From positions 3,310 to 67,309 of the forward strand of contig CAJTVU010000008.1 in NCBI GenBank assembly GCA_910580235.1: 64,000 bases of DNA, given 5' to 3'. The position numbers and the translations under genes are program-made. Under the pieces are notes generated by a model. The model was given only the letters and a program-made list of their open reading frames with translations. It was not told the origin of the DNA and did not search any database. The first letter of the stretch is position 1; every line of letters begins with the position of its first letter. This document shows positions 1 to 64,000 of this stretch, in pieces. This DNA is from an uncultured Dorea sp. (lineage in GTDB: Bacteria; Bacillota; Clostridia; Lachnospirales; Lachnospiraceae).

Positions 1-1658
1 TGCGGGCGGCCATAGAGATTTGTGCGGGCATAAGAAAAGAAAAGTCAGAAATTACTTCTGCGGATGTGTGGCTGGAAAAAATGGAGAGCATGGCAAAAGG
101 CGGAGACAGTTTTGCAAAGATCGTGGACGATTATAAGCAGGCAGTCGAGGAAGCGCGCTCCAGCAAATTTTCCTTCTATTTAGATCAGACAGTGAATACG
201 GCAGGAGAGCTTGAAAAGGCGATACAGCAATATGCAGAGGGGCAGCATAGGAAATTTGAAATGGTTAGAGCAGGGATGTACCCCGAATTTCTGTTGGATG
301 GGGATTTATATACGGCGGCGCGTACGATTGAAAGAGACTCGGAAACAAAAGAATTGAAGACTCAGATCGTCTGTAGCAGGAAAGGGAACGGCATAATAAA
401 AAAGGAAGGAGCCAAAAACAGAAAAAGAAAAATGCTCTTTCAGGGAATCTATTCTGTGGCGGCCAATATTTGCAGACATCGTTTTAAAAGTATCTTGAAT
501 GTAGCAATCAGTATGACGACCGTAATCGTGCTAATCTTTTATCTGGGGAGCCTGGCAAGCGCCAGACAGCAGTTTGCACAGCTTCCCGAGGCGCTCCCCG
601 TAAGGGCGGTCATTATGAACGCGACAGGGGAGCTGAACAGCAGCCTGTTGATCCGTCAGCAAGTCCTAGATTTTGTCTATGGTTCTCCCTATATATGGAA
701 AGTGCAGGAGACGGCGGAGCTGGTGGGGCATATACAGACAGGGGAGAACATGCCGGAAGGAGATCCGTACCCTGATGAATTTCAGATCTTAGGCATTAAT
801 TGCCCGGAAGTCGTCTATGATCGTGCTCAGAAGGAGATTGACTGGTCGGAGGGCTGGACTTGGGATCGGTTTTTAAATGAGAAGAAAGCCTGTATCGTGG
901 GGAAGACGTTCCTTGAAGAGAACAATGTAGAAATTGGAGACAGCATTTCGTTCTCGCTTGAGCATTATCAATTTGAGGATTTGGGGAACAGACTGAAAAG
1001 GGCGGCGCTTAAGCCGGAAGAATTAGAGGTCGTAGGGACTGTAGACGACAGTGAGGCGGTCTTGCCGGCGGTCATAGTCCCTGTAAATGCTGTGAAGCAG
1101 ATTTACAAAGAGAACGATAAAGCTTATTTTGCATCTTCTCTTTCCTTTACGGTGAAAGAGCCGATGAAGCTAAACGAGCTAAAGCAAGAGCTAAGAGAGG
1201 TCGGTTTAAGCTCTGTTGTCCCAGAGCTGACCGTCAGCAATGCAGGATCTGCCCTCAGGATGGAGGACGACGTATTCATCCAGGCGGCGGTAGAATTGGA
1301 AAAAAATATATTGCTTTTAGGCACGTTCTTTCCATTTATACTTCTCATTGTACTTCTGGCGGGGTATCTTGTGCCGCATCTTCTGCTTCAGAGCAGAAGG
1401 AGCGAATATGCGATCATGCGGGCGCTTGGGATGAGCAGAAAGCATTGTACGATCCTCCTGTTTGCAGAGCATATTTTTCTGGCGATGACGGGCGGAGGGA
1501 TCGGAGCGATCATGGGAGCTGTGTGCAGTACAGTGGATGTAACGACAACGGCGGCCGTGTGGCTCTTATATCTTTGCTGTCATATGCTGGGGGCGGCTGT
1601 CGCTATGTGGATGTTCGGGAAAATGAGTGTTACGGCTGTGCTATCACACCGGGATTGA
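1..1658 (+). CDS. FtsX-like ABC transporter permease, 5' end probably outside window
   Basis: The frame of ORF 66..1658 stays open back to base 3. A C-terminal multi-TM FtsX-type block is present (LLLGTFFPFILLIVLLAGYLV, RALGMSRKH). It is followed by an ABC ATPase and a second FtsX permease. Confidence 0.7.
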   Translation, partial: RAAIEICAGIRKEKSEITSADVWLEKMESMAKGGDSFAKIVDDYKQAVEEARSSKFSFYLDQTVNTAGELEKAIQQYAEGQHRKFEMVRAGMYPEFLLDGDLYTAARTIERDSETKELKTQIVCSRKGNGIIKKEGAKNRKRKMLFQGIYSVAANICRHRFKSILNVAISMTTVIVLIFYLGSLASARQQFAQLPEALPVRAVIMNATGELNSSLLIRQQVLDFVYGSPYIWKVQETAELVGHIQTGENMPEGDPYPDEFQILGINCPEVVYDRAQKEIDWSEGWTWDRFLNEKKACIVGKTFLEENNVEIGDSISFSLEHYQFEDLGNRLKRAALKPEELEVVGTVDDSEAVLPAVIVPVNAVKQIYKENDKAYFASSLSFTVKEPMKLNELKQELREVGLSSVVPELTVSNAGSALRMEDDVFIQAAVELEKNILLLGTFFPFILLIVLLAGYLVPHLLLQSRRSEYAIMRALGMSRKHCTILLFAEHIFLAMTGGGIGAIMGAVCSTVDVTTTAAVWLLYLCCHMLGAAVAMWMFGKMSVTAVLSHRD

Positions 1659-1663
1659 GAGGG

Positions 1664-2350
1664 ATGTGCATGAGAAGAATCGAAGTAAAAGAGGTAAGCT
1701 ATTCATATCAGAATAAATACCAGAAAATTGAGGCAGTGAAAAAAGTAAGCTGCGCTTTTGAGACTCAGAAGATGTATGCTGTCACAGGAGAATCCGGGAG
1801 CGGGAAATCTACGTTCCTTTCCCTTCTTGCGGGCCTGGACTGCCCGGAAACAGGCGCTGTCCTGATAGACGGAAAGGATCTGTCCAGGATGGACAGAGAC
1901 ATGTACCGGAGAGAACAGGTATCCATGATATATCAGGCATTTCATTTATTCCCACTTCTGACGGCGCTTGAAAATGTGATGTACCCGCTGGAGGCGCAAG
2001 GCATGCCTCGAAAAGAAGCCAGAGAAAAGGCGGCGTCATGCCTGGGAGAAGTAGGGCTGGAGGAGAAGATCTTCAGCCAATATCCGAAGATGATGAGCGG
2101 CGGGGAGCAGCAGCGAGTGGCTATTGCCAGGGCGATGGCCGCAAAAGGGCAGATACTGCTGGCAGACGAGCCGACCGGCAATCTGGATTCGGAAAATGAA
2201 GAGCGCATTGTGGAGTTTTTAAAGAAGCTGGCTCATGAGAAAGGCTATATTGTAATTGTAGTGACCCATAATCCAGATATCGCGCAGCAGGCAGACGTGC
2301 GTATGATAATGAGGGACGGGAGAATGATATCTGTCATAGAACAGGACTGA
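1664..2350 (+). CDS. ABC transporter ATP-binding protein (MacB/LolD-like)
   Basis: Walker A GESGSGKST, signature MSGGEQQR, Walker B ILLADEPTGNLD. The track start at 1445 overlaps the upstream gene. ATG codons at 1664/1670 follow its stop at 1658. Confidence 0.9.
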   Translation: MCMRRIEVKEVSYSYQNKYQKIEAVKKVSCAFETQKMYAVTGESGSGKSTFLSLLAGLDCPETGAVLIDGKDLSRMDRDMYRREQVSMIYQAFHLFPLLTALENVMYPLEAQGMPRKEAREKAASCLGEVGLEEKIFSQYPKMMSGGEQQRVAIARAMAAKGQILLADEPTGNLDSENEERIVEFLKKLAHEKGYIVIVVTHNPDIAQQADVRMIMRDGRMISVIEQD

Positions 2351-2366
2351 AATCGAGGTGTATGGA

Positions 2367-4226
2367 ATGACGTTATATTATAGTATGAAGCAGATGTTCC
2401 GAAGTCCGCTCAAAAGCATCCTATTCTTCCTATTGGCAGGAGTCTCTGCATTTCTGCTCGCATTGGGAGGGGGCCTTTGGAAGATGAATCGGGAAATGCT
2501 GAAAGAATTTGAAAATATATTTACCACAGTCGGAACCGTGGAACAGAAGAGAGAGAAGGCAGAGACAGTCAAAAGATGGGACGCCGGAAAAGGAGAATAT
2601 GAGTATTATACCTATAAGAAGTATGGGGAATGGATTCATAATGACGTGCTGGACTTCGCAGGTGCAGGGTATATCCTGGAGGCAGAACAAAGGCCTTATT
2701 TCGGCGCGCTGACAGATGAGAAGGTCAGGGGGAAGGCAGATATGGAGCTGCTGGTCGCGGAGGTAGCGCCGCTGGAAACTGGCGTGGCAGATTCCTCGTT
2801 CCCGGTACGTGTTGAAAAAGTGCTGGCCGGGGAGATAAAGGAAGGGGATATCATCTACATCTGTGATCATTTTGGCGATGAGACAGGAAATTATGAGCCA
2901 TCCAGGTTCGAAGAAGGGAAAAGGTATGTTATGGGCCTGCACTCTATCTCTAGCGTACATGGGCCAAGAGTAGAGCACATTGCTCCTGAAGAGCACGTGC
3001 CAGAATATCAGCCCTCGAATTCCGTGGCCTCCAGACAGTACACGCTGGACGGAGAAAAGGTCTATGACGCGGTGGAGGAAGCGGAGGAATATGGGGAGTT
3101 CGATGTAGTGACGGAGGGCTTCTATGAGACAGAACGAGGGAAGCGCTGGCTGGAGGAGGCAAAATCACAGGAGTATCAGTTCCACACAGTTCCTGTGGAG
3201 CCGGTTGGAGGGACAAAGCTTCTGCTGCCTTTTTATAGGAAGGAGGCGCAGATATCGAAAGGAAGGGACATTACGGAGGAGGAATATAAGGAAGGGAGGC
3301 CGGTCTGCCTGATCCCGGAGAATCTGGCGCTGCTTTTTAGAAAGGAAGTAGGGGATTCTGTGACGCTCCCGCTCTATTACGCAGATTATCTTCCGAGGAG
3401 CTCGTATGACGGAGGCTATCAGACGTCTCTTTTAAATGCAGAGGGAAAGATCTATCCGGTGTTCCATGAGCAGGATTATGAGATCGTAGGGATCTATAAG
3501 ACGACCGCCGCTTTAGGGAACGGCGACCATGCTCTTGCGATCAACGAAGTGGTCATCCCGTGGAACGCCCTGCCGGAAAATGTGTGGAAGGATAATATTG
3601 TAGGGGCTTATCCGATGCTTGGCAGTACGACATCTTTCCAGATCCCCAATGGAGATATTGAAAGGTTTATGTCCGCATGGGAGAAAGAGGGGGTAAAGGG
3701 ACTGGAGATCAGGTTCTATGATAATGGATATACGCAGCTAAAGGCAGGGATTGAAAGCCGGAAATTAATGGCATGGATATTTTTAACCAGCGGCTGTGTA
3801 CTGACGGTAATGATCTTAATATTTTTTTCCAACCTCTTTATTACTGGGCAGCAGGAGCGCATCGCTGTAGAGCGGATCCTGGGGCGCACGAAGAGGCAGT
3901 GCGTGCTGTCCATCCTTTTCGGGCTGGTGCTGTTGGCAGCGGCAGGAGCCTTAGCGGGGAGCGCGGCCGGCTTTCTGGCAACTGATAGAGCAGTGCAGGC
4001 GACAGAGGGGACGACTGAGTTTGACAGGACATTCAGTAATACGATCATCGACCCGGGAAAGGAAGAAGAGGAGGATCTCAAGGCGGCAGGGCAGTATTCC
4101 GGCTGGGAGATGGCCTTCGTAGCCGGATGTACGGTGCTGTTGGCAGCAGCAGTGATCTCTGGAGTGTTCATGAGGCAGGTGTTAAGAAAGGAGCCATTGC
4201 AGATATTAGGAAGGCTGGAGGAATAG
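2367..4226 (+). CDS. FtsX-like ABC transporter permease with large extracytoplasmic domain
   Basis: N-terminal TM (ILFFLLAGVSAFLLALGGGLW), a long soluble domain, and a C-terminal FtsX four-TM block. ATG 2367 sits 6 nt after GAGGTG. Confidence 0.8.
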   Translation: MTLYYSMKQMFRSPLKSILFFLLAGVSAFLLALGGGLWKMNREMLKEFENIFTTVGTVEQKREKAETVKRWDAGKGEYEYYTYKKYGEWIHNDVLDFAGAGYILEAEQRPYFGALTDEKVRGKADMELLVAEVAPLETGVADSSFPVRVEKVLAGEIKEGDIIYICDHFGDETGNYEPSRFEEGKRYVMGLHSISSVHGPRVEHIAPEEHVPEYQPSNSVASRQYTLDGEKVYDAVEEAEEYGEFDVVTEGFYETERGKRWLEEAKSQEYQFHTVPVEPVGGTKLLLPFYRKEAQISKGRDITEEEYKEGRPVCLIPENLALLFRKEVGDSVTLPLYYADYLPRSSYDGGYQTSLLNAEGKIYPVFHEQDYEIVGIYKTTAALGNGDHALAINEVVIPWNALPENVWKDNIVGAYPMLGSTTSFQIPNGDIERFMSAWEKEGVKGLEIRFYDNGYTQLKAGIESRKLMAWIFLTSGCVLTVMILIFFSNLFITGQQERIAVERILGRTKRQCVLSILFGLVLLAAAGALAGSAAGFLATDRAVQATEGTTEFDRTFSNTIIDPGKEEEEDLKAAGQYSGWEMAFVAGCTVLLAAAVISGVFMRQVLRKEPLQILGRLEE

Positions 4227-4253
4227 CCTGTTTGTAAGAATAGATTGAAAGGG

Positions 4254-4286
4254 AGCCGTAAGCAATGATGCTTACGGCTTTTTTTG
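4254..4286 (+). terminator. Intrinsic terminator after the exporter operon
   Basis: Hairpin AGCCGTAAGCA..TGCTTACGGCT followed by TTTTTTTG. Confidence 0.8.
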
Positions 4287-4338
4287 TTGCTTTCAACCAA
4301 TAAATGGGTGTAAAGTACGACATTTTTATACATTTTTC

Positions 4339-4367
4339 TTGACAGGCTATAATTTTGTGATTATAAT
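4339..4367 (+). promoter_or_regulatory. Sigma-A type promoter of the catabolic/ABC operon
   Basis: TTGACA, 17 nt, TATAAT (consensus hexamers) about 75 nt upstream of the 4443 start. Confidence 0.65.
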
Positions 4368-4382
4368 AATATTAGAATTCAG

Positions 4383-4394
4383 AGTGTATACACT
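4383..4394. promoter_or_regulatory. Perfect 12-bp palindrome AGTGTATACACT, candidate operator
   Basis: It lies just downstream of the consensus promoter. It is nested inside a second inverted repeat, AATTCAGA..TCTGAATT. The GT..AC core is typical of GntR-family operators. Confidence 0.4.
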
Positions 4395-4442
4395 AAGAAT
4401 ACTAAAAATATTCTGAATTGAAACAGACAGGGGGCATTTATT

Positions 4443-5222
4443 TTGGGAAAGAAAAAAGTGGCTGTCATCACAGGAGCTACAAGAGGAATAGGGAATGCCA
4501 TCGCGAATAAAATGGCGGACGAAGGGTTTGCTATTGTGGCCTGCGGAACAATGTCTCCAGAACGTGCTGACGAGCATCTGAAGGAGGTAAAGGCGAAGAC
4601 GGAATTTCTGTATGTGAGGGCTGATATGTCCAGGCAGGAGGACAGAGAGAAGCTCATATCCGCTGCAGTAGAACATTTTGGAAGGATCGACGCCCTGATT
4701 AACAACGCCGGGGTAGGCTCTGCAAAGCAGGAGAATATTCTTGATGTCTCCGAGGAGAGCCTTGACAGAGTGATGGACATTAACCTGAAAGGCTATCTCT
4801 TTACGGCCCAGCTGGCGGCAAAACAGATGATCAAGCAGGTGCAGGAAGATCCGCAAGGGGAGCGCCCAGTCATCGTCAATATGTCATCCATATCGTCATA
4901 CACGCTTTCTCTTATGCGGGGCGAGTACTGCATGTCCAAAGCGGCCATAACTATGCTGACCAAGCTTCTGGCATTTGCGTTGGCGGACTATGAGATTAAC
5001 GTATACGAAGTCCGGCCGGGAAATATCTTAAGCGATATGACGATGCCGGTAAAAGAGAAATTTGACAGATACATCGCTGAGGGGCTCCATCCGCTTCGCC
5101 GTTGGGGAACGGGCGAGGATGTGGCGAAGGCGGTCGCAGCCATCTGCCTTGGGTATCTGCCTTATACGACCGGATCGGCCATTGACGTTGACGGCGGGTT
5201 CCACATGAAGTGGATTGATTAA
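4443..5222 (+). CDS. SDR family oxidoreductase
   Basis: TGATRGIG cofactor motif, NNAG, and a YxxxK-type catalytic region (YCMSK). TTG start. Confidence 0.85.
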   Translation: MGKKKVAVITGATRGIGNAIANKMADEGFAIVACGTMSPERADEHLKEVKAKTEFLYVRADMSRQEDREKLISAAVEHFGRIDALINNAGVGSAKQENILDVSEESLDRVMDINLKGYLFTAQLAAKQMIKQVQEDPQGERPVIVNMSSISSYTLSLMRGEYCMSKAAITMLTKLLAFALADYEINVYEVRPGNILSDMTMPVKEKFDRYIAEGLHPLRRWGTGEDVAKAVAAICLGYLPYTTGSAIDVDGGFHMKWID

Positions 5223-5286
5223 GAAGGTTTTTATATCCGAAAGGGATATTAAAAAAACAATATACAATAAAAGGAGGAAACGAACA

Positions 5287-6396
5287 ATGAAAAAGAACAG
5301 ATTGTTGGCAATGTTGCTGGCGCTTATGATGGTGGCATCGTTAATTGCCGGATGCTCTAAGGGCTCTGACAATTCCGAACCATCCGGATCATCTGAACCG
5401 GCAGAGTCCACCGAAGAGGGTGGAGACGCAGAGAAGAAAGTGGACGGAGACTTCACAGTCATCTCTTCAACAAAAGGCATGGATAATGAATATTATGCCG
5501 AATTGAACAGAGGCGGCCAGGAATTTGCGGATCAGATGGGATTTGAGTATGTAACGCTCTCTTCTGAAGACAATGAGCAGAAGCAGATCGCCGATCTGGA
5601 GACAGGCCTTGTTACGTATGATCCAGATTTTGTAATTATTATGCCGACCAGCTCCAGTGTCGTACCGGCTCTGGCAGATCTGTGCGAGAACGCGCAAGTA
5701 CCGTTTGTAACTCTTTGGGATTATCCAGAAGGATTTGACTTTACGACATATGAGTATCATCTGGCGCATATCCTGACAGACATGCGTAAAGAAGGATACA
5801 CAATGGCAAAATACTTATTTGACGCTATGGGCGGCAAGGGAAGCATCGTAGCGATCGACGGCCTCTTAGGAAGTACGACGGCAGTACAGCGTCATGAAGG
5901 GCTGGAGGATGCGCTGAAAGAGTACCCAGATATCAAGCTTCTTGAATCACAGCCAGGTGATTGGAACCGTTTTGCAGCAGCCCCTGTATTTGAAGATATG
6001 TTCATCAAGTACGGCGATGAGATCCAGGGCGTATGGTGTGGAAATGACGATATGGCGCTTGGAGTATATGAGATCCTTGACGGCGCTGGGAAGAGCGGCG
6101 GCGCAGTGAAGCTTGTCGGGCTGGACTGCTTAAGCAATGTTCTAGAGCTTATCCGCGACGGAGAATATGTTATGTCCATGTCTGGCGATGCTCCTGGAAT
6201 GCAGGCGCTGGCAATGTGCATCGGTTATGACTACGTAAAAGGCGACATTCGTCCTGAGACGGATGAAAAGAACTTTATTATGTATGAGCCTCCAATCATC
6301 ACACAGGAGAACGCCGAAGAATATCTTGAGCTGTGGTATGGCGAGTCCGCAAAAGACCGTGACTGGACAGTCGACAGTGAGCTTCTTAGCAAATAA
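5287..6396 (+). CDS. Sugar ABC transporter substrate-binding lipoprotein (type I PBP, RbsB-like)
   Basis: Lipoprotein signal MKKNRLLAMLLALMMVASLIAGCSKG, with RBS AAAGGAGGAAA upstream of ATG 5287. PBP-type sequence, followed by an ATPase and a permease. Confidence 0.85.
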   Translation: MKKNRLLAMLLALMMVASLIAGCSKGSDNSEPSGSSEPAESTEEGGDAEKKVDGDFTVISSTKGMDNEYYAELNRGGQEFADQMGFEYVTLSSEDNEQKQIADLETGLVTYDPDFVIIMPTSSSVVPALADLCENAQVPFVTLWDYPEGFDFTTYEYHLAHILTDMRKEGYTMAKYLFDAMGGKGSIVAIDGLLGSTTAVQRHEGLEDALKEYPDIKLLESQPGDWNRFAAAPVFEDMFIKYGDEIQGVWCGNDDMALGVYEILDGAGKSGGAVKLVGLDCLSNVLELIRDGEYVMSMSGDAPGMQALAMCIGYDYVKGDIRPETDEKNFIMYEPPIITQENAEEYLELWYGESAKDRDWTVDSELLSK

Positions 6397-6482
6397 ATAA
6401 GATTATCATTTAGAAGAGAGTCGCGGGGAGCTGTCAGTATATGAGCCGCCGCGGCTCTCTCATAGCAAGGGAGAGTGAAACA

Positions 6483-8009
6483 ATGCAGGAAACTGTCCAC
6501 AGACAAAGCAGTATAACAATGAGCGGCATTAAAAAGCAGTTTGCCGGCGTGCAGGCGTTAAAAGGTGTCTCTCTTGAGCTTTTCCCGGGAGAGATCCTCG
6601 CCCTGATCGGGGAGAATGGAGCCGGAAAAAGCACAATGATGCGAGTTTTAATGGGAATTGAGAAAAAGGATGCAGGCACGATCCATTTAAACGGTGAAGA
6701 GATCAACCCGTCAACGCCGATAGAAGCTGAGAAATACGGTATTGGAATGGTTTTCCAGGAGCAGGCTCTTTTCCCGAACCTAAGTGTTGCAGAGAATATC
6801 TTTCTGGGTAGAGAAGGGGAGATGATTACCGGGAATTTCCTCCATTGGAAGGAGATGTACAGGGAATCTGAGATGATACTGGAGAAAGTACACCTTGGGC
6901 ACATCAACCCAAAGACAAGGGTGGAGAAGCTGAGCTTTTCTGAGAGGCAGATGGTAGAGCTTGCCCGGGTCCTCTATCCGGCAGTATGTAATAAACGAAA
7001 AGGCATTATTATCCTCGACGAGCCTACCGCCGTGCTGTCTCCGGGCGAGGTACGGCAGCTCTTTGAGGTAGTGCGCTCCCTGAGGGAATATGCATCCTTT
7101 GTATTCATTACGCATCATTTAGACGAAGTGATCGAGTACACAGACCGGGTAGAAGTCATGAAGGACGGGAATAATGTGGGCGGCCTTATGACGAAAGACG
7201 CAACCATTGAGAAATTGCAGGAGATGATGGTAGGCCGTGAATTCTCTGAAGACTTCTATCTTTCCGAAGATCTGAGGACTCCTGAGGACACGACGGTCCT
7301 TGAGCTGGAAGGAATATGTTCCGAAGCGCTTACCGATGTATCTTTTAAGCTGAAGAAGGGAGAGATCCTGGGAGTGGCCGGCCTTATGGGGTGCGGGAAA
7401 GAAAACCTCGCAAAGGTGATCTTCGGCGACGAGGCCGCCACAAAGGGAACGATCACTGCAGGATCTAAAGTAATCCGGGGCAGCGTGCGGAAGGCAGTAG
7501 ACGCAGGGATCGGATATATGCCAAGCGACCGCCGGAGCGAGGGGATCCTGGACACTATGTCGGTGGGACAGAATATAACCGCGGCGAACCTGGATCATTT
7601 CGTAACAAATGGATTTCTGAATAGGGCGAAAGAAAAGGAATGTGTCGAAGAGTATATCGATCGGCTCAAGATTAAGACATATTCCGGGAATACCCTTATC
7701 GTTAACCTGTCAGGCGGGAATCAGCAGAAAGCGATACTGGCAAGATGGCTGTCCAGAAAACCCGACATTATTATTATGGAGCAGCCTACGAGGGGGATTG
7801 ATGTAGGCGCGAAGCAGGAAATATACAAAATCATGCGAGACTTGGCAAATGAGGGTGTTTCTATTCTTGTCATTTCTGATGAGATGCCTGAGCTGATTGG
7901 TCTGTCCAACCGTATACTTGCGATGCGTAAGGGCATGATCACGAAAGAAATTGATTGTGAGAAGGAGGATAAACCTGATGAAAAATTCATCATCCAATAT
8001 ATCACCTGA
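6483..8009 (+). CDS. Sugar ABC transporter ATP-binding protein, duplicated cassette (RbsA/MglA-like)
   Basis: Two ABC cassettes: GENGAGKST / ILDEPTA, and LSGGNQQKAILARWL / IIMEQPTRGIDV. Confidence 0.9.
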   Translation: MQETVHRQSSITMSGIKKQFAGVQALKGVSLELFPGEILALIGENGAGKSTMMRVLMGIEKKDAGTIHLNGEEINPSTPIEAEKYGIGMVFQEQALFPNLSVAENIFLGREGEMITGNFLHWKEMYRESEMILEKVHLGHINPKTRVEKLSFSERQMVELARVLYPAVCNKRKGIIILDEPTAVLSPGEVRQLFEVVRSLREYASFVFITHHLDEVIEYTDRVEVMKDGNNVGGLMTKDATIEKLQEMMVGREFSEDFYLSEDLRTPEDTTVLELEGICSEALTDVSFKLKKGEILGVAGLMGCGKENLAKVIFGDEAATKGTITAGSKVIRGSVRKAVDAGIGYMPSDRRSEGILDTMSVGQNITAANLDHFVTNGFLNRAKEKECVEEYIDRLKIKTYSGNTLIVNLSGGNQQKAILARWLSRKPDIIIMEQPTRGIDVGAKQEIYKIMRDLANEGVSILVISDEMPELIGLSNRILAMRKGMITKEIDCEKEDKPDEKFIIQYIT

Positions 8010-8979
8010 TGAAGAGCGTACAAAAAAAGCGAAAAAAGACATAGACTATTCATTATTTGTAGCTCCAGTATTACTTATCGTCTGTGTCGTATTTTTTACC
8101 ATCATTAATCCACGGTTCATTTCTCTGCCGAACCTTATGAACATCCTGCGCCAGGGCGGTCCGCTGTTCATCGTTTCTTTTGGGCTTAGCGCGGTCATAT
8201 TGACAGGAAGTATTGACATTTCTTCTGATGGAATGATGAGCCTGTGCGGGATCTGTTCTGTTATGCTGGCGAATGTCATAACGGGCGGAGGCGGATGGCT
8301 AAGCCTGCTTCTGGGCGTGGCTATAGGGCTTGTCTTCGGTTCGGTAATCGGCTATCTTGTGTCTTATGTAAGACTGCCGTCGTTCCTTGTAACATATGGG
8401 ACATCCACTATATGTCGAGGGATCGCGCTTATTATATCAGGCGGTGTTGCCCAGAATACGATGTTTGCTGCATTTAAGAAGATGGGAAATGGATCCGTAT
8501 TTGGATTTTTCCCTACTATGGCTGTATTTGCCATTGTAATCTTTATCTGTATGCACATTCTGACGAAGAAGACGAAGTATGGGCGCTCTCTCTATGCGAT
8601 TGGCGCGAATGAGCGCGTCGCCACTCTGTGTGGGCTGCCTACGAACAAATATAAGATGCTCTCCTTCATGATCGCGGGAGCATGTACAGGTCTTGCCGGA
8701 GTGCTTATGAGCGCTCGTCTCGGCGCAGGCACGCATGCACAGGGCGAGGGAATGTCTCTGGATGCGATCGCAGCGGTCGTGATGGGAGGCACTACGCTTT
8801 CCGGCGGGAGAGGAAGCGTTGCACGTTGTATTACAGGCGTGTTCGTTATCCTGATGCTGAACAACGGCCTGAACCTTATGGGCGTATCGCCGCATGTGCA
8901 GGTACTTGTGAAAGGTATCGTAGTTATTCTGGCAGTGGCGGCGTCCAAAGACTGGAAGAGCAAAGAAATTGTGAAATAA
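7978..8979 (+). CDS. Sugar ABC transporter permease (RbsC/AraH-like)
   Basis: Polytopic membrane protein directly after the ATPase. RBS GAAGGAGGA precedes ATG 7978. Confidence 0.85.
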   Translation: MKNSSSNISPDEERTKKAKKDIDYSLFVAPVLLIVCVVFFTIINPRFISLPNLMNILRQGGPLFIVSFGLSAVILTGSIDISSDGMMSLCGICSVMLANVITGGGGWLSLLLGVAIGLVFGSVIGYLVSYVRLPSFLVTYGTSTICRGIALIISGGVAQNTMFAAFKKMGNGSVFGFFPTMAVFAIVIFICMHILTKKTKYGRSLYAIGANERVATLCGLPTNKYKMLSFMIAGACTGLAGVLMSARLGAGTHAQGEGMSLDAIAAVVMGGTTLSGGRGSVARCITGVFVILMLNNGLNLMGVSPHVQVLVKGIVVILAVAASKDWKSKEIVK

Positions 8980-8994
8980 GAGGAGTTTTCGCGT

Positions 8995-10044
8995 ATGAAA
9001 GACACGATGAAAGCAGTAGTATTTAAAGAGCGGGGACAAGTCGTCTTAGAAGAGCGCCCCGTTCCGTCCATTCGGAATCCGAAAGACGCGATCGTGCGGG
9101 TGACACTTGCAGCGATCTGCTCAAGCGATATACATATTAAGCACGGTATGATAGAAAGAGCCAGGGAAGGCACGATTTTAGGACATGAGATCGTAGGAGA
9201 AGTAGTAGAGGTCGGATCAGACGTCCGCAAGATAAAAGAGGGCGACCGCGTGACTGTTAATAATGAAAGCTTCTGTGGCGAGTGCTTCTTCTGTAAGAGA
9301 GGGTATGTGAATAACTGTGAGAACGGAGGCTGGATGTTGGGCTGCGTGGAAGACGGCGGCCAGGCGGAATATGTACGAGTGGCGTATGCAGATAATTGCT
9401 GCGACGTTATCCCCGAGGGAGTCTCCTATGAGCAGGCGATGCTTGTGGGAGATGTCCTGGCAACCGGATTCTGGGCTGCAGAGATAGGAGAGATCCGGCC
9501 GGGAGATACCGCGGTCGTCATAGGCGCAGGCCCTACAGGGCTCTGTACATCTATGAGCGCAAGGCTGTATGGCCCGTCGAGATTGATCTCCATCGATATT
9601 TCCGATGAAAGGCTGGCGTTTGCCAAGGAGCATGGGCTTGCGGATATAACGATCAATGCGAAGAAGGAAGATCCATTGGAGATTGTGCGAAGCCTTACAG
9701 GTGGAAGGGGAGCAGACAGGCTGTTCGAGTGTGCAGGTGGAAGGAATACGTTTGAGATGGCGTGGCAGATTACCCGTCCAAGCGGTATCGTATGCCTTGT
9801 AGCACATTATGAGGACGATCCGCAGAAGCTTCCTCTTCGCAGGATGTATGGCAAGAACCTTACATTTAAGACAGGCGGGGTACATGCAAATGCCTGTGCA
9901 AAGACGCTGGATCTTATTAAAGAAGGCAAGCTTGATACAGCGCCGCTTATCACACATCGCTTTGCCCTTGAAGACGCGCTTGAAGGCTACAGGCTGTTCG
10001 AGAGCCAGAAGGACGGCGTTATCAAGGTAGTGCTTGAGCCATAA
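8995..10044 (+). CDS. Zinc-dependent alcohol/polyol dehydrogenase (MDR family)
   Basis: GHEIVGEV catalytic-zinc motif, structural-zinc Cys cluster CGECFFCKRGYVNNC, Rossmann GAGPTG. Confidence 0.85.
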   Translation: MKDTMKAVVFKERGQVVLEERPVPSIRNPKDAIVRVTLAAICSSDIHIKHGMIERAREGTILGHEIVGEVVEVGSDVRKIKEGDRVTVNNESFCGECFFCKRGYVNNCENGGWMLGCVEDGGQAEYVRVAYADNCCDVIPEGVSYEQAMLVGDVLATGFWAAEIGEIRPGDTAVVIGAGPTGLCTSMSARLYGPSRLISIDISDERLAFAKEHGLADITINAKKEDPLEIVRSLTGGRGADRLFECAGGRNTFEMAWQITRPSGIVCLVAHYEDDPQKLPLRRMYGKNLTFKTGGVHANACAKTLDLIKEGKLDTAPLITHRFALEDALEGYRLFESQKDGVIKVVLEP

Positions 10045-10076
10045 AAGAGTACATTGAAAATTAAAATTCAGAAAGG

Positions 10077-10676
10077 ATGATTCGTTTGTCAAAAGAGCCA
10101 AATATCAGAAAACTAGACATTTTTTGCGAGACTATACATAGTGAGGGCGGCGTATCGCTTGAGAAGCCTTTGAAAAAATGTGCCGCTGTGGCCGTGATTA
10201 AAAATCCATATGCCGGATTGTATACGGAAGATTTAACAGAGATTATGGAGTATGGCGAATACCTGGGGGATTATCTGACCCGCAAGGCAGTGGAGGCGAT
10301 GGGAATACCCGTATCAGAAGTCCACAGCTTCGGAAAAGCGTGTATCGTAGGCCTGGATGGAGAGCATGAGCATGCGGCGGCTATCATGCATCCAAGGCTT
10401 GGGGCGCCGATGCGTTCTTTCTTAGAGTCAGGATCAGCTGTCATTCCTTCTGCAAAAAAAATCGCGGCGGCGGGCGCCACTTTAGACGTGCCGCTTCTCT
10501 ACAAAGATGGGATGCTTGTCCGTTCCCACTATGACAGTATTACGATCCGAGTGCCGGATGCTCCCCATCCTGACGAGATACTGTGCGCTGTCGCATTTAC
10601 TGACGGCGGGCGCCCAAGAGCGCGGATCGGGGGCCTGAGCGTAGAAGAGTGTGTGGGAAAAAACGGGCTTGATTAG
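10077..10676 (+). CDS. Amino-acid-synthesis family protein (DUF1185/AA_synth-like), copy 1
   Basis: About 195 aa with PLKKCAAVAVIKNPYAG and HPRLGAP-type blocks that I recognise from the DUF1185 family. It is a tandem paralog of the next gene. The start is uncertain because of poor RBS spacing. Confidence 0.55.
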   Translation: MIRLSKEPNIRKLDIFCETIHSEGGVSLEKPLKKCAAVAVIKNPYAGLYTEDLTEIMEYGEYLGDYLTRKAVEAMGIPVSEVHSFGKACIVGLDGEHEHAAAIMHPRLGAPMRSFLESGSAVIPSAKKIAAAGATLDVPLLYKDGMLVRSHYDSITIRVPDAPHPDEILCAVAFTDGGRPRARIGGLSVEECVGKNGLD

Positions 10677-10694
10677 CGGAAAGGTTGTGGTACA

Positions 10695-11279
10695 ATGAGA
10701 GATTTTATCAGGAAAGAAACCGTCATCATTGACGAGACCAGAAGTGAGATAGGAAGAAAGTTAGAGACGCCGCTAAAAAAATGCGCCAGCATTGCGGTCG
10801 TAAAAAATATCTATGCAGGGAAAGATGTGCAGGAAATGCCGGAATATGCTGAATATGGAAAAGAGCTTGGAAAACGTCTTATCAATCAGGCGCTTGCTGC
10901 CCTTCATATAACAGCAGATGACGTCAACAGCTATGGCAAGGCAGCCGTGACGGGGCTTGGCGGGGAGCAAGAGCACGGTTCTGCGCTTCTGCATACAGGT
11001 TTCGATGAAGGTGTGCGCTCTGTGCTTACAACATCGAAAGCAATTATACCATCCAGTGAGAAATCGGCGCCTGCAGGATGTTCTGTAGACGTGCCGCTCC
11101 ACAATAAGCTGGCCCTCAAAGTGCGTACACATTTCGATGCTATGGAGGTCAGCATAGCGGACAGCCCAAGGGAGGATGAGATCCTGATCGCACTGTGCGT
11201 GACAACGGGAGGAAGGCCGTTCCCAAGAGTCGGAGGCCTGCTTCTTCCAGACATCAAAGGCGAAGATGGGGTGGTGTAG
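10695..11279 (+). CDS. Amino-acid-synthesis family protein (DUF1185/AA_synth-like), copy 2
   Basis: Paralog of 10077..10676 (PLKKCASIAVVKNIYAG, GGRPFPRVGGL). Confidence 0.55.
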   Translation: MRDFIRKETVIIDETRSEIGRKLETPLKKCASIAVVKNIYAGKDVQEMPEYAEYGKELGKRLINQALAALHITADDVNSYGKAAVTGLGGEQEHGSALLHTGFDEGVRSVLTTSKAIIPSSEKSAPAGCSVDVPLHNKLALKVRTHFDAMEVSIADSPREDEILIALCVTTGGRPFPRVGGLLLPDIKGEDGVV

Positions 11280-11282
11280 CAG

Positions 11283-12452
11283 ATGAAAGAATTGATTCTT
11301 ACAAATATAGGGACGATCGTGACGGGAAAGTTGGAAGATCCCATTACAGATCTTGACACTATAGCGATCCGAGACGGCGTAATCAAAGAGATCGGAAGCG
11401 CCGAGCTGCTGGAGAAATATAAAGGCGCCGATGTGGTCGATGTAAACGGAGTGACAGTCGCGCCGGGATTCATTGACAGCCACAGCCATCCATGCGTAGG
11501 CGATTACACATTCAGACAGAAGACGGACGCTCTCATTGAGAGCGAAGTGCACGGCGGCGTGACTACGGTCATCTCTGCGGGAGAGCCTCATTTCCCTGGA
11601 AGGCCGAAAGATGCGGCGGGCGTGAAAGCGCAGGCCATCTTCCTCTCCAAATGCTTCCGTAACCAATCGGCTCTTGGAGCAAAAGTGCACGGCGGCGCAG
11701 TCATTCTGGAGCAGGGGCTTAAGGAGTCCGATTTTGAGGAGATGGCAAGAGAAGGTGTCTGGCTCGTAGGAGAAGTCGGGCTTGGCACAGTAAAATCTCC
11801 AGAAGACGCAGCTCCCCTTGTGGCTATGGCAAAGAAGCATGGGTTCAAAGTCCACATGCACACCGGTGGGACTTCCATTCCAGGCAGCTCCCCGGTCAGC
11901 GCAGACGATGTGATCAAGACAGATCCCACAGTGGCGTCCCATTGCAACGGCGGCCCGACGGCTGTCTCGCTTGCAGAGGTAGAGCGCATTATCCGGGAGA
12001 GCGAGATTGCCATCGAGATCGTCCAGTGCGGCAACTATCGCATGACGAACGGCATCCTGAAGATTATACAGGAGCTGGGGCTGGAGCATAGGGTCATCTT
12101 TGGAAATGACGCGCCGTCGGGCACAGGGGTGATACCGCTGGGCATTATCCGCAATATATGCTATGCGTCAAGCGTATGCAAAGTAGCTCCACATAAAGCC
12201 ATTGCTATGGCGACAGGAAATACGGCGGCCGTATTCGGATTGAATACGGGAGTGATAGAGCCGGGAAGAGAGGCAGACCTTGTGTGCCTGGATGCTCCGA
12301 TCGGCTCCGTAGGAGATACGGCGCTGGCAGCCATTGAAGCTGGAGACATCCCCGGGATTACCTGCATCATTATAAACGGCAAGGTCGCTGTGAAGAAGAG
12401 CCGAAATACCCCTCCGGGGAACAGAGAGCCGAAATACTGTCCATCCATATAA
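11283..12452 (+). CDS. Metal-dependent amidohydrolase, enamidase-like
   Basis: PGFIDSHSHP (HxH metal site), further His/Asp blocks (HMHTGG, GNDAPSG), 389 aa. The enamidase assignment is by family resemblance only. Confidence 0.7.
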   Translation: MKELILTNIGTIVTGKLEDPITDLDTIAIRDGVIKEIGSAELLEKYKGADVVDVNGVTVAPGFIDSHSHPCVGDYTFRQKTDALIESEVHGGVTTVISAGEPHFPGRPKDAAGVKAQAIFLSKCFRNQSALGAKVHGGAVILEQGLKESDFEEMAREGVWLVGEVGLGTVKSPEDAAPLVAMAKKHGFKVHMHTGGTSIPGSSPVSADDVIKTDPTVASHCNGGPTAVSLAEVERIIRESEIAIEIVQCGNYRMTNGILKIIQELGLEHRVIFGNDAPSGTGVIPLGIIRNICYASSVCKVAPHKAIAMATGNTAAVFGLNTGVIEPGREADLVCLDAPIGSVGDTALAAIEAGDIPGITCIIINGKVAVKKSRNTPPGNREPKYCPSI

Positions 12453-12484
12453 GAACAGCAAGAAGAGAATAACAGGAGGAGACC

Positions 12485-13120
12485 ATGGGAAAAGGATTTG
12501 ACGAATATTATACTTGCCGGAACAAAGAGCTTGACCTGAAGAAATCCGCGATACTTATCGTAGATATGTTAAATGACTTCTGTAAGCCGGGCGGGCGCAT
12601 GGTGCTGGAAGACGGATATCTGGTGGTAGAGCCTATACAGAAGCTGGTAGCCGCGGGAAGAAAGCACGGCATACCAATTATATGGATCTGTCAGAAATAC
12701 CGCATGGACAAATATGACAAGGTGACGGAGAAACGTGTCGGCACTTGTTATGAGGGTACATGGGGATGTGAGCAGATTGAGGAGCTTCCTATCCTTCCAG
12801 AAGATTATGTAGTACATAAGAGACGGTACAGCGGGTTCTTCCAGACAGATCTGGATCTTACACTGCGGGATATGGGAGCGGAGAAGGTAATCGTAGGCGG
12901 CTGTGTCACCAATATCTGTGTGCGGGGCACAGTAGCAGACGCGTTCCAGCTGGATTATGAAGTGTTCGTGCCAAAGGACTGCGTGCGTGCGACAAGTGAG
13001 CGGGAGCAGGAGTCCCAGCTCTGGGATTTTGAGACGCATTTTGGAACGGTCACTACGTCAGACGAGCTGATCGCCGCAATGGACAAGCTGGCGCCGGAGG
13101 ATGCATGCCGCATCCGATAG
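12485..13120 (+). CDS. Isochorismatase-family cysteine hydrolase
   Basis: LIVDMLNDF N-terminal Asp block and a catalytic Cys context, GGCVTNICVRGT. Confidence 0.8.
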   Translation: MGKGFDEYYTCRNKELDLKKSAILIVDMLNDFCKPGGRMVLEDGYLVVEPIQKLVAAGRKHGIPIIWICQKYRMDKYDKVTEKRVGTCYEGTWGCEQIEELPILPEDYVVHKRRYSGFFQTDLDLTLRDMGAEKVIVGGCVTNICVRGTVADAFQLDYEVFVPKDCVRATSEREQESQLWDFETHFGTVTTSDELIAAMDKLAPEDACRIR

Positions 13121-13209
13121 ACAGCTGCAAAGATAAAATAAGGAACTATATAAAAAATATTAAAATATAAAAGAAGCGTGCGCTTAAGCGCGCCGTGAAA
13201 GGAGAAAAA

Positions 13210-13875
13210 ATGGGCGTACTTACGAAAGAACTCAGGGAAAGGCTGGATAAGCTTTCCACCACAAATGTTTCAGATGCGTTAGATGCGTTAGGGATTAAAG
13301 GCTCCACCATCGGCGTAAAGAAAATGTATGAGGGCTGTGACAAGATTATCGGCGAGGCCGTGACGATGAAGGTAGTGGCTGCAGGGCTGACCAAATCTAC
13401 GACCCACATGGGCGTGAACGCCATAGAAGCCGCCAAAGAGGGGGACGTCATCGTCATTGATAACGGAGGCCGCGAGGATGTTAACTGCTGGGGCGGAGTA
13501 TTAAGCACGGGGGCGAAGTTCAAAGGTGTATCGGGCGTTGTCATCGACGGCTGCTGCCGCGATCTTGACGAGTGCGTCGAGCTAGGATTCCCGGTATATG
13601 CCCGCTCTACCATCTGCGCTACGGCACGTGGACGTGTCATGGAAGAAGCGACGAATGTGATGGTTTCTTTCAGCGGAGTACAGGTGCGCCCGGGGGACGT
13701 CGTAGTGGCGGACATCACAGGCGTAGTATTTATCCCGCAGGAGCGCCTTACAGAAGTCATCGAGAAGGGGGAGATGCTTCTTAAGAAAGAGACAGATATG
13801 TGTAACGACATCAAAGCGGGAATGTCCATGTTAGAAGTGGATAAGAAATACAATTACGAGAATATGTTAAAATGA
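13210..13875 (+). CDS. RraA-family protein (HMG/CHA aldolase-like), copy 1
   Basis: VIDNGGREDVNCWGGVLSTGAKFKGVSGVVIDGCCRD, characteristic of the RraA/aldolase fold. RBS GAAAGGAGAAAAA precedes ATG 13210. Confidence 0.75.
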   Translation: MGVLTKELRERLDKLSTTNVSDALDALGIKGSTIGVKKMYEGCDKIIGEAVTMKVVAAGLTKSTTHMGVNAIEAAKEGDVIVIDNGGREDVNCWGGVLSTGAKFKGVSGVVIDGCCRDLDECVELGFPVYARSTICATARGRVMEEATNVMVSFSGVQVRPGDVVVADITGVVFIPQERLTEVIEKGEMLLKKETDMCNDIKAGMSMLEVDKKYNYENMLK

Positions 13876-13896
13876 TGCAAAGAAGGTGAGAGTAAA

Positions 13897-14568
13897 ATGA
13901 GCATTCCAAAAATTGACAAAGCAATTATTGAAGAGTACAAGAAGCTGGATTCTACAAGCATTTCTGACGCCATGGATAGGATAGGCATCCCGGCCGGGCT
14001 GTATGGGATCAAGCCGGTCACCCCAGGGACCTCTATGTGCGGACAGGCATTTACTGTAAGGTATGTGCCCTGTGGAGAAGTGAAGGGGACAGTGGGAGAC
14101 TTCTTAGATGATGTTGAACCGGGACAGGTGTGCGTGCTGGACAACGGAGGCAGGGATTACTGTACTGTATGGGGAGACATCATGGCAATGACGGCGTCTC
14201 TTAAGGGGATCGCAGGAACGTTGATCTACGGCGTATGCCGCGACATCAAGGATGTCCGTAATATAAAGTATCCGATCTTTTCCAACGGCTATTATATGGT
14301 GACAGGAAAAGACAGGGTAGAGGTTGCCGCTATCAATGAGCCTGTTACTGTCGCCGGTATCAAAGTATGCCCGGGAGATCTTGTTTTTGGAGACGATACT
14401 GGAGCGCTTGTCATCCCTTTTGATAAGGTGGAGACAGTTTTAAATATTGCGAAAGAGATTGAGAGAAAAGAAGAGATTATCCGTGAGAATGTGAAAAGCG
14501 GCCTGTCCCTTCGGGAAGCAAGAGCGAAGACGGGCTATCACAACTTGCAGACAAAGGAGGCGAAATAA
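13897..14568 (+). CDS. RraA-family protein (HMG/CHA aldolase-like), copy 2
   Basis: VLDNGGRDYCTVWGDIMAMTASLKGIAGTLIYGVCRD. Confidence 0.75.
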   Translation: MSIPKIDKAIIEEYKKLDSTSISDAMDRIGIPAGLYGIKPVTPGTSMCGQAFTVRYVPCGEVKGTVGDFLDDVEPGQVCVLDNGGRDYCTVWGDIMAMTASLKGIAGTLIYGVCRDIKDVRNIKYPIFSNGYYMVTGKDRVEVAAINEPVTVAGIKVCPGDLVFGDDTGALVIPFDKVETVLNIAKEIERKEEIIRENVKSGLSLREARAKTGYHNLQTKEAK

Positions 14569-14570
14569 GC

Positions 14571-15512
14571 ATGAGCGTTACAGCGCTTTATCTGGATACG
14601 TTAAATGAACACATGGAGAAGATGATACTGGATATGTGTCCGGAAGAGGTGGATTTACGTTTTTTAAATCCGACGATTGGGCAAAAAGGAGAATTAAAAG
14701 ACGCAGATGTGCTGATCGTTACAACTTACTATGCTACGAAGGACGTCATCGCCGCAGCTCCCAATGTGAAGCTTATACAGCGCACGGGGGTAGGCTTGGA
14801 TATGGTAGACGTGGCCTATGCCAAAGAGAGGAATATACCAATCTCTATCTGCAAAGGATTTAATTCTACTTCTGTGGCAGAGCTGGCGATCCTTGATATG
14901 CTGGCGCTGTACCGCCACATTATCGACCTTGATAACAAAGGGAAGAAGAAAGAGTGGCACACCCTTACATACCGCCACGACAGCTATGAGATCGTTGGCA
15001 AAACAGTCGGCGTAGTGGGCGGGGGCACGATAGGGAAAGAAGTCATCCGCCGCCTCAAAGCGTTCGGAGCAGAGATCATATACTATGACGTATACCCGAT
15101 GGCCGAAGAAGATGAGAAACAGCTCGGATGCAGGCGGGCATCTCTTGATGAGCTGCTGGAGAGCTCGGATATTATCACCCTTCATGCGCCGCTTCTTGAC
15201 AGTACCCGGGGCATGATCGGAAAAGAGCAGATTGCGAAGATGAAGAGAAGCGCCATACTTGTAAATACAGCACGTGGAGCATTGGTAGATCCAGATGCGC
15301 TCATTGAGGCGCTGAAGGAAAAGAGGATCTGGGGCGCAGCCTTTGACGTGTTTGAGCCGACAGAGCCGCTCTTCGGGGTCGATCTTCCGAATCTTATCGT
15401 AACGCCTCATGTAGGCGCGGCAACGTATGATAATTATTATCGCGGCTATGAGCTGTGTATGGAGAATGCACTGCGGATAGGGCGGGGAGAAGAGCCGCTT
15501 TATACGATATAG
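14571..15512 (+). CDS. D-isomer-specific 2-hydroxyacid dehydrogenase
   Basis: NAD motif VGVVGGGTIGKEV, NTARG block, and a C-terminal TPH catalytic His region. Confidence 0.85.
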   Translation: MSVTALYLDTLNEHMEKMILDMCPEEVDLRFLNPTIGQKGELKDADVLIVTTYYATKDVIAAAPNVKLIQRTGVGLDMVDVAYAKERNIPISICKGFNSTSVAELAILDMLALYRHIIDLDNKGKKKEWHTLTYRHDSYEIVGKTVGVVGGGTIGKEVIRRLKAFGAEIIYYDVYPMAEEDEKQLGCRRASLDELLESSDIITLHAPLLDSTRGMIGKEQIAKMKRSAILVNTARGALVDPDALIEALKEKRIWGAAFDVFEPTEPLFGVDLPNLIVTPHVGAATYDNYYRGYELCMENALRIGRGEEPLYTI

Positions 15513-15522
15513 AAAATTCCAA

Positions 15523-15585
15523 AACTCCTTAATAAGAAGATCGCGGTCCAAATAGTTTGGACCGCGATCTTCTTATTAAGGAGTT
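15523..15585. terminator. Perfect 30-bp inverted repeat with 3-nt loop between convergent operons
   Basis: AACTCCTTAATAAGAAGATCGCGGTCCAAA tag TTTGGACCGCGATCTTCTTATTAAGGAGTT. There are no mismatches and no flanking U-tract. Confidence 0.6.
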
Positions 15586-15607
15586 ATAAAGTAAACGATG
15601 AACGGCG

Positions 15608-16876
15608 TCAAAATAAGTTGCCTTCACTGTCGAAGGCCAGAGGCTTAAGCTCTCCAAGCACGGTTACTCCAGGTGTCTTAAGCGCGTCTTCCAGCATGGA
15701 TTCGGAGATCCATATCTTGCTTAGAGAGAGCGTGTCGGCGATGCGTACAAGACGGATAGTTTCCTTGTTGAATCCTGCCGCTGTCTTTATGCCAGTCTGT
15801 ATGGCTAGCTTCTGATTGTCCATGGCCATAGGGATACGGACGGCGGCAGTCAGCGTGGCAGTCAGTGCGTTAGGATAGGTCGCCTCCGAGTCAAATTTCT
15901 CCACGAGGCGGCGGGTCGTTACATCCGCCACTCCAATGCCATTGGCGTTCCCGTGGGTCTCGTCAGTTAAATCCAGCACGACCAGCTTATCCGGTCTTTT
16001 GGGGCCGCTGGCGTAAGGGCTCGCGAAGCATCCTGTAATATGAGGATCCATGCCAAGGCCGCTTATGTTCTTTCCCATTTTGTCTACGACGAGAACATCA
16101 ATGTCTGAGAACATAATACGGGGCATAAGCGATTTGGATCGCTTCAGAAGCTCTGTCTCTGTCTTCTCAAAATGTGCCGGGCTGACAGCATGCAGCTCGC
16201 AAGTGTCGTCAAAAGCGTTCTCAATGATCGCCAGTCCGAACAGGATATTGGCATGTTCTAAGATAGCGTTCCCGTATTTGCGTATATTGTCCGCAATCCT
16301 GGCATACCCTTCCTGGTGGCATACTTCTGCGCCTGCCTGTTTTGCCAGCCCGATCGCCATCATTTTCATAAGGCCGCTCTCTACCGGCCCTGTAAATGAG
16401 GTGTGTGCTTTCACACGGTTGACGATAACGATGCCGTCGGCAGAGGCCGCGAAAGCGTCGATCTGCACGGGGCGTCCGTCGGGGGTCGTCCCAATCTGCT
16501 TTACTTCCATGGAGGAGCGTATAGGGCAGCCAAGGTACTCTTCTGTAATACCGAGAGCCGTCAGGATCTCCAGCTGGCCGGAAGCAGTGGCGCCGCCGTG
16601 GCTTCCCATAGCAGGGACGACAAAGGGCTTTGCGCCCTTTTCTTTCAGTATGTTTACGACTGCTTTCAGTATAGCGGCAATATTGGATATCCCCCTGCTG
16701 CCTGCCGTTATGGCTACAGACATGCCTGGGCGCACTGCATCTGATATGCCTTCCTTTGCCAGGGCATCCCGGACGCCCCCGCCGATATCTGTGATAGCGG
16801 TCCTGTCAAAATATTGTTCTACCTGTATCATGCGGGGAAGAGGCATCCTCCCCGCAAGTGCATTTACAACACCCAT
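15608..16876 (-). CDS. Lactate-racemase-like (LarA_N/DUF2088) domain protein
   Basis: 422 aa with blocks AITAGSRGI and VPAMGSHGG that I recognise from DUF2088/LarA-type proteins. Confidence 0.55.
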   Translation of the reverse strand: MGVVNALAGRMPLPRMIQVEQYFDRTAITDIGGGVRDALAKEGISDAVRPGMSVAITAGSRGISNIAAILKAVVNILKEKGAKPFVVPAMGSHGGATASGQLEILTALGITEEYLGCPIRSSMEVKQIGTTPDGRPVQIDAFAASADGIVIVNRVKAHTSFTGPVESGLMKMMAIGLAKQAGAEVCHQEGYARIADNIRKYGNAILEHANILFGLAIIENAFDDTCELHAVSPAHFEKTETELLKRSKSLMPRIMFSDIDVLVVDKMGKNISGLGMDPHITGCFASPYASGPKRPDKLVVLDLTDETHGNANGIGVADVTTRRLVEKFDSEATYPNALTATLTAAVRIPMAMDNQKLAIQTGIKTAAGFNKETIRLVRIADTLSLSKIWISESMLEDALKTPGVTVLGELKPLAFDSEGNLF

Positions 16877-16890
16877 ATGTCTTGCTCCTG

Positions 16891-18309
16891 TTATTCGTCT
16901 ATAATGACGATGTTAAGCTCTTTGGCAATCTCCCGAGCCCTCTCAACGCTTGGGTACGCGTCTTTTAAGATAAGGCGTGCTCCTCCGCTGTTGACAGACT
17001 CTACCATAGAATTGCCTTCCGTTGCCTCTATAGTGACGCGCTGGATGGAGTGTTCCGGGATCTCCAGGATCTCCACTTCGACGCCCTTCTGGCGAGCCAC
17101 ATCCAGGCTGTCCCTGTAAGCTTCGGCATTGCTTGTGCCGTGCCCGTCCACGGCAGCCATAAGGATGCCAGGTACGTTGATGGCGCGGCGGGCGAACATT
17201 TCAGCATACAGCTCTATCTTGACTTTTTTGACTTCTCCTTTTGCAAGGAAGTGAGCGATACGCGCACAGTTGGTCGGAGATCCCACGCCTAAGCTGCTTC
17301 CTCCCACGACTGCCTCGCCGAATGGCGCGGTGATAGGGTTCGACTTATTCGCAAGCTGGCGGCTCTCTTCGGTCGCTTTTCGTATAAGAGCCTGCTGGCG
17401 CGCCTGTTCTTCCGCTTTGATCTCATCGGAGATATAGGCGTCTACCTTCTCGTTATGTTTAAAAAATGGCTCCATATAGTCTATCGTGATTGGTACGATA
17501 TGTTTGGCGGACGCAAGATGGCACTGCGCCGCCATAGCGATCATAACGTCTATCGGGACATTTGTAGGCACGGTCGTGTACATCGCAAGCTGGCTTGCCA
17601 GGCGTGCGATGAGGATGCCGCCACCGATGTGTGTGGCGCAAAGCCCGGGAACTAATACGCGAGGCGTGCAAGGAACGCTGATCGTAGGGGAGAGAGCCAG
17701 GACCATGGCCGTCTCCATCTGGGAAGGCTCTCCCCCAGCCAGCTCTACGAATGCTGCGGCAGTCGCAGCCGCGCCGGCGCCGAAGCCTTCCATATTGCAG
17801 CCGGTCGTTGCTTTGCCAATGCGGAACTCACCGCCTATTTTCAAGATGACTGCCATAATGCGCGCAATTAGATCTGCATCGTCATAGTCTTCTTTTAAAG
17901 CCTTTACAAAACCGGTGTACGGGCAGGAGTCGCCTGTGCCCGCGCAGGGCCGAAGGCCGATGGAATGGTTTCCTACCTGAGCGGCCAATGTGTATGCTAC
18001 GATTTTATTTACGAATGCATCTTCTACGATCATTGGAGCATTCTCGCGGGTGAGATCCTGTCCTACAGAGCCGAGCAGGAAGCTGGAACCGTCTTCTACA
18101 CCGATCTTAGCCGCGCAGAGGTTGTGGCCGAACGCTTCTTCCATGCTTGCGGCGATCTCTTCTTTGCTTTTGCCAGTAACGTCGCAGGCCTCCGTGAGAA
18201 TAGCTTCTCCGACGGTCATCCCTGATTCGGCGGCGACAGCGATACATTCTCCAATAGTCATGTGACCGTAGTTATATTCATTTTTTGCAGCAATTTCTGC
18301 GATTGTCAT
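16891..18309 (-). CDS. Iron-sulfur serine-dehydratase-like protein (SDH_alpha-like plus C-terminal SDH_beta-like)
   Basis: N-terminal alpha-type region with Cys-containing blocks (RPCAGTGDSCP, TGCNMEG). The C-terminal part has GHGTSNAEAY and NSGGARL, resembling the beta domain. Confidence 0.5.
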   Translation of the reverse strand: MTIAEIAAKNEYNYGHMTIGECIAVAAESGMTVGEAILTEACDVTGKSKEEIAASMEEAFGHNLCAAKIGVEDGSSFLLGSVGQDLTRENAPMIVEDAFVNKIVAYTLAAQVGNHSIGLRPCAGTGDSCPYTGFVKALKEDYDDADLIARIMAVILKIGGEFRIGKATTGCNMEGFGAGAAATAAAFVELAGGEPSQMETAMVLALSPTISVPCTPRVLVPGLCATHIGGGILIARLASQLAMYTTVPTNVPIDVMIAMAAQCHLASAKHIVPITIDYMEPFFKHNEKVDAYISDEIKAEEQARQQALIRKATEESRQLANKSNPITAPFGEAVVGGSSLGVGSPTNCARIAHFLAKGEVKKVKIELYAEMFARRAINVPGILMAAVDGHGTSNAEAYRDSLDVARQKGVEVEILEIPEHSIQRVTIEATEGNSMVESVNSGGARLILKDAYPSVERAREIAKELNIVIIDE

Positions 18310-18325
18310 AGTCCGATCCTCCCTT

Positions 18326-19204
18326 TTACTTTACCTCAATATCCATCAGCTCTTCCCATATTTTAAGAAGAGCAGTAATATCCTGACGTCCGTAGCCTTT
18401 TGCCCTGGCCGTCTCGAACATCTGGATGGCGGTGCTGCCCATAGGCGTAGGCATCTTAAGCTGTTTTGCAGTGTCCGCAGCAAGGCCTAAGTCTTTGTGC
18501 TCCAGATCTACGGCAAAACCGCCTTCGAAATTCCGTTTTTTGATAAAGTTGGGTATCTTGTTCTCTATTATGAAGCTTCGTCCAGAGCTGGAGCCGATGA
18601 TCTCATACATCGTATCAAGATCAAGCCCGATTTTTGCGCCCAGTACCAAAGCTTCCGCGACAGCCGCCATATTGCAGCCAAGAAGATAATTGTTGACCAT
18701 TTTTATGCCCGATCCTGTCCCGACCGAGCCTACATGATAGATTTTCTTTCCGATTGCCTCAAGGACAGGCAGGACTTTTGCGAATCCTTCGTCGCTTCCC
18801 CCTGCCATCACAGTAAGAGTGCCTGTAGCTGCGCCGCCTACGCCGCCGCTTACAGGACAGTCCATATATTCAACGCCGCGCTCCGCGGTCATCTTTGCGT
18901 GGTTTCTTGCGGAGTCTGGAGAAATGCTGCTAAGGTCGATAAAATACTTAAGGCTGAGGTCTTCTGTTGCCAGCACTTCTCTTAATACTCCAGACACGAT
19001 CGCTGCGTTTGGCAGCGAACATAACACGATATCTACATCTGATGCAGCTAAAGCAGCGCTTGTACATATTTCGGCTCCGCTTTCGCGAGCCTCCTGTACT
19101 GCTTTTTCTACAAGATCAAATGCTCTTACTTCATAATTGTTAGCAAGAAGCCTGCGGCAAATAGGCAGACCCATTGCTCCAAGCCCGATCATTCCCAGTT
19201 TCAT
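18326..19204 (-). CDS. Beta-hydroxyacid dehydrogenase (3-hydroxyisobutyrate dehydrogenase family)
   Basis: MKLGMIGLGAMG Rossmann start 8 nt after GAGGAGGG, and a GSGIKMVNN family block. The track start at 19249 has no RBS. Confidence 0.85.
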   Translation of the reverse strand: MKLGMIGLGAMGLPICRRLLANNYEVRAFDLVEKAVQEARESGAEICTSAALAASDVDIVLCSLPNAAIVSGVLREVLATEDLSLKYFIDLSSISPDSARNHAKMTAERGVEYMDCPVSGGVGGAATGTLTVMAGGSDEGFAKVLPVLEAIGKKIYHVGSVGTGSGIKMVNNYLLGCNMAAVAEALVLGAKIGLDLDTMYEIIGSSSGRSFIIENKIPNFIKKRNFEGGFAVDLEHKDLGLAADTAKQLKMPTPMGSTAIQMFETARAKGYGRQDITALLKIWEELMDIEVK

Positions 19205-19332
19205 GGAATAGCCCTCCTCTACATGAATAATAACGGTAATAATAAACATATCTACCGACTGCGGGTGGGCTGAATGTTCCCGGCGGATTTGTCAAAAATA
19301 TGCAAAAATATGTAAGAATAAGTTGTACCCGT

Positions 19333-19391
19333 CCGGGCATCCCGTAATATATGCCCCTTGTGGGCCGGGCGGACGAATGTCCGGTAAGGTG
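19333..19391 (+). repeat. Conserved structured intergenic motif, copy A
   Basis: CCGGGCATCCCGTAATATATGCCCCTTGTGGGCCGGGCGGACGAATGTCCGGTAAGGTG. It shares the core ATGCCC..GGGxCGGGCGGA-hairpin-GTCCG.xAAGG with copies B, C and D. Confidence 0.6.
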
Positions 19392-19417
19392 TAAGATCGA
19401 GAATAAATAAAGATTTG

Positions 19418-20095
19418 CTATCTTCTCAGAGACTGTGCTCTCATCTTAGCGGGCAGCGGCTTGCCGTATTCGAGCAGAGTCTGCTCCTTAACCTGATTCA
19501 GATGTACTTCGAGAAGCTCCCGCGCACGTTCTACATCCTTTTCTTTCATAGCCTTAATAATATTGAGATGCATAGCCCTGGATGTGTCAAAATGCTCAGG
19601 GTCGCGTGCAGAAATCCGATTTACGATGGCGAACTGGGCCAGAAGCATGTTGTAAAATTTCTCAAGGCGCAGATTGCCCCCGTAAGATATGATTGAGGAA
19701 TGTAAACGGCGGTTGGCATCGAAGTATTCCTGTTCGCTTGAATTCTCATTCAGATTCTCAAATGCATTCTGCAGCTCGGAAAGCGTACCATCGTCCATGT
19801 ACTCACATGCCGATGCCAGAGAGTGGAGCTCGAACATGATACGCAATTCGAAAATCTCTTCGAGATCTTTCACAGTGATATCTGTTACAAAAGTGCCTCT
19901 TCCCAGATAATGGGAGACAAGACCTTCGCCCTCCATACGCTTAAGAGCTTCGCGGACAGGGGATCGGGAAAGCCCGAGCGCCCTGCCCAGCTCCAGCTCT
20001 GCGATGGGCGAGCCTAACGGGATATCACCGGAAAGGATTCCATTGTACAGGTAATTATAAACTTTATTGACTGACGCCGATGTCTTTTTATCCAA
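19418..20095 (-). CDS. GntR-family transcriptional regulator (FadR/FCD subfamily)
   Basis: wHTH ELELGRALGLSRSPVREALKRMEGEGLV plus a helical FCD-type C-terminus. TTG start at 20095 sits 7 nt after GGAGG. The track start at 20284 would overlap the upstream gene. Confidence 0.85.
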   Translation of the reverse strand: MDKKTSASVNKVYNYLYNGILSGDIPLGSPIAELELGRALGLSRSPVREALKRMEGEGLVSHYLGRGTFVTDITVKDLEEIFELRIMFELHSLASACEYMDDGTLSELQNAFENLNENSSEQEYFDANRRLHSSIISYGGNLRLEKFYNMLLAQFAIVNRISARDPEHFDTSRAMHLNIIKAMKEKDVERARELLEVHLNQVKEQTLLEYGKPLPAKMRAQSLRR

Positions 20096-20168
20096 GTAAT
20101 CGCCTCCAAACTTGCAAGTAAACAAATTACATTGCTTTTTTTCCATTATAACAAGAGAATGCAAATGT

Positions 20169-20180
20169 TTGCAATTGCAA
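20169..20180. promoter_or_regulatory. Perfect palindrome TTGCAATTGCAA in the GntR promoter region
   Basis: On the minus strand it overlaps a TTGCAA -35 candidate 18 nt upstream of TATAAT. It is a candidate autoregulatory operator. Confidence 0.35.
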
Positions 20181-20225
20181 AATGTCATAATACCTCGACT
20201 GAAAGCGTCGGCGTTGTCGATTTTG

Positions 20226-20900
20226 CTATTTTTCTTCCGTACAGTTAAGAGAGTCAAGGACTTTCTGATATCCGTAAATGTCAAACAAAGATTCTCCTGC
20301 GCGGAGCCTTTTCATGACCGCAGCCTCTTTCTCCGTTCTTGCGTTAGCCGCCTGAAGGACGGAAGGAGCCTCGTCTAAAGGTACTGCCACTACGCCGTCT
20401 GCGTCCGCAACGATGATGTCTCCAGGGCTCACGATCACGCCTCCGCAGCTGATTGGATGATTAATCGTGCCAAGAGTCGCTTTGGCCGTGCCGCTTATAC
20501 AGATCTGTGCAGAGAATACGGGGAGGCCAAGCTCAATAATCTCCCGGCTGTCGCGTACCGCACAGTTGAATATCAGCCCTGCGAGACCTTTCGTCACGCA
20601 CTCAACTGCCAGTACTTCTCCAAAAGGACCGTTTGCTACGGCATTGCCCATGTCGGCAACAATAACATCGCCTTTCTGAGCCATGCTTATGGCTTTGATC
20701 AGCATGAGGTTGTCGCCTGTGTGGCATTTTACCGTAAACGCGCGTCCCGCGAGGCGCATAGACCTGTCAAGGGGCTTGATCGCCGGGTCTAACGCGCCCC
20801 GGCGCCCCATCGCCTCGTGAACAGTAGCGGAAGCCTGTCCCTGATACTGTTCAAGCAGCTCGTCGCTACATCTTGGGATTGTTTTAATAATGTCTGCCAT
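20226..20900 (-). CDS. RraA-family protein (HMG/CHA aldolase-like), copy 3
   Basis: VIVADMGNAVANGPFGEVLAVECVTKGLAGLIFNCAVRD. RBS GAGGAATGG precedes the start. Confidence 0.75.
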   Translation of the reverse strand: MADIIKTIPRCSDELLEQYQGQASATVHEAMGRRGALDPAIKPLDRSMRLAGRAFTVKCHTGDNLMLIKAISMAQKGDVIVADMGNAVANGPFGEVLAVECVTKGLAGLIFNCAVRDSREIIELGLPVFSAQICISGTAKATLGTINHPISCGGVIVSPGDIIVADADGVVAVPLDEAPSVLQAANARTEKEAAVMKRLRAGESLFDIYGYQKVLDSLNCTEEK

Positions 20901-21032
20901 AATCCATTCCTCACATTCATAATAATCTGTGACTTCAATATGTATATTTATTGTCGACCGTTATAATAATTATAAGACGTAGCGGTCTGCTTGTCAATAT
21001 ATTATAAAGAAAAAGGGGGAAATAAAAAAATA

Positions 21033-21061
21033 TTGCAAGGCATAAAAAAGACGTGTATAAT
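21033..21061 (+). promoter_or_regulatory. Sigma-A type promoter for the SDR gene
   Basis: TTGCAA, 17 nt, TATAAT, 50 nt upstream of ATG 21112. Confidence 0.55.
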
Positions 21062-21111
21062 TGCAAATAACAAGAATTATTACTGATATTTGTATGAGAA
21101 GGAGGCAGAAT

Positions 21112-21855
21112 ATGTTAAAAGGAAAAATTGCAGTGATAACAGGAGGAACAAGAGGGATCGGCTATGCGATCGTAAAGAAATATCTTGAAAACGGAGCAAA
21201 AGTAGTCCTGTTCGGTTCCAGACAGGAGACGGTCGACAAGGCGCTGGCTTCCCTGAAGGCAGAGAACGCAGGCTGGGAGGTATCAGGGGACTGCCCGAAT
21301 CTGGGAGACTCACAGGCAGTGCGTGAGGCGATCGGGAAAGTGAAAGAGAAATACGGAAGGATCGATATCCTTGTAAACAATGCAGGCGTATCGGACAGCA
21401 CTCCGATCGACGCATATGAAGACGGACAGTTTGAGAAAGTTATGAATTTAAATGTAAACGCGATTATTAACGCAGTCCGCCCGACAGTGGCGATTATGAA
21501 AGAGCAGGGAGGCGGATGCATCTTAAATACAAGCTCCATGGTGAGCATTTCGGGGCAGCCAAGCGGCGTTGCGTACCCGACAAGTAAGTTTGCCGTAAAC
21601 GGCCTTACACTTTCTCTTGCGAGAGAGCTTGGGCCAAGCAACATCCGCGTTAACGCAGTGGCTCCAGGCATCACGAACACCGATATGGTCGCCGCTCTTC
21701 CCGAGCAGATGATCCAGCCGCTCATTAATGCGATTCCGCTTAGAAGAGTAGGAGAGCCGGAAGACGTAGCGAACGGCTTCCTGTTCCTCGCAAGCGACCT
21801 CGCAGCATATGTGACAGGAGAGATCCTGTCCGTAGACGGCGCAATGAGAGCATAA
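21112..21855 (+). CDS. SDR family oxidoreductase (FabG-like)
   Basis: TGGTRGIG, NNAG and YPTSK motifs. RBS GAAGGAGG precedes ATG 21112. Confidence 0.85.
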   Translation: MLKGKIAVITGGTRGIGYAIVKKYLENGAKVVLFGSRQETVDKALASLKAENAGWEVSGDCPNLGDSQAVREAIGKVKEKYGRIDILVNNAGVSDSTPIDAYEDGQFEKVMNLNVNAIINAVRPTVAIMKEQGGGCILNTSSMVSISGQPSGVAYPTSKFAVNGLTLSLARELGPSNIRVNAVAPGITNTDMVAALPEQMIQPLINAIPLRRVGEPEDVANGFLFLASDLAAYVTGEILSVDGAMRA

Positions 21856-21863
21856 TTTATCTA

Positions 21864-21903
21864 ATCTGGGACGGGGTAAAATTCATTTTACCCCGTCCCA
21901 GAT
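21864..21903. repeat. 19-bp perfect palindromic hairpin, GGGACGGGG..CCCCGTCCCAGAT element
   Basis: ATCTGGGACGGGGTAAAAT tc ATTTTACCCCGTCCCAGAT. A partial third arm GCCCTGTCCCAGATT lies at 21911..21925. A related copy is at 49347..49372. Confidence 0.6.
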
Positions 21904-21931
21904 TGAATTTGCCCTGTCCCAGATTAACAGA

Positions 21932-23155
21932 TTAAATCATCCAAATCGGCACAATATAATTATCTCGATTAATTGCGCCAAGTTCTGGCTTCATGCAGAT
22001 AACAGCGCCTTTTGAACGAGGTGTTGATGATTTATCTAACAAGTCAAATATTTTTATTAGTTCTGTTCCGGGGTTGGAAGTCTTTTTAATCTCAATTGGG
22101 TTCAAAACTCCGTCATGTTCAAGTACGATGTCAATTTCCTTAGCATCCTTATTGCGATAATAGTATAAGTAAGGCTCTTTGCCAGAGTTCAAATAAGTCT
22201 TCATAATCTCAGCAACTACATAATTTTCTAAGATTGCCCCATTCATTGCGCCGCTTTCTAATGTTTCTGCATTGCTCCACTTTGTCAGATAACAAACTAA
22301 TCCTGTATCATAAAAATAAAGCTTAGGGGTTTTTACAAGGCGCTTCAACAAATTATTGGAATAAGGATGAAGGTAGAAAATGATTCCCAATGTCTCCAGG
22401 ATCCCTAACCAGTTCTTTGTCTGTGTCTGATTAATATCCGCATCCCTTGCGATATCCGCAACATTCAACATTTGACCGCACCTTGCCGCTACAGCAGTAA
22501 TAAATCTAAGAAATTTAAATGAATCAATGGCGTCTGACAGCTCTCTCACATCACGCTCAATATAGGTAGTCAGATAACTGCTATAGAAAATCTGGCTATT
22601 ACTGTTAGCTCCGCTTACAATTGCAGGCATGGATCCCCTATAGATCCGTTCAAAAATACCTCTTGCATCTGCCTGTTTCCTATTTGCCTTTCTGGCAGAT
22701 AATGCTTCTATGTCAAGTGTAAAAGGCTCCATCCCTCCGCCCGAAATTTCTGCCTGAGACAAAGAAGTAAGAGAAAGCGCGGCCACTCTTCCGGCTAAAG
22801 ATTCCCGTACGCCTTGCATCAGCTTAAACACTTGCGAACCTGTAAGCCAGAACGCCCCCGGCTCGTGATTTCTGTCTACATGAATCTTGATATAAGTAAA
22901 TAATTCCGGTGCATACTGAACCTCATCAATTAAGACAGGCGGCTTATGCAGCTGCAGAAATAGTTCAGGGTCTGTCTTTGCAATACTTCTTTCATTCAGG
23001 TCATCTAGAGTAACATACCCTCTATCCGTTCCTTCCATTAGCTTCTTAAGCATGGTAGTCTTACCCACCTGTCTTGGCCCAGTAACTAAGACTACAGGGT
23101 ATTCTTTTGTAACCTGGATTACTACACCCTCCAAATTTCTTATTATATAATTCAT
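21932..23155 (-). CDS. AAA-family ATPase with DUF4143-type C-terminal domain
   Basis: Walker A VTGPRQVGKTT, Walker B LIDEVQ, and the C-terminal region typical of AAA_14/DUF4143 proteins. Confidence 0.75.
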   Translation of the reverse strand: MNYIIRNLEGVVIQVTKEYPVVLVTGPRQVGKTTMLKKLMEGTDRGYVTLDDLNERSIAKTDPELFLQLHKPPVLIDEVQYAPELFTYIKIHVDRNHEPGAFWLTGSQVFKLMQGVRESLAGRVAALSLTSLSQAEISGGGMEPFTLDIEALSARKANRKQADARGIFERIYRGSMPAIVSGANSNSQIFYSSYLTTYIERDVRELSDAIDSFKFLRFITAVAARCGQMLNVADIARDADINQTQTKNWLGILETLGIIFYLHPYSNNLLKRLVKTPKLYFYDTGLVCYLTKWSNAETLESGAMNGAILENYVVAEIMKTYLNSGKEPYLYYYRNKDAKEIDIVLEHDGVLNPIEIKKTSNPGTELIKIFDLLDKSSTPRSKGAVICMKPELGAINRDNYIVPIWMI

Positions 23156-23328
23156 GTGCGCGTCCTTCTTTCGGCCAAATTATAATCTAATTATATTTTA
23201 GCCGAAACAAAGCAAGAAAACAAGCGCATTCCGGCTAATCTATATCTTATTTATATTTTAGCCGGAATGTGCTTGCTCTAGTCAATTTGAGATGGGGGAA
23301 AATCCACCGAAAGCGCACAAAGTGAATT

Positions 23329-23790
23329 TTACTCTATTCCAGATTGAAGGTGTTTGAGAAGAGCGTTGCAGCCCTCGACGACATCTTCATACGTCCGGTC
23401 GAAATTCCCGGTGTACCAGGGATCGGCGATCTCCCTCGGCTCTTCTGTGAAGTCCAGAAGGCTGTGGATCTTGCGATCCGGGTCTGCGCCCGCAATGCGG
23501 AGCATGTTGCGGATGTTCCACTGATCCATGCCGATGAGGTAATCATATTTTTGATAGTCTTTTTTCGTCATCTGTACGGCCCGGTGGGAGAGTACGGGGA
23601 CGCCTACCTCCTGCAGCTTGCGTATTGTGCCGTAATGGGGCGGATTTCCAATCTCTTCCCGGCTTGTGGCTGCAGAATCAATGTAGAAACGATCTGAAAG
23701 CCCCTTCTTATTAATCATGTCTTGAAAGACAAACTGTGCCATAGTCGAGCGGCAGATATTGCCGTGGCAGATGAATAGTATTTTAATCAT
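23329..23790 (-). CDS. Low-molecular-weight protein-tyrosine phosphatase
   Basis: P-loop CHGNICRS (CX5R-S) at the N-terminus and a DPWY general-acid loop. Confidence 0.9.
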   Translation of the reverse strand: MIKILFICHGNICRSTMAQFVFQDMINKKGLSDRFYIDSAATSREEIGNPPHYGTIRKLQEVGVPVLSHRAVQMTKKDYQKYDYLIGMDQWNIRNMLRIAGADPDRKIHSLLDFTEEPREIADPWYTGNFDRTYEDVVEGCNALLKHLQSGIE

Positions 23791-24064
23791 ATTGCCAGAA
23801 CCTTTGAAAATGCTGTATTTTCGGTGTTTCTACACATTTTCCTGTCCTTTCTGTTTCTTTATTTTCCTCATATCTTATCATAAATTATCATAATTTTGTG
23901 TGAATTTGAGGTAAAAAGTGAGGTAAATTCAAAATTTGTACCTCAAAGATAATTTTAATATGGTAAATTATACGCCTTTGTGATTTTTGCCTTTCCTGTT
24001 GGCTCTGGAGAGGATTTATGCTAAACCAACAACTAATATTGACAATATCATTTTGTCATGATGA

Positions 24065-25318
24065 TTACTTTATCACATACTTAGTACCCCTTCCTCTGCC
24101 TTCAATTTTCACAACACCTTTTTTACCCATCTCTTTCAGTAATTGTGTTGTCTTTGATTTACCAAACGGGGCGTAAGGGGCAATTTCGCTAATTGATTTC
24201 AGCATTGTCTTGCTTAAAATTTTATATATTTTTCTTTCGTCTTCCGTTAAATTCAGGTTTTTCTCAAAAACCGGAAGTACAATCTTAATTGTATTTTCCG
24301 ACACTTCAAAATCCGGCTGCTTCAATCCTTCTTCATAGAGCTGCTTTATCCGTGTAATTCCTGTACCGAATATTTCGACAAACCCCAGCCTGTAAAATAC
24401 ATTTGCAAGATTTCTATTTCTTAAGACTGAAAGTTTCCCCGATAAATACTCATCTTCCGTTATTCCAGAAGGCAGTCCTCCCGGAGAAATAATTTCTATT
24501 CTGTCGTCAAACATCGAAACTTTTATCTGTGATTCCACATCCCACACCCTATGAATCAGCGCGTTTGCGATTGCTTCTCTAAACGCGGCCTCCGGTATTT
24601 TTTCTACCTTTTTCCGCTCGGTGCCTTGTACTTCCTCGTATTGATAATAATCTTTAAATACTTCTGATACTTTTTCGTAGACTGTCAAAATGGATATATT
24701 ATCAAATGTTGCTCTCTTATGAATCACACTGATGCTCTCACCGAACCTCACCATATCAATTCCCGGAAAATGATTTTTATCCGCCAAAATGCCAGACGCA
24801 TTATTATATCCAGCGGTGCTGTTATATAAGTTCAGCGTTTTCAATGTGTCCTGATTAAAAGTTTCAATCTGAATACATTCTTTTAATTTTTGACATAGCG
24901 TATCAAATGTTAACTCTTGCTCTTCACACGGCAATTCTTCAAATTTGATATTTTTTCCTTCTAAAATCAATCTTGACAGCTCTAGTGTGTCAGCCTCTAT
25001 TGTTGCAGTATCATTTCGCTTGTATGCTTTCGATTTATATAAATATGGCTTTTGAAGCCCGCTTTTTACAGTCAGTTTTATCGTTCTGTCATTATTCTGC
25101 AATTCCAGTGTATAATCAGGCTGCGGAGTAATGCTGTCATTAATTTTATTTTCGATATCCAGACACGCTTGTTTTACATCCGACAGTCCTTTGATATTAC
25201 CATTGTCATCAATGCCAAAAAATATTTCTCCACCATCGTAATTCGAAAAGGCACTTACTGTTTTTAAAAATGTATTTGTAATCGTTTCTTTGAACTCTGT
25301 TGTTCTTGCTTCACGCAT
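24065..25318 (-). CDS. AlbA_2 (Schlafen-type) DNA-binding / HATPase_c_4-like / wHTH protein
   Basis: N-terminus TTEFKE..GGEIFFGIDDNG, central REAIANALIHRVW..ISPGGLP..RNRNLANVF, and a C-terminal wHTH. ATG 25318 was chosen over track start 25372. Confidence 0.7.
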   Translation of the reverse strand: MREARTTEFKETITNTFLKTVSAFSNYDGGEIFFGIDDNGNIKGLSDVKQACLDIENKINDSITPQPDYTLELQNNDRTIKLTVKSGLQKPYLYKSKAYKRNDTATIEADTLELSRLILEGKNIKFEELPCEEQELTFDTLCQKLKECIQIETFNQDTLKTLNLYNSTAGYNNASGILADKNHFPGIDMVRFGESISVIHKRATFDNISILTVYEKVSEVFKDYYQYEEVQGTERKKVEKIPEAAFREAIANALIHRVWDVESQIKVSMFDDRIEIISPGGLPSGITEDEYLSGKLSVLRNRNLANVFYRLGFVEIFGTGITRIKQLYEEGLKQPDFEVSENTIKIVLPVFEKNLNLTEDERKIYKILSKTMLKSISEIAPYAPFGKSKTTQLLKEMGKKGVVKIEGRGRGTKYVIK

Positions 25319-25375
25319 ACACTGCTCTCCCTTTCCAATTTTACTGTTTATATTATATGCAGAAATACGCAAAAA

Positions 25376-25412
25376 ATCAATCGTATTTTTTTGCGATCGA
25401 TTTTCTGAACGT
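25376..25412 (-). terminator. Intrinsic terminator of the 29634-25501 operon
   Basis: On the minus strand, hairpin AAATCGATCG..CGATTGATTT followed by TTTTTG. Confidence 0.55.
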
Positions 25413-25500
25413 TTTGGGTCATTAAGTTTTAAATTTCTGTCACATCAAGGCTCTTGCAGAAAATGGTGTAGTAGTGGTGTAGTAAATGTCTTTTCTCGCC

Positions 25501-26580
25501 TCAAAAGCTCTCTGGAACAAGCGCTAGTTTGTTAATCGACTCGTGAGCCCTGACAAGGGAGTCATAGACGGCCAGAACATCTTCGGAATCCCAGGTACGA
25601 AGGGACTTTTCATCAATAACGCCAGTGCTTTCACGTATGATCTTTGCGAGCTGTTCTTCGTCGGCGACAGCAACAACGGCCTGAACCGCAGCGTTGCTCT
25701 GTGCCTTTTTAAGGTTCAGGATAAGGCTATCTATAGAGCCCTTCGATTGTACCTCAAACACGTAGATCGCCTTACCCATATTACCGATCTTGGCTTCCCA
25801 AACGGCATCTACAACTGCGCCGGTGGTAATTTTAACTTCAGAACGACTGTTAAAGCCGAGAAGCTCGCCGATAGCAACCAATTTTTCCTTAATTTCATCG
25901 TGGAGGGATTTTGAATCATTTATGGTAACGGGGCTCTTAGATTCGGGAGCTGCAGGCGGTTCAGGCGATTTCTTTTCAGTGAGAGGTAAGATCTCGTCCC
26001 ACATAAAGTAATCTACTGCTAAAAGGTCATAATCTTCGGCACCGGCCTTTTTGAGCGCTGCGGCAATCTCTTTTGCAATTGTGCAAACCTCTGTATATTT
26101 CTTTCCTGTGTATTGGTAGTCATACTTTGGCATGCCGGGGATATCGAGATAACTGTAGCACAGGATCGTTGTCTTGTTAAAGATTACATACTCCTGTGGG
26201 TTGGCGTATGTAAGCAGCTCGCTCATTGTTGCAGGCCCCATACCTTTGATAGATTTCAAGAATACATCCCAACGCTTTTCAACAGGGCTTGTGCCGTAAA
26301 GCAATTCGGCCAATTGCTTTTTTAGTGCAGCAAAACCATTGTCGGCTATCAATTTATCGGCAACATACTTTTTATTGCCCCAAATAAGCATAGACCAAAG
26401 TTTGCTTATATACTCTAAGAATTCATCTTCGGTCATATCAATAAGCTTGTCCTTCGTAAATGACTGATAGTATTCCTTGCGCTCTTTGCGCTCAGCCCAA
26501 TTTTCTTCATAATAAGCGGCGTTTGTTTTTCTTTTCTTTGAAAATGCATTAATGGAATTCAATAATTTTGTATTGTTCAT
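25501..26580 (-). CDS. Hypothetical protein with HhH-like N-terminal half and PD-(D/E)XK-like C-terminal domain
   Basis: IKGMGPATMSELL is a helix-hairpin-helix-like GxG loop. The C-terminus VDAVW..VFEVQSKG fits D..E-x-K nuclease spacing. RBS AGGAGG is present, and the gene starts 30 nt after the upstream stop. Confidence 0.45.
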   Translation of the reverse strand: MNNTKLLNSINAFSKKRKTNAAYYEENWAERKERKEYYQSFTKDKLIDMTEDEFLEYISKLWSMLIWGNKKYVADKLIADNGFAALKKQLAELLYGTSPVEKRWDVFLKSIKGMGPATMSELLTYANPQEYVIFNKTTILCYSYLDIPGMPKYDYQYTGKKYTEVCTIAKEIAAALKKAGAEDYDLLAVDYFMWDEILPLTEKKSPEPPAAPESKSPVTINDSKSLHDEIKEKLVAIGELLGFNSRSEVKITTGAVVDAVWEAKIGNMGKAIYVFEVQSKGSIDSLILNLKKAQSNAAVQAVVAVADEEQLAKIIRESTGVIDEKSLRTWDSEDVLAVYDSLVRAHESINKLALVPESF

Positions 26581-26610
26581 GCAGAAACCTCCTGAAAAAA
26601 CTTTAATATT

Positions 26611-27573
26611 TTATCCTTTCCAATACCCAAGCTCTTCTAACAATCCCACGGCTTCCGGCTTATATTCTGCCCGGGCAGAGACATAGATCACTGTATCGGT
26701 GATACGGACTTTTGCCACATATAGCGTTTCGTTCTCTATGGAATACAATTCGTGAACCATTCCGCTGTATTCTTTAGTTTCTCCGTCCGATACAGGAAGA
26801 GTCATGCCGTTAAACAAGACACGGGCGCTGTCCGCTGTGTCCATAACAACAAAATCCATTCGGATATTGCCGTCATTAAATGAGACGGCTTCCTCAAGCA
26901 TTGAACCGACTTTCCAGTTCTGGCTCAATTCTTTCGTCGTATCGGAAGTTGTGTGCCCCGCATCCTCGACAACTTCTACAAAGTGATCTATTCCGATAGG
27001 GCGAATGCCTGGAAACAATTTCGTTGCTAAAGACATGCCGCCCAGGACAACCGAAACAGCTGCGATTCTAAAAACAATAGCTAATATAGGCTTCGGATTT
27101 GTCTTCTTCATTTCTTCAGGGCTCACATATTCTTCCGGTGGGAGGATCTCTTCCTCTTCCGGCTCCCCTCTTCTGCGTATCTTGTGGATCAAAGCCCAGG
27201 TTCCCGAAAGAAAGAATCCGATTGTGATAAATATTGCCCCAAAGCTAAGAAACACCATCAGATTATAAAGGCTGGGCGACAATATATCTGTGCAATTCTC
27301 TGGAGACTTTGGATCATACTTTATTTTGACCTGATCTCCAAGTCCCATTGGAGGGCTTCTGTTGTAAAGCTTGCCGGAATATTCATTTCCGTCTACTTCA
27401 TACTGATAGGTGATTTTATATCTGACGCTTCTATTGTGCCGGGAACGTGAGTATTCGCTGGATATATCAATACCCTCAGCGTACAAGGGGACATACGCCC
27501 TGAACCATGATATTTGAGCTGTTTCTATCTTTCTTTCGTGTCCTCGTTGTTTTCCAGTTCTTTGGCAATACAT
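26611..27573 (-). CDS. DUF3592-like membrane protein with extra C-terminal domain (start uncertain)
   Basis: Beta-rich block YKITYQYEVDGNEYSGKLY..GDQVKIKYDP followed by TM LMVFLSFGAIFITIGFFLSGTWALI. A second TM is ILAIVFRIAAVSVVLGGMSLA. No candidate start (27672, 27630, 27573, 27486) has an RBS, and the 5' end overlaps the upstream gene. Confidence 0.5.
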   Translation of the reverse strand: MYCQRTGKQRGHERKIETAQISWFRAYVPLYAEGIDISSEYSRSRHNRSVRYKITYQYEVDGNEYSGKLYNRSPPMGLGDQVKIKYDPKSPENCTDILSPSLYNLMVFLSFGAIFITIGFFLSGTWALIHKIRRRGEPEEEEILPPEEYVSPEEMKKTNPKPILAIVFRIAAVSVVLGGMSLATKLFPGIRPIGIDHFVEVVEDAGHTTSDTTKELSQNWKVGSMLEEAVSFNDGNIRMDFVVMDTADSARVLFNGMTLPVSDGETKEYSGMVHELYSIENETLYVAKVRITDTVIYVSARAEYKPEAVGLLEELGYWKG

Positions 27574-28247
27574 ATGCACAGGTTCGTATAACGCTCTATG
27601 GAATGCATTCCTTCTTCGATATGCTCCCATGATTTTTTGTAATCGCCGTTCACTGAAAAATCTGACTCGCACAGGAATTTGATAAACCCTTCCAGATTAT
27701 TTCTATACTTTCTGGCAAATGCATAAGAATTTTCCTCTTTGGCATCATCTGTGCTATTACGATTGTTATGTAGTACATGATCTAAGTTGCAGGACATGTA
27801 ATACACTCTATATGGTATGCTCCAAACTTGTCCATTGCTTTTCAGCCGATATAGGTTGTCCGTTTTTCGTTTGTTGCGCTCGATAATGCCTTGCGGATCG
27901 GACGTATGGATCCCATCAGATTCGTAAGAGATCCTGTCACATGTTAGATCATTGATAACATTTTCATCTGGAATGTATACACCGTCTGTATCGACAATGT
28001 GAATGATCTGCTTAAAATCTTTTGCTGTATAATGCTGTGATTTTGTAAATATACGCACTTCATTTCCAATCTTTGAAACGATATTTTGCGGGTTCACGCC
28101 ATTTCTGGCTGTAATATCGCCGTGCATAATATGGACATGCACCGAATCTTTATCATATATCTGATCCAACATGACGCCTAATGCCGTCTCATCGGAAGAC
28201 CCTTCTACAATGACAAGCACGATCTTCTTACGAGCCAAATGCCTCAC
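27525..28247 (-). CDS. TOPRIM-like protein (DUF4435/RloB/OLD-nuclease type)
   Basis: N-terminal KIVLVIVEGSSDE (conserved Glu strand) and IIHIVDTDG (DxD). The start overlaps the upstream ATPase by 20 nt. Confidence 0.6.
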   Translation of the reverse strand: MRHLARKKIVLVIVEGSSDETALGVMLDQIYDKDSVHVHIMHGDITARNGVNPQNIVSKIGNEVRIFTKSQHYTAKDFKQIIHIVDTDGVYIPDENVINDLTCDRISYESDGIHTSDPQGIIERNKRKTDNLYRLKSNGQVWSIPYRVYYMSCNLDHVLHNNRNSTDDAKEENSYAFARKYRNNLEGFIKFLCESDFSVNGDYKKSWEHIEEGMHSIERYTNLCICIAKELENNEDTKER

Positions 28248-29634
28248 CCGCCTCTCTGAACGCTAAAGCGATCTCAAAGTTATTCGTAGGATTATATACC
28301 TGTTCATTCTGCTCACCTAAAACAATATCGCGATAGTAGAAATCTCTTAAGTTATTATTCCCTTTTACATTCGTCAGCCGGATGTACCTGTTTGCCGGAT
28401 TCGTTGTTGTGAACGCAATGAATCCTTTGTCAATCGTTTCAAGTGGCCTAAGATTGTGTGATGTAAATATCAGTTGCCCTTTCCCTTTTTCGGAAATAAT
28501 ATTCAGGACTTCTCCAAGCAGATATTCAAAGATCCCCGAATCCAGCTCGTCAATTGCTACAGTGATAGATGGAGTGTTATATACTATAATGAGCAGCTGC
28601 AAGACAGATACGATTTTCTTGATACCTTCAGACTCATATCGAAACGGGATTGTTTTTCTGTTCTTTAGCGACACAAGCTGGATCGATCTTCCGGGATGCC
28701 CTTCTTTAGATACTACAGGCCCTAAATCTACAATACCGATTGTTAATCCAGGAACGAGCTGCTGCAGAACGATGTTCATGTTATTAATGATTTTTTCAAT
28801 AAGCGGCATAGCTTCTTCTGGGATTGGCGCGGGGATATTCAGCGGGAGCATTAGGTTTCCGACCGCTTCTTTATTGTTGTTTGTACATTTAAAGGATAAA
28901 GGCAATGCATTCATACTGATTAAGCCGGCATTTTCCGTATTAATAATAAAGAGCTCGCGATTACCGAATGCATATAATCCTTTTATGATATCCAGATATT
29001 TTCGGACCGTACAGTTTTCCTGGAAACGTTGGATCATTTCTCTGGAGAAAATAAAGGATCTTGATTGTTCCTGGGCCAGACGTTTTGTTACAAGTAATTC
29101 TGTAACATCATCTTTTGCTTTTCCCAGCAGTGCGTTATATTTTGACTTTGGGATAAATATGTCTGATGTCCTTGTATCTATAAGCGAGTTTTTCCGGATT
29201 TTTTCTTCTTTTGATGTATACCCAAAACTTAGCGCTTCATCAAAAATCTGCGCCTTGTACTTTAATTCAGAATCGGAAAGCCTATATTCATTGGAGTCTG
29301 GATCATCAATCACTTTCTTCAAAGAGAACTGGTACCAGATATCGTAGACAGCCTCATTTAATTGCATTTTGAACTGGAATTTAAGCAGGGAGCAGCTTTC
29401 TGCAATGCTAATATAGTCTGCATATTTTTCTGGAACAGCTTTGCCACATAAAACAAACTTGAGCAGTTGTAGCGCGTCGATTAGAGCAGTTTTCCCCGAG
29501 CCATTCTGCCCGTATAGGCCAACGATGCTTGCGCGATAATTCTTTCTTCGATTTTCAAGATCAAGCGTTCCCTTTTGCACATTTTTAAAATTCTCAATGG
29601 AAATGTTCTCTATCCTAATAAAACGCTTGCTCAT
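28228..29634 (-). CDS. ABC-type ATPase of the AAA_15/AAA_21 (OLD/AriA-like) class
   Basis: Walker A GQNGSGKTALIDAL, a long helical insertion, Walker B ITVAIDELDSGIFEYLL, and an H-loop LIFTSHN. ATG 29634 sits 5 nt after GGAGGT. Confidence 0.75.
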   Translation of the reverse strand: MSKRFIRIENISIENFKNVQKGTLDLENRRKNYRASIVGLYGQNGSGKTALIDALQLLKFVLCGKAVPEKYADYISIAESCSLLKFQFKMQLNEAVYDIWYQFSLKKVIDDPDSNEYRLSDSELKYKAQIFDEALSFGYTSKEEKIRKNSLIDTRTSDIFIPKSKYNALLGKAKDDVTELLVTKRLAQEQSRSFIFSREMIQRFQENCTVRKYLDIIKGLYAFGNRELFIINTENAGLISMNALPLSFKCTNNNKEAVGNLMLPLNIPAPIPEEAMPLIEKIINNMNIVLQQLVPGLTIGIVDLGPVVSKEGHPGRSIQLVSLKNRKTIPFRYESEGIKKIVSVLQLLIIVYNTPSITVAIDELDSGIFEYLLGEVLNIISEKGKGQLIFTSHNLRPLETIDKGFIAFTTTNPANRYIRLTNVKGNNNLRDFYYRDIVLGEQNEQVYNPTNNFEIALAFREAGEAFGS

Positions 29635-29943
29635 AATAACCTCCATAATTTCAATAAATAATCCAATATGTATGTTCTTGTTAATATTATACCATTATAT
29701 TGCTTAATATTTCAATATAAAAATATGATTTTGGAACTTTTTGTTCCGATTAACTGATTTGGTATAAATTATTTGTAATAGTTTGTATTTTGCTCATTTT
29801 TTCAAAAAGTATACCTACCCTCAGTGTACAAGGGGTCCCTCATTTTCTGAAAGGTTAATAAGTTAACAGGAGAATTGCTTGTTTTTCGTGGCAATATCTG
29901 ATATTATGTTCTCAGATTACTTTACGGAAAGGAAGTGCTTAAC

Positions 29944-30744
29944 ATGGGATTTTTAACAGGAAAGACAGCGATCATCACAGGCGGAGGAAGGGCTACGCTA
30001 AGTGACGGAAGCTGTGGCTCTATTGGATATGGCATTGCGACTGCATATGCGAAGGAAGGGGCGAATCTGGTCCTTACGGGACGGAATGTAAAGAAGCTAG
30101 AAGACGCCAAGGAAGAGCTGGAGAGGCTTTATGGGATCAAAGTGCTTGCAGTCCAGGCCGACGTAAGCGCAGGAGCGGATAATAAAGCAGTAGTAGAGAA
30201 TGTAGTGAAACAGACGATGGACACATTCGGAAGGATCGACGTGCTGATCAACAACGCCCAGGCGTCCGCATCAGGAGTGACGCTTGCAGACCATACAACG
30301 GAGCAGTTTGATCTGGCGGTCTATTCTGGGCTGTATGCGACATATTATTATATGCAGGCGTGCTATCCGCACCTGGTGGAGACGAAGGGGAGCGTTATCA
30401 ACTTCGCGTCAGGCGCAGGGCTGTTCGGCAACTTCGGACAATGTTCCTACGCAGCAGCCAAAGAGGGGATCCGCGGTCTTACGAGGGTTGCTGCTACAGA
30501 GTGGGGCAAAGACGGTATTAATGTTAATATCGTGTGCCCGCTTGCATGGACGGCACAGCTTGAGAATTTTGAGAAGGCATATCCAGATGCGTTTAAAGCA
30601 AATGTGAAGATGCCGCCGGCCGGACATTATGGCGATGTAGAGAAGGAGATCGGACGCGCCTGTGTACAGCTTGCTTCTCCTGATTTCAAATTTATGAGCG
30701 GCGAGACGGTTACGCTGGAGGGCGGTATGGGCCTTAGACCTTAG
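29944..30744 (+). CDS. SDR family oxidoreductase
   Basis: TGGG..GIG-type cofactor motif with an insertion, NNAQ, and YAAAK catalytic motif. Confidence 0.8.
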   Translation: MGFLTGKTAIITGGGRATLSDGSCGSIGYGIATAYAKEGANLVLTGRNVKKLEDAKEELERLYGIKVLAVQADVSAGADNKAVVENVVKQTMDTFGRIDVLINNAQASASGVTLADHTTEQFDLAVYSGLYATYYYMQACYPHLVETKGSVINFASGAGLFGNFGQCSYAAAKEGIRGLTRVAATEWGKDGINVNIVCPLAWTAQLENFEKAYPDAFKANVKMPPAGHYGDVEKEIGRACVQLASPDFKFMSGETVTLEGGMGLRP

Positions 30745-30818
30745 GACGATCAAGGATCCTGCTTGCGTTTTTGACGAACGGCAAAGCAAGCATACAGGGA
30801 AACGGGTGTTTACGCATT

Positions 30819-31916
30819 ATGAATAATTATTTCCAGAAAGACGGGAAAAAGAAAATAACCGGCTGCATTTTATTGGCGGCCGGTTTTGTGCTTCTTTTTG
30901 CTTCCAGGATATTCCATGGCTTTGCTGATTGGTACAGCGGGCATATTTACGTGCTGCTCGTGGGAAGCCTTGGAAGGCTTATGGGCATTGTTCCCTTTTC
31001 CGTGGCGGAGATGCTTCTGTATGTGCTGATCATTAGCATTGTAATCGGTGCGGCAATGAGGCGTAGGAAATGGCTGTGGAGCTTCTTTCTGGTCGCATGC
31101 CTTCTGTTTTTCCTCTACGCGGCTAATTGCGGAGTCAATTATAATCGGGAATCATTTTCTGACACATCGGGCATAGCTCTGGAGGAGTATTCTGTAGAAG
31201 AATTGGAGACGGTCTGTCTGTGGCTTACAGAGGAAGTGAATGAATTAGGCGCTCAAGTAGCAAGAGATGAAGACGGCGTAGCCAGGCTTGACGGCAAGAA
31301 GAGGGGCGGCAGGGAAAGACTGAGAGGAAAAACGGAGGAACGTACGGGAGAGCTGGCGGCGCAGGCGATGCGTGATCTTGGCGATACATATGAGGGGCTT
31401 GCAGGAAGCTATCCGCGCCCCAAAGGGTTAAAAGTACCGTGGATCCTGTCGGTGCAGCAGCTGTCGGGTGTTTATTCGCCATTTACAATAGAGGCGAACT
31501 ATAATACAGCTATGGTGGATTATTATATTCCTTTCACCATGTGCCATGAGTTGTCTCACCTTCGTGGGTTTATGCAGGAGCAGGAAGCGAACTTTATCGC
31601 GTTTCTGGCCTGCCACGGCTCGGAGGAAGAAGAATTCCGTTATAGCGGCGCGCTGGTCGGCTGGACGTACTGCATGAATGTGCTATATCGAGTCGATTAT
31701 GAGAGATGGGAGCTTGTAAGGGAGCGGCTGTCGCCTTTGGCAGAGGCCGATCTTGCGGCAAACAGACAGTTCTGGTCGTCCTATGACGGGGCAGTGGCAG
31801 AAGTGTCCAACAAAGTGAACGATACATACCTTAAAGCCAATGGCCAGTCAGACGGGGTAAAGAGCTATAACCGCATGGTAGATCTGATGGTGGCATATTA
31901 CACTGGAGAAGAATAG
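30819..31916 (+). CDS. DUF3810-like membrane zinc-metallopeptidase-like protein
   Basis: N-terminal TM helices, HELSH (HExxH) motif and EQEANF downstream. Confidence 0.6.
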   Translation: MNNYFQKDGKKKITGCILLAAGFVLLFASRIFHGFADWYSGHIYVLLVGSLGRLMGIVPFSVAEMLLYVLIISIVIGAAMRRRKWLWSFFLVACLLFFLYAANCGVNYNRESFSDTSGIALEEYSVEELETVCLWLTEEVNELGAQVARDEDGVARLDGKKRGGRERLRGKTEERTGELAAQAMRDLGDTYEGLAGSYPRPKGLKVPWILSVQQLSGVYSPFTIEANYNTAMVDYYIPFTMCHELSHLRGFMQEQEANFIAFLACHGSEEEEFRYSGALVGWTYCMNVLYRVDYERWELVRERLSPLAEADLAANRQFWSSYDGAVAEVSNKVNDTYLKANGQSDGVKSYNRMVDLMVAYYTGEE

Positions 31917-32027
31917 AAGGAATCAATAAGCCCATATCGAAAATCAATTGGTATTCGGGGCAGATGCTTGCTATACTGAAAGAAACGTATACCCATGTAT
32001 GGGCATAGAATCCAGGAGGTAATGTGT

Positions 32028-32426
32028 ATGTCTATTACAGCAGAAACTGCGAAAGCGCATGAAAATGACCCTGCCGTACTGTGTTGCAGAGCTGAGGCGG
32101 GAATTACGATTGAACCTGCCAATTTAGAGGATCCGGCTATTTTTGACGAATTGGTAGATTCAGGGCTTCTGAATCTGGACGGCTGCCTGACGATTGGGCA
32201 GGTGCTGGGAGCAAAGCTTACGAAGACAAGCGATTCCCTCTGTCCGCTTACAGCAGATAATGTCGACGGGATCCGGGAGGTGGCCGCAGAAGAGACAGAG
32301 GTGGAAGAAGCAGCGGTCCCGGCAGTTGAAGGAAGCGTGGAAGGTGTTGTGATGGCTGCGAAAGGCGGTAAGGTAGTAATATCTATTAAGGAAGGAAAAG
32401 ATATTTATCTGGAGCTTCCAATTTAA
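32028..32426 (+). CDS. Hypothetical acidic protein
   Basis: ORF with a GGAGG RBS 9 nt upstream of ATG 32028. I recognised no family. Confidence 0.5.
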   Translation: MSITAETAKAHENDPAVLCCRAEAGITIEPANLEDPAIFDELVDSGLLNLDGCLTIGQVLGAKLTKTSDSLCPLTADNVDGIREVAAEETEVEEAAVPAVEGSVEGVVMAAKGGKVVISIKEGKDIYLELPI

Positions 32427-32442
32427 TAATCTGAAAGCAAGG

Positions 32443-32476
32443 CCCCTCTTAGAGAGCGTTCTCTGAGAGGGGTTTT
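32443..32476 (+). terminator. Intrinsic terminator
   Basis: CCCCTCTTAGAGAGCGTTCTCTGAGAGGGG followed by TTTT. Confidence 0.8.
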
Positions 32477-32582
32477 AGATGTTATGCTCTGTACACTGAG
32501 GAGAGGCTGGCGCAAGGGGATATCGTTGCGATAGATTATGATTGTAATGTTGTATTCCTTGTGTTACTATAATACATACCCA

Positions 32583-32648
32583 ATGGGCATACCGTAATAC
32601 ATGCCCCTTTTCGGGGCGGGCGGAGGAACGAACGTCCGACAAGGTATA
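32583..32648 (+). repeat. Conserved structured intergenic motif, copy B (5' leader position of the antiporter gene)
   Basis: ATGGGCATACCGTAATACATGCCCCTTTTCGGGGCGGGCGGAGGAACGAACGTCCGACAAGGTA. A TATAAT box lies at 32568..32573. Confidence 0.6.
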
Positions 32649-32695
32649 CCTGGAGGGCATGGATAGTAAAAGAGAAGAGAGAAGAGGATGCGGTT

Positions 32696-33667
32696 ATGGA
32701 TTATATCCTTTTGATGATTGGATTTGTGCTTCTGATTAAAGGGGCGGATTTTTTTGTGGACGGCAGCTCCAGTGTGGCTAAGATACTGAAAGTGCCGACG
32801 ATTATTATCGGCCTTACGGTAGTGGCTTTTGGGACGAGTATGCCGGAATTTTCCGTCAGCGTCACCGCGGCGATGAAGGGGAGCAACGATCTGGCTGTGA
32901 GCAACGTGCTCGGATCTAACATATTCAATCTTCTTGTCGTGCTGGGCTGCTGCGCTCTGCTAAATCCGGTACAGGCACAGTCCTCTCTGCTTAAAAGGGA
33001 ATTTCCGTTTTCTATTTTTGTGACAGTCATTTTACTGTTTCTCAATGCAGACTTTTCTGTTGATAAAGTCCGAAGGGGCAATGAGCAGTTCGTGCTAGGA
33101 AGAATGGGAGGGATCCTGTTCCTCATCCTGTTTGGGATATTTTTATATGCTACTGTTAAGACGGCCCTGAAGGCAAGGGCGGAAGATGAAGGAAGCGCGG
33201 AGCGAGAAGAATATGCGCTTCTGCCGCCAGCAAAGAGCGCGGCCTATATTGTAATAGGGCTTGCAGGGATCGTGTTTGGCGGGGATCTGGTCGTAGACAG
33301 CGCCTGTCAGATCGCAGAGACGTTCGGTCTTAGCCAGACGTTCATTGGGCTTACCATTGTCGCTCTGGGCACATCTTTGCCGGAGCTGGTAACTTCTATG
33401 GTGGCGGCAGGCAAGGGGGAGAACGATCTGGCCGTGGGCAATGTCGTAGGCTCTAATATCTTCAATATCCTGCTGATCCTTGGAGCATCTGCGACAATTA
33501 CGCCAATCGCCCTGGAAGTGACGGCAGTGTATGATACGCTCATACTGATCGGAGCCAGCCTGGCAGTGTATGTGTCTGCGATCGGAGGGCACAAGATTGA
33601 CAGAAGAGAAGGCGCTATGTTCCTGCTGGCATATCTGGCGTTTTTTGTATATGTACTGATACGTTAA
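32696..33667 (+). CDS. Calcium/sodium antiporter (CaCA family, YrbG-like)
   Basis: Two alpha-repeats, GTSMPEFSVS and GTSLPELVTS, each followed by GSNIFN. About 10 TM helices. Confidence 0.9.
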   Translation: MDYILLMIGFVLLIKGADFFVDGSSSVAKILKVPTIIIGLTVVAFGTSMPEFSVSVTAAMKGSNDLAVSNVLGSNIFNLLVVLGCCALLNPVQAQSSLLKREFPFSIFVTVILLFLNADFSVDKVRRGNEQFVLGRMGGILFLILFGIFLYATVKTALKARAEDEGSAEREEYALLPPAKSAAYIVIGLAGIVFGGDLVVDSACQIAETFGLSQTFIGLTIVALGTSLPELVTSMVAAGKGENDLAVGNVVGSNIFNILLILGASATITPIALEVTAVYDTLILIGASLAVYVSAIGGHKIDRREGAMFLLAYLAFFVYVLIR

Positions 33668-33681
33668 TGCGGAGATATTCT

Positions 33682-33722
33682 GGCAGTCTTTTAGCCGTCG
33701 TAATCTCTAGCAAAAGACTGCG
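33682..33722 (+). terminator. Hairpin after the antiporter gene
   Basis: GCAGTCTTTT..AAAAGACTGC, a 10-bp stem with a weak U-tract. Confidence 0.45.
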
Positions 33723-33967
33723 GATAAACTGAGCAGTATTTATAGCCCCACCTTTTTAATTTTAGCATATTTTCAAATGCTATTTATATCATAAAGCGTA
33801 TCATGGTTCTGGATGGGAAGACGACATGAAAAAAATAATGGAAAAGAGGAGGATTGTATGATAATATGATAATATATAGAAACAGAGGCGACACACAGCT
33901 TGGACGTTCATTCTTCATTCATCATCAGTACATTTGTTTCTATCATTCATGAAGGAGAAGGAACTGT

Positions 33968-34453
33968 ATGGGCAGCAGGTTTACAGAAGGGTTTAAGGAA
34001 GAGAGTTGGTATAAGGAATTGTGTGAAGAGGGTCAGTATATCTGTGACCTTATCCATAAATATCATAAATATTTTAGTAGACAAGATAAGAAATACCGTC
34101 ATATTGTCAGGGTGTTTCATATACTTGTCTTATTATTTTCCATGATAAATACAATCGTGTTGGGAATGAAGACGATTATATCAGCGGATATCCAGATTGT
34201 GGCAGGGCTTATCTTGAGCGCGCTGGTAACGTTTGTTTCAGCTATCATGTCATATTTTAATTTTGAAGAATACTGGATGCGAAATATTACGACGCATATT
34301 GATCTCAATATTCTCAGAGACCGGTTCATTTTTGATGCAAAGTCTGGGAGATTTGACGATAGAAAGAAAATTCAGCAATATAAAGATGCCTTGGAAGAAT
34401 TGCAGAAGAAAAATATAAAGTATTGGAAAAAATCGCTGAAGAAAATCGGATAA
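33968..34453 (+). CDS. SLATT/DUF4231-like two-TM protein
   Basis: 161 aa. Cytosolic head, TM1 VRVFHILVLLFSMINTIVLGM, TM2 IVAGLILSALVTFVSAIMSYF, then a helical tail NFEEYWMRNITTHIDLNILRDRF. RBS GAAGGAGAAGGA precedes the start. Confidence 0.55.
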   Translation: MGSRFTEGFKEESWYKELCEEGQYICDLIHKYHKYFSRQDKKYRHIVRVFHILVLLFSMINTIVLGMKTIISADIQIVAGLILSALVTFVSAIMSYFNFEEYWMRNITTHIDLNILRDRFIFDAKSGRFDDRKKIQQYKDALEELQKKNIKYWKKSLKKIG

Positions 34454-34465
34454 AGGAGTATAGTC

Positions 34466-35431
34466 ATGGAAAAGGGAATTATTGAAAGTACAAGGGAGAA
34501 TTCTCAGAACATACTGAGCAAGATACGAGAACAATTAAGAGAAAGGTTTCCTTTAGAAAATGAGAAGTATAAGAATATTTGTGTTTATGCCTGCGGCTCT
34601 CTGGGAAGATTAGAAATGTCAGAGAATTCAGATTTAGATTTGTTTTTTGTCTCTTTGCATAATTGTGGAGAGGATCCTATGTGCCAGAACCTGAATAAAT
34701 ACAAGTTTTTTTCAAAACTATATGATATAAATTGTGCGATGGAATTTCCTGAACCCAGTAAATGTGGAGAGTACTGGGAATTCATTAATAAAGACGATTT
34801 TCTTGACATAGGAAGCAGGAAGGAAGACTTTAATAATAGTTTTACGGCTCGGCTTCTGTTCCTTTTGGAAAGTAAGCCAATTTATAATGAAGAAGCATTC
34901 GATTGGCTTTTGAAGGAGACGGTCTCAAAATATTTTACCGACTATGCAGACCACCGGGATGAATTTTACCCGTTATTTTTGATAAATGACATTCTGCGCT
35001 ATTGGTATACATTGACATTGAATTATGAATATAGAAGAGATGATGCGGATGATGTCCACAAGAAGAACTGGAAACGCCTGAAACTGAAATACGCCCGGTT
35101 ACTTACATGTTTTTCTATGATTGCATGTCTGTATCGTAGGAATATTACGAGCGAGTACGTGGTGGAATGCATAAAAATGACGCCTCTTGAACGTTTGGAT
35201 AAAGTGGCCTCGAAAAATACTGAGCTTAGAGGTATTGTGGAGAGCATTAAGAAAGAATATGAGTGGTTTCTTAATTTAAGGCAGACCAGAGACAATGGAT
35301 TTGATGAGAAGGAGAAGCGGGAAGAGGCCTTCCGGCATGCGGATAAATTTCATGAGCTTGTCTTGCATCAGTTGCTCAATCAAGTGTCGCAGGCAAATCC
35401 GCAGTTAAGGAAGAGGATGGATTTATTCTAA
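34466..35431 (+). CDS. Pol-beta superfamily nucleotidyltransferase with helical C-terminal domain
   Basis: CGSLGRLEMSENSDLDLFFV is a G-S..D-x-D catalytic signature (nt 34595..34639). The subfamily is unresolved: SMODS/CD-NTase-like versus GlnD/DUF294-like. Confidence 0.7.
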   Translation: MEKGIIESTRENSQNILSKIREQLRERFPLENEKYKNICVYACGSLGRLEMSENSDLDLFFVSLHNCGEDPMCQNLNKYKFFSKLYDINCAMEFPEPSKCGEYWEFINKDDFLDIGSRKEDFNNSFTARLLFLLESKPIYNEEAFDWLLKETVSKYFTDYADHRDEFYPLFLINDILRYWYTLTLNYEYRRDDADDVHKKNWKRLKLKYARLLTCFSMIACLYRRNITSEYVVECIKMTPLERLDKVASKNTELRGIVESIKKEYEWFLNLRQTRDNGFDEKEKREEAFRHADKFHELVLHQLLNQVSQANPQLRKRMDLF

Positions 35432-35450
35432 TCTGAAATGGGGACTGACT

Positions 35451-37694
35451 ATGAAGTATTTTGCGCTATTTTTAAATGAAAATAGTTTTATTGAAAAATG
35501 TATCTCGCTGATGAGGTTTATAAGCAATCCGTCTACAAAATCCAGGCCGCATATTACAGTGCGCCTTTTTAAGGAGTCAGATCCTAGAATGGAAGAATCT
35601 AGGAAGATGGAGGAATCCAGAAGGAGAGAGTTTACGTATCTTAATATTGTCTGTCCGGGAACTTTTAACTTTGAGAAAAAAAAACCGCCTTATGTAGTCT
35701 TTCTGCAGTGTGAGTCGGAAGAACTTGAAGATATAGAATATAAGCCTGATTTTCCTTATAGCAGACTTCATATTACGATTTACGAGGGGGACGATTACTC
35801 ATATGCAGAAAAGTTGTATCAGTTGCTATGCTCTTTTTCATGGCATTTCAAACTGCTTTTTGAAAGCCCGAGAAAACTGTTGGAGCAAAAGGTAGGGAGT
35901 AAAAGTTATGAGAGGCCGGATTTTCAGGCTATATTTGAGGAGATCATAGGAGAAGGCTATCAGGAATTCTTAAAGGATTATGACAAAGATATAGAAGTTC
36001 GGCTTAAGTTGATGAGAAGGCTGCTTCAAGAACTTAAGATTCATCTGGAAGAGGTTAAACCAGAAAAGATTCAGTCGGTTTATGAGAGTAGTTCCAGACT
36101 AAAAAGCGGTGGTCAAAAAAAAACTTATAGACAGATGAAAGATGGAGTCACCTTGCCCTTTTTGGATGAAGAACCTGTTACATTTCATAAACCTGTAACA
36201 GATGCCATTTATATTACACCTCCGGAATATGCAAGAGACATGGTGAAATGTGGTCTGGAGGCCATGGAAGAGAACCACGGGGAAATTGATTTCGGTGATT
36301 CTGCTATAGGGACAGGAACTCTATTTCTGGCACTTCGGCTTTGGATTGATGAAATAAACAGAACACATGGGAGTGGACATAACTATAGAATACGCTCTGC
36401 TATAGGAATTGATATTGACAGACAAATGGCGGATGAAGCTTCTATCCGTTGCCACAAAAGGGGCTTGAAAGTGATTTACGGTGATGCTCTTCTGCCTCAT
36501 ATGGATTTGGGGGAAAAACGCAATTTTATGGTAGTGAACCCACCGTTTAACCGTCATGGAGATATACCAAAAGAATATAGGGAGCTCTTGCATGACAGTG
36601 CAAAAGAGCAGACTGGAATAAGTATTGCAGGAAATGCAGGGCTATATGTGTACCATCTATTGATTATGGATAAATGGTTATGCGACGGTGGAGTGGCGGT
36701 ATGGCTTCTCCCAGCTGTCTTCATGCAGGTAAGGTATGGGGAGGCGGTCAGGCGTTATCTGCTGGATTGTGTGCAACTGATAAAAATCCATATTTACAAC
36801 GAAGAGGTAGAGCAGTTTGACAGTACAAATGTATCTACTGCTATCGTGGTTTTCAGGAAGGGAAAGACTGAGAGGGAAGACAAAGTGCAGGTTTCTTACG
36901 GGGCTTCTGTGGAACATCCGATAGATAGTAAGCGCATACTAAGAGAAGAACTTGTAAAAAACATGGACAACTGGAGAGTAGTATTAAAAGAAGAGGCGTC
37001 TTTTGGAGAGCATGGCAGTAAGATTACATTCGATGACTTGTTCGAAATAAAACGTGGCGTGGCTACAGGTGCGAATGATTTCTTTGTCATGACAAGAGAA
37101 AAAGCCAGAGAGTTCCATATTCCTGATATTGCTTTAAAGCCGCTGATCCCCAAGGCACGTTATTTGAAGTCTCTAGTGATAGAAGAAAGAGAAGATGGTT
37201 ATCCCGATGTAGAACCACAGTTGGTAATGATTGACTGTGCTTTAGACGAAGAGCGTATTCAAGAGATGTATCCGGGTTTCCATCGTTATCTGCAGTTGGC
37301 AAAAGTAAAAGAAGAGAATGGCGTCGCCGTTGTCGACAGATTTCTGGTGAGAAATAGGCATCCTTGGTACAGGCAGGAAAGAAGGGAACCGCCAGTTTTT
37401 CTTCTGACTTATATGGGTAGGAATAAGAAGAATCTGCCTCCTCTCTATTTTATATGGAACAAATCCCAGGCGGTTGCGTTGAACACGTATTTACTGCTAT
37501 ATCCCAGAAAAGGGCTGAAAGCTAGGCTGCGTGAGAATCCGGCTCTGCACGAGATAATATTGGATGCGCTCAATAAGTCTGCACAGGAAATGATGTCTTT
37601 CCGGGCAAGAGTCTATTCGGGCGGACTTAAGAAAGTTGAGCCAAATGAACTGCGTAGAATGCCGATTATAGGGCTAAATGAATTTTTGCAGTAA
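35451..37694 (+). CDS. Fusion protein: N-terminal 2H phosphoesterase-like domain plus gamma-class N6-adenine methyltransferase (Eco57I/TaqI-like)
   Basis: Two HxTx motifs with the expected context: RPHITV at aa 33-37 and RLHITI at aa 105-110, after an N-terminal YFALFL strand. SAM motif FGDSAIGTGTLF (nt about 36291..36329). Catalytic NPPF at nt 36537..36548. C-terminal FEIKRGVATGANDFF target-recognition-type block. Confidence 0.7.
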   Translation: MKYFALFLNENSFIEKCISLMRFISNPSTKSRPHITVRLFKESDPRMEESRKMEESRRREFTYLNIVCPGTFNFEKKKPPYVVFLQCESEELEDIEYKPDFPYSRLHITIYEGDDYSYAEKLYQLLCSFSWHFKLLFESPRKLLEQKVGSKSYERPDFQAIFEEIIGEGYQEFLKDYDKDIEVRLKLMRRLLQELKIHLEEVKPEKIQSVYESSSRLKSGGQKKTYRQMKDGVTLPFLDEEPVTFHKPVTDAIYITPPEYARDMVKCGLEAMEENHGEIDFGDSAIGTGTLFLALRLWIDEINRTHGSGHNYRIRSAIGIDIDRQMADEASIRCHKRGLKVIYGDALLPHMDLGEKRNFMVVNPPFNRHGDIPKEYRELLHDSAKEQTGISIAGNAGLYVYHLLIMDKWLCDGGVAVWLLPAVFMQVRYGEAVRRYLLDCVQLIKIHIYNEEVEQFDSTNVSTAIVVFRKGKTEREDKVQVSYGASVEHPIDSKRILREELVKNMDNWRVVLKEEASFGEHGSKITFDDLFEIKRGVATGANDFFVMTREKAREFHIPDIALKPLIPKARYLKSLVIEEREDGYPDVEPQLVMIDCALDEERIQEMYPGFHRYLQLAKVKEENGVAVVDRFLVRNRHPWYRQERREPPVFLLTYMGRNKKNLPPLYFIWNKSQAVALNTYLLLYPRKGLKARLRENPALHEIILDALNKSAQEMMSFRARVYSGGLKKVEPNELRRMPIIGLNEFLQ

Positions 37695-37781
37695 AGATAT
37701 GGAGATTTTCTAACATTAATTTTCTCTTTGGCATGACTGTATAAATCATTTGAGCCGTCAAAAAGTGAATAGACTGAGAAA

Positions 37782-37827
37782 CGAGAGTATTGCAAAATTA
37801 GTCAGAGGAGACTGAGCGATACTCTCG
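37782..37827. terminator. Hairpin between convergent genes
   Basis: CGAGAGTAT..ATACTCTCG, a 9-bp stem with a large loop. Confidence 0.4.
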
Positions 37828-37834
37828 CCTTATG

Positions 37835-38539
37835 TTAGATACAGTAGAAACCCCGGCAACAGAGGTTGCAAATAAGATTTGCAAGGCACAGGTTTGTGCA
37901 GAGGCTGCCTCCGCCGGTGAAGGTGGTCTCATAAGGGCGCTGTTGCTGCTGATACCATGTCCCGCCGTTTTGAAGGCGGCTTACAAGTATTTGGTATTGC
38001 AGGTTGCCAGGGTCGAGGCGCAGCGCTTCTCGGGCGTGCTGGAGCGCGAGGACATTGCTCCCAATGCCGGAACAGGCAAGCGCGCTGTAATAATACCACT
38101 GTGCGTTCCGATTCTGAATGCCGTTTAAGAGGTTCAATGCTTCCTGATAATGCCTGCTTTGTATGAAATTAGCGGCCGCCCTCATATGTAAGTCTTCCTC
38201 ATTGTCAGTTGCGCCCGTATTTGTCTGTTGGCGGTACTCTGCGCCGAATCCCCGGAACGGGCCTCCAAATCCGCCGAAATCCCTAAAATCTCCGAAGCTT
38301 CCAAAACCTCCAGAACCTTCCTGGGAAGAGCCTGCGCCAGAAGGGCCATATTCTTTCTCGTGCATAATCTGGCCGTATGCCTGCTGCACTTCTTTGAATT
38401 TTGCCTCGGCCTGCGCTTTGTCTGGATTATTAATATTGGCGTCAGGGTGGTATTTCCGGCTTAAGTTTCGATATGCCTTTTTAATGTCGTCGTCTGAGGC
38501 AGTTCTTGGGATGCCTAAGACACTGTAAGGGTCTGTCAT
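37835..38539 (-). CDS. J-domain protein with TPR-like region and Cys-rich C-terminal tail
   Basis: [31 protein letters not shown] (J domain with HPD), a G/F-rich linker, and the tail [21 protein letters not shown]. The ATG overlaps the upstream stop (ATGA). Confidence 0.8.
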
Positions 38540-39405
38540 AACATATGTTCTCCTGTTTGTGCGGGATGCGTGTTCTCGGGATGAAGCCTTCTCTGCGTGA
38601 CAGCCGTATAGCGGCGCCATACGCCTGAATATAAAATGTTTCGCAGAATATCTGCGTGGAGCAGGATCGGAAGCTTCTCGAATTCTCTGGAACACTCGGA
38701 CATCATAAGGGTCAGGATAGCACGGAAATCTTCAGCGAACTTTTCGTCTGCCCGGAATGTTTCTTTGAGGGGGTTATAGCTTCCGTTCTTTTTGTCTTTC
38801 TCGATATCCTCATAGGCGTCCATAAGATAAATGAATTTTCCGAGAAAGAATCCAATCTTCCGCAAGGAGGATTCCCATTCATCCTCGCGGAATACAAATA
38901 TCTCTGCCATAATATTCCCAAAAAGACCGGCCATCCTGTCCAGATCTGTCTCCTGTAGTCTCTCATAATAAGAGAGTTTTTGCAAGTCCGAAGAAATCCT
39001 CGCCGCTTTTTTAGGATACCGGGCTACTGCGGCATTTACTTTGGGGCGCAGGGATCGGAAAGCAAGAAGGCCTTTTTTGCTGCGCTCGTCTTTCCAGTCG
39101 TCTTTACATTTATAGTAAGAAAGAATCAGATTCATAGAGGCCGCATAGTCTGTATAGTCGTTTGTCCGCGCAGTGTGCTTCGCAAAAGGATGTGCGGCAC
39201 AGTTTAATACGGACGTATTATCTTCGGGCTCATACAGCCCGGTTAGCAGGACTATAAGAAATGTCATATCATAAGACAGGGTCATTTGTCCGCGTCTGCC
39301 ATAAATTTCTTTCAGGCGTCTGCAAAGCCCGCAGTAATAGGAATGATATAGATCGTAATCTTTAAATTTCATTTCAGCCTTGTTGATTGCAATGTAGCCG
39401 AACAT
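38536..39405 (-). CDS. DUF5685-family protein
   Basis: [32 protein letters not shown]-terminus, which I recognise from DUF5685. Confidence 0.6.
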
Positions 39406-39416
39406 GCGCTTCCTCC

Positions 39417-39812
39417 TTAGCTGTTTTTAATAAATGTAGCGCCGCATTTTGGACAGCGGATCTCAATGCGCCCCTTGCCGCGGGGGATGCGGATCTTCTG
39501 GCTACAGGACGGGCACTTGTAGATATGATGCGTCCTGCGCTGGGACAGCATGTTTTTCTGACGTGTGAAGAAACAGCGCAGCTTGTAAGTCTTTTCCTGA
39601 TATATGCGGTTTTCTGCGGCACGTTTATATATATTTTTAGAAAACATGCGAAAATAAGTATAAATAATACAGGCCCATGACAGAATCGGGAATATAGAAG
39701 AGTCTGTGAACCATGTGATTACGGCAAAGGCGAGGCCGATGCCCAGGGTGGCTTTGCCCATGGAGTCTACGCCATACCTTCCGTACATGAGGCGCATAAT
39801 TTTTTCCTTCAT
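39417..39812 (-). CDS. Membrane protein with C-terminal zinc-ribbon
   Basis: A TM segment and CPSC..CPKC. RBS GGAAGGTG precedes ATG 39812. Confidence 0.6.
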   Translation of the reverse strand: MKEKIMRLMYGRYGVDSMGKATLGIGLAFAVITWFTDSSIFPILSWACIIYTYFRMFSKNIYKRAAENRIYQEKTYKLRCFFTRQKNMLSQRRTHHIYKCPSCSQKIRIPRGKGRIEIRCPKCGATFIKNS

Positions 39813-39958
39813 AATAATCACCTTCCTAATATTTACCATCATACGCTGTCAGGAGATAAAGTCAATAAACGGATAATTAAAAAAGTATAAAATAATTGAG
39901 TAAGAGGGGAGTGAATGCTATAATGAGTGACAAGAGTAAGAAAAGAAGGTTGGATAGC

Positions 39959-41245
39959 ATGAATGCTTTGACAAAATTGATCGCAGGCGATATGAAGCCT
40001 GCGCTTGGCGTGACAGAGCCGGGAGCCATCGCCTATGCGGTGGCAGAAGCGAGGAGGCATGTGGCCGGGGAAGTGAAGAAGGTCGTAGTATCTTTGAATT
40101 CTGGTATGTATAAGAATGCCTTTACTTGCGGGATCCCCAATTCAGAGAGATACGGGAACCTGTATGCGGCGGCGCTGGGGGCGGCTGCTGCCAAGGCAGA
40201 GCTGGGGCTTGAATCGTTAAGAGAGATAACGAAGGAAGATGATGAGAGGGCAGCCCGGATGGTGGCGGATGGAAAAGTAGAGGTGAAGCTTGACCATATA
40301 GGATCCGAGATCGCCATTGACGCGGAGGTAGAAGGCGAAGAAGACAGCTGTGCCGTGCATATCCGGGGCGGCCATACACATATCGTGTCCATTGAGAAGA
40401 ACGGAGCGTGCATTTATCAGGCTGAGGAGAGAGGTGAAGGCCGGGATGAGGAGGGCGAGAAAGACGTTCCGGGCATTCATGCGTACACGCTCCATGATAT
40501 ACTGGAATATGTAAACACTGTCCCAGTGGAGGAGATCAGCTTTATCCGGGAGGCATTTTCTATGAATATGGATCTTCTGGAAGAGGGGATCCATTCCGGG
40601 CGGGCAGTAATCGCCATGCAGCTTTTAAAGGAGAATGGCGGGCAGATTATATCAGAAGACGCGAGGAAGACGGCGCAGCTTCTATGTAATGGCGCTATCG
40701 AGGCAAGGGTCCTGGGGCTTAGCCGCCCTGCCATGAGCATAACAGGAAGCGGAGCTCATGGGATTATCGCGACAATGCCGCTGTTCGCATATTATCAGGT
40801 GAATTATGAGGTGGTGGACGATGATATACTGCTTCGGGCTGCTGCGCTTAGCCACCTGATCACAATGTATATTAAAGAATATTCGGGAAAGCTGTCGGCG
40901 TTCTGTGGCTGCGGGATCGCGGCGGGGACCGGAATGGCCTGTGCTCTTGCATATATGCGGGGCGCAAATGAGGAGCAGATCGACATGGTCCTTTGCAATA
41001 TGGCCAGCGGGCTTACGGGCATGATATGTGACGGAGGGAACCACGGCTGCGCCATGAAAGGGATCATTGCTGTAGACGCGGCGTTCCGCTCGGTGGATCT
41101 GGCCATGACCGATGTGTGCATTGAGAGCATCCACGGCATCAACGGGAAGACGCCGGAAGACACTATGCGGAATATGGGGCGCATTGCTTCGCCGGGCATG
41201 GTGGAGACAGAGAAGACGATCGTAGAGATTATGGAAGAGAAATAG
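39959..41245 (+). CDS. UPF0597 / serine-dehydratase-alpha-like (L-cysteine desulfidase family) protein
   Basis: MNALTKLIAGDMKPALGVTEPGAIAYAVA N-terminus and CGCGIAAGTG / CDGGNHGCAMKG blocks. Start 39959 was chosen by RBS spacing, with 39923 as an alternative. Confidence 0.7.
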   Translation: MNALTKLIAGDMKPALGVTEPGAIAYAVAEARRHVAGEVKKVVVSLNSGMYKNAFTCGIPNSERYGNLYAAALGAAAAKAELGLESLREITKEDDERAARMVADGKVEVKLDHIGSEIAIDAEVEGEEDSCAVHIRGGHTHIVSIEKNGACIYQAEERGEGRDEEGEKDVPGIHAYTLHDILEYVNTVPVEEISFIREAFSMNMDLLEEGIHSGRAVIAMQLLKENGGQIISEDARKTAQLLCNGAIEARVLGLSRPAMSITGSGAHGIIATMPLFAYYQVNYEVVDDDILLRAAALSHLITMYIKEYSGKLSAFCGCGIAAGTGMACALAYMRGANEEQIDMVLCNMASGLTGMICDGGNHGCAMKGIIAVDAAFRSVDLAMTDVCIESIHGINGKTPEDTMRNMGRIASPGMVETEKTIVEIMEEK

Positions 41246-41258
41246 GGGGAAGCGTCAG

Positions 41259-42059
41259 ATGGCAGAGAAAGGGAACAGAAGAAAGCCGCACAGAGGAAGA
41301 CGGAAAAAGAAGAAGGGGAACGTGCTGTACCAGGTGATCCTCGTGGCCGCGATCGCTGTGTTTTGTATATCCGGGTTTATGCTTTTGAAATATACCAGAG
41401 AGTACATGGCTGGAAGAAGCGAGTATAATGATGTGCGGAAATTAGCGATCAATGAAGGAGAAGAGGGGAGCGGCTTCCGGGTAAACTTCAATGAGCTGAT
41501 TGAAGTTAATCCTGAAACTGTGGGATGGCTTCGGTTTTATCCAGAGCCTTCAACGATTAATTACCCTATAGCGCAAGCGGCAGATAATGATAAATACCTT
41601 CATACGACGTTCTCCTTGGAGGCCAATGCTGCGGGGGCGATCTTCCTGGCAGCAGAGAATGAGAATACGTTTCTTGACAGGAATTCTATCCTGTATGGAC
41701 ATCGTATGAACGACCGCTCCATGTTCTGGCATTTGGAGGACTATAAAGACAAGGCTTTCTGTGAGGAGAATCCATATTTCTATATCTATACTCCTGATGG
41801 GCATGAGCTGGCCTATCGTGTCTATTCCACAGGCGTCGTGGAGGACACATCGGAGACGTACAAGACTGAGTTTGCGTCGGATGAAGAATGGCAGGCATTT
41901 TTAAATATGACGAAAGAGATTGCTGAGTATGATACCGGAGTAGAGGTGGGTATAGATAATACGATCGTAACATTGTCGACTTGTACGAGCGCAAATGATC
42001 ATCACCGCTATGTGGTGCGGGGAGTGCTGGAGAAAGATGTTCCGTTGCAGGAGGGCTAA
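41259..42059 (+). CDS. srtB: Class B sortase
   Basis: N-terminal TM, NPETVGWL..INYPIAQAADNDKYLH block, and catalytic TLSTC. Confidence 0.8.
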   Translation: MAEKGNRRKPHRGRRKKKKGNVLYQVILVAAIAVFCISGFMLLKYTREYMAGRSEYNDVRKLAINEGEEGSGFRVNFNELIEVNPETVGWLRFYPEPSTINYPIAQAADNDKYLHTTFSLEANAAGAIFLAAENENTFLDRNSILYGHRMNDRSMFWHLEDYKDKAFCEENPYFYIYTPDGHELAYRVYSTGVVEDTSETYKTEFASDEEWQAFLNMTKEIAEYDTGVEVGIDNTIVTLSTCTSANDHHRYVVRGVLEKDVPLQEG

Positions 42060-42062
42060 ATA

Positions 42063-42251
42063 ATGAGATACATATATGAAGTGGGAGATGTCGTAACGCT
42101 TAAGAAGCCTCACCCGTGCGGCAGCAGAGAGTGGGAGATACTGAGGGTCGGAGCGGACTTCCGCTTGAAATGTGTGGGGTGCGGACATCAGATTATGATA
42201 GCGAGGAGACTGGTGGAGAAAAATACGAAGGGCTTAGAGAAAAAGTCTTGA
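42063..42251 (+). CDS. DUF951-family small protein
   Basis: 62 aa with CGS..CVGCGH zinc-ribbon-like pairs and the conserved position upstream of rpsF. Confidence 0.65.
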   Translation: MRYIYEVGDVVTLKKPHPCGSREWEILRVGADFRLKCVGCGHQIMIARRLVEKNTKGLEKKS

Positions 42252-42391
42252 AACTGTTTCCGGATTATGGTATCATATTAACTTGTGATACAATGTTTTC
42301 CGAAGGGATATCTTTTAAGGTATATTTCGGACATCCTTGCTCCCGGGAGAGTACGGGGGCCAAAAGACCAGAAGGAGGTGCAGGAGACGAC

Positions 42392-42679
42392 ATGAACAAG
42401 TATGAGTTAGCTGTTGTTGTCAGTGCAAAAATCGAAGACGACGAGAGAGCACAGGTCATCGAGAAAGTGAAAGCGTTAGTGGAACGTTTCGGTGGCAAGA
42501 TCTCTGATGTCGATGAATGGGGTAAGAAGAGACTGGCTTACGAAATTCAGAAGATGAAAGAAGGATATTATTATTTCATCCACTTCGAGTCTGATGCCGA
42601 TGCTCCAGGCGAGATCGAGAAGAGAATTCGCATCATGGAAGGCGTCATCAGATATTTATGCGTTAGACAGGAAGCATAA
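42392..42679 (+). CDS. rpsF: 30S ribosomal protein S6
   Basis: MNKYELAVVVS..WGKRRLAY-type sequence. RBS GAAGGAGG is present. The track ORF 42116 over-extends the 5' end. Confidence 0.95.
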   Translation: MNKYELAVVVSAKIEDDERAQVIEKVKALVERFGGKISDVDEWGKKRLAYEIQKMKEGYYYFIHFESDADAPGEIEKRIRIMEGVIRYLCVRQEA

Positions 42680-42700
42680 GCAGGAAGTAGAGGTAATTAT

Positions 42701-43156
42701 ATGAATAAAGTAATTTTGATGGGACGCTTAACGAGAGACCCGGAGGTGAGGTATTCGCAGGGCGACAGTTCTATGGCGATCGCCAGATACACGTTGGCTG
42801 TGGATCGTAGGTTCAGAAGGAATAATGACGGAGATCAGACGGCGGACTTCATTGGGTGCGTGGCATTTGGAAAAAGCGCTGAGTTTGCAGAGAGATATCT
42901 CAGGCAGGGGCTTAAGATCGTCGTTACCGGGCGGATCCAGACGGGAAGCTACACGAACAAGGACGGACAGAAAGTGTATACGACCGACGTAGTGGTAGAG
43001 GATCAGGAGTTTGCAGAGAGCAAAGCGGCGAGCGATTCCAATGCAGGGCGTTATCAGGCGGCATCGCCAGCGCCGGTATCTGCGCCGGCATCTGACCCTG
43101 GGGACGGATTTATGAACATCCCGGATGGGATCGACGAGGAGCTGCCGTTCAACTAA
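42701..43156 (+). CDS. ssb: Single-stranded DNA-binding protein
   Basis: MNKVILMGRLTRDPE OB-fold start and an acidic tail DEELPF. Confidence 0.95.
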   Translation: MNKVILMGRLTRDPEVRYSQGDSSMAIARYTLAVDRRFRRNNDGDQTADFIGCVAFGKSAEFAERYLRQGLKIVVTGRIQTGSYTNKDGQKVYTTDVVVEDQEFAESKAASDSNAGRYQAASPAPVSAPASDPGDGFMNIPDGIDEELPFN

Positions 43157-43190
43157 AGCGCCCATTGAAAGGAAAAGGAGGTAAAGCAAG

Positions 43191-43457
43191 ATGGCTTTTG
43201 ATAAAGGCAATCGCCCGGAGGGCGGCTTCAAAAAGAGAGGCGGCGGACGCAGGAGAAAAAAAGTATGCGTGTTCTGCGGTAAAGAAAATAATGAGATTGA
43301 CTACAAAGATGTAGCAAAATTAAGAAAGTATATCTCTGAGAGAGGCAAGATCCTTCCAAGAAGAGTGACAGGAAACTGTGCAAAGCATCAGAGAGCGCTT
43401 ACAGTGGCAATTAAGAGGGCGCGTCATATTGCTCTTATGCCATACGTCCAGGAATAG
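43191..43457 (+). CDS. rpsR: 30S ribosomal protein S18
   Basis: [36 protein letters not shown] signature. Confidence 0.95.
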
Positions 43458-43471
43458 AAGTTTATTGTGAG

Positions 43472-43507
43472 GATCGCCATCCTGTAGTGATGGCGGTCTT
43501 TTTTTGT
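43472..43507 (+). terminator. Intrinsic terminator after rpsR
   Basis: GATCGCCATC..GATGGCGGTC followed by TTTTTTTG. Confidence 0.85.
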
Positions 43508-43639
43508 ACAATTTACCTATCAAAACAAAAATATATTGTCAAAACATGTAATTATTGACGAATTGGACGTCTCGTGTTATACTTTCTAATAGATAGTTCC
43601 GCAAAACAGCGGAAAACAATTAAAAGGAGGATTTGGATT

Positions 43640-44914
43640 ATGAAAAAGTTTGTGGCATTGTTTCTGACACTGGCTCTGATGTGTGGACTGGTTGCATGCG
43701 GAAGCGGCAGCGGCGGCTCTTCAGACGGTGGGTCAGATTCTAAGGATGAGGGAGGCTCTGACGGAAAGGTATCGCTCAATGTAATCGCGGCTCAGTACGG
43801 ACAGAACACGACTTCATGGTGGGAAGGGTTCGTAAAGGACTTCACAGCAGAGTACCCGGATATCGACCTGAAAGTAGAGGTTGAATCATGGAATGATATT
43901 TCTACTGTAGTGAATACTCGTATTTCCAACAATGACGCACCGGATATCCTGAATATCGACGTATTTGCCAGCTATCAGGCAGACGGTCTTCTGCTTCCGG
44001 CAAAAGACTATGTTTCAGATGAAGTTTACAATAAGCTGTATCCTGCGTTTTTAGAGCAGTCTGATGTGGACGGCACGGTCTGGGCTATCCCTGATCTCGC
44101 TTCTGCCCGCGCTCTGTACTATAATGCAGACATTTTAGAGGCAGCTAACGCAAAAGTCCCTACTACATGGGATGAGCTGATCGAAGCCTGTGAAGCAATT
44201 AAAGCTTATGACTCCAGCATCTACCCATGGGGGATTGATATGACGACAGATGAAGGCCAGGCTGCATTCGCTTACTATACATGGAACAATGGCGGCGGTT
44301 TTGTAGACAAAGACGGCAACTGGACGCTGAACAGTGATGAGAACGTAGAGGCAATTGAATTTGCGATCAAGATGGTAAATGACGGCTACACCAACACAGA
44401 TCCTGCAAATAATACCCGTTATGACCTTCAGGATATGTTCGGCGCAGGAAAGATAGCTATGATGATCGGCCCGAACAGCATTCCACAGTATGTTGCTGAC
44501 GGCGGCTATTCTGTAAACTACGAAGTGGCTCCGATTCCTACGAACGGCGGTAACCCATCTGTTTCTGCAGGCGTTATGGATCGTTTCATGTGCTTTGACA
44601 ACGACTACTCTGACGCTGAGATGGAAGCGATCAAAACATTCTTCGATTTCTTCTATGAGGACGCTCGTTATTCCGAATGGGTTCTGATGGAAGGCTTCCT
44701 GCCAGCTACCACTACTGGAGGAGAGATTATTGCGAAGGAAGACGAAAGCATGGCAAGCTGGGTTGATATCGTGGGAAGCTGTAACTTCTATCCTACCGCT
44801 AAAACGGAATGGGATGATGTAAAGCAGGGCGTTATCAATGTAGAGCAGCAGGCGCTTCTTGGCGGCAATGTAAAAGAGCTGTTAGATGGATTACAGGCTG
44901 AGATCGCTGAATAA
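43640..44914 (+). CDS. Carbohydrate ABC transporter substrate-binding lipoprotein (family 1)
   Basis: Signal MKKFVALFLTLALMCGLVACGS and RBS AAAAGGAGG. Confidence 0.85.
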   Translation: MKKFVALFLTLALMCGLVACGSGSGGSSDGGSDSKDEGGSDGKVSLNVIAAQYGQNTTSWWEGFVKDFTAEYPDIDLKVEVESWNDISTVVNTRISNNDAPDILNIDVFASYQADGLLLPAKDYVSDEVYNKLYPAFLEQSDVDGTVWAIPDLASARALYYNADILEAANAKVPTTWDELIEACEAIKAYDSSIYPWGIDMTTDEGQAAFAYYTWNNGGGFVDKDGNWTLNSDENVEAIEFAIKMVNDGYTNTDPANNTRYDLQDMFGAGKIAMMIGPNSIPQYVADGGYSVNYEVAPIPTNGGNPSVSAGVMDRFMCFDNDYSDAEMEAIKTFFDFFYEDARYSEWVLMEGFLPATTTGGEIIAKEDESMASWVDIVGSCNFYPTAKTEWDDVKQGVINVEQQALLGGNVKELLDGLQAEIAE

Positions 44915-44949
44915 GCTTTACATATAGCTACATTTTTGAATTTCACAAA

Positions 44950-44984
44950 GTGGGCCGGGCTGTAGTGGCTCGGCTCACTTTTGT
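44950..44984 (+). terminator. Hairpin/attenuator between the SBP and permease genes
   Basis: GTGGGCCGGGC..GCTCGGCTCAC (with G-U pairs) followed by TTTTGTT. Confidence 0.5.
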
Positions 44985-45022
44985 TCTCTAGTTCTATTTG
45001 AAATTACAAGGGAGGTATCCTC

Positions 45023-45904
45023 GTGAAAAACAAAACCTTTCGTAAGGTAGAGCCTTATATCTGGATTTTGCCCAGTATTATCCTGATGGCAGTGTTCATC
45101 CTGATCCCTATTATATTCGTTTTCAGGATGGCGCTCAGTGAGGTCAGTAGAGCCGGTATCATCAGAGGCTTCGCCGGTTTTGAGAATTTTACAAAAGTAA
45201 TGAGCAATCCTGCTTTTAAGATGGTCCTTAGAAACACGATCGTCTGGACGATCGCAGTAGTAGTCCTCTCTACGCTGCTCGGTTTTATATTGGCTCTTAT
45301 ATTGAATAATGAGTTCCGAGGCCGGAAGATCGCCCGGGCTATCATGGTCTTCCCGTGGGCGACTACGCTTGTTATCCAGGCCAGTGCATGGAAATTTATC
45401 ATTGATACGGATTATGGTACTCTGAACACTTTGCTCCTGCGTCTGGGCATTATTGACCACGCCGTAAACTGGACTCCCACGGCCGGAGCTTATTTCGCGT
45501 GGGAGATCGCCTGTGGTATCTTTGTAACCATTCCGTTTGTTACATTCTGCGTTCTGTCTGGGCTTCAAAGTATTGATACTACTTATTACGAAGCGGCTAC
45601 AGTGGACGGCGCAAGCTACTGGCAGCAGCTTTTCCAGATTACGCTGCCTCTGGTGCGCTCCTCTCTGACGGTAAGTACAGTGTTGAATATCATTTATGTC
45701 TTCAACTCTTTCCCGATCATCTGGACGATTACGAAGGGCGATCCTGCCAACCATACGGATACACTGGTTACATATCTTTACAAACTGGCCTTCTATAATG
45801 GGAAACAAGGACAGGCGGCCGCGGTTTCTGTAATCGGCTTTATGATCCTGCTTATATGCGCTAGCGTATACATGGTCTACACCTTACGGAAAGGAGATGA
45901 ATAA
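45023..45904 (+). CDS. Carbohydrate ABC transporter permease (MalF/UgpA-like)
   Basis: Six-TM BPD-type permease with EAA-like loop YEAATVDGASYWQQLFQITLP. GTG start 7 nt after GGGAGG. Confidence 0.85.
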   Translation: MKNKTFRKVEPYIWILPSIILMAVFILIPIIFVFRMALSEVSRAGIIRGFAGFENFTKVMSNPAFKMVLRNTIVWTIAVVVLSTLLGFILALILNNEFRGRKIARAIMVFPWATTLVIQASAWKFIIDTDYGTLNTLLLRLGIIDHAVNWTPTAGAYFAWEIACGIFVTIPFVTFCVLSGLQSIDTTYYEAATVDGASYWQQLFQITLPLVRSSLTVSTVLNIIYVFNSFPIIWTITKGDPANHTDTLVTYLYKLAFYNGKQGQAAAVSVIGFMILLICASVYMVYTLRKGDE

Positions 45905-45905
45905 T

Positions 45906-46751
45906 ATGGCAAAGGAACGATCACCAAAGAGAATAATCCTGCGCGTCCTGCTCTATGTTGTGGTAATTATCGTATGCATCGTCACGCTGTATCCTTATTT
46001 TGCCATGTTCTGCACTGCTTTAAAGAGCAGGGCTGAGATTTTCTCCATTAATGGGACGATACTTCCGATCAAAGCAGTTTGGTCCAACTTTATTGATATA
46101 TGGAAGAGAGCGCCTATGGCCAATTATATGCTTAACTCGATCATGATTGCCGGCGGCTCTACTATCATTGCTATGCTGTGCGGTATTCCTGCGGCGTATG
46201 CGCTGGCGCGGATGAAATTCAAAGGACAGACAGTCTTTTTAGGTTTTGTCATTGTTTCTCAGATGTTCGCTCCAGTAGTCCTGTTGGTCGGTATTTACAA
46301 GGTTATGTCCATCCTGAGCCTGACGAATAGCATTCTGGGACTTGTGTTCATTAACGCGGCTTTTAACCAGGCTTTTACGATATGGCTTTTGCGGGGGACA
46401 TTTATGGGCATTTCTCCGGAGATGGAGCAAGCCGCCACAATAGATGGGTGCAACAGGATCCAGGGTATGACGAAAGTCCTGCTCCCTGTAGCGGCTCCCG
46501 GGATCGTAACGACTTTGATCTTTATCTTTATTAATGCATGGAACGAGTACACAGTCGCATTGTGCCTGATTTCTGCCAGCGAGCGCGAGCCTCTGACGGT
46601 CGGGATCAATGTATTCAACGGGTACAATATGATTGAGTGGCAGTATCTGTTTGCCGCCTCGCTCTTCGCCATTGTTCCTGTTGTAATCCTCTTTATGGGC
46701 ATTGAGAAGAATCTGGTCAGTGGTCTTGCTTCTGGAGGAGTAAAAGGCTAG
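45906..46751 (+). CDS. Carbohydrate ABC transporter permease (MalG/UgpE-like)
   Basis: EAA loop EQAATIDGCNRIQGMTKVLLP. ATG 45906 has better RBS spacing than 45897. Confidence 0.85.
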   Translation: MAKERSPKRIILRVLLYVVVIIVCIVTLYPYFAMFCTALKSRAEIFSINGTILPIKAVWSNFIDIWKRAPMANYMLNSIMIAGGSTIIAMLCGIPAAYALARMKFKGQTVFLGFVIVSQMFAPVVLLVGIYKVMSILSLTNSILGLVFINAAFNQAFTIWLLRGTFMGISPEMEQAATIDGCNRIQGMTKVLLPVAAPGIVTTLIFIFINAWNEYTVALCLISASEREPLTVGINVFNGYNMIEWQYLFAASLFAIVPVVILFMGIEKNLVSGLASGGVKG

Positions 46752-46788
46752 GCGGATATAATACAAAGGTGATACATAGTAAGTATAG

Positions 46789-46829
46789 AGGATGCTTTTG
46801 GCGCCTGTGCGCGGAAAGCGTCCTTTTTA
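46789..46829. terminator. Hairpin between convergent genes
   Basis: AGGATGCTTTTGGCGC..GCGCGGAAAGCGTCCT followed by TTTTT. Confidence 0.5.
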
Positions 46830-46849
46830 TAATATGTTTATATCTGTCC

Positions 46850-47440
46850 TTATTGTTTTTTGGCATCTTTATCAAAATAACGTATTACTTTGCAAGGATT
46901 CCCTACTGCAACACAATTTGCAGGAATAGGACGGGTTACTACGCTTCCGGCTCCAATCACGCTGTTCTCCCCTATAGTCACTCCCGGAAGGAGGATGCAG
47001 CCGCCCCCAATCCAGGCGTTGTCCTTTATTTCCACCGGGCGGGCATAGGTCTTGAAAAATGTCGTCCCACGCTCTTTCCAGTCTGGTACAAGCCGCTCCT
47101 CTGGAAGAACAGGGTGGGAGGCCGTATAGATCTGTACATTCGACGCGATCATCACTTTATCGCCGATCCGGATAGGATTGTTGTCTACAAAAGTACAATT
47201 CATGCCGATGACCACATCATTTCCTATAAAGATATTCTTCCCATGATCGCAATGGAAGGGGGTGTCGATCCCCACATTTTCTCCGATGCCTCCTAACAGT
47301 TCCTGAAGAATAGCAGACCGCTTTTCTTTATCGCTATAGTCGGATGAATAATATTCCCGTGTTAATTGCCTTGTGCGGGCGATTAATTCTAGTGTGCTGC
47401 TGTCCGCGGTCTCTAAAAAATCACTTTCTTCATAATACAT
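46850..47440 (-). CDS. Sugar O-acetyltransferase (maltose/galactoside acetyltransferase, hexapeptide repeat)
   Basis: Mac-type N-terminus plus left-handed beta-helix hexapeptide repeats (IGDKVMIASNVQI, IGENSVIGAGSVV). Confidence 0.85.
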   Translation of the reverse strand: MYYEESDFLETADSSTLELIARTRQLTREYYSSDYSDKEKRSAILQELLGGIGENVGIDTPFHCDHGKNIFIGNDVVIGMNCTFVDNNPIRIGDKVMIASNVQIYTASHPVLPEERLVPDWKERGTTFFKTYARPVEIKDNAWIGGGCILLPGVTIGENSVIGAGSVVTRPIPANCVAVGNPCKVIRYFDKDAKKQ

Positions 47441-47478
47441 GTCTGGCCTCCTGTCTGAATCTTTTTTTCTATACCTAT

Positions 47479-47536
47479 CCGGGCATCCCGCAATACATGC
47501 CCCTGCCGGGGCGGGCGGACTTCGTCCGGTAAGGCG
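47479..47536 (+). repeat. Conserved structured intergenic motif, copy C
   Basis: CCGGGCATCCCGCAATACATGCCCCTGCCGGGGCGGGCGGACTTCGTCCGGTAAGGCG. It lies between two minus-strand genes. Confidence 0.6.
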
Positions 47537-47615
47537 TGATTCTTGAGAGCCCTTTGAAAAAGGCTTGCTATTATTATAGTGCAGTTAGTAGAATGAAGAT
47601 ATCTTATTTCTGACT

Positions 47616-48527
47616 TTATATATCACGATCCTGCCATCTTTCTCGATATTCTGAAGGCGTACAGTGTGCATATTCTCGAAAGACTTTCCCGAAATAACTG
47701 CTGCTCCCAAGGCCGCATGCGTGGCTAACAGCTGTAATAGGCTCTTTTCCTCTTGCCAGCATCTGGCACGCAATCTGCAAGCGATAGTTTTTTATATATT
47801 CTGCAGGCGTCATATGGAGGCAATTATGGAACACTCTGAAGCACTCGCGCTCGCTTAAGTATGCCGCCGCCGCAAGTTCCGGGATGGAGATTTTTTCAGA
47901 ATAATGCTCGTGAATATAGATCAGCATTAATTTTATTTTGTCGTTGCTCTTATTATAGGCTCCGCCCTTAGCCAGCATAGGAGCCGCTTGCTCAAAAAGC
48001 AGCAGCCATATTTCCGACAGGGATTCACGCAGCTTTATTTCATATCCGAATTCTTTGCCTGAAAAGCGGAAGGCTTCCCGGATGAGCTTCAGGATCTCCT
48101 TCTGGGCTGCATTTTCAGGAAAAAGAGGAAGGATCTCAATTTGTGGGGCTGTCACAATAGGAGCAAAGTATTTTTGCTCTATCTTGCCTCCTTGCTCTCC
48201 GGCAAGCAAGGAGGCGTCAAAAATGTGGAGGATCGGGATGTTCTTCTCGGACTGAGATATTGCTTTTGTTGCGTGGAGCACATTTGAGTTTACAAGGCCG
48301 CCGCTTCCGGCAGGGAAGCATACCTTCCCTCCGGGCGTGTAATACTCAAGAGCGCCGCTTTCCATGTAAAAGAGCTCCATTGCCTTGTGCCAGTGCCATG
48401 GCACAGAACGGCTTATGTACTTGTCAAGATACGCCCTTGAAGCAATATAGGGAAACTCATTTTCAAAATCGGGAAGCAATTCTTCCTTGCTTCCAGTATG
48501 AAATTCTATATTTTGTATATTTTTCAT
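47616..48527 (-). CDS. AraC-family transcriptional regulator (cupin plus HTH)
   Basis: Cupin-like N-terminus (WHWHKAMELFY) and a C-terminal double HTH. RBS AGGAGGTGG precedes ATG 48527. Confidence 0.85.
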   Translation of the reverse strand: MKNIQNIEFHTGSKEELLPDFENEFPYIASRAYLDKYISRSVPWHWHKAMELFYMESGALEYYTPGGKVCFPAGSGGLVNSNVLHATKAISQSEKNIPILHIFDASLLAGEQGGKIEQKYFAPIVTAPQIEILPLFPENAAQKEILKLIREAFRFSGKEFGYEIKLRESLSEIWLLLFEQAAPMLAKGGAYNKSNDKIKLMLIYIHEHYSEKISIPELAAAAYLSERECFRVFHNCLHMTPAEYIKNYRLQIACQMLARGKEPITAVSHACGLGSSSYFGKVFREYAHCTPSEYRERWQDRDI

Positions 48528-48730
48528 GCCAGTCCACCTCCTATGCCTATGATACTGTACGAAAGTTTGTACCTGCTTAAGCATGAGCTTAATATACGGC
48601 ATGAGAGATGGCTTGTCAATGATGCCTTTGGCAGAGTGGGTTCGGGAAATTGTGAAAACAGTTGTGAAATCTTGTGTTTTATATGAGTGTTTGGTATATT
48701 TAGAAGTAAGAGAGACAGGAGGGGCAGCAT

Positions 48731-49342
48731 ATGAAAGTCAAAATTATTCAGAACGAAGCGCAGTTGGAGTCGCTAGAGCCGTTTTACGTAGATAAGCTTC
48801 TGTGGGGAACGAAGAGCGTGCCGAAGACTTATGGCTATATCGGGTTTGTGCCTGGAGACGGATTCTGCCTTAAGATGGTGTGCGAAGAGAAAGAGCCTCT
48901 TCGACAATATTCCAAGGACATGGATCCTGTATACAGGGATAGTGCGATGGAGGCGTTCTTCTTATTTGAGCCAAGACGGGAGAACCTTGAATCTTTGCCG
49001 TATATTAATTTAGAAGCAAATGCGAACGGCGCATTGCTGGCTGCATACGGACAGGAGCGCCTGTACAGGTCGTATTTCTCGCGGAAAGAATATAAGCAGT
49101 TCAAGTGCAGAGCTAAGATCAGAGAGAATGACTGGACGCTTTCTATAAAGCTTCCGATCCGCGTGCTGGAGCGGGTTTACGGGCCGTTGCATCTTGGAGA
49201 GGGCAGCTCGTTTACTTGTAACTTCTACAAAATATCGGAGACGAAAGAGATTGAGCATTATGCGTCTTACTCGCGGATTGAATCCAAAGTGCCCAGCTTC
49301 CATCTCCCAGAGTTTTTTGAAAAAGCAGTTATTATGAAATAA
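48731..49342 (+). CDS. Carbohydrate-binding family 9-like protein
   Basis: About 200 aa with DSAMEAFF..EANANG..F blocks resembling CBM9-like proteins, next to AraC and a sugar transporter. Confidence 0.5.
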   Translation: MKVKIIQNEAQLESLEPFYVDKLLWGTKSVPKTYGYIGFVPGDGFCLKMVCEEKEPLRQYSKDMDPVYRDSAMEAFFLFEPRRENLESLPYINLEANANGALLAAYGQERLYRSYFSRKEYKQFKCRAKIRENDWTLSIKLPIRVLERVYGPLHLGEGSSFTCNFYKISETKEIEHYASYSRIESKVPSFHLPEFFEKAVIMK

Positions 49343-49346
49343 ATTG

Positions 49347-49372
49347 GGGACGGGGTATTTTTATCCCGTCCC
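49347..49372. repeat. GGGACGGGG..CCCGTCCC hairpin, related to 21864..21903
   Basis: GGGACGGGGT attttt ATCCCGTCCC followed by AGATT, the same arm sequence and 3' flank as the 21.9-kb copy. Confidence 0.55.
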
Positions 49373-49393
49373 AGATTAAGAGGAGAATTTGTT

Positions 49394-49957
49394 ATGAACA
49401 GAGAACAGGCGCACGAAATATTGATGAAATATATGAAGGGTGAAGAGTACATTGCTCATTCTTATGCGGCGGAAGCGATTATGAGAGGGCTCGCGAAGCG
49501 CCTTGCGCCGGACGAGGTGGAATACTGGGGGATCGTGGGGCTTCTCCATGACCTTGACGAAGAGCAGTGTGACTGGAGGAATGATATGAAGGTACACGGG
49601 CCGACTTCTGTGGAGATATTGAAGAAAGAGGGCATAGAAGATCCGATCCTATTCGATGCGATCCGCGCCCATAATCCAAAATGCGGCATGAAGGCGAGGA
49701 CGAAGCTTCAATATTCTATATTGGCGGCGGATCCTATGAGCGGATTTGTGAAAGCGGTCGCACAGGTCTATCCAGATAAAAAGGTGGCGAGCGTAAAGCA
49801 TAAGTCCGTTATGAAGCGGTTTAATGAGAGCCGATTTGCGGCCGGGGCCAACAGGGACTATATGGAATGCATCGAATTTACGGGCCTGAGCCTTGACGAT
49901 CTGATAGATGTAGCCCTGGAGGAGATGACGGCTATTGCAGATAAGCTGGGGCTATAG
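49394..49957 (+). CDS. HD-domain metal-dependent phosphohydrolase
   Basis: H..LLHDLD motif, about 187 aa. Confidence 0.75.
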   Translation: MNREQAHEILMKYMKGEEYIAHSYAAEAIMRGLAKRLAPDEVEYWGIVGLLHDLDEEQCDWRNDMKVHGPTSVEILKKEGIEDPILFDAIRAHNPKCGMKARTKLQYSILAADPMSGFVKAVAQVYPDKKVASVKHKSVMKRFNESRFAAGANRDYMECIEFTGLSLDDLIDVALEEMTAIADKLGL

Positions 49958-50012
49958 AAGGTAAGCCGGATCACCAGGAAAGCTATTTTCAGGCGAAACC
50001 TTATGAAACCCC

Positions 50013-50041
50013 TTGACAATGGCGGAATTTCGTAATACACT
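50013..50041 (+). promoter_or_regulatory. Sigma-A type promoter of the rpsL-rpsG-fusA(-tuf) operon
   Basis: TTGACA, 17 nt, TACACT. Confidence 0.5.
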
Positions 50042-50189
50042 ATTCTGGCGTGCAGAAAAATGCATACCTTACCGGAGGAAGCCCCTTTGTCGCAAATATG
50101 CGGTGTGGGATGACCGGAAGGGTATGATTTTTGTGTACCTATCATTCAGATACGAATGCAACTTATTATCATTATAGGAGGTGAAAAGA

Positions 50190-50609
50190 ATGCCAACATT
50201 TAACCAGTTAGTTAAGAAGGGACGTCAGACATCTGTAAAGAAGTCTACCGCTCCGGCACTCCAGAAAGGGTACAACTCTCTTAGAAAGAAAGCGACGAAT
50301 GAGTCCGCTCCTCAGAAGAGAGGCGTATGTACGGCAGTTAAGACAGCCACGCCTAAGAAGCCGAATTCAGCTCTTAGGAAGATTGCCAGGGTCCGTCTTT
50401 CTAACGGTATCGAAGTGACAAGCTACATTCCAGGCGAAGGGCACAACCTTCAGGAGCACAGCGTTGTCCTGATCCGTGGAGGAAGAGTAAAAGACCTTCC
50501 AGGTACAAGATACCACATTATCCGTGGAACGCTTGACACAGCAGGCGTTGCAAAGAGAAGGCAGGCGCGTTCTAAATATGGCGCTAAGAGGCCGAAAGAC
50601 GCGAAGTAG
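50190..50609 (+). CDS. rpsL: 30S ribosomal protein S12
   Basis: [22 protein letters not shown] signature. RBS AGGAGG is present. Confidence 0.97.
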
Positions 50610-50785
50610 ATCCGAAAGCGCTCTGTAAGAGCGAACTGTAAGAAGGACTACCTTTTATTATTAAAGAATATTCACAAACAGAACTATGATGGAGTAAGTT
50701 GCGAGACATAGATGATCTATACTTATGTCCTTGCACTGCACAGTATCATTAGAACGACACATGTGAGTACCTGTGAATTAAATGA

Positions 50786-51277
<492 letters not shown>

Positions 51278-51286
51278 GAGGCAACA

Positions 51287-53404
51287 ATGGCTGGAAGAGA
51301 ATATCCATTGGATAGAACAAGAAATATCGGTATTATGGCGCATATTGATGCGGGTAAGACGACGACAACAGAGCGTATTCTCTACTATACCGGTGTTAAC
51401 CACAAGATTGGCGATACTCACGAAGGAACTGCTACCATGGACTGGATGGAGCAGGAACAGGAGAGAGGCATCACAATTACTTCTGCTGCTACGACATGTC
51501 ACTGGACACTGCAGGAAAACTGCAAGCCGAAAGAAGGCGCACAGGAGCATCGTATTAATATTATTGATACCCCGGGACACGTTGACTTCACAGTAGAAGT
51601 AGAGAGGTCGCTTCGTGTGCTTGACGGTGCGGTAGGCGTATTCTGCGCGAAGGGCGGAGTCGAGCCCCAGTCAGAGAACGTATGGCGTCAGGCGGACACA
51701 TACAACGTGCCGAGAATGGCCTTCATTAATAAGATGGACATTCTGGGAGCAGATTTCTACGGGGCAGTAGAACAGATTAAGACGAGGCTGGGGAAGAATG
51801 CAGTCTGCATCCAGCTCCCGATCGGAAAAGAGGATGATTTCAAGGGAGTCGTTGACTTGTTTGAAATGAAAGCCTATATTTACAATGACAACAAGGGCGA
51901 GGATATTTCCATTGAGGACATTCCAGACGATATGAAAGATGACGCAGAGCTCTACCGCACAGAGCTGGTGGAGAAGATCTGTGAGATGGACGACGATCTT
52001 ATGATGGAATATCTGGAGGGCGAGGAGCCTTCCATGGAGACGCTGAAAGCAACGCTGAGAAAAGCCACATGCGAGTGTACGGCGGTTCCGGTCTGCTGTG
52101 GGACGGCTTACAGGAATAAGGGCGTGCAGAAGCTGCTGGACGCAGTTATCGAGTTCATGCCGTCGCCGTTAGACATCCCGCCGATCCAGGGCGTTGATGA
52201 GGATGGGAATGATGTTGTGAGACATTCTTCCGATGAGGAGCCGTTCTCAGCCCTTGCATTTAAGATCATGACAGACCCATTTGTCGGTAAGCTGGCATAT
52301 TTCCGCGTGTATTCCGGCACAATGAATTCTGGTTCTTACGTGCTGAATGCATCGAAAGGAAAGAAAGAGCGTGTAGGGCGTATCTTGCAGATGCACGCAA
52401 ATAAAAGAGCGGAGCTTGACAAAGTATATTCTGGAGATATAGCTGCTGCGATCGGATTTAAGTTCACATCGACAGGCGATACACTCTGCGACGAGCGGAA
52501 TCCGGTAATTCTGGAGTCTATGGAGTTCCCGGAGCCGGTTATTGAGCTGGCTATCGAGCCGAAGACAAAGGCTTCCCAGGGCAAGCTTGGCGAGTCTCTT
52601 GCGAAGCTTGCAGAAGAGGATCCGACGTTCCGCGCGCACACAGATCAGGAGACGGGACAGACGATCATCGCTGGAATGGGCGAGCTCCATCTGGAGATCA
52701 TCGTAGACAGGCTTCTGCGTGAATTCAAGGTTGAGGCGAATGTCGGCGCGCCGCAGGTTGCTTATAAGGAAGCATTTACGAAAGCGGTCGAGGTTGACAG
52801 CAAGTATGCGAAACAGTCAGGCGGGCGTGGACAGTACGGACATTGTAAAGTTAAGTTCGAGCCTATGGATATCAATGGCGAGGAGACGTTCCAGTTCGAG
52901 TCCACTGTAGTCGGAGGAGCGATCCCGAAGGAATATATCCCGAAGATAGGGGAAGGTATCGAGGAGGCTATGCAGTCTGGCATTCTTGGAGGATTCCCGG
53001 TCGTGGGCGTGAAAGCGAACGTATACGACGGATCTTATCACGAGGTAGACTCAAGCGAGATGGCGTTCCACATCGCAGGCTCTCTGGCATTTAAAGATGC
53101 TATGAAGAAGGCTGATCCGATCCTCTGCGAGCCGATCATGAAGGTTGAAGTAACGATGCCGGAAGAGTATATGGGCGATGTGATCGGTGATATCAACTCA
53201 CGCCGCGGACGTATCGAAGGCATGGACGACCTGGGCGGAGGAAAGATCGTGCGTGGATTCGTTCCGCTGTCCGAGATGTTCGGATATTCTACAGATCTTC
53301 GTTCCAGGACACAGGGACGCGGGAACTATTCAATGTTCTTTGAGAAGTATGAGCAAGTTCCGAAATCTGTGCAGGAGAAAGTACTGTCAAACAAGAATGC
53401 GTAA
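51287..53404 (+). CDS. fusA: Translation elongation factor G
   Basis: [26 protein letters not shown]. 705 aa. Confidence 0.97.
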
Positions 53405-53437
53405 GCAGGCGCAATTAAAATTAAATAGTAAAAAGTC

Positions 53438-53466
53438 TTGAAAAACTGGCTCATTTGAAATATAAT
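53438..53466 (+). promoter_or_regulatory. Internal promoter for tuf
   Basis: TTGAAA, 17 nt, TATAAT in the fusA-tuf spacer. Confidence 0.55.
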
Positions 53467-53535
53467 CAGAGTTAGTGAGCAAACGTAAAATATTAAAATT
53501 GCCGTTTAGGCGCTATAATAAGGAGGATATTCAAA

Positions 53536-54723
53536 ATGGCAAAGGCTAAATTTGAAAGAAACAAACCGCATTGTAATATCGGTACTATCGGTCACGTTGA
53601 CCATGGTAAGACAACTCTTACAGCTGCTATCACAAAAGTACTGGCAGAGAGAGTTGAAGGTAACGCAGTAGTAGATTTCGAGAACATTGACAAGGCTCCG
53701 GAAGAGAGAGAGCGTGGTATCACGATTTCTACAGCGCACGTTGAGTATGAGACAGAGAACCGCCACTATGCACATGTTGACTGTCCGGGACATGCTGACT
53801 ACGTTAAGAACATGATCACGGGAGCAGCGCAGATGGATGGCGCTATCCTCGTAGTTGCTGCGACTGACGGCGTTATGGCTCAGACAAAAGAGCACATCCT
53901 GCTCTCTCGTCAGGTAGGCGTTCCTTATATCGTTGTATTCCTTAACAAGTGCGATATGGTTGATGATGAAGAGCTTATCGAGCTTGTAGAGATGGAAGTA
54001 ACAGAGCAGTTAGAGGAATATGAGTTCACAGACTGCCCGATCGTTAAAGGTTCCGCGCTTAAGGCTCTTGAGGATCCGTCAGGCGAGTGGGGCGATAAGA
54101 TCATGGAGCTTATGGCTACAGTTGACGAGTATATCCCGGATCCAAAGCGTGCTACAGATCAGCCGTTCCTTATGCCTGTAGAGGACGTATTCTCTATTAC
54201 AGGACGTGGAACAGTTGCTACAGGTAGAGTAGAGCGTGGCGTCCTTCATGTATCTGACGAAGTAGAGATCGTTGGTATCCATGAGGAAGTTAAGAAGACA
54301 GTCGTAACAGGTGTTGAGATGTTCCGTAAGCTTCTTGACGAGGCTCAGGCTGGCGACAACATCGGCGCTCTTCTCCGTGGCGTTCAGAGAACAGAGATTG
54401 AAAGAGGCCAGGTTCTTATCAAACCAGGCACAGTTAAATGCCATAAGAAATTTACGGCTCAGGTATACGTTTTGACAAAGGACGAGGGTGGACGTCATAC
54501 TCCGTTCTTCAACAACTACCGTCCACAGTTCTACTTCAGGACAACAGACGTTACAGGCGTATGTAACCTTCCAGACGGTATCGAGATGTGCATGCCTGGC
54601 GATAACGTAGAGATGACAGTTGAGCTGATCCATCCAGTAGCTATGGAGCAGGGTCTTACATTCGCTATCCGTGAGGGTGGTCGTACAGTAGGTTCTGGAA
54701 GGGTTGCTACAATCATTGAGTAA
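53536..54723 (+). CDS. tuf: Translation elongation factor Tu
   Basis: [21 protein letters not shown]. 395 aa. Confidence 0.98.
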
Positions 54724-54765
54724 TCTCACGAAAGCTTTGAGCTAAGCGCATAAAAGGCGATAATA

Positions 54766-54802
54766 ATAGGGACTCCAAGTTTAACTTGGACGTCCCTATT
54801 TT
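54766..54802 (+). terminator. Intrinsic terminator after tuf
   Basis: AATAGGGACTCCAAGT..ACTTGGACGTCCCTATT followed by TTATT. Confidence 0.8.
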
Positions 54803-55009
54803 ATTGCCTCTGCGGGCATTTAGAGAATGCCCGTGACCGAGGAAATGTGAAACATTTTCGAGGTGCGCTTGGTGGTAATATGGGGCTTTCTTAAAGATGA
54901 GGAAGCCCTTTCTTAAATTTTGCAACAGTGAAAAAGTGGAAAGCGGTGCCAAAACGGTGCCATAAAGTAGAAATTTTATGAAGTTTGATTATGTATCAGA
55001 GAAAATACT

Positions 55010-55038
55010 TTGACATATTCATAGTATAGTGTTAATAT
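55010..55038 (+). promoter_or_regulatory. Near-consensus orphan promoter driving a short antisense RNA
   Basis: TTGACA, 17 nt, TAATAT. No ORF follows. Confidence 0.55.
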
Positions 55039-55044
55039 GATTAT

Positions 55045-55133
55045 AGAAAGGGCGCTACCGATAGACGGTTAGCCCGGTATATAAGTGAAACAAAAATTGC
55101 CGCTTAGTTTACCAGACAGGGCGGCTATTTTTG
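55045..55133 (+). ncRNA. Candidate antitoxin sRNA (type I TA), convergent with the small toxin ORF
   Basis: It runs from the predicted TSS to the hairpin GCCGC..GCGGC plus TATTTTTG (55099..55133). Its 3' end overlaps the toxin stop codon and 3' UTR on the opposite strand. Confidence 0.45.
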
Positions 55134-55226
55134 TGATTTATTGCTTCCGATGGTATATCCAAGTCCGAAAGAGGTCAAGCATAAGCTGATTACTGCAATC
55201 AGACTTTCAATAGTCAACATTGGCAT
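55125..55226 (-). CDS. Small hydrophobic peptide, holin-like / type I toxin candidate (33 aa, absent from the ORF track)
   Basis: MPMLTIESLIAVISLCLTSFGLGYTIGSNKSQK. RBS AAAGGAGGGG precedes the ATG. A terminator hairpin and U-tract directly follow the stop. Confidence 0.55.
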   Translation of the reverse strand: MPMLTIESLIAVISLCLTSFGLGYTIGSNKSQK

Positions 55227-55411
55227 CCCCTCCTTTAGCAAGATTTCCGACAGATAAACTGTGGATTTCTATGTAAACAGAGGGGCACAGTCCCTCTGCT
55301 GAAGGACTAACCGCCTACCGTTTTTTGGTAGCACCCATGAAAAGATTATAACAATTTAAGGTTATATAATTAATCCCTAAATCTTATTATTAAAATACCA
55401 GTGAAACTTTA

Positions 55412-56435
55412 TTGTTCACTGACATTTTTTTGCAAACCTTGAGTTGGAAGATAGCAGAACTTTTTGAGGAATTTGTTACCATACTATTTGTTGACTGTAT
55501 TAATAATTATGCATCTATGGAGTATATACGTAGGGGATATCTTGAGGATTTCATTAGGGAGAGCAACAGTTCATTGATAGAAGAACTTAATGTACGCTCT
55601 TTGGAGGATTTATTGGTATCCGAGGAAGTGGCGGAGGAAAAGGATGACGGAATAGCAATCAAAAATATTGGACTGCTTATGTTTGGAGAAAGACTAGACA
55701 AATTGATTGCAGGAAGCAAGATTGAGTTGGTGCGTTTTCATGATATGGAAGCGGAGGCGTCTGATTTTACAGAGAAGACATTTTACGGTCCGATATGGAA
55801 GCAGGTAAGAGACGCGCCAGACCACATTAAGACAACTGTGGTTGAGGAAAAGGTGGTAAAGGTTGATGGAAGGGCAGAAGCAGACCGTTTTTTCAACTAT
55901 CCGTATAATGCGCTGGAGGAAGCGCTTGTAAATGCGGTTTTGCACAAGAATTATAAAGAGGATGTGCCGGTAGAGATTCGGATTTATTTGGATCAGATTC
56001 AGATTATCAATTTTCTGGAATTTTTCAAGGAAATTGATTTGTCTGAGAAGAAATCGACGGGCATATCGAAAATTTTGCGCGAACTAAAAAGAAATGGTTC
56101 GCCCATGCCAGAGTTTGAAACGGATGTGGACAGAACTTATACGATTGCTACAATAAGGATTCACGGAAGGTTTGAAACTGAGAGTACAAACTTCGCTCAA
56201 AAAGATGAGCGAAGTTTTGGCGCAAAAAGATTATAATAAAGTAAGTATAATTGTTAGTTTTATGGAAGAACATGGAGAAATCACTCCTAGAGAAGCCGAA
56301 GCGGTTACGGGAAAGTCTGCTGCGACAGTTCGGAGATATTTTAAAATGCTTACAGGTACAGGATATATAGTGGCAGAGGGGAGTACTAACAATATAGTTT
56401 ATCGTATTACTATTAATTTGTCAGAAGATGATTAA
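55412..56435 (+). pseudogene. Decayed AlbA_2/HATPase_c_4/wHTH gene, paralog of 24065..25318
   Basis: It lacks the AlbA_2 N-terminus and retains EEALVNAVLHKNY. There is an internal loss where the PGG..RN..GSGI blocks should be. A frameshift joins ORF 55412..56236 to 56172..56435, which carries the wHTH. Confidence 0.6.
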
Positions 56436-56535
56436 AATGGTGGGCCTATGGAGAAAAGAACCTGTTGACAAATTAAAGAAGCACGGCCTTCTGTATGGTA
56501 TAATTATTATATCAATTATAGGAGGTCGTTTTTTT

Positions 56536-57162
56536 ATGATTAACCTGTCTCTGGAGACGGGTCTCTGGAATCATGGAATCTATATCAATGTAATTAAAAT
56601 AGCAGTAGGGTTATTGATGATTGTGAATGTTCTAATAGGCTACATACCTCAGCCGGAGTATTTAGTTGAGCTGACTTGTGTATCAAATATGCTTGGCGGG
56701 CTGCTTTTGCTGACAGACGGAATACTTAATATCAGAAAAAAGAAGAATCTTCCTAACTCTTTTTATTTGAATGTTGCAGTAAGCATACTTACAGTATTCA
56801 TTGTCTGTATGGGAAGCTTTATTGGTGCATATAAATTTAATTTTAAAGGAGCATTTTTCTTTATGCATGTCATAAGTCCTATTGTTTTTATGATTTGCTA
56901 TATGCTTTTTGTGAATGAGCAAAGTCGTAAAATCAGGTTTGTGTTAACCGCACCGATAATGGTTATGCTGTACTTTCTATTTGACTACATACGTTCTCGG
57001 CTTGTAGGCGAATTTGTTTACGGTTTTGTTGAGCCTGGAGAGCTTTCGTTTTTTTATGTAATAATTACAGGGCTTGTAATGTACATTTTTATGTATTTGC
57101 TCGGTTTGAGCTTATTTGCCTTGAATCGGATTGTACATAAAAAGGCAATGGATAACGTATAA
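56536..57162 (+). CDS. Polytopic membrane protein, unknown family
   Basis: Five or six predicted TM helices. ATG 56536 is preceded by AGGAGG. The track start at 56428 has no RBS. Confidence 0.5.
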   Translation: MINLSLETGLWNHGIYINVIKIAVGLLMIVNVLIGYIPQPEYLVELTCVSNMLGGLLLLTDGILNIRKKKNLPNSFYLNVAVSILTVFIVCMGSFIGAYKFNFKGAFFFMHVISPIVFMICYMLFVNEQSRKIRFVLTAPIMVMLYFLFDYIRSRLVGEFVYGFVEPGELSFFYVIITGLVMYIFMYLLGLSLFALNRIVHKKAMDNV

Positions 57163-57303
57163 TTGGCAGATTTTTTTAAGAGGAACATAAGATATGGTAC
57201 CAGTTTAGCCCTAAAATTTTCCAGAGCAATAAAGAAAACTGTTTTTCGTGATAAAGATATGATAAAATAAAATGAGTATAAAACCGAAAGGGAGAGAGCG
57301 GAG

Positions 57304-58332
57304 ATGGGATTTGGCGATTTTATAAAAAATCAATTTTTAGATGTCATTGAATTTGTTGATGATTCTTCTGTCAAGATACTTGTAAGCAAATTTACAAGGC
57401 AAGGGGATGAGATTAAGCAAGGCGCTCAGCTTATTGTGAGAAATGGGCAAGCGGCTGTGTTTGTCCATAGAGGGCAGATTGCGGATGTATTCGGCCCTGG
57501 CAATTACAAACTAAATACCGAGAATCTACCATTGTTATCGGCATTGGCTGCATTCCCATATCTGCTTAATTCGCCAATAAAGTCAGATTTGTATTTTATT
57601 AACACCACACAGTTTATAAATAATCGTTGGGGGACAAAAAATCCAATACTTAAGAGAGATATGGAAATAGGAATAGTTAGGATTACTGCTTTTGGAAGCT
57701 TCGCTTTCCGTATTGCAGATCCTAAATGTTTTATGACAGAGGTATTTGGAGCAAGAAATTTAAATATGACACGCGACATTATTCAGTATTTAGTATCTTT
57801 TGTCGGAGAGGCGATAGCACAGTGCCTGGGAGAAAGTAATAAATCTGTGTTAGACCTGGCCACCAATTACCGACAGCTGTCATCGATGATCTTACCATAC
57901 ATAAACGAGAAGTCTCGACCGCTTGGAATCGATATCGTACAGGCCTCAATAGAAAATATTGGGCTGCCAAAAGAAGTTGAGAAGCTGATTGACGAACAAT
58001 CGGGTATTGGATTGGCAGCCAGAGATATGGATACGTTTATACAATATCAATCTGCGCGTGCTATACGAGATGCTGCACAACAGGAAGGTGGATTGGCAGG
58101 GCTGGGCGCTGGAGCCGTAGTCGGGGCAACTGTAGCTAAGAGTATGAATGAGAGCCTGGATAAGCCTTTAAGAGGGGAAGCAGACTTCAGTCAGGATGAT
58201 AATAAAGAAATCTTGCGGGCAGGCGATATTGCAGATAAAATTGCAAAATATAAGGAATTGTTAGATAATGGGGTTTTAACCCAGGAAGAGTACGATGAAG
58301 TTAAAACATTATTACTAAAGGAGATTTCATAA
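57304..58332 (+). CDS. SPFH/Band-7 domain protein with C-terminal SHOCT domain
   Basis: N-terminus FLDVIEF..GAQLIVRNGQAAVFV..G..ADVFGPG typical of YdjI-like SPFH proteins. C-terminal IAKYKELLDNGVLTQEEYDEVK is a SHOCT motif. Confidence 0.7.
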   Translation: MGFGDFIKNQFLDVIEFVDDSSVKILVSKFTRQGDEIKQGAQLIVRNGQAAVFVHRGQIADVFGPGNYKLNTENLPLLSALAAFPYLLNSPIKSDLYFINTTQFINNRWGTKNPILKRDMEIGIVRITAFGSFAFRIADPKCFMTEVFGARNLNMTRDIIQYLVSFVGEAIAQCLGESNKSVLDLATNYRQLSSMILPYINEKSRPLGIDIVQASIENIGLPKEVEKLIDEQSGIGLAARDMDTFIQYQSARAIRDAAQQEGGLAGLGAGAVVGATVAKSMNESLDKPLRGEADFSQDDNKEILRAGDIADKIAKYKELLDNGVLTQEEYDEVKTLLLKEIS

Positions 58333-59060
58333 TGGATACGGTTCAGGAATTAGAGAAGTGCAAACGTTTATTAGATGATGGCGCCATTAGCGATGAAGAA
58401 TTCCGAGTGATGAAACAGAAGATACTCGGGTTGAAGACAGATGCTGAAAAGGAACTTGAAAGACAAGAAGAACGGAGAAAGGCGCTTGCTGAAATCGAAA
58501 GAATGAGGGAAAAAGAAGAGCGCGCTCTTCAAGCAGAGAGAGAAAGAGAAGAAGCCAAACGGGCGCAGGAAGAAGCAGAGAGATCTCGTCTGCTTCAAGA
58601 GGAGAAGCGACGGAAAGAGGCCGAACAGCTGGCACAAATAGAGAAAGACCGGCAGATTAAATATCAGCAGGCTTTTGATGTAGAAAAAGCAAAGGAGTCG
58701 GCAAGGCTGGAGGCGGCACGCGAGTCGGAAAATAAAATACGTCAGGAAAAGTCAGAAAAGGTCCAGAATACTGCAAAGAAAGTATTTGTTGTTGTAAAAA
58801 CAATTATTTTATGGATTGTGACAGTCCTCCTCCTTCTTATAAGCATTGCTTCCTTTGAATCATCCATGACTTCCGGGCTTCCATATGTATTAGCAGGGAT
58901 AAATATGTTCTTGTTAGCTGTTATGGCTTGCCCATTGATTACAAAGAAAACAAAAGAGCTGCCTCAATTACAGCAATATTATAAGTATAAGAAGATTATT
59001 GTGATAGCGGTCGTTGTCTTGTTTCTTGCAATTGCAGCGTATGCAGGCAGTAAAATGTGA
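58332..59060 (+). CDS. SHOCT domain / charged coiled-coil / C-terminal membrane-anchored protein
   Basis: LEKCKRLLDDGAISDEEFRVMKQKIL (SHOCT), a long E/R/K-rich helix, and three C-terminal TM segments. The start overlaps the upstream stop (TAATG). Confidence 0.6.
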   Translation: MDTVQELEKCKRLLDDGAISDEEFRVMKQKILGLKTDAEKELERQEERRKALAEIERMREKEERALQAEREREEAKRAQEEAERSRLLQEEKRRKEAEQLAQIEKDRQIKYQQAFDVEKAKESARLEAARESENKIRQEKSEKVQNTAKKVFVVVKTIILWIVTVLLLLISIASFESSMTSGLPYVLAGINMFLLAVMACPLITKKTKELPQLQQYYKYKKIIVIAVVVLFLAIAAYAGSKM

Positions 59061-59165
59061 AAGGAGATGCGTGCAGCTCACAAAGTAAGTTCTTCGGAGC
59101 CTGTTTTCCTTTTTTTGTAAAAGTTTGGCGCATTTTCAAAAAATAAAATTTAATGATAAAACTAG

Positions 59166-59194
59166 TTGATAAATTTTGTCGGATTTGATATAAT
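59166..59194 (+). promoter_or_regulatory. Consensus-like orphan promoter upstream of vsr
   Basis: TTGATA, 17 nt, TATAAT. Confidence 0.5.
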
Positions 59195-59242
59195 TTCTAT
59201 GATAGTTATTTTACTCATCATAATTTATCATATCAGGGAGGG

Positions 59243-59274
59243 CAGGTTCTTCGGAACCTGTTTTCCCGTTTTTT
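59243..59274 (+). terminator. Intrinsic terminator about 50 nt after the orphan promoter
   Basis: CAGGTTC ttcg GAACCTG followed by TTTTCCCGTTTTTT. A degenerate copy lies at 59087..59117, after the SHOCT gene. Confidence 0.65.
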
Positions 59275-59402
59275 ACGTAAAGAAGACGAGAAATTAGATG
59301 CAGATAGTAGTTTGTATTGCCGGATAATTGAATAATCTGCGCTATTTTGGTAGAATAAAATATACTCCGGGGCATCCGGTAATAATTGCAGGTGAATGTC
59401 TA

Positions 59403-59888
59403 ATGTCAGTAAAGAGCCCACGATTTCATGGAGAAGTAACGGAAAGAAGCCATAAGAATATGAGCAGGATACGGGGGAAGGACACGAGTATAGAGGTCAC
59501 GCTCCGTAAGGCATTATGGCGCAAAGGATATCGGTATAGGAAGAACTACAAGAAATTGCCGGGAAGGCCGGACATTGTGCTGACAAAGTACCGGATCGCT
59601 ATTTTCTGCGACAGCGAGTTTTTTCATGGCAAAGACTGGGATATACGGAAACCTAAGCTGGAAAAGGGAAGGAACCCCGACTATTGGGTCAAGAAAATAG
59701 AGTGCAATATGCAGAGAGATGAAGAAAAGGACAAAGAGCTGAACTTTATGGGATGGACGGTCATACATTTCTGGGGAAAAGACATCTTGAAGAATACAGA
59801 GGAGTGCATCCGTGTTATAGAAGAGACAATATTTGATCTGGAACTGGGAGAGATAGACTGTGATGAGGAAGTTCAGGAGGGAATATAG
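59403..59888 (+). CDS. vsr: Very-short-patch repair endonuclease
   Basis: SRIRGKDTSIEVTLRKALWRKGYRYR..LPGRPDIVL..IAIFCDSEFFHG..W. RBS AGGTGA precedes ATG 59403. Confidence 0.85.
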   Translation: MSVKSPRFHGEVTERSHKNMSRIRGKDTSIEVTLRKALWRKGYRYRKNYKKLPGRPDIVLTKYRIAIFCDSEFFHGKDWDIRKPKLEKGRNPDYWVKKIECNMQRDEEKDKELNFMGWTVIHFWGKDILKNTEECIRVIEETIFDLELGEIDCDEEVQEGI

Positions 59889-60212
59889 ATGGAAGATACA
59901 ATAGTAGTGATAGTCCTTTTAATCTTATCAATAATCGCATTTATAATAAGCGTCCGTTCTTTCCGGGAAAAAGGCTTTCTGTTTAACAACGCGTACCTCC
60001 TGGCGTCGGAACAAGAGCGTGAGAGATTGAATAAAAAGCCGTATTATCGACAGACGGGCATTGTATTCCTTCTGATAGGCATTTTGTTCGTATTAAATGC
60101 AGTTGAAGTATTTTTAAATACCGGATGGATATATTACATTATAGCAGTTGTTGTAATCGGTACAATTATTTATGCGATCGTTTCTGGTATAAAAATTGAA
60201 AGCCAAGACTAA
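59889..60212 (+). CDS. DUF3784-like small membrane protein
   Basis: Three TM segments with an intervening GFLFNNAYLLASEQERERLNKK loop. Confidence 0.5.
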   Translation: MEDTIVVIVLLILSIIAFIISVRSFREKGFLFNNAYLLASEQERERLNKKPYYRQTGIVFLLIGILFVLNAVEVFLNTGWIYYIIAVVVIGTIIYAIVSGIKIESQD

Positions 60213-60224
60213 GTTCTTTCTCTC

Positions 60225-60253
60225 TTGTAATTTAGTGCAATAAAGTATATAAT
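60225..60253 (+). promoter_or_regulatory. Sigma-A type promoter placing the TSS at the first base of motif copy D
   Basis: TTGTAA, 17 nt, TATAAT. The motif begins 6 nt downstream. Confidence 0.6.
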
Positions 60254-60258
60254 AATTT

Positions 60259-60314
60259 GGTATGTTTAAATATATGCCCTTTTCTGGGGCGGGCGGACTT
60301 AGTCCGATAAGGTA
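60259..60314 (+). repeat. Conserved structured intergenic motif, copy D (5' leader of the OPT transporter gene)
   Basis: GGTATGTTTAAATATATGCCCTTTTCTGGGGCGGGCGGACTTAGTCCGATAAGGTA. The first stem is changed to GGTAT/ATGCC, which keeps the pairing. Confidence 0.6.
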
Positions 60315-60362
60315 TGCCTATGTGGGTATACGAATTTATAAAAAGAAGGAAGGAAAGTAAAA

Positions 60363-62261
60363 ATGAACGATAATAATGAGTTCAAACCTTATGTTCCGGC
60401 GGAAAAGATTACGCCGGAGATTACCGTTGCATCTATTGTGATGGGCGTCATTCTGGCTGTTGTCTTCGGCGCGGCGAACGCTTACCTGGGGCTTCGCGTC
60501 GGCATGACTGTCTCTGCCTCTATTCCGGCGGCAGTTCTTGCCATGGGGGTTATCCGCGTGATTATGCAGAAGAATTCCATTTTAGAGAGCAATATTGTCC
60601 AGACGATCGGCTCTGCTGGAGAATCTCTGGCAGCAGGCGCTATTTTCACGATGCCGGCTTTGTTTCTGTGGGCAGAGGAAGGCTTAACGGAGATGCCGAG
60701 CATCATAGAGATTACGCTTATCTCGCTCTGCGGCGGTATTCTTGGCATCTTATTCATGGTACCGCTTCGCAACGCGTTGATCGTGAAAGAGCATGCCACA
60801 TTGCTCTATCCAGAAGGCACTGCATGTGCAGATGTCCTTTTGGCGGGAGAAGAGGGAGGAGCTAATGCATCTACAGTATTTTCCGGTATGGGGCTTGCGG
60901 CGATATATAAGTTCATCGTTGACGGGCTGAAGGTGATACCGGCGGATATTTCTCTCGCATTCAAGTCTTTCAAAGGGGAGCTGGGAGTGGAAGTCTATCC
61001 GGCCCTTCTTGGCGTAGGCTATATCGTGGGGCCTAAGATCGCCTCTTACATGTTTGCCGGTTCTGTCCTTGGGTGGATGGTGATCATTCCGCTTATCTGC
61101 CTGTTTGGCCAGAATATCTCTCTGTACCCGGCAGAGACAGGAGTGACTATTGCCCAGTTGTATGCAGAAGGCGGCGCGTCCGCTATCTGGGGAAGCTATG
61201 TGAGATACATAGGGGCTGGGGCGATTGCCACAGGCGGTGTGATCTCTCTCATCAAATCGCTTCCTCTGATTGTTACGACTTTCCGGGATTCCATGAAGGG
61301 AATGAAGGGAGGAAGGAGTACAAGTACAGAGCGTACAGCGTTGGATCTGCCTATGAACCTTATCCTTGCCGGTATCGCGGCCATGATCGTCATTATCTGG
61401 CTTGTCCCGGCAGTCCCGGTAAACTTGCTCGGTGCAGTTATGATCGTCGTATTTGGGTTTTTCTTCGCGACCGTATCTTCCCGTATGGTAGGGCTTATCG
61501 GAAGCTCCAATAACCCGGTTTCCGGTATGGCGATCGCAACGCTCCTTGTTGCTACATTTGCTATTAAGGCATCTGGGAATACAGGGATTTCAGGAATGGT
61601 CGCGGCCATTGCGGTAGGGTCTGTTATCTGTATCATTGCGGCCATCGCGGGAGATACGTCTCAGGATTTGAAAACGGGGTATCTTCTGGGGGCTACGCCG
61701 AGGAAGCAGCAGATTGGCGAGATTATCGGAGTCGTTGCAGCAGCTCTTGCGATCGGCGGGGTGCTCTACCTTCTGAACACAGCATGGGGATATGGAGGAG
61801 CGGAAGTCCCTGCGCCCCAGGCTACGCTTATGAAGATGATCGTAGAAGGGATCATGGGAGGGAACCTGCCATGGAACCTTGTATTTATCGGAGTATGTAT
61901 AGGGATCGCTCTTGAGATCTTAAGAATCCCGGTCATGCCGTTCGCGCTTGGATTATATCTTCCGATCTATTTAAATGCAGCTATTATGTGTGGCGGCGTT
62001 GTCCGCATGCTTATGGACGGACGCAAAAAAGTAGATGAGAAGACGAAAGAGAGGCAGGCGACAGACGGAACGCTGTTCTGCGCGGGCATGATCGCCGGAG
62101 AGGGGATCGTAGGGATCGCGCTTGCGATCCTGACAGTATTTGGAATTAATATGAGCATTGCGGATAAGCTAAGCCTGGGCAATATCGGAGGGCTTGTCCT
62201 TCTGGCGGTTATGATCCTATCCTTGCTCAAATTCTCTCTGTGGAAGAAGAGTAAAAATTAA
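60363..62261 (+). CDS. OPT-family oligopeptide transporter
   Basis: 632 aa, about 16 TM helices, with GLRVGMT..SASIPAAV and GD.SQDLKTGYLLGATP blocks. Confidence 0.85.
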   Translation: MNDNNEFKPYVPAEKITPEITVASIVMGVILAVVFGAANAYLGLRVGMTVSASIPAAVLAMGVIRVIMQKNSILESNIVQTIGSAGESLAAGAIFTMPALFLWAEEGLTEMPSIIEITLISLCGGILGILFMVPLRNALIVKEHATLLYPEGTACADVLLAGEEGGANASTVFSGMGLAAIYKFIVDGLKVIPADISLAFKSFKGELGVEVYPALLGVGYIVGPKIASYMFAGSVLGWMVIIPLICLFGQNISLYPAETGVTIAQLYAEGGASAIWGSYVRYIGAGAIATGGVISLIKSLPLIVTTFRDSMKGMKGGRSTSTERTALDLPMNLILAGIAAMIVIIWLVPAVPVNLLGAVMIVVFGFFFATVSSRMVGLIGSSNNPVSGMAIATLLVATFAIKASGNTGISGMVAAIAVGSVICIIAAIAGDTSQDLKTGYLLGATPRKQQIGEIIGVVAAALAIGGVLYLLNTAWGYGGAEVPAPQATLMKMIVEGIMGGNLPWNLVFIGVCIGIALEILRIPVMPFALGLYLPIYLNAAIMCGGVVRMLMDGRKKVDEKTKERQATDGTLFCAGMIAGEGIVGIALAILTVFGINMSIADKLSLGNIGGLVLLAVMILSLLKFSLWKKSKN

Positions 62262-62623
62262 TGAGAAGGAAAAAGAAAGAACAACATAATTATCTCGAAT
62301 TCATACCTGAGAGATCGCCAATGCTTAAGTGGCATACGGATGGAGAAGAGCTGGTCGTGCTGGAGATCGAGAACAGAGGGGCATTTAATGCCATCGCGCA
62401 GAAGCTCTTTAAGAAACCGCGATTTACGCAGATACATCTGGACGAACAGGGAAGCTTCCTGTGGCCGCTTATTAATGGAAAGCAGACGGTTATGGAGCTG
62501 GCGGCTCTACAGAAAGAGCGGTTTGGCGAGAGAGCAGAGCCTCTGTACCCGAGGATTGTGAAATATTTTCAGATTATGGAGAGCTACCGCTTTATCAGGT
62601 TTACGAATAAGCCAGAGAAATAG
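62261..62623 (+). CDS. PqqD-family small protein
   Basis: LDEQGSFLWPLINGKQTVMELAALQKERFG winged-helix-like block. The start overlaps the OPT stop (TAATG). Confidence 0.55.
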   Translation: MRRKKKEQHNYLEFIPERSPMLKWHTDGEELVVLEIENRGAFNAIAQKLFKKPRFTQIHLDEQGSFLWPLINGKQTVMELAALQKERFGERAEPLYPRIVKYFQIMESYRFIRFTNKPEK

Positions 62624-62627
62624 GAAT

Positions 62628-62661
62628 AAGCTTTCCCGGCGTCAGAACCGGGAAGGCTTTT
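62628..62661 (+). terminator. Intrinsic terminator
   Basis: AAGCTTTCCCGG..CCGGGAAGGCTT followed by TTT. Confidence 0.7.
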
Positions 62662-62691
62662 GGAGATTTATATGCAATGGAGGATTATACG

Positions 62692-64000
62692 ATGAGATAT
62701 GATGTAATTATTATCGGCGCGGGGCCTGGAGGGATTTTTTCTGCATATCAGCTTACGAAAAAGAGGCCGGAGCTTAAAATAGCTGTCTTTGAGGCGGGAC
62801 ATTCTCTGGACAGGCGTAAGTGCCCGATCGACGGCGACAAGGTGAAGACTTGTATTAACTGTAAGACGTGCGCCATCATGAGCGGATTTGGCGGCGCAGG
62901 AGCATTTTCCGACGGAAAGTACAATATTACGAATGATTTCGGAGGAACGTTGTACGAGTACATCGGTAAGAAGAAAGCAACCGAGCTTATGCAGTATGTA
63001 GACGAGATTAACGTCTCTCATGGAGGAGCGGGTACGAAGATGTACTCAACGGCGGGGACTGCTTTTAAGAAAGCATGTATGCAGAATAAGCTGAATCTTC
63101 TGGAAGCATCTGTGCGCCACCTTGGAACGGATATTAATTATGTTGTTCTGGAGCAGCTGTATGATGAGCTTAAGAGCAAGGTGGACTTCTATTTTGACAC
63201 TGTTGTAAGCAAGATTGAAGTGATGGATGGAGGGTATAAGATCCATTTTGCAGATGGGGCGGAGGAGTGCAGGAACTGCATCGTTTCCGTAGGGCGCAGC
63301 GGCAGCAAATGGATGGAGACGGTGTGCAAAGATCTTGCTATTCCGACCAAGTCTAATCGTGTGGACATTGGCGTGCGCGTGGAGCTTCCGGCGGTGATTT
63401 TCGCACATCTCACAGATGAGCTATATGAGAGCAAGATTGTATATCGCACGGAGAAGTTTGAGGATAGTGTGAGGACGTTCTGCATGAATCCGTGCGGGAT
63501 TGTCGTGAATGAGAACACGAACGGCATTATTACAGTGAACGGGCATAGTTTTGAAGGGGAAGAAAAGAAAACGGAGAATACGAATTTCGCTCTTTTAGTA
63601 GCGAAGCATTTCTCTGAGCCTTTTAAGGATAGCAACGGCTACGGCGAAGGAATCGCGCGTTTGTCTAACATGCTTGGTGGCGGCGTTATCGTGCAGCGGT
63701 TCGGCGATCTGGAGAGGGGGAGAAGGAGCACCCAGAAGAGGATAGAGGAAGGGACGGTGAGGCCTACCCTTGCGGCTACGCCGGGGGACTTAAGCCTGGT
63801 CCTTCCGAAACGGATACTGGATGGAATTATTGAGATGATCCATGCTCTTGATAAGATCGCGCCAGGGACGGCCAATGACGATACATTGCTGTATGGGGTA
63901 GAAGTGAAGTTCTACAATATGGAAGTGGAGCTTAATGAAAATCTTGAGACAAAATATGAGGGGCTGTATGTAATCGGGGACGGGAGCGGAGTCACACATT
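62692..64000 (+). CDS. FAD-dependent dehydrogenase (COG2509-like), 3' end outside window
   Basis: My own translation from ATG 62692 gives MRYDVIIIGAGPGGIFSAYQL..CPIDGDKVKTCINCKTCAIMSGFGGAGAFSDGKYN. The frame is open to the window end. It is absent from the track because no stop is reached. Confidence 0.75.
   Translation, partial: MRYDVIIIGAGPGGIFSAYQLTKKRPELKIAVFEAGHSLDRRKCPIDGDKVKTCINCKTCAIMSGFGGAGAFSDGKYNITNDFGGTLYEYIGKKKATELMQYVDEINVSHGGAGTKMYSTAGTAFKKACMQNKLNLLEASVRHLGTDINYVVLEQLYDELKSKVDFYFDTVVSKIEVMDGGYKIHFADGAEECRNCIVSVGRSGSKWMETVCKDLAIPTKSNRVDIGVRVELPAVIFAHLTDELYESKIVYRTEKFEDSVRTFCMNPCGIVVNENTNGIITVNGHSFEGEEKKTENTNFALLVAKHFSEPFKDSNGYGEGIARLSNMLGGGVIVQRFGDLERGRRSTQKRIEEGTVRPTLAATPGDLSLVLPKRILDGIIEMIHALDKIAPGTANDDTLLYGVEVKFYNMEVELNENLETKYEGLYVIGDGSGVTH

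Follow-up and report, generated by a model that had tools for sequence, protein, structure and literature searches.

Two overlapping genes on the minus strand

The window analysed here is a 64,000-nucleotide stretch of DNA from an uncultured Dorea sp. On its minus strand, the gene of an ABC-type ATPase is followed by that of a small partner protein, and the two overlap (Table 1). A preliminary description of this DNA had listed both ORFs and a set of motifs, and all of these were read directly in the sequence.

The 468-aa start of the ATPase is favoured over an ATG at 29646 because a Shine-Dalgarno sequence, GGAGG, sits 5 nt before the ATG at 29634. The ATG at 29646, which opens a longer ORF, falls within this GGAGG. 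The promoter-like site matched 11 of 12 consensus positions and was the top site in 24000..30200, judged by consensus match only. It is located in the AT-rich gap between the ATPase gene and a divergently transcribed SDR gene. The start of the partner must be GTG 28247 or TTG 28238, because R6 and K8 are conserved. The partner had been described as a 240-aa protein with a coding overlap of 20 nt. This holds from the GTG; from the TTG, which is also used in public gene calls, the protein has 237 aa and the overlap is 11 nt.

Table 1. Coordinates of the genes and sequence features of the pair, counted from the first nucleotide of the window
Feature	Position	Strand	Remarks
Promoter-like site, TTGAAA - 18 nt with TG extension - TATAAT	29686..29715	-	Upstream of the ATPase gene
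Shine-Dalgarno sequence GGAGG	29640..29644	-	5' of the ATPase ATG; read from sequence
ATPase gene	28228..29634	-	468 aa, N-terminus MSKRF; ABC-type ATPase (SMC/Rad50/OLD-like, AAA_15/AAA_21)
Walker A GQNGSGKT, residues 42-49	29488..29511	-	Seen directly
ABC signature-like motif ESEGIKK, residues 334-340 (YESEGIKK, 333-340)	28615..28635	-	Seen directly
Walker B VAIDELD, residues 359-365 (AIDELDSGI, 360-368)	28540..28560	-	Seen directly; catalytic Glu E363
H-loop TSHN, residues 391-394 (FTSHN, 390-394)	28453..28464	-	Seen directly
Partner gene	27525..28247	-	240 aa (GTG 28247) or 237 aa (TTG 28238); putative diverged TOPRIM-like domain and C-terminal helical domain
EGSSD, E15-D19, TOPRIM-type EGxxD	28191..28205	-	End of strand 1; alignment and AlphaFold model
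D44, in GDIT	28116..28118	-	Directly after strand 2; invariant in 82/82 members
DxD, D86-T87-D88, in VDTDG	27984..27992	-	End of strand 3; alignment and AlphaFold model
SCNLDH, S152-H157, acidic position 156	27777..27794	-	Directly after strand 4; alignment
Span from K128 (27864..27866) to K170 (27738..27740), containing SCNLDH	27738..27866	-	Two invariant lysines

The ATPase motifs first reported (GQNGSGKT, IDELDSGI and FTSHN) were borne out, and they vary little or not at all across 38 homologues. Within this set, G42, Q43, N44, G45, G47, K48 and T49 of Walker A are invariant, as are E334, S335, G337, I338, K339 and K340 of the signature-like motif and V359, E363 and D365 of Walker B. D362 is kept in at least 90% of the homologues, and all four residues of TSHN are invariant. 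Of the long helical insert that had been proposed, the stretch itself exists: about 280 residues separate Walker A from the signature motif.

Four Pfam profiles matched the ATPase past their cut-offs. These were AAA_21 (E=1.9e-13; 51.6 bits, gathering cut-off 27), SMC_N (6.2e-11; 42.6 bits, cut-off 40), AAA_15 (2.7e-10; 40.8 bits, cut-off 32.1) and AAA_23 (6.9e-08). By these matches and its intact motifs, the protein belongs to the AAA_15/AAA_21 (SMC/Rad50/OLD-like) group of ABC ATPases. When PDB sequences were searched with the ATPase profile, only Rad50 (6e-5) and RecF (1e-3) were matched. The NCBIfam equivalog cut-offs were not reached for RecF (26.1 bits vs 172) or Rad50 (15.6 vs 1000).

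Among PADLOC models, the top match of the ATPase was AbiLi (PDLC02335; 6.4e-29, 99 bits), with partial coverage of model positions 49-277 of 326. AriA (7.8e-16 and 8.7e-11), mad3 (7.2e-12), PDC-M38A (4.5e-9) and HEC-01A (1e-7) were also matched. Since all of these are ATPase components of ATPase+TOPRIM systems, they were counted in favour of a split ATPase-TOPRIM reading.

The partner as a candidate TOPRIM domain

Homologues of the partner were found in 1109 clusters at 90% identity and as 1677 representatives at 50% identity (E≤1e-3), so the partner is more than a chance ORF. Its putative TOPRIM-like domain covers residues ~8-160 and is followed by a helical C-terminal domain (~165-239) specific to the family. 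VLVIVEGSSDE (residues 10-20) and IVDTDG (residues 84-89) were read directly. In an alignment of 82 diverse family members, E15 and G16 are invariant and position 19 is always acidic (D in 68, E in 14). D86 and D88 are likewise invariant, with G89 in 81/82. In SCNLDH, S152 is kept in 80 members, N154 in 76 and H157 in 79, and position 156 is D in 50 and E in 32. K128 and K170 are present in 82/82. R124 and N125, in helix 3 immediately 5' of the K128-K170 span, are kept in 80/82. The conserved residues of this region may have a catalytic or substrate-binding role.

The AlphaFold model of the partner (pLDDT 95.6, pTM 0.90) has the TOPRIM order of strands and helices, β1-α1-β2-α2-β3-(hairpin insert)-α3-β4, with strands at 8-14, 36-42, 78-86 and 144-151 and the helices in between. 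Combined with the 82-member alignment, the model places E15/D19, D44, D86/D88 and D/E156 at the C-terminal ends of strands 1-4. The partner is thus predicted to contain the TOPRIM core, in which a conserved Glu follows strand 1 and a DxD follows strand 3. EGxxD and DxDG are the canonical TOPRIM motifs (Aravind 1998, as cited in PMC12065111); EGxSD and DTDG of the partner agree with them.

Profile searches gave signals below threshold. The partner itself matched no family in Pfam (E≤10), NCBIfam or PHROGs. The weak Pfam matches among the 82 homologues, all sub-threshold, were to Toprim (27), DUF4276 (17), OLD-like_TOPRIM (PF20469; 13) and DUF3226 (5), and DUF4276 gave the lowest single Pfam E-value (2e-4). 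As a measure of chance, NCBIfam and PHROGs, which have no TOPRIM-type models, gave no family matched by more than 3/82 members. The family consensus aligned with Pfam Toprim at E=0.0041, its residues 9-87 pairing with positions 1-66 of the model; the register was right from strand 1 through DxD, and the score was 17.7 bits against a cut-off of 23.1. None of the TOPRIM-type profiles Toprim, Toprim_4, OLD-like_TOPRIM, DUF4276, RloB and DUF4435 was significantly matched by the partner or its family. Of the profiles named in advance for the pair, AAA_15/AAA_21 were passed by the ATPase, whereas DUF4435 and RloB (PF13707) were not found in the partner.

The PADLOC matches of the window's own partner were confined to its first ~40 residues and, like those of its family members, lay far under the trusted thresholds. 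Family members matched mad4 (12/82), several HEC-01B models, PDC-M38B (6/82) and AbiLii (2/82, E 0.013-0.021). The mad4, HEC-01B and PDC-M38B matches pair with the A-component matches of the ATPase and were counted for the TOPRIM-like reading.

In Foldseek searches, nothing reached E≤1e-3, and TM-scores were 0.2-0.37. The best PDB match was the TOPRIM of topoisomerase IV ParE (3rad_D; E 5.6e-3, prob 0.72, TM 0.23-0.25). TOPRIM-bearing type IIA topoisomerase chains made up 8 of the top 40 PDB matches, each at E>1e-3. In BFVD, the top match was a phage RloB-like protein (E 1.4e-3, prob 0.98, TM 0.33-0.37). AriB, GajA, OLD and RNase M5 structures were absent from the top 50 matches. With hhalign, the partner family aligned with class 1 (P2 Old) TOPRIM at 9.6% probability, over 23 columns around the VEG motif only.

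These lines are consistent but below threshold, and they suggest that the partner is a strongly diverged TOPRIM-like protein. The TOPRIM assignment is weaker than first described: it draws on sub-threshold HMM matches, on motifs and topology that agree, and on non-significant Foldseek matches, while no HMM was passed and the P2 Old comparison was weak. The proposed architecture, a split ABC ATPase with a translationally coupled TOPRIM-like partner, is supported.

Distribution and kinship of the pair

In a motif scan with SCNLDH as the family search pattern, at least 560 of 185,579 species genomes carried the pair, and its distribution is sporadic. That the two genes stay neighbours elsewhere was confirmed: in 74 of 76 species loci, an upstream Walker-A ORF of 463-519 aa ends within the start of the partner. 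The two proteins are separate ORFs in 74/74 intact loci, and their distance matrices correlate (r=0.85, Mantel p=0.001). The immediate neighbours are unrelated across loci (171 Pfam families in 137 ORFs). Because it is conserved as a unit among variable neighbours, the pair is a self-contained cassette.

The pair occurs mainly in chromosomes and plasmids of Clostridia, and lies inside a low-GC islet. It was found on plasmids, including Bacillus and Ruminococcus plasmids with the same overlapping arrangement, and on one phage-plasmid; the partner was seen on only 12 of 2.9 million viral contigs. At several loci, integrases, IS elements and TA genes are close to the pair, and contigs of the same species differ around it. 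Most copies are chromosomal and adjoin housekeeping genes. In Lachnospira eligens, the ATPase is kept without the partner. At two loci (L007 and L077), a frameshifted ATPase stands next to an intact partner; these may be assembly errors.

None of the three observations listed beforehand as speaking against such a module was cleanly made, because the genes are conserved neighbours, the ATPase does not fall among housekeeping RecF/SMC proteins, and the TOPRIM signal is sub-threshold yet consistent.

The congruent weak A- and B-component matches also link the pair to Mad3-Mad4 of MADS and to the PADLOC candidates HEC-01 and PDC-M38 (ATPase with a DUF4276-like partner). DUF4276 is assigned to the Toprim superfamily (PMC12065111). 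MADS itself comprises eight genes; it requires Mad6-8 and a methylase within a single operon, and Mad3/Mad4 are accessory (bioRxiv 10.1101/2023.03.30.534895). It was rejected here: five flanking genes scanned with PADLOC models gave no mad match, and the ATPase scored 19.6 bits with NCBIfam MADS3 against a cut-off of 420.

OLD nucleases (P2 Old, Gabija GajA, retron Eco8 OLD) share with the pair the logic of an AAA_15/21-type ABC ATPase plus TOPRIM and several acidic metal ligands, a catalytic arrangement described for the OLD family (PMC10568477). However, OLD is a single polypeptide, whereas the pair is two ORFs and has no UvrD-like or reverse-transcriptase partner. Classes 1-3 were rejected on this split, the sub-threshold PF20469 matches and the hhalign result, in which the partner aligned to P2 Old only near VEG.

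The preliminary description had held that PARIS, an RloAB-type pair and a new branch could not be told apart by eye. This can now be answered: the pair is not PARIS (no DUF4435/AriB) and not RloAB (no RloB). By its profile matches, the pair is a separate, unannotated branch with weak affinities to Mad4/DUF4276, HEC-01B and PDC-M38B.

Proposed mechanism and competing explanations

We consider the pair to be a conflict module of two genes that is self-contained, moves horizontally and combines a split ABC ATPase with a TOPRIM effector, with a probability of about 0.68. Against this reading, the TOPRIM signal stays below threshold, the neighbours are mostly ordinary genes and form no clear defence island, very few viral contigs carry the partner, and the two loci with a frameshifted ATPase, if they are not assembly errors, fit poorly with a strictly toxic effector. 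The first gene would encode an SMC/Rad50/OLD-like ABC ATPase able to hydrolyse ATP. The second, translationally coupled, would encode a small protein whose N-terminal half is a strongly diverged, metal-binding domain of the TOPRIM type with six positions that are always acidic and whose C-terminal half is the family-specific helical domain. Earlier work places AbiL and Mad3-4 together with PARIS (PMC11464382, PMC13064643). The pair, which is widespread in gut Firmicutes, is an unnamed cousin of these anti-phage modules, and by analogy it has a presumed role in phage defence or abortive infection.

PARIS is the best-understood mechanistic model for the pair: there, a scaffold made by the ATPase detects a trigger and frees a TOPRIM tRNase. 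PARIS is marked by activation through the anti-restriction protein Ocr and by tRNA cleavage. In PARIS, AriA sequesters the tRNase AriB and frees it once the trigger is sensed (PMC11464382, PMC12409363). AriA and AriB trees match each other (PMC11464382), and the ATPase and partner co-vary in the same way here. On the analogy with PARIS, AbiL and Mad3-4, an ATPase oligomer would bind the effector and keep it silent while acting as the sensor of an infection cue. The trigger would then cause the ATPase to release or license the effector, which would use divalent metal ions to cut a nucleic acid, either tRNA/RNA or DNA, and growth or phage replication would stop.

It is conceivable, but on balance doubtful, that the partner founds an unrecognised effector lineage, in which a TOPRIM-derived domain with its own helical module lies beyond every current HMM and defines a fifth, Clostridia-centred split ATPase-TOPRIM branch. 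Such a branch would be no remote copy of PARIS, AbiL or Mad3-4; its trigger and its substrate would both be particular to it, or the six-acid metal centre might even carry out a chemistry other than that of a nuclease.

An unlikely alternative, though the strongest rival, is that the pair is a very diverged AbiL/RloAB member (AbiLi-type ATPase plus RloB-type TOPRIM) and no separate branch. AbiL of Lactococcus and RloA-RloB are also two-gene operons in which an SMC/Rad50-like ABC ATPase precedes a small TOPRIM-related protein. AbiLi is the top PADLOC match of the ATPase, an RloB-like protein is the top BFVD match of the partner, and two members match AbiLii weakly. The RloB motif is S-N-P-C-F-E, and S-x-N-x-[DE]-H after strand 4 of the partner loosely resembles it, which is a lead only. 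However, RloB (PF13707) was not among the 25 most-matched Pfam families (E≤1) of the 82 members, and AbiLii matches, at E≥0.013, were fewer than those to mad4, HEC-01B and PDC-M38B. The AbiLi coverage is partial, the TM-score to the RloB-like model is low, and the C-terminal helical domain and the motif set SCNL[DE]H, K128 and K170 are particular to the partner. By the RloB criterion, an AbiL/RloAB-type pair was rejected, as the second component has no RloB/AbiLii domain. The mechanism of AbiL is also unknown (PMC13064643).

Slightly less probable still is a toxin-antitoxin or addiction module, in which the ATPase would counteract a toxic TOPRIM-like effector and the pair would serve chiefly to stabilise plasmids and islands rather than to protect from phage. 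The bicistronic overlap fits this, as does the presence of the pair on large plasmids, beside RelB/ParE, IS66 and integrases. There is also precedent: in NetFlax, pairings of an AAA antitoxin with a TOPRIM_OLD toxin were validated, showing that AAA ATPases can neutralise such toxins (PMC10440598), and the PARIS model gives the ATPase the part of an antitoxin (PMC13064643). Against it stand the lone ATPase of L. eligens, the chromosomal position of most copies near housekeeping genes, and the intact partners beside frameshifted ATPases. Toxin-antitoxin behaviour and defence are compatible and not mutually exclusive.

We regard it as improbable that the partner is a non-nuclease Rossmann-like metal- or phosphate-binding domain (for example a phosphatase, nucleotide hydrolase or regulator), its TOPRIM likeness being convergent or too remote to predict activity. 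Every TOPRIM line is sub-threshold, and EIIA-Man, FtsZ and flavodoxin-like folds had Foldseek E-values similar to those of topoisomerase TOPRIM chains. Receiver, HAD and DHH domains, too, typically carry acidic residues where strands 1 and 3 end. However, the recurrent weak matches were Toprim, DUF4276, OLD-like_TOPRIM and DUF3226, not receiver or HAD, and the combination of EGxxD with DxDG is TOPRIM-specific. In characterised cases of this kind, the partner has always been a nuclease (PMC11464382, PMC12065111).

A housekeeping role in DNA repair or chromosome maintenance, with a RecF/RecN/Rad50-like ATPase and an accessory nuclease, is very improbable. Rad50 and RecF are the sole sequence-level PDB matches of the ATPase, and RefSeq gives the L. 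eligens homologue a double-strand-break-repair GO term. The RecF score far below its cut-off, the sporadic distribution, the variable genomic position, the low-GC islet, plasmid carriage and the differing contigs within species argue against it. A grouping of the ATPase with housekeeping RecF/SMC proteins, raised in the preliminary description, did not hold.

PARIS is frequent on phages and satellites, whereas the pair is rare on viral contigs. A true PARIS (AriA/AriB, "class 4 OLD") system is close to refuted: the two-gene ATPase plus TOPRIM-like architecture and the AriA matches agree with it, but AriA scores under AbiLi, neither the partner nor the most-matched families of its 82 homologues gave a DUF4435 (PF14491)/AriB signal, AriB structures are missing from the top 50 Foldseek matches, and the partner (240 aa, ~27 kDa) is smaller than AriB at ~35 kDa (PMC11464382).

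Gene organization and the ATPase

The region contains two overlapping minus-strand ORFs, an ATPase gene and, downstream of it, the gene of its partner protein (see table). A GGAGG that precedes the ATG at 29634 by 5 nt identifies the ATPase as a 468-aa product beginning MSKRF, the length given in the preliminary description. All sequence strings reported there were found, namely GQNGSGKT (residues 42-49), AIDELDSGI (360-368) and FTSHN (390-394) in the ATPase, and VLVIVEGSSDE (10-20) and IVDTDG (84-89) in the partner. The ATPase stop codon (28228..28230) falls within the partner ORF. The overlap is 20 nt with the GTG start at 28247, as originally described, or 11 nt with an alternative TTG at 28238. 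Both starts occur in public gene calls, and any later start is ruled out because R6 and K8 of the partner are conserved.

Coordinates of features in the window
Feature	Position	Strand	Remarks
Promoter-like site TTGAAA-18(TG)-TATAAT	29715..29686	-	strong; consensus match; same strand as the pair
GGAGG	29640..29644		upstream of ATPase ATG
ATPase, full ORF	28228..29646	-	472 aa
ATPase, ATG start	28228..29634	-	468 aa
Partner, GTG start	27525..28247	-	240 aa
Partner, TTG start	27525..28238	-	237 aa
DUF3592 membrane-protein gene, ORF	26611..27672	-	overlaps partner gene by 148 nt as listed
DUF3592 gene, public call	26611..~27498		295 aa; start ~38 nt past partner stop
359-aa ORF	25501..26580	-	same low-GC stretch as the pair
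Schlafen-like protein	24065..25372	-	AlbA_2 + HATPase_c_4 (+TrmB-like wHTH); same low-GC stretch as the pair
Second low-GC islet	33968..37694 (33.9-37.7 kb)	+	GC 0.35-0.43
SLATT/DUF4231 two-TM protein	33968..34453	+	second islet
321-aa protein	34466..35431	+	second islet; weak NTP_transf_2/GlnE matches
N6_Mtase/Eco57I-type methylase	35451..37694	+	second islet; 747 aa

The ATPase scored above the Pfam gathering thresholds for AAA_21, SMC_N, AAA_15 and AAA_23, which include both families (AAA_15 and AAA_21) named for HMM checks in the preliminary description. Across 38 homologues, the Walker A residues, a signature-like ESEGIKK, the H-loop TSHN and, in the Walker B segment, V359, E363 and D365 are invariant. 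These motifs point to an enzyme able to hydrolyse ATP. The best PADLOC matches were AbiLi (6.4e-29), AriA (7.8e-16) and mad3 (7.2e-12), with further matches to ATPase-Toprim_I-B, PDC-M07A, PDC-M38A and HEC-01A. Most of these models describe the ATPase halves of ATPase-plus-effector systems.

A housekeeping role of the RecF or Rad50 type was rejected on NCBIfam scores of 26 bits against a cut-off of 172 for RecF and 15.6 against 1000 for Rad50. The single ATPase sequence matched no PDB sequence, and its profile matched only Rad50 and RecF with weak E-values.

A distant ATPase relative (~33% identity over the conserved ends) was seen on Enterococcus faecalis plasmid NZ_CP090559.1 (4007-5965). 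The next gene encodes a hypothetical protein of 195 aa that matched nothing in Pfam and may represent a further kind of effector built on this ATPase chassis; a tyrosine recombinase and a Fic gene adjoin.

The partner family

The partner in the window is unrecognised by PADLOC-DB 2.0.0, Pfam (2025), NCBIfam 20.0 and PHROGs v4. Pfam gave no match even at E<=10, NCBIfam and PHROGs gave none, and the sole PADLOC match, mad4 (E=0.0019), covered the first 40 residues. Its homologues form 1109 clusters at 90% identity, none with a Pfam domain and all named 'hypothetical protein'. At 50% identity the family comprises 1677 representatives with E<=1e-3, 522 of them with E<=1e-30.

We aligned 82 members (32% mean column identity). 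E15, G16, D44, D86, D88, K128, K170 and N222 are invariant, and positions 19 and 156 are acidic (D/E) in every member. When each member was scanned individually against Pfam, weak matches were obtained to Toprim (27/82, best E 0.002), DUF4276 (17/82, 2e-4), OLD-like_TOPRIM (13/82, 6.5e-3) and DUF3226 (5/82, 0.014), which cluster on one superfamily. NCBIfam and PHROGs scans of the same 82 members returned nothing recurrent (at most 3 members per family), and this was taken as what chance alone would give. Against Pfam Toprim, the family consensus aligned at E=0.0041, residues 9-87 on model positions 1-66, in a register that runs from the strand-1 Glu through DxD.

Among PADLOC models, members matched mad4 (12), HEC-01B models (8, 5, 4, 3 and so on), PDC-M38B (6) and AbiLii (2); these B components belong to systems whose A components match the ATPase. 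Searches of PDB sequences with the single partner sequence and two profiles gave chance-level matches only, such as GMP synthase and chorismate mutase. Aligned by hhalign with 34 sequences of the P2 Old class 1 TOPRIM, the family reached 9.6% probability over 23 columns round the VEG motif, a score not usable as proof of homology. ATPase-partner fusions were sought and rejected, as the only long match (P0223, 413 aa) has an unrelated N-terminus.

An AlphaFold2 model of the partner from a diverse alignment had a pLDDT of 95.6 and a pTM of 0.90. It contains strands at 8-14, 36-42, 78-86 and 144-151, helices at 17-30, 56-70 and 118-137, a three-strand insert at 97-115 and a helical domain at 155-239. 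The predicted strand-helix order is that of TOPRIM, and the invariant acids are modelled at the C-terminal ends of core strands, immediately beyond them or at the start of the next helix. Canonical TOPRIM motifs are EGxxD and DxDG, to which EG-x-S-D and D-T-D-G of the partner correspond. The same criteria have been described for DUF4276 and RloB (PMC12065111).

Foldseek was run with two models against PDB and with one against BFVD, and none of the three runs gave a match at E<=1e-3. The best PDB match was 3rad_D, the ParE TOPRIM of topoisomerase IV (E 5.6e-3, probability 0.72, TM ~0.24), and type IIA topoisomerase cores made up 8 of the top 40; the first model gave a similar picture. The top BFVD match was a myovirus 'RloB-like protein' (E 1.4e-3, probability 0.98, TM 0.33-0.37). 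AriB, GajA, OLD and RNase M5 were absent from the top 50, and the Rossmann-like folds of EIIA-Man and FtsZ reached scores similar to those of the TOPRIM matches.

Our reading is that the partner is probably a TOPRIM-derived domain that has diverged beyond current models and carries its own helical domain. This reading is based on the motifs, the predicted topology and the recurrent weak matches together, not on any single significant match. The earlier TOPRIM assignment stands on these three lines of evidence and gained no significant profile or Foldseek match. Such weak affinities as the cassette shows place it nearer the DUF4276/Mad4/HEC-01B side of the TOPRIM radiation.

Relation to known ATPase-TOPRIM systems

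The preliminary description had left the choice between PARIS, an RloAB-type pair and a new branch. The cassette resembles PARIS in its proposed working; however, the partner has no match to DUF4435, the AriB domain. It likewise resembles AbiL/RloAB, from which it differs by a partner without an RloB/AbiLii domain. Compared with MADS, it is like Mad3-4 in its proposed working but has no Mad6-8 or methylase operon among the five flanking genes scanned with PADLOC, and its NCBIfam MADS3 score is far below cut-off. Unlike OLD classes 1-3, it has no fused OLD TOPRIM. Because the defining effector or operon of each is missing, the cassette is not PARIS, AbiL/RloAB, OLD 1-3 or MADS. The question resolves as a separate branch: the pair is a large unannotated effector family within a familiar architecture. 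The feature is real, and the structural reading first made of it was essentially right.

The evidence best supports reading the pair as a two-gene conflict module whose ABC ATPase would regulate a metal-dependent TOPRIM-like effector. Three precedents argue for this. In PARIS, the AriA hexamer holds AriB until a phage trigger frees it to dimerize and cleave specific tRNAs (PMC11464382, PMC12409363). Published work assigns AbiL and Mad3-4, together with PARIS, to one ATPase-TOPRIM group (PMC11464382 section 11; PMC13064643). AAA ATPases that neutralise TOPRIM_OLD toxins form validated toxin-antitoxin pairs (PMC10440598). What is observed directly is the parts list, from which we infer, by analogy, the complex, trigger, nuclease activity, target and phenotype. 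The ATPase would sequester the partner, a trigger would release or license it, and the released partner would cleave nucleic acid. The six conserved acids are putative two-metal ligands, and K128, K170 and R124 may serve in substrate contact or catalysis.

ABC-ATPase-powered defence (OLD, Gabija, PARIS, AbiL, Septu, Menshen, MADS) is a major theme of bacterial immunity, and detection tools see only effectors with existing models. RefSeq annotates the cassette only as 'AAA family ATPase + hypothetical protein'. The cassette would add a large family that is invisible at present, many of whose carriers are Lachnospiraceae dominant in the human and animal gut. Should it prove to be a module of defence or abortive infection, the defence inventory of gut Firmicutes would change, and the cassette would offer both a new, compact ATPase-effector pair to compare mechanistically with PARIS and a new TOPRIM-like enzyme scaffold of very small size. 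Should it instead be a remote relative of AbiL/Mad3-4, PADLOC, DefenseFinder and Pfam would still gain a new HMM in practice. For defence specialists the cassette would be useful, not startling.

Distribution and genomic surroundings

When one genome per species was scanned for the family motif, at least 560 species genomes proved to encode a relative, the closest being in Lachnospiraceae and Roseburia MAGs. Carriers are mostly Lachnospiraceae and other Clostridia, and also include Selenomonadaceae, Erysipelotrichaceae, Ruminobacter and Aeromonadales; this spread suggests transfer within gut and rumen communities. The two genes are kept as neighbours elsewhere: upstream sequence was sufficient at 76 loci, and at 74 of these a Walker-A ORF of 463-519 aa ends inside the partner start. 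Overlaps of 1, 4, 8, 11 or 20 nt were seen where the start was unambiguous. Pairwise distances of ATPase and partner correlate over 79 pairs (r=0.85, Mantel p=0.001).

At one of the other two loci (L032) the ATPase ORF is cut by the contig edge. At the second, L077 (3516-4999), and at L007 (4589-6020, from a separate look-up), the ATPase is split over two frames beside an intact partner, either through early module decay or assembly error. Unless these are assembly errors, they argue mildly against a constitutively toxic effector. In the Lachnospira eligens ATCC 27750 chromid (NC_012780.1, 5001-6401), an ATPase homologue of 65.7% identity has no partner and adjoins an IS256 transposase; it appears to be a copy of the cassette that has decayed or been orphaned.

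Plasmids of Bacillus thuringiensis, B. mycoides, Lysinibacillus and Ruminococcus albus carry the two genes in the arrangement of the window at 31-37% identity, and at least three of these copies adjoin tyrosine recombinases or have an 8-nt overlap. Phage carriage was rejected, as the partner was found in only 12 of 2.9 million viral contigs and the pair on one Clostridioides phage-plasmid.

From locus to locus, the genes that directly flank the pair are unrelated and span 171 Pfam families in 137 ORFs. The commonest families were HTH_3 (9), AAA_14 (4) and Fic (3), and many of the remaining genes belong to ordinary metabolism. A conserved neighbour or defence-island signature was rejected on this heterogeneity of the immediate neighbours, and no conserved third component was found among the loci compared. 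The DUF3592 gene was considered as such a component and rejected, being confined to same-species contigs and absent from every other locus. In this species only, its co-transcription with the partner gene is possible because no terminator-like site separates them.

In the window, the pair lies in a low-GC stretch (~23.5-30 kb, GC 0.36-0.45 against 0.47-0.50 in the flanks), shared with the DUF3592 gene, the 359-aa ORF and the Schlafen-like gene. Its surroundings look like accessory, partly defence-related DNA, a trait of this genome and not of the family. A 91%-identical copy of the Schlafen-like gene adjoins the pair in a Lachnospiraceae MAG (L044, 894-2198), and distant relatives lie less than 5 kb from the pair at two further loci (L048 and L069); the gene may be a recurrent co-passenger. 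For the 359-aa ORF, neither Pfam, PADLOC and NCBIfam nor PDB gave a match. Three contigs of the same species that are otherwise near-identical (L001-L003) lack it, so that their DUF3592 and Schlafen-like genes directly adjoin, and the ORF appears to be a strain-specific insertion. By eye, its C-terminus carries a D...E-x-K-like string, VFEVQSKG.

A PDB sequence search with the 321-aa protein of the second islet returned nothing. This islet looks like a minimal pairing of a nucleotidyltransferase with a SLATT effector, next to a type IIG-like R-M gene.

Follow-up and report, generated by a model that had tools for sequence, protein, structure and literature searches.

What do a small membrane protein, a nucleotidyltransferase (NTase), and a two-part enzyme ending in a DNA methyltransferase do together in one compact cassette? 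The question is raised by a low-GC locus in the window, the 64,000-nucleotide stretch of an uncultured Dorea sp. contig analyzed here. Three forward-strand genes coding for proteins of 161, 321, and 747 aa occupy positions 33968–34453, 34466–35431, and 35451–37694, separated by gaps of 12 nt and 19 nt. ORF1 and ORF2 each have a GGAG/AGGAG-type ribosome-binding site ahead of the start, and ORF3 has a weaker one, GGGGA. The GC content of the cassette is 0.397 (0.352, 0.379, and 0.414 for ORF1, ORF2, and ORF3, respectively), against 0.499 in the left flank and 0.490 in the right. The features are as follows.

33675–33730, forward strand: left hairpin (MFE -15.5 kcal/mol, z -2.9), just past the stop of a Na/Ca-exchanger gene
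33731–33967, forward strand: AT-rich upstream intergenic region (GC of 0.36 for the whole 33668–33967 intergenic stretch)
33968–34453, forward strand: ORF1, SLATT-family protein with two transmembrane helices and a helical cytoplasmic tail (SLATT_1, DUF4231, PADLOC, hydropathy)
34466–35431, forward strand: ORF2, Pol-beta-fold NTase with a C-terminal helical domain, GlnE/DrrA-like and a PDC-M70A relative
35451–35900, forward strand: ORF3 residues 1–150, 2H phosphoesterase domain (H34xT36xR38 and H107xT109)
35901–36200, forward strand: ORF3 residues 151–250, conserved helix (181–202) followed by a low-confidence linker (secondary structure, pLDDT)
36201–37694, forward strand: ORF3 residues 251–747, gamma-class N6-adenine DNA methyltransferase with an M_Eco57I_C/TaqI_C-like target-recognition domain (profiles, conserved columns)
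37775–37835, forward strand: right hairpin (-25.3 kcal/mol, z -6.3), between the stops of ORF3 and a convergent dnaJ-like gene

The left hairpin coincides with the left edge of the low-GC insert and probably terminates transcription of the Na/Ca-exchanger gene; the right hairpin probably acts as a terminator in both directions and forms the right edge. The region between the left hairpin and ORF1 presumably holds the operon promoter and leader; a search of it for a conserved element or a known RNA family found none. Because the gaps are short, the cassette forms a single GC trough, the gene order is conserved in relatives, and no fourth gene recurs beside it, we treat the three genes as one unit, and a mobile operon of a conserved conflict system is the best explanation for it.

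ORF1 is a predicted membrane effector. It exceeds the cut-offs of both NCBIfam SLATT_1 (64.8 bits, cut-off 41) and Pfam DUF4231 (28.1, cut-off 24.7), matches the PADLOC RTasSLATT/2TM effector, and has hydrophobic segments at residues ~45–65 and ~69–95; 20 homologs entered its alignment. A comparison of the sequence with solved structures, including HalA, found no similarity.

The catalytic motif of ORF2 (G44-S45 ... D56-L-D58) is invariant across 22 homologs, as are D114 and further acidic residues, and the active site is thus predicted to be intact and catalytically competent. Fold searches with the structure model (pLDDT 90.9) give DrrA (6yx5_B, E 1.8e-4) and GlnE (1v4a/3k7d) as the best PDB matches; HalB is among the weaker ones (E about 0.06–0.16, TM 0.22–0.35), with a likeness confined to the minimal NTase core. 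Assignment as a CD-NTase is ruled out by these top structural matches and by the absence of SMODS/CD-NTase profile matches. The preliminary description had named grouping with the housekeeping enzyme GlnD as grounds for doubt, and the nearest relatives are indeed of the GlnE/GlnD/DrrA type; orthology to these enzymes is nonetheless ruled out, with scores of 14–15 bits against cut-offs of 487–959. By its sequence ORF2 is a member of the family of the defense candidate PDC-M70A (PADLOC profile match 8.6e-25), in a GlnE/DrrA-like clade.

ORF3 appears to join a 2H domain, a helix, and an Eco57I-type methyltransferase complete with its target-recognition domain, both enzymes being predicted intact from their motifs. 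The first part has the 2H motifs H34-I-T-V and H107-I-T-I; both are invariant as HxT in the aligned homologs, and two HxT motifs are kept in 148/150 family representatives. Its own Pfam 2H match is weak (E 0.11) and its fold-search E-values are modest (0.004–0.5); we assign it as 2H because of the invariant motifs, because the top-ranked fold matches are consistently 2H enzymes (YjcG, Appr>p CPDase, LigT, Usb1, and Acb1), and because stand-alone homologs exceed the Pfam 2_5_RNA_ligase2 cut-off. Stand-alone 2H proteins and the type IIG fusions share the helix at 181–202. In the methyltransferase part, N6_Mtase (3.6e-9), Eco57I (1.4e-6), and M_Eco57I_C together span residues 251–742, and motif I (GDSAIGTG) and motif IV (NPPF at residue 363) are present; the match to PADLOC MTase_II PDLC03328 is 8.5e-82, and NPP[FYW] is retained in 57 of 62 fusion proteins. 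The nearest free relatives of this part sit in R-M-like contexts.

The preliminary description had recognized much of this from the letters of the sequence: the three same-strand genes and their spacing, the AT-richness, a hairpin on each side, the SLATT/DUF4231 layout of ORF1, the Pol-beta signature of ORF2, and in ORF3 the two HxTx motifs and the NPPF adenine methyltransferase are all borne out here. It had also set the cassette apart from canonical CBASS, and we concur, as ORF2 is not a CD-NTase and there are no Cap proteins; the same applies to classical R-M, as ORF3 has no nuclease domain and the cassette no restriction gene. Its authors were not aware of a described system with this trio, and our literature search for a SLATT/NTase/2H-methylase system likewise found no description.

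The conservation of the trio is seen in 32 related loci, counted at an NTase identity of at least 45% (46–69% to ORF2), with one further locus at 34%. The SLATT gene is upstream of the NTase in 29/30 loci and the 2H gene downstream in 30/31, with identities of 43–76% for ORF1 and 37–71% for the methylase region of ORF3, and a search begun from the methylase still recovers the trio, at ORF3 identities of 44% and 36%. Recurrence of the trio in one gene order across dozens of loci goes beyond chance, and synteny in other genomes, which the preliminary description had proposed to check, is established. The loci lie in unrelated genomic contexts in many gut bacteria, with a patchy distribution; the neighbors differ in every genome examined, and no recurrent fourth gene was found beside the trio. 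Integrases and transposases are near the cassette in some loci.

The variants correct the earlier picture of which parts are central. SLATT and NTase had been taken as the coupled core, but the constant pair across relatives is NTase and 2H: about a dozen further loci have the NTase followed by a stand-alone 2H gene, NTase stop and 2H start overlapping by 4 nt, usually with no recognizable effector. Neither is SLATT the only effector, for the slot is interchangeable between SLATT_1-like, SLATT_4, and a TIR domain fused to the NTase (TIR_2 2e-20; NTase profile match at an hhalign probability of 100%), and we read such swapping as a hallmark of defense. The methylase, previously regarded as a side component, is one of two R-M-type partners, as the 2H domain occurs free, fused to an ORF3-type methylase, or fused to a complete MmeI-like type IIG R-M enzyme. 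Only the 2H part aligns between the two fusions (28% identity over 137 aa, E 2e-10), and a quick distance tree places the loci with type IIG fusions together, as one branch alongside the methylase-fusion loci. Independent fusions of 2H to two unrelated R-M lineages suggest that coupling to R-M is central, and the R-M, BREX, and DISARM settings of the related candidate PDC-M70 (below) point the same way. To our knowledge, no described R-M enzyme has a 2H domain at its N terminus.

Several known systems share parts of this design. ORF3 residues 251–747 correspond to a complete methylase of the kind seen in type IIG/IIL R-M (Eco57I, MmeI) and in orphan Eco57I-type methylases, with the nuclease missing; in the sister variant the fusion partner is an entire MmeI-like enzyme. 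As in type I CBASS with SLATT, a two-TM SLATT effector adjoins a Pol-beta NTase and membrane-mediated abortive infection is the expected outcome, but here the 2H-methylase gene is obligatory. The anticodon nuclease PrrC guards the type I R-M system EcoprrI and fires when the R-M enzyme is perturbed. The cassette may resemble it in logic alone, with an abortive-infection effector functionally coupled to an R-M enzyme; the proteins are wholly different, and PrrC is coupled by protein–protein association whereas the cassette would be coupled by a fused 2H acting on an NTase product. PDC-M70 is a PADLOC phage-defense candidate, defined by its embedding in BREX, DISARM, and type I R-M loci (Payne et al., bioRxiv 10.1101/2024.01.29.577857), and likewise has an NTase and a phosphoesterase-type partner. 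A genuine PDC-M70 locus, however, matches component A at 6e-132 and component B at 4e-97, and its B component is an AP_endonuc_2/TIM-barrel protein instead of 2H, with neither SLATT nor a methylase fusion.

Hailong, as summarized in two reviews of Tan et al. 2025 (PMC13434031, PMC13276650), consists of two genes, the HalA channel and the HalB NTase, whose poly-dA keeps the channel closed. As in the reviews' account, a partner NTase product would control a membrane effector here and its degradation would be the switch; in contrast with Hailong as reviewed, the cassette has three genes and itself encodes the degrading enzyme, fused to a methylase, and its similarity is limited to the NTase core, ORF1 showing no sequence similarity to HalA. 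DRT10 comprises the UG17 reverse transcriptase, an ncRNA, and SLATT; its authors propose that SLATT is activated by what the polymerase makes, and toxicity is suppressed by the exonuclease SbcB (bioRxiv 10.64898/2026.04.29.721553). Both systems tie SLATT to a nucleic-acid-synthesizing enzyme, with a product-degrading enzyme as the (here proposed) suppressor, but in DRT10 this is the host's SbcB whereas the cassette has its own, and DRT10 has an RNA-templated reverse transcriptase as its polymerase and a family 5 SLATT; neither an ncRNA nor a reverse transcriptase was found at the cassette. Clover, compared by its description, likewise couples a hydrolase to an NTase, namely the dGTPase CloA to CloB, which makes the inhibitory linear dinucleotide p3diT that regulates the system (bioRxiv 10.1101/2025.07.09.663793); its hydrolase is the effector, and it has no membrane protein or methylase.

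We tentatively read the cassette as an anti-phage system of the abortive-infection type, in which an NTase product controls the effector and 2H is tethered to an R-M-type enzyme; this seems to us the likeliest reading, though somewhat short of probable. The NTase would make a ribonucleotide-containing product (an oligonucleotide or a protein-primed chain), and the 2H domain would hydrolyze it. The suggestion of a signal-clearing enzyme in the preliminary description is plausible; the 2H enzyme Acb1 degrades immune nucleotide signals. Because 2H is tethered to a DNA-recognizing R-M-type enzyme, how fast the product is made relative to its hydrolysis would report the state of that enzyme, which unmethylated foreign DNA could keep busy or phage anti-restriction proteins could block. 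As to the wiring, we lean, a little more guardedly still, to a product that activates SLATT with 2H as the safety catch: infection would lower 2H activity, the product would build up, and SLATT would permeabilize or depolarize the membrane and abort the infection, while the methylase would mark host DNA so that self DNA does not engage the sensor. If so, the cassette joins methylation-based self-recognition of DNA to a cell-suicide effector. Type I CBASS with SLATT, DRT10, Acb1, and the guard logic of PrrC–EcoprrI serve as precedents. Several observations count against this reading. The recent NTase systems Hailong and Clover use inhibitory products; ORF2 resembles protein-AMPylating enzymes (GlnE, DrrA), and Tyr-AMP is atypical as a 2H substrate; and the effector-less NTase and free-2H loci fit a toxin/antidote pair or a hydrolase acting as effector at least as well.

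The wiring may instead be inverted, which we consider unlikely: a constitutive NTase-made inhibitor would hold SLATT (or TIR) off, and the fused methylase or type IIG enzyme, on binding unmethylated foreign DNA, would switch on 2H as the trigger, destroying the inhibitor so that the effector fires. Hailong and Clover are experimentally shown precedents, HalB is among the ORF2 fold matches, and distant ORF2 relatives occur in Clover-like operons with an HD protein beside the NTase. Type IIG enzymes have an N-terminal nuclease that acts on unmodified sites, and ORF3 has 2H in that place; the type IIG fusions, however, have both nuclease and 2H, the HalB and HalA comparisons are as limited as described above, and the two described SLATT systems that we found (type I CBASS and, by its authors' proposal, DRT10) read as product-activated. 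Distinctly less probable is a CBASS-like scheme in which the NTase senses infection and makes an activating messenger for SLATT, 2H clears background only, and the methylase is an accessory or unrelated passenger. Type I CBASS is established to combine SLATT with an NTase, and 2H enzymes such as Acb1 hydrolyze cyclic oligonucleotide signals, but ORF2 is no CD-NTase, there is no sensor domain, and the two independent 2H–R-M fusions and the retention of methylase motifs are left unexplained.

We give a slightly lower chance again to 2H as the effector, a toxic RNA or nucleotide phosphoesterase targeted by the fused DNA enzyme and, as with the hydrolase of Clover, restrained by an NTase-made inhibitor, with SLATT or TIR as a second effector. 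NTase relatives pair with many hydrolases (an HD dGTPase-like protein, His_Phos_1, HIT, and an AP_endonuc_2 TIM barrel), and most free-2H loci show no other effector; on the other hand, SLATT and TIR are classic effectors sufficient alone, the methylase-only fusion has no obvious role, and we know of no defense system with a toxic 2H effector. An addiction module that has no antiviral role and stabilizes a mobile element or its methylase is improbable. In it the NTase, together with SLATT, would be the toxin and 2H the enzymatic antidote; NTase toxins such as MenT and AbiEii exist, and the overlapping genes of the two-gene form and the mobility of the cassette would suit it. Effector swapping is typical of defense systems, though, as is fusion to complete R-M enzymes, one copy lies in a prophage immunity region beside a CI repressor and a BglII R-M system, and toxin–antidote and abortive-infection roles can coexist. 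Already disfavored, and very improbable, is an ordinary orphan methylase whose neighbors have nothing to do with it, or a 2H cyclic phosphodiesterase and an NTase that together repair RNA 3' ends as housekeeping enzymes: each domain singly has housekeeping relatives (LigT, CCA-adding enzyme, GlnE) and the methylase has its free relatives in R-M-like contexts, but synteny is kept in more than 30 loci, the cassette is low in GC, patchily distributed, and variable in context, and SLATT and TIR do not fit a repair pathway.

Gene surroundings also favor the defense reading. Coupling to R-M is seen again in a distant NTase–HIT pair that adjoins hsdR on a plasmid, and within the window PDC-S01, Schlafen, and AbiL/PARIS-like genes are located 4–12 kb upstream of the cassette.

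The cassette occupies window 33968-37694, and its three + strand ORFs lie exactly where the preliminary description had placed them. The hairpins noted on both sides are real by folding.

Features of the cassette and its borders
33675-33730: left hairpin, 3' of the stop codon of the Na/Ca-exchanger gene, -15.5 kcal/mol, z -2.9
33968-34453, + strand: ORF1, 161 aa, SLATT protein
34466-35431, + strand: ORF2, 321 aa, Pol-beta nucleotidyltransferase (NTase)
35451-37694, + strand: ORF3, 747 aa, 2H phosphoesterase domain and N6-adenine methyltransferase
37775-37835: right hairpin, between ORF3 and a convergent dnaJ-like gene, -25.3 kcal/mol, z -6.3

The ORFs are separated by 12 and 19 nt, and their start codons are preceded by Shine-Dalgarno-like sequences. 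The stretch is AT-rich as originally judged by eye, with 39.7% GC in the cassette against 49.9% in the 3.7 kb to its left and 49.0% in the 5.4 kb to its right. No direct or inverted terminal repeats marking a transposon or integration site were found flanking it, and a promoter scan upstream gave a site number no higher than in shuffled sequence; evidence of an insertion site is absent because every contig with an identical antiporter gene also carries the cassette.

ORF1 exceeds the cut-offs of the curated NCBIfam model SLATT_1 (NF033634; 64.8 bits, cut-off 41) and of Pfam DUF4231 (28.1, cut-off 24.7), with the Pfam SLATT_1 and SLATT_4 models scoring below cut-off. Hydropathy windows at about residues 45-65 and 69-95 are followed by a helical tail, and this two-helix-plus-tail layout is common to 20 homologs. 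Sequence and profile searches of solved structures with ORF1 and its 20-sequence profile returned one chance-level match only, and, for the three proteins taken together, the only useful results of such searches were weak matches to DrrA.

The NTase signature of ORF2 (G44-S45 ... D56-x-D58) is invariant in 22 homologs, as are further acidic residues. Its sole strong library match is to component A, the NTase of the PADLOC phage-defence candidate PDC-M70 (PDC-M70A, 8.6e-25); matches to GlnE, NTP_transf_2 and DUF294 in Pfam are all sub-threshold. The nearest structures to the AlphaFold model (pLDDT 90.9) are that of the DrrA AMPylation domain from Legionella (E 1.8e-4) and GlnE, the latter in both of its halves. 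A housekeeping GlnD or GlnE is ruled out, as ORF2 scores 14-15 bits with the NCBIfam equivalog models (cut-offs 487-959) and is a single NTase domain lacking the multidomain GlnE/GlnD architecture. There is no SMODS or CD-NTase match to ORF2 in Pfam or PADLOC, and none of cGAS, DncV and CdnE is among the best fold matches of the model (DrrA, GlnE, MntA and ANT enzymes). As judged from sequence and modelled fold, ORF2 is not a CD-NTase, because its closest matches are PDC-M70A, DrrA and GlnE, and the likeness to HalB, MntA and the aminoglycoside NTases is limited to the minimal core.

The N-terminus of ORF3 carries H34-I-T-V and H107-I-T-I, with H34xT36, H107xT109 and R38 invariant across 24-34 aligned homologs. 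In the model of residues 1-250 (pLDDT 82.7), residues 1-150 fold into a compact alpha/beta domain and residues 181-202 into a long, conserved helix, and the linker is disordered. Its top-ranked PDB matches are all 2H enzymes at modest E-values (0.004-0.5), namely YjcG, the Arabidopsis Appr>p cyclic phosphodiesterase, Thermus LigT, ASCC1, a phage phosphodiesterase, Usb1 and LigT, and a viral fold library returned, also at modest E-values, 2'-5' RNA ligase proteins and the anti-CBASS protein Acb1. ORF3 itself reaches only E 0.11 with 2H-SAK in Pfam, and free-standing 2H homologs score 29.7 and 28.4 with Pfam 2_5_RNA_ligase2 (gathering score 27). Residues 251-747 correspond to a complete gamma-class N6-adenine DNA methyltransferase with a target-recognition domain (motif I, GDSAIGTG; motif IV, NPPF at 363; N6_Mtase, Eco57I and M_Eco57I_C domains; PADLOC MTase_II 8.5e-82). 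The closest methylases without a 2H domain sit in restriction-modification (R-M)-like contexts. All three predicted catalytic centres are conserved, and the anatomy given in the preliminary description (a SLATT protein, a Pol-beta NTase, and a fusion of an HxTx domain with an NPPF adenine methyltransferase) was right throughout; the finding is real.

The trio is also syntenic in other genomes, as had been supposed. NTase relatives came from 7 loci in species-representative genomes, 44 in metagenomes and 1 in viral contigs, and also from the encoding-contig index; synteny was counted in 32 loci with an NTase at least 45% identical to ORF2, identical copies left out. Among these, a SLATT homolog is directly upstream of the NTase in 29 of the 30 loci with sequence available, and a 2H domain directly downstream in 30 of 31, the sole exception being a truncated remnant. 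A search from the methylase side found loci at 44% and 36% ORF3 identity that also have SLATT and NTase genes upstream, the SLATT protein of the latter belonging to the SLATT_4 family. The neighbours differ in each genome and include housekeeping genes, integrases, transposases and other conflict genes; there is no recurrent fourth gene, the commonest flank family occurring in 2 of 59 flank proteins. This conserved gene order indicates that the SLATT, NTase and 2H-methylase genes form one unit. Some copies are split or decayed, with the 2H domain and methylase as separate ORFs (locus L012), a truncated NTase without partners (L025) or fragmented genes (L023, L027 and L043), reflecting either turnover or assembly errors.

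At 90% clustering, 1,388 relatives of the NTase were retrieved, and the system is conserved and widespread. Most close relatives are from human-gut, animal-gut and termite-gut Firmicutes; few defence systems of gut Firmicutes have been studied so far. One trio (L054, a 31 kb IMG/VR UViG contig, 5446-9225) lies within a predicted prophage, with a BglII endonuclease (R-M system), an MT-A70 methylase and a D12 methylase on one side and a CI-type repressor (Peptidase_S24 plus HTH), then SSB and more phage-type genes on the other. No ORF2 homolog was found in 50,697 phage records, and plasmid databases hold distant homologs only. One of these, at 27% identity and 98% coverage (L065, 711-1706), is the only annotated cargo of the 4.5-kb ColE1-type E. 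coli plasmid pISHS7_5 (NZ_CP092257.1), with a 157-aa unannotated ORF without family match just upstream.

The relatives differ in what accompanies the NTase and 2H domains. In six loci, mostly from termite-gut and related metagenomes, SLATT and NTase genes are still upstream, and the gene downstream of the NTase encodes a protein of 1,220-1,280 aa in which an entire type IIG R-M enzyme of the MmeI-like kind comes after the 2H domain and helix.

MmeI-like type IIG fusion loci
L015: 3797-7465
L017: 3396-7112
L024: 4045-7893
Also L016, L019 and L022

PADLOC REase_MTase_IIG matches this protein end to end (1.9e-125), Pfam MmeI_Mtase is also found, and the alignment of the protein with ORF3 is confined to the 2H part (28% identity over 137 aa). 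The NTase and SLATT proteins of these loci are as near to those in the window as are those of other methylase-type loci, and in a quick neighbour-joining NTase tree the type IIG-fusion loci form one branch alongside the methylase-fusion loci. The 2H module has been fused, independently, to R-M enzymes of two unrelated lineages. The NTases of about a dozen further loci are more distant (35-40% identical) and form a separate clade of the tree; there the NTase is followed by a gene for a free 2H protein of 200-230 aa, with a 4-nt overlap between its start and the NTase stop. SLATT is missing from the majority of these loci, and a few have other small membrane proteins.

The effector can also change. 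A two-gene variant (L068, 879-4548; L069, 184-3853; with an N6_N4 DNA methylase just upstream) has a 710-aa 2H-methylase, 34% identical to ORF3 and without SLATT beside it, and the gene 1 nt upstream encodes a 511-aa TIR::NTase fusion (TIR_2 2e-20; NTase part against the ORF2 profile, hhalign probability 100%, E 1.4e-42). The predicted effector is swappable between SLATT and TIR; replacing a membrane effector by a TIR domain is typical of abortive-infection systems (CBASS, Thoeris, pAgo). Across these variants the NTase-2H pair is the invariant core, with effector and DNA enzyme as exchangeable modules.

A word-indexed search with ORF3 1-250 gave two fragments, and the 2H-plus-helix family was found by full-length and exhaustive profile searches, the latter yielding 514 clusters at 50% identity. 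Among the best 150 of the 514 representatives, 62 are of methylase-fusion length, 64 are free-standing and 1 is of type IIG length; the two HxT/S motifs are kept in 148 of the 150, and NPP[FYW] in 57 of the 62 methylase-length fusions. An apparent 1,057-aa NTase-2H-methylase protein (P0232; L062, 6001-9174) from a high-GC organism, with no SLATT upstream, was rejected as fusion evidence: its junction is Arg/Pro-rich and frame-shift-like, the contig, a long-read assembly at 1.07x, contains further split genes, and the apparent protein probably represents two genes.

More distant NTase relatives (L047, L049, L050, L051, L053 and L066; 26-32% identity) are all PDC-M70A-positive, each matching that profile better than ORF2 does. 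They pair with various phosphoesterases, the partners being the AP_endonuc_2 TIM barrel of true PDC-M70, an HD dGTPase-like protein plus histidine phosphatase in a Clover-like layout, an HMGL-like protein, and HIT proteins, one NTase-HIT pair adjoining hsdR on a Mycobacterium plasmid. PDC-M70 is itself an untested candidate, selected because it lies within BREX, DISARM or type I R-M loci (10.1101/2024.01.29.577857). The cassette is related to it only at family level in component A (8.6e-25 for ORF2 against 6e-132 in a true PDC-M70 locus), and component B is matched by no gene here. The idea that PDC-M70B is a divergent 2H protein was rejected (hhalign probability 0.06%; Pfam assigns it to AP_endonuc_2).

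The cassette would work like nucleotide-signal abortive-infection systems, but it is a member of none of those tested. The preliminary description had held that it is neither canonical CBASS, with an NTase not clearly of the CD-NTase type, nor classical R-M, and both exclusions stand: ORF2 is not a cGAS/DncV-like (CD-NTase/SMODS) enzyme by Pfam, PADLOC or fold search, and although ORF3 has methyltransferase motifs I and IV and the target-recognition domain of a type II or IIG system, neither a nuclease domain in ORF3 nor an endonuclease gene in the cassette and its relatives was found. The sister MmeI-like variant does match the type IIG profile end to end. Hailong differs in its NTase, as ORF2 aligns poorly with the HalB chains 9dbj and 9dbh (E 0.06-0.26, TMq 0.20-0.28, TMt 0.27-0.35) and HalB was not returned by PDB sequence or profile searches with ORF2, and in its channel, ORF1 showing no HalA-type match in a comparison made by sequence and profile with solved structures only. 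DRT10 differs in its UG17 reverse transcriptase and structured ncRNA. The window has no reverse transcriptase ORF, and a DRT10-like ncRNA component was rejected, an Rfam scan of the locus giving no credible RNA family match and the upstream DNA having no conserved element among relatives. Full-text literature searches found no description of a SLATT/DUF4231, NTase and 2H-methylase trio, either directly or via PDC-M70, in agreement with the preliminary description, whose author was aware of none, and the three proteins are without names in source databases. The system has apparently not been described before. Novel in this analysis are its NTase-2H core, the independent fusions to two R-M enzymes, the swap between SLATT and TIR, and the relationship to PDC-M70.

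For the function and wiring of the cassette we infer a writer/eraser circuit, in which the NTase would make a nucleotidyl product, the 2H domain would remove it, and the product level would gate the effector. The product would contain ribose, because 2H enzymes need a 2'-OH chemistry, and the state of the DNA enzyme tethered to the 2H domain would be the input, since two independent eraser fusions involve R-M-type, DNA-recognising enzymes. The preferred direction is that the product activates SLATT, with 2H as a safety catch, because the described SLATT systems that the searches found (type I CBASS and DRT10) are read as product-activated. DRT10 is the close analogy: its polymerase product accumulates, the nuclease SbcB suppresses toxicity and SLATT executes, and its authors propose that the accumulating product activates SLATT (10.64898/2026.04.29.721553). 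The PrrC-EcoprrI guard paradigm also favours this direction, as it fits an R-M-tethered inhibitor. We hold the full statement, including the direction, tentatively and at somewhat below an even chance.

The main alternative is the inverted wiring, in which the NTase product would inhibit the effector and 2H would be the trigger; it has strong recent precedents in Clover (10.1101/2025.07.09.663793) and in Hailong, as described in the reviews PMC13434031 and PMC13276650. Both directions explain poorly the free-2H loci, which are usually without a recognisable effector, and these loci keep alive a toxin-antidote reading of the NTase-2H pair and another in which the hydrolase is itself the effector. 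A further proposal, with a realistic chance though well below even, is that the cassette represents a new class of R-M-coupled abortive infection, with the 2H eraser tethered to a methylase or a whole type IIG enzyme. The tether would turn the state of DNA-modification immunity, whether the enzyme is engaged with unmethylated DNA of an invader or inhibited by anti-restriction proteins of a phage, into a level of NTase-made product that gates a SLATT pore or TIR NADase. The R-M system would then guard itself through a writer/eraser signalling circuit of its own.

If it is a defence system, a single operon, and in part a single polypeptide, would wire R-M to nucleotide-signal immunity (here an NTase whose effector is SLATT or TIR, on the same logic as CBASS, Hailong, Clover and DRT10), a combination of which no earlier case is known to us. 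It would also provide a testable function for the GlnE/DrrA-like NTase clade, the PDC-M70 candidate and a bacterial 2H family, in a system that is common and diversified (1,388 NTase relatives and 514 2H clusters).

The surroundings contain other features. Downstream, the dnaJ-like cluster (37835-39842, - strand), kept beside the cassette only within the same species, encodes a protein whose DnaJ domain is accompanied by a Gly/Phe-rich region and a Cys-rich C-terminus, a DUF5685 protein, and a protein of 141 aa that contains the motif CxxC...CxxC and a hydrophobic segment; the DUF5685 ORF as listed overlaps the DnaJ-domain ORF, and the called genes overlap by only 4 nt. A second low-GC stretch (0.36-0.42) at 55000-60000 has several ORFs without family match, an SPFH/Band7 plus SHOCT protein (57304-58332) and a HATPase_c_4 fragment-like ORF (55412-56236). 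Some 4-12 kb upstream of the cassette is a separate island of equally low GC (0.36-0.42; 21932-29646, - strand) with defence-type genes, including PDC-S01 (AAA_14 plus DUF4143, 1e-110), a Schlafen AlbA_2/HATPase_c_4/TrmB protein, a DUF3592 protein, and an AAA_15/21/23 ATPase that matches AbiLi (4e-29) and PARIS AriA and has a small 240-aa partner; an LMW phosphotyrosine phosphatase gene is interspersed with these.

Follow-up and report, generated by a model that had tools for sequence, protein, structure and literature searches.

A 2H phosphoesterase–DNA methyltransferase fusion accompanied by a GlnE/DrrA-like nucleotidyltransferase: a candidate signalling derivative of restriction–modification systems

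Restriction–modification (R-M) systems of the XamI/SalI type II group encode a partner gene followed by the methyltransferase (MTase) gene on one strand, and their MTases share the FxGxG and NPP[FY] motifs, in the same order, with the protein analysed here. The fused proteins described below keep this gene order but add an N-terminal 2H-plus-tail part of ~250 aa, form their own clade and have a nucleotidyltransferase (NTase) gene upstream. In BREX (PglX) and in the type IIG/IIL systems an Eco57I-family N6-adenine MTase likewise operates without a separate classical nuclease, and the MTase with its target-recognition domain performs both modification and non-self recognition. Unlike BREX or MADS, the present locus has none of their partner genes, encodes a much shorter protein and has NTase, 2H and SLATT components as partners.

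Signalling systems provide the other set of comparisons. Hailong, as outlined in PMC13434031, consists of the HalA membrane channel and the HalB NTase, which makes an inhibitory oligonucleotide. Like Hailong and other inhibitory-signal guards (Panoptes), our locus is a short operon in which the gene of a pol-beta-type NTase stands beside that of a small putative membrane effector. Its NTase is nevertheless closer to GlnE/DrrA and only weakly similar to HalB, whereas Hailong has neither a 2H eraser nor an MTase and uses a DNA ligand. The logic of writer, host-encoded eraser and effector is shared with type III CRISPR cOA signalling controlled by ring nucleases and with CBASS variants using 2-TM effectors, and such systems typically use SLATT-type and Csx27-like TM proteins as accessory effectors. 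The cassette differs from them in that its writer does not have the Cas10/CD-NTase fold, its eraser is a 2H protein and not a CARF/ring nuclease, and its proposed sensor is a DNA MTase and not a crRNA complex or CD-NTase regulator.

Outside these groups, the NTase TUT1 and the 2H enzyme Usb1 act as antagonistic writer and eraser on the 3' tail of U6 snRNA, with DarT/DarG as a comparable pair on DNA, and rotavirus VP3 is a natural polypeptide joining MTase domains to a 2H 2',5'-phosphodiesterase. TUT1–Usb1 and VP3 belong to eukaryotic or viral RNA-processing or anti-OAS settings, and the 2H fold is their only sequence relationship to the cassette; the MTases of VP3 are RNA-cap enzymes, whereas that of the cassette is a predicted DNA N6-adenine enzyme. 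No description of the 2H-MTase/NTase/SLATT architecture was found in the searchable literature, though an earlier computational mention may exist. Only a related NTase has been listed previously, as the component PDC-M70A of the PADLOC candidate system PDC-M70. Our NTase aligned with this model from end to end (8.6e-25), and distant relatives in its family matched at 3e-23 and 6e-21; neither the 2H-MTase nor the SLATT protein matched any other PDC-M70 model.

The window, i.e., the whole analysed stretch of 64,000 nucleotides from an uncultured Dorea sp. (contig CAJTVU010000008.1), contains the following features, with aa numbers referring to the fused protein unless a length is given:

33668..33967, + strand: AT-rich 300-bp leader, presumed promoter region (from reading of the sequence)
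33968..34453, + strand: SLATT-family 2-TM protein, 161 aa, predicted membrane effector (NCBIfam, Pfam)
34466..35431, + strand: GlnE/DrrA-like pol-beta NTase, 321 aa, predicted 'writer' (motifs, AF2, Foldseek, PADLOC)
35451..37694, + strand: 2H::MTase ORF, 747 aa
35451..35894, + strand: 2H phosphoesterase module, aa 1-148, predicted 'eraser' (motifs, conservation, AF2 fold)
aa 3-8: YFALFL strand of the 2H module
35550..35561, + strand: first HxT motif, HITV, aa 34-37
35589..35624, + strand: diverged 18-nt in-frame repeat MEESRK/MEESRR, aa 47-58, in a variable 2H loop
aa 82-95: VVFLQCESEELEDI of the 2H module
35769..35780, + strand: second HxT motif, HITI, aa 107-110
35895..36200, + strand: helical tail (aa ~149-217) and flexible linker (aa ~218-250) (AF2 secondary structure)
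36201..37694, + strand: gamma-class N6-adenine DNA MTase with C-terminal target-recognition region, aa 251-747 (Pfam, PADLOC)
36291..36326, + strand: SAM-binding motif I of the MTase, FGDSAIGTGTLF, aa 281-292
36537..36548, + strand: catalytic NPPF of the MTase, aa 363-366

Every motif listed in the preliminary description (YFALFL, HITV, VVFLQCESEELEDI, HITI, FGDSAIGTGTLF, NPPF and MEESRK/MEESRR) was found at its given place. Its assignment of a 2H domain N-terminal to a gamma-class N6-adenine MTase agrees with the motifs, the fold matches and the Pfam matches of the MTase half. As judged from conservation, the ORF is a genuine conserved fusion in which both the 2H module and the DNA N6-adenine MTase are predicted to be catalytically intact.

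Among 35 diverse N-terminal modules, H34, T36, R38, S89, S104, H107, T109, Y111 and G113 are invariant, and the 2H pattern therefore goes beyond chance. Nearly all full-length homologues carry both HxT motifs, and the 2H lobes match the MTase core in conservation (mean pairwise identity 0.55-0.60). The Pfam 2H-SAK profile (PF22547) gave 13-16 bits for the module and 25.8 bits for the best standalone 2H relative, against a cut-off of 27; matches to LigT_PEase in 9/35 members and to 2_5_RNA_ligase2 in 4/35 were all sub-threshold. Searching the PDB by sequence, with the full protein or the N-terminal profile, returned no 2H protein, and only the fold search succeeded. The 2H assignment would be insecure on sequence profiles alone; support comes from the predicted fold. 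Modelled with AF2 (pLDDT 85, pTM 0.80), aa 1-250 have a two-lobed alpha/beta fold with both HxT motifs on beta-strands (E34-37 and E106-113). The top Foldseek matches in the PDB were nearly all 2H proteins (YjcG, PH0099, plant CPDase, phage PDE, CNPase, Usb1 and ASCC1), 2H enzymes making up six of the seven best with probability up to 0.99. The best matches in the viral library were 2'-5' RNA-ligase-like proteins, Acb1 and nidovirus PDEs; over both libraries the probabilities of 2H matches reached 0.99-1.0 with TMt of 0.42-0.57. The 2H fold of the N-terminus, on which the preliminary description had staked its claim in advance, was thus recovered in the model and in the matches from both libraries.

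The two HxT motifs on strands and the two-lobed fold are common to the module and the 2H superfamily (LigT/YjcG, plant CPDase, Usb1, Acb1), and the signature 'C[ED]SxxL...PxxxxHIT[IL]' is shared with a standalone 2H-SAK protein adjoining the same NTase family. In contrast to known 2H families, the module falls below every Pfam threshold, has a family-specific helical tail, is always accompanied by a GlnE-like NTase and occurs in fusions with DNA MTases. Its sequence places it in a divergent 2H subfamily. The helical tail is also present behind the standalone 2H relatives; tail and linker are weakly conserved (mean pairwise identity 0.20-0.25), and aa 218-239 of the linker have a pLDDT <50 in the AF2 model. 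The in-frame duplication reported at aa 47-58 does exist as an 18-nt unit, but it is incidental and unimportant. Its units, identical at 13/18 nt, have already diverged, and the resulting 6-aa insertion occurs in this lineage only, in a poorly conserved loop (pLDDT ~59). The divergence and the location in the variable loop rule out a recent, meaningful tandem duplication.

The MTase half scored above the Pfam thresholds for N6_Mtase (36.8 bits vs 20.4) and Eco57I (28.9 vs 25.3) and matched PADLOC MTase_II at 8.5e-82; the PADLOC profiles for PglX, type IIG and mad2 gave weak matches to the MTase core. FGDSAIGTG at aa 281-289 corresponds to the FxGxG motif I and lies N-terminal to NPP[FY], with the recognition domain at the C-terminus. 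Residues F281-G282-D283..G287-x-G289 and N363-P364-P365 are invariant in the fused proteins, and F281, G287, G289, N363, P364 and P365 also in the unfused relatives. Aligned from end to end, target-recognition region included, this half (aa ~254-738) has 35-42% identity to MTases of XamI-type R-M systems; among solved structures, M.BseCI (7qw5, 3e-22) comes closest. In view of this relationship, modification of an RNA or nucleotide substrate, offered earlier as one possible role, is unlikely. The target-recognition region is the best-conserved part of the protein (mean pairwise identity 0.64), unlike R-M arms races, which typically diversify specificities.

The neighbourhoods of fused and unfused MTases differ sharply. 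The XamI restriction endonuclease (REase; PF09572, 9e-102) was present in 110 of 129 unfused sister-MTase loci, usually immediately upstream on the same strand, and the NTase in 0/129. Tblastn with the XamI REase found no such enzyme in the 36 fused loci or anywhere in the window, which rules out a hidden restriction enzyme of this type. The ORFs near the cassette encode the SLATT protein, the NTase, a DnaJ-domain protein and DUF5685. The ORF list and the REase search bear out the earlier statement that no cognate restriction nuclease is encoded nearby; the gene is also, as had been stated, not an ordinary R-M component, having an NTase partner in place of the REase. These comparisons indicate that the MTase descends from the MTases of XamI-type type II R-M systems and that in the fused clade an NTase gene has replaced the upstream REase gene.

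The searches returned 118 homologues, of which ~100 protein clusters were full length at 40-70% identity. The 36 fused loci came from genomes, metagenomes and one IMG/VR contig and were assigned to at least six phyla (Bacillota, Acidobacteriota, Chloroflexota, Bacteroidota, Proteobacteria and Verrucomicrobiota); the fused proteins formed one clan in 60/60 NJ bootstraps. Sequence comparison thus presents the fusion as old and widespread. The possibility, raised in the preliminary description, that it was unique to one strain or arose from a recent frame-fusing deletion was ruled out by the homologues, the loci in several phyla, the bootstrap-supported clade and 23 contigs of the species, all of which carry the cassette next to an identical flanking gene. 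No empty-site strain was found among these 23 contigs; in the assembly collection, 142 index blocks contain the identical flanking gene. Within this species the cassette is fixed and shows no visible mobility. Elsewhere, the fusion had no match among 50,697 phage genomes, plasmids yielded unfused MTases only, and among 2.9 million viral contigs it occurred once (L081, IMG/VR), within a full SLATT–NTase cassette. Two further proteins were inspected. P0316 carries the same 2H module independently fused to a second, MmeI/Eco57I-like type of MTase. P0110, a candidate NTase–2H–MTase triple fusion, was rejected: its contig has 1.07x coverage, the C-terminus of the NTase resumes in another frame (6749-7000), and the protein is a frameshifted read-through of two neighbouring genes.

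The NTase adjoins the 2H::MTase in all 34 evaluable fused loci and the standalone ~200-aa 2H relatives in all six of their loci (three proteins). In three of the latter, one per protein, the neighbour was verified as a member of the same NTase family (38-43% identity, HMM E-values down to 4e-99). These standalone dyads consist of two genes without MTase or pore, with touching or overlapping frames (5015-5998 and 6001-6624 in L166; 5051-6004 and 6001-6609 in L169). The 2H module, fused or standalone, always stands next to one GlnE/DrrA-like NTase family. Because the pairing is invariable, the 2H module would be half of a writer/eraser dyad and not a free-standing RNA-end enzyme. Two MTase lineages have acquired this module by separate fusions, and it is always accompanied by the one NTase family; this suggests that NTase–2H is a general, modular signalling dyad able to combine with different sensors.

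In the NTase, the motif G-S-x-x-R...S-D-[LI]-D is represented by the invariant residues G44-S45..R48..D56-x-D58. It matched the DrrA motif at 7e-4 and Pfam GlnE below threshold (21.4 vs 24). The AF2 model (pLDDT 92), which has no obvious sensor domain, gave DrrA AMPylase as the best Foldseek match (4e-4), GlnE domains with probability 0.99-1.0, and ANT, MntA and Hailong HalB lower down (HalB at 0.6-0.85, TMt ~0.3). No CD-NTase or OAS was among the top 50 fold matches, and none of the PADLOC CBASS cyclase models was matched.

The NTase gene starts 12 nt past the stop codon of the SLATT gene, so that the operon reads SLATT–NTase–2H::MTase. Its GC content is 0.35-0.41 against 0.49 in the flanks, the fall from ~0.49 to 0.35 beginning with the leader. 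A consensus promoter scan of the leader performed no better than on shuffled sequences, and a riboswitch or another RNA element was rejected there, with Rfam matches at chance level only. The SLATT protein exceeds the cut-off of NCBIfam SLATT_1 (7e-18, 64.8 bits vs 41), matches Pfam DUF4231 (3e-6) and has two hydrophobic helices (aa ~45-99 of its own sequence). It is encoded upstream of the NTase in all 12 Bacillota-type fused loci and completes the operon in Bacillota. Two loci (L013 and L014) encode a homologous multi-TM, weakly Csx27-like protein downstream; no conserved additional neighbours were found in the non-Bacillota fused loci. A membrane effector is absent from most of the latter and from the standalone dyads; the conserved core therefore comprises two genes. 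The preliminary description was right on the domains, the missing nuclease and the departure from ordinary R-M, and it overlooked the upstream SLATT and NTase genes. The 2H::MTase is the third gene of what is probably a horizontally acquired, anti-phage conflict cassette. Homologous loci adjoin transposases and other sporadic genes; the cassette of the window is chromosomal and lies between housekeeping-type genes.

The explanation that we tentatively prefer, giving it slightly less than an even chance, is that of an R-M derivative with NTase/2H/SLATT signalling in place of the nuclease and an MTase that marks self. The NTase would write a ribonucleotide-containing product, perhaps a signalling oligonucleotide or a tail primed by protein or RNA, and the 2H domain would erase it by cutting next to a ribose 2'-OH, as do, to our knowledge, all known 2H enzymes. 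SLATT, where present, would read the product and permeabilise the membrane. The MTase would methylate a fixed motif in host DNA and, being joined to the eraser and probably in a complex with the writer, would distinguish methylated DNA (self) from unmethylated DNA (invader). The cassette would then act as an R-M system in which nucleotide signalling and abortive infection, and not DNA cleavage, make up the 'restriction' arm. A link between the methylation state of DNA and the activity of the 2H domain or the NTase is purely conjectural. We prefer, as a possible though doubtful polarity, an activating signal with the 2H domain as the host's off-switch, by analogy with ring nucleases. Of the roles proposed in the preliminary description, the one most consistent with the context is a coupling of self-marking to the degradation of a signal. 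Against this explanation count the NTase fold, which is closest to the protein-AMPylating GlnE/DrrA and not to signal synthases (CD-NTase, OAS, Cas10), as well as the conserved target-recognition region, the fixation of the cassette in the species and the lack of a membrane effector in the standalone dyads and in most non-Bacillota fused loci.

The fold of the NTase, nearest to the macromolecule modifiers DrrA, GlnE, MntA and ANT, is in keeping with a toxin–antitoxin-like pair, in which the NTase would add nucleotides to an RNA 3' end, a protein or DNA, the 2H enzyme would trim them, and the MTase would tether the eraser or have an orphan epigenetic function. The self-contained dyads with touching or overlapping frames, the presence of Usb1 among the 2H fold matches and the precedents of TUT1–Usb1 and DarTG also speak for such a pair. 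It is nonetheless unlikely: in one locus (L085, a single MAG) a frameshifting deletion has removed 2H lobe 1 with His34 while SLATT and the NTase are intact, a loss that a constitutively toxic NTase should have made lethal; the recurrent SLATT/TM association and the two independent MTase fusions stay unexplained; and we know of no 2H enzyme that reverses Tyr-AMP adducts. The same broken locus would be expected if loss of the trigger were harmless, as in a Hailong-like guard, where an oligonucleotide made constitutively by the NTase would keep the SLATT pore shut until binding of the MTase/TRD to unmethylated invader DNA turned on the 2H domain, which would destroy the ligand and let the pore open. 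Hailong, an experimentally characterised pair of NTase and TM channel with an inhibitory oligonucleotide (PMC13434031), is the precedent; HalB is among the fold matches and the NTase has no obvious sensor domain. We consider this guard distinctly unlikely, however, in view of the weak likeness to HalB, the pore-less dyads that it does not explain and the DNA nature (oligo-dA) of the Hailong ligand. Since 2H chemistry requires a ribose 2'-OH, oligo-dA should resist cleavage and is not an expected 2H substrate; moreover, we know of no described inhibitory-signal system with a host-encoded eraser.

Two simpler readings are disfavoured. An ordinary orphan or R-M MTase with an inert N-terminal extension, vestigial or accidental 2H-like motifs and unrelated neighbours would agree with the sub-threshold 2H profile matches and the fruitless PDB sequence searches. 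It is made highly improbable by the invariance of both HxT motifs and further residues across phyla, 2H conservation equal to that of the MTase core, a confident model with 2H top matches in two libraries, and NTase adjacency in 34/34 fused vs 0/129 unfused loci. No more credible is a phage or plasmid anti-defence gene, whose 2H domain would act like Acb1 in destroying immune signals of the host and whose MTase would shield the element's DNA from restriction. Acb1 is among the best viral fold matches and one IMG/VR contig carries the cassette, but the phage, plasmid and viral-contig searches led us to reject this candidate: no phage genome matched, plasmids had the unfused MTase only, the single viral contig held the full SLATT–NTase cassette, and the window copy is chromosomal among housekeeping-type genes and fixed in the species.

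The broadest claim, that the preferred R-M derivative represents a new class of immune system, in which a self-marking MTase is wired to NTase/2H/pore signalling and unmethylated invader DNA triggers abortive infection without a nuclease, is somewhat unlikely as a whole. If true, it would link methylation-based self/non-self discrimination with second-messenger or oligonucleotide signalling and membrane effectors, two branches of prokaryotic immunity usually treated separately, and would reveal how evolution can strip an R-M system of its nuclease and give it a signalling arm instead. A common gene pair that lacks annotation would also receive a function: the GlnE-like NTase, with >1300 matches in a database clustered at 90% identity, and the 2H protein dedicated to it, with 517 representatives of clusters at 50% identity. 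Signal erasers of the 2H type are known mainly from viral counter-defence (Acb1, nidovirus and rotavirus PDEs), and a host-encoded 2H would join them. Given its fixation, the cassette would predict for this apparently common member of the Bacillota an m6A motif that is shared across the species and lacks a cognate nuclease.

The open reading frame (ORF) 35451..37694 (+) encodes a product of 747 aa, in which every motif listed in the preliminary description was found at its position. The proposed methyltransferase (MTase) was easily confirmed, the C-terminal two thirds being a predicted DNA N6-adenine methylase. Pfam N6_Mtase matched aa 256-519 (36.8 bits, cut-off 20.4), Eco57I matched the same two thirds with 28.9 bits (cut-off 25.3), and the PADLOC type II MTase model matched aa 251-742 (8.5e-82). 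M.BseCI was the nearest solved structure by sequence (3e-22).

The claim of an N-terminal 2H phosphoesterase needed real testing because the Pfam hint (2H-SAK, 13 bits, E = 0.11) was only sub-threshold. When 35 diverse N-terminal modules were compared with Pfam member by member, LigT_PEase appeared in nine and 2_5_RNA_ligase2 in four, again sub-threshold, and PDB sequence searches returned nothing relevant. The alignment of the 35 modules revealed invariant H34, T36, R38, S89, S104, H107, T109, Y111, and G113, and both HxT motifs were kept in nearly all full-length homologues. With this alignment as input, AlphaFold2 gave a confident model of aa 1-250 (pLDDT 85, pTM 0.80). It comprised a compact domain (aa 1-148), a helical tail (aa ~158-217), and a disordered linker (aa 218-239), with each HxT motif on a beta-strand (E34-37 and E106-113). 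The top Foldseek matches in the PDB were almost all 2H enzymes (B. subtilis YjcG, P. horikoshii PH0099, Arabidopsis CPDase, a Burkholderia phage phosphodiesterase, CNPase, Usb1, and ASCC1; probability up to 0.99, target-normalised TM 0.42-0.50). Among viral structures, 2'-5' RNA-ligase-like proteins, nidovirus 2',5'-PDEs, and several Acb1 anti-CBASS phosphodiesterases ranked highest, the last with a probability of 0.99-1.0 and a target-normalised TM of 0.50-0.54. From the invariant residues and the modelled fold we concluded that the module is, as had been proposed, a putative 2H phosphoesterase, divergent yet genuine. The characterised substrates of such enzymes include 2',3'-cyclic phosphates, cyclic oligonucleotides, 2'-5' links, and RNA 3' tails; to our knowledge, every characterised 2H enzyme cuts a phosphodiester beside a ribose 2'-OH.

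The 2H-MTase gene closes a set of three closely spaced genes on the same strand (gaps of 12 and 19 nt), in a stretch low in GC (0.35-0.41 vs about 0.49), with an AT-rich leader of 300 bp ahead of the genes. The two genes ahead of it are:

33968-34453 (+): gene 1, SLATT-family protein with two transmembrane (TM) segments (NCBIfam SLATT_1, 64.8 bits vs 41; two hydrophobic helices)
34466-35431 (+): gene 2, pol-beta nucleotidyltransferase (NTase) with an invariant G-S..R..D-x-D motif

The closest fold matches of the NTase model (pLDDT 92) were the Legionella DrrA domain responsible for AMPylation (E = 4e-4) and the two NTase domains of GlnE (probability 0.99-1.0); ANT enzymes, MntA, and Hailong HalB were weaker fold neighbours. 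The PADLOC candidate model PDC-M70A also matched the protein (8.6e-25).

The fusion itself is conserved. The protein search yielded 118 homologues, approximately 100 of them full length (roughly 730-770 aa, 40-70 % identity), and 36 fused loci were obtained by scanning species-representative genomes, metagenomes, and viral contigs; they belong to Bacillota, Acidobacteriota, Chloroflexota, Bacteroidota, a Duganella (Betaproteobacteria), and Verrucomicrobiota. The occurrence in several phyla and the number of full-length homologues dispose of the possibility, raised in the preliminary description, that the fusion is unique to this strain and arose via a recent frame-fusing deletion. Across 96 full-length proteins, the mean pairwise identity was 0.55-0.60 in the 2H lobes, 0.55 in the MTase catalytic core, and 0.20-0.25 in the tail, the linker, and the loop with the MEESRK repeat. 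The reported small in-frame duplication, which falls in that loop, exists (18-nt unit, 13/18 identity) but is incidental and lineage-specific, lying in a poorly conserved segment. The most conserved part of the family (0.64) was the presumed target-recognition region (ORF aa 531-660, window 37053-37430) together with the C-terminus, which suggests one shared DNA specificity rather than diversification of the restriction-modification (R-M) kind.

The NTase gene adjoined 2H-MTase in all 34 fused loci with upstream sequence (30 co-directional, four divergent). SLATT was present in every Bacillota-type locus; in two loci from Terriglobia and Verrucomicrobiia it was replaced by homologous multi-TM proteins of 212-213 aa directly downstream of 2H-MTase (L013 4957-5598 and L014 9265-9903; 44 % identical, weakly Csx27-like / PDC-M48A). 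L013 also encodes a PDC-M50A-like protein of 170 aa (5893-6405). Most other environmental fused loci had no conserved third gene. Two loci (L011 5205-6691 (-) and L104 711-2162 (-)) have a divergent NTase gene followed by a separate small 2H-SAK protein (PF22547, 6e-19), so they encode two 2H domains; the extra protein shares a second-lobe signature with the fused module. The wider neighbourhoods varied, as is typical of accessory islands: in L003 the cassette directly follows the gene for a TIGR04141/DUF6119 'sporadically distributed' protein (3756-5321) and is itself followed by IS21-type genes, and in L001 a transposase and a toxin-antitoxin pair are found nearby.

The window contains a second low-GC island and a third low-GC stretch, the former looking like another defence-type island:

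21932-29646 (-): GC 0.36-0.44; AAA_14/DUF4143 ATPase; Schlafen AlbA_2 + HATPase_c_4 + wHTH protein; DUF3592 protein; AAA_15/AAA_21 (OLD/AbiEii-like) ATPase; one ORF without Pfam match
55412-60212 (+): GC 0.35-0.44, just downstream of rpsL-rpsG-fusA-tuf; SPFH/Band7 + SHOCT protein (57304-58332); partial HATPase_c_4 protein; several ORFs without Pfam match

The MTase half was 35-42 % identical to a very abundant standalone family (more than 500 relatives per collection, mostly unfused). The unfused MTases are accompanied by a conserved protein of ~318 aa, usually encoded by the adjoining upstream gene in the same orientation, which was identified as a XamI restriction endonuclease (REase; PF09572, E = 9e-102). 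Of the 129 unfused loci, 110 encode it (93 of 105 when only those with sufficient upstream sequence are counted), and none of the 36 fused ones does; conversely, the NTase occurred in none of the 129 unfused loci. In a neighbour-joining tree of the MTase region, 37 fused proteins and two MTase-only genes formed one clan against 43 XamI-linked MTases (bootstrap 60/60). We conclude that one fusion event took place within an ordinary R-M MTase family, the NTase replacing the XamI REase. The MTase-only genes inside the fused clade (L012 3173-4552 and L101 1531-2802) have neither 2H module nor NTase nor XamI REase, and look like remnants of decayed cassettes. GTCGAC, the XamI/SalI site, is present six times across the 64-kb window; one of these copies is within the ORF near 37323-37338.

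When the 2H domain by itself was used in an exhaustive profile search, 517 representative clusters were returned (266 at E <= 1e-10), in two size classes, the fusions of ~700-770 aa and many standalone proteins of ~190-250 aa, which share the HxT motifs and the helical tail with the fused module. In six of six loci representing three standalone proteins, a gene for ~320 aa lay directly ahead of the 2H gene, and for one locus of each protein, three in total, it was confirmed as the same NTase family (38-43 % identity, HMM E as low as 4e-99). No annotated MTase was present near the 2H genes in these six loci. Since the NTase stands beside fused and standalone 2H genes alike, the NTase-2H dyad was regarded as the conserved functional unit. 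In P0316, a protein of 1235 aa from the representative library, the 2H-plus-tail module is joined to another kind of N6-adenine MTase, of the MmeI/Eco57I type; this is a second fusion, independent of the main family. DNA MTases have thus been fused to the 2H partner of the dyad at least twice. An apparent NTase-2H-MTase triple fusion of 1057 aa (P0110, L084 6001-9174) was rejected as a frameshift artefact, since the contig has 1.07x coverage and the NTase C-terminus runs on in another frame (frame 2, 6749-7000).

The cassette is fixed within the species: all 23 contigs with the identical flanking Na/Ca-exchanger gene had the same arrangement and the intact 747-aa ORF. As the one exception, a near-identical strain or MAG (GCA_949462345.1, L085) carries a 140-nt deletion between two GTATCT microhomologies (L085 4040-4260, corresponding to window 35501-35640), with loss of codons ~17-63 of the 2H module, the first HxT among them, and a frameshift. 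SLATT and NTase are intact there, and NCBI annotates a 692-aa protein from an internal ATG; anecdotally, loss of 2H-MTase is tolerated. A role as a mobile anti-defence gene is unlikely, with no match among 50,697 phage genomes, plasmids carrying the unfused MTase only, and a single IMG/VR contig holding the complete cassette.

Each component is of a known kind: R-M MTase, 2H esterase, SLATT, and pol-beta NTase. The NTase family already figures among the PADLOC candidates. The searchable literature gave no description of the 2H-MTase fusion or the three-gene cassette; an earlier computational mention is possible, notably from the Aravind lab.

Among the effectors typical of nucleotide-signalling defence systems are SLATT and Csx27-like membrane proteins (PMC7159879, PMC9503650). 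Hailong, as summarised in PMC13434031, provides experimental precedent for an NTase product that can gate a membrane channel. Because the NTase is always paired with a 2H enzyme, its product would most simply contain ribonucleotides and be removed by that enzyme, the two forming a writer/eraser pair. The modelled GlnE/DrrA-like fold of the NTase, typical of macromolecule modifiers, is a main weakness of such a signalling scheme, as are the highly conserved recognition region predicted from the alignment and the fact that most non-Bacillota loci, like the bare dyads, encode no effector. A toxin-antitoxin-like pair writing on and erasing from a macromolecule is a live rival, and so is a signal of the inverse, Hailong-like polarity. 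Type III CRISPR offers known examples of host-encoded erasers, and for this reason we prefer the version in which the signal is activating and 2H would switch it off.

Both the R-M origin of the MTase and the exchange of its REase partner for the NTase suggest a continuing role of methylation in self-marking, and the MTase with its target-recognition domain, tethered to the eraser, would report the DNA methylation state. We thus favour the reading of the cassette as a nuclease-less R-M derivative that would signal via a nucleotide product.
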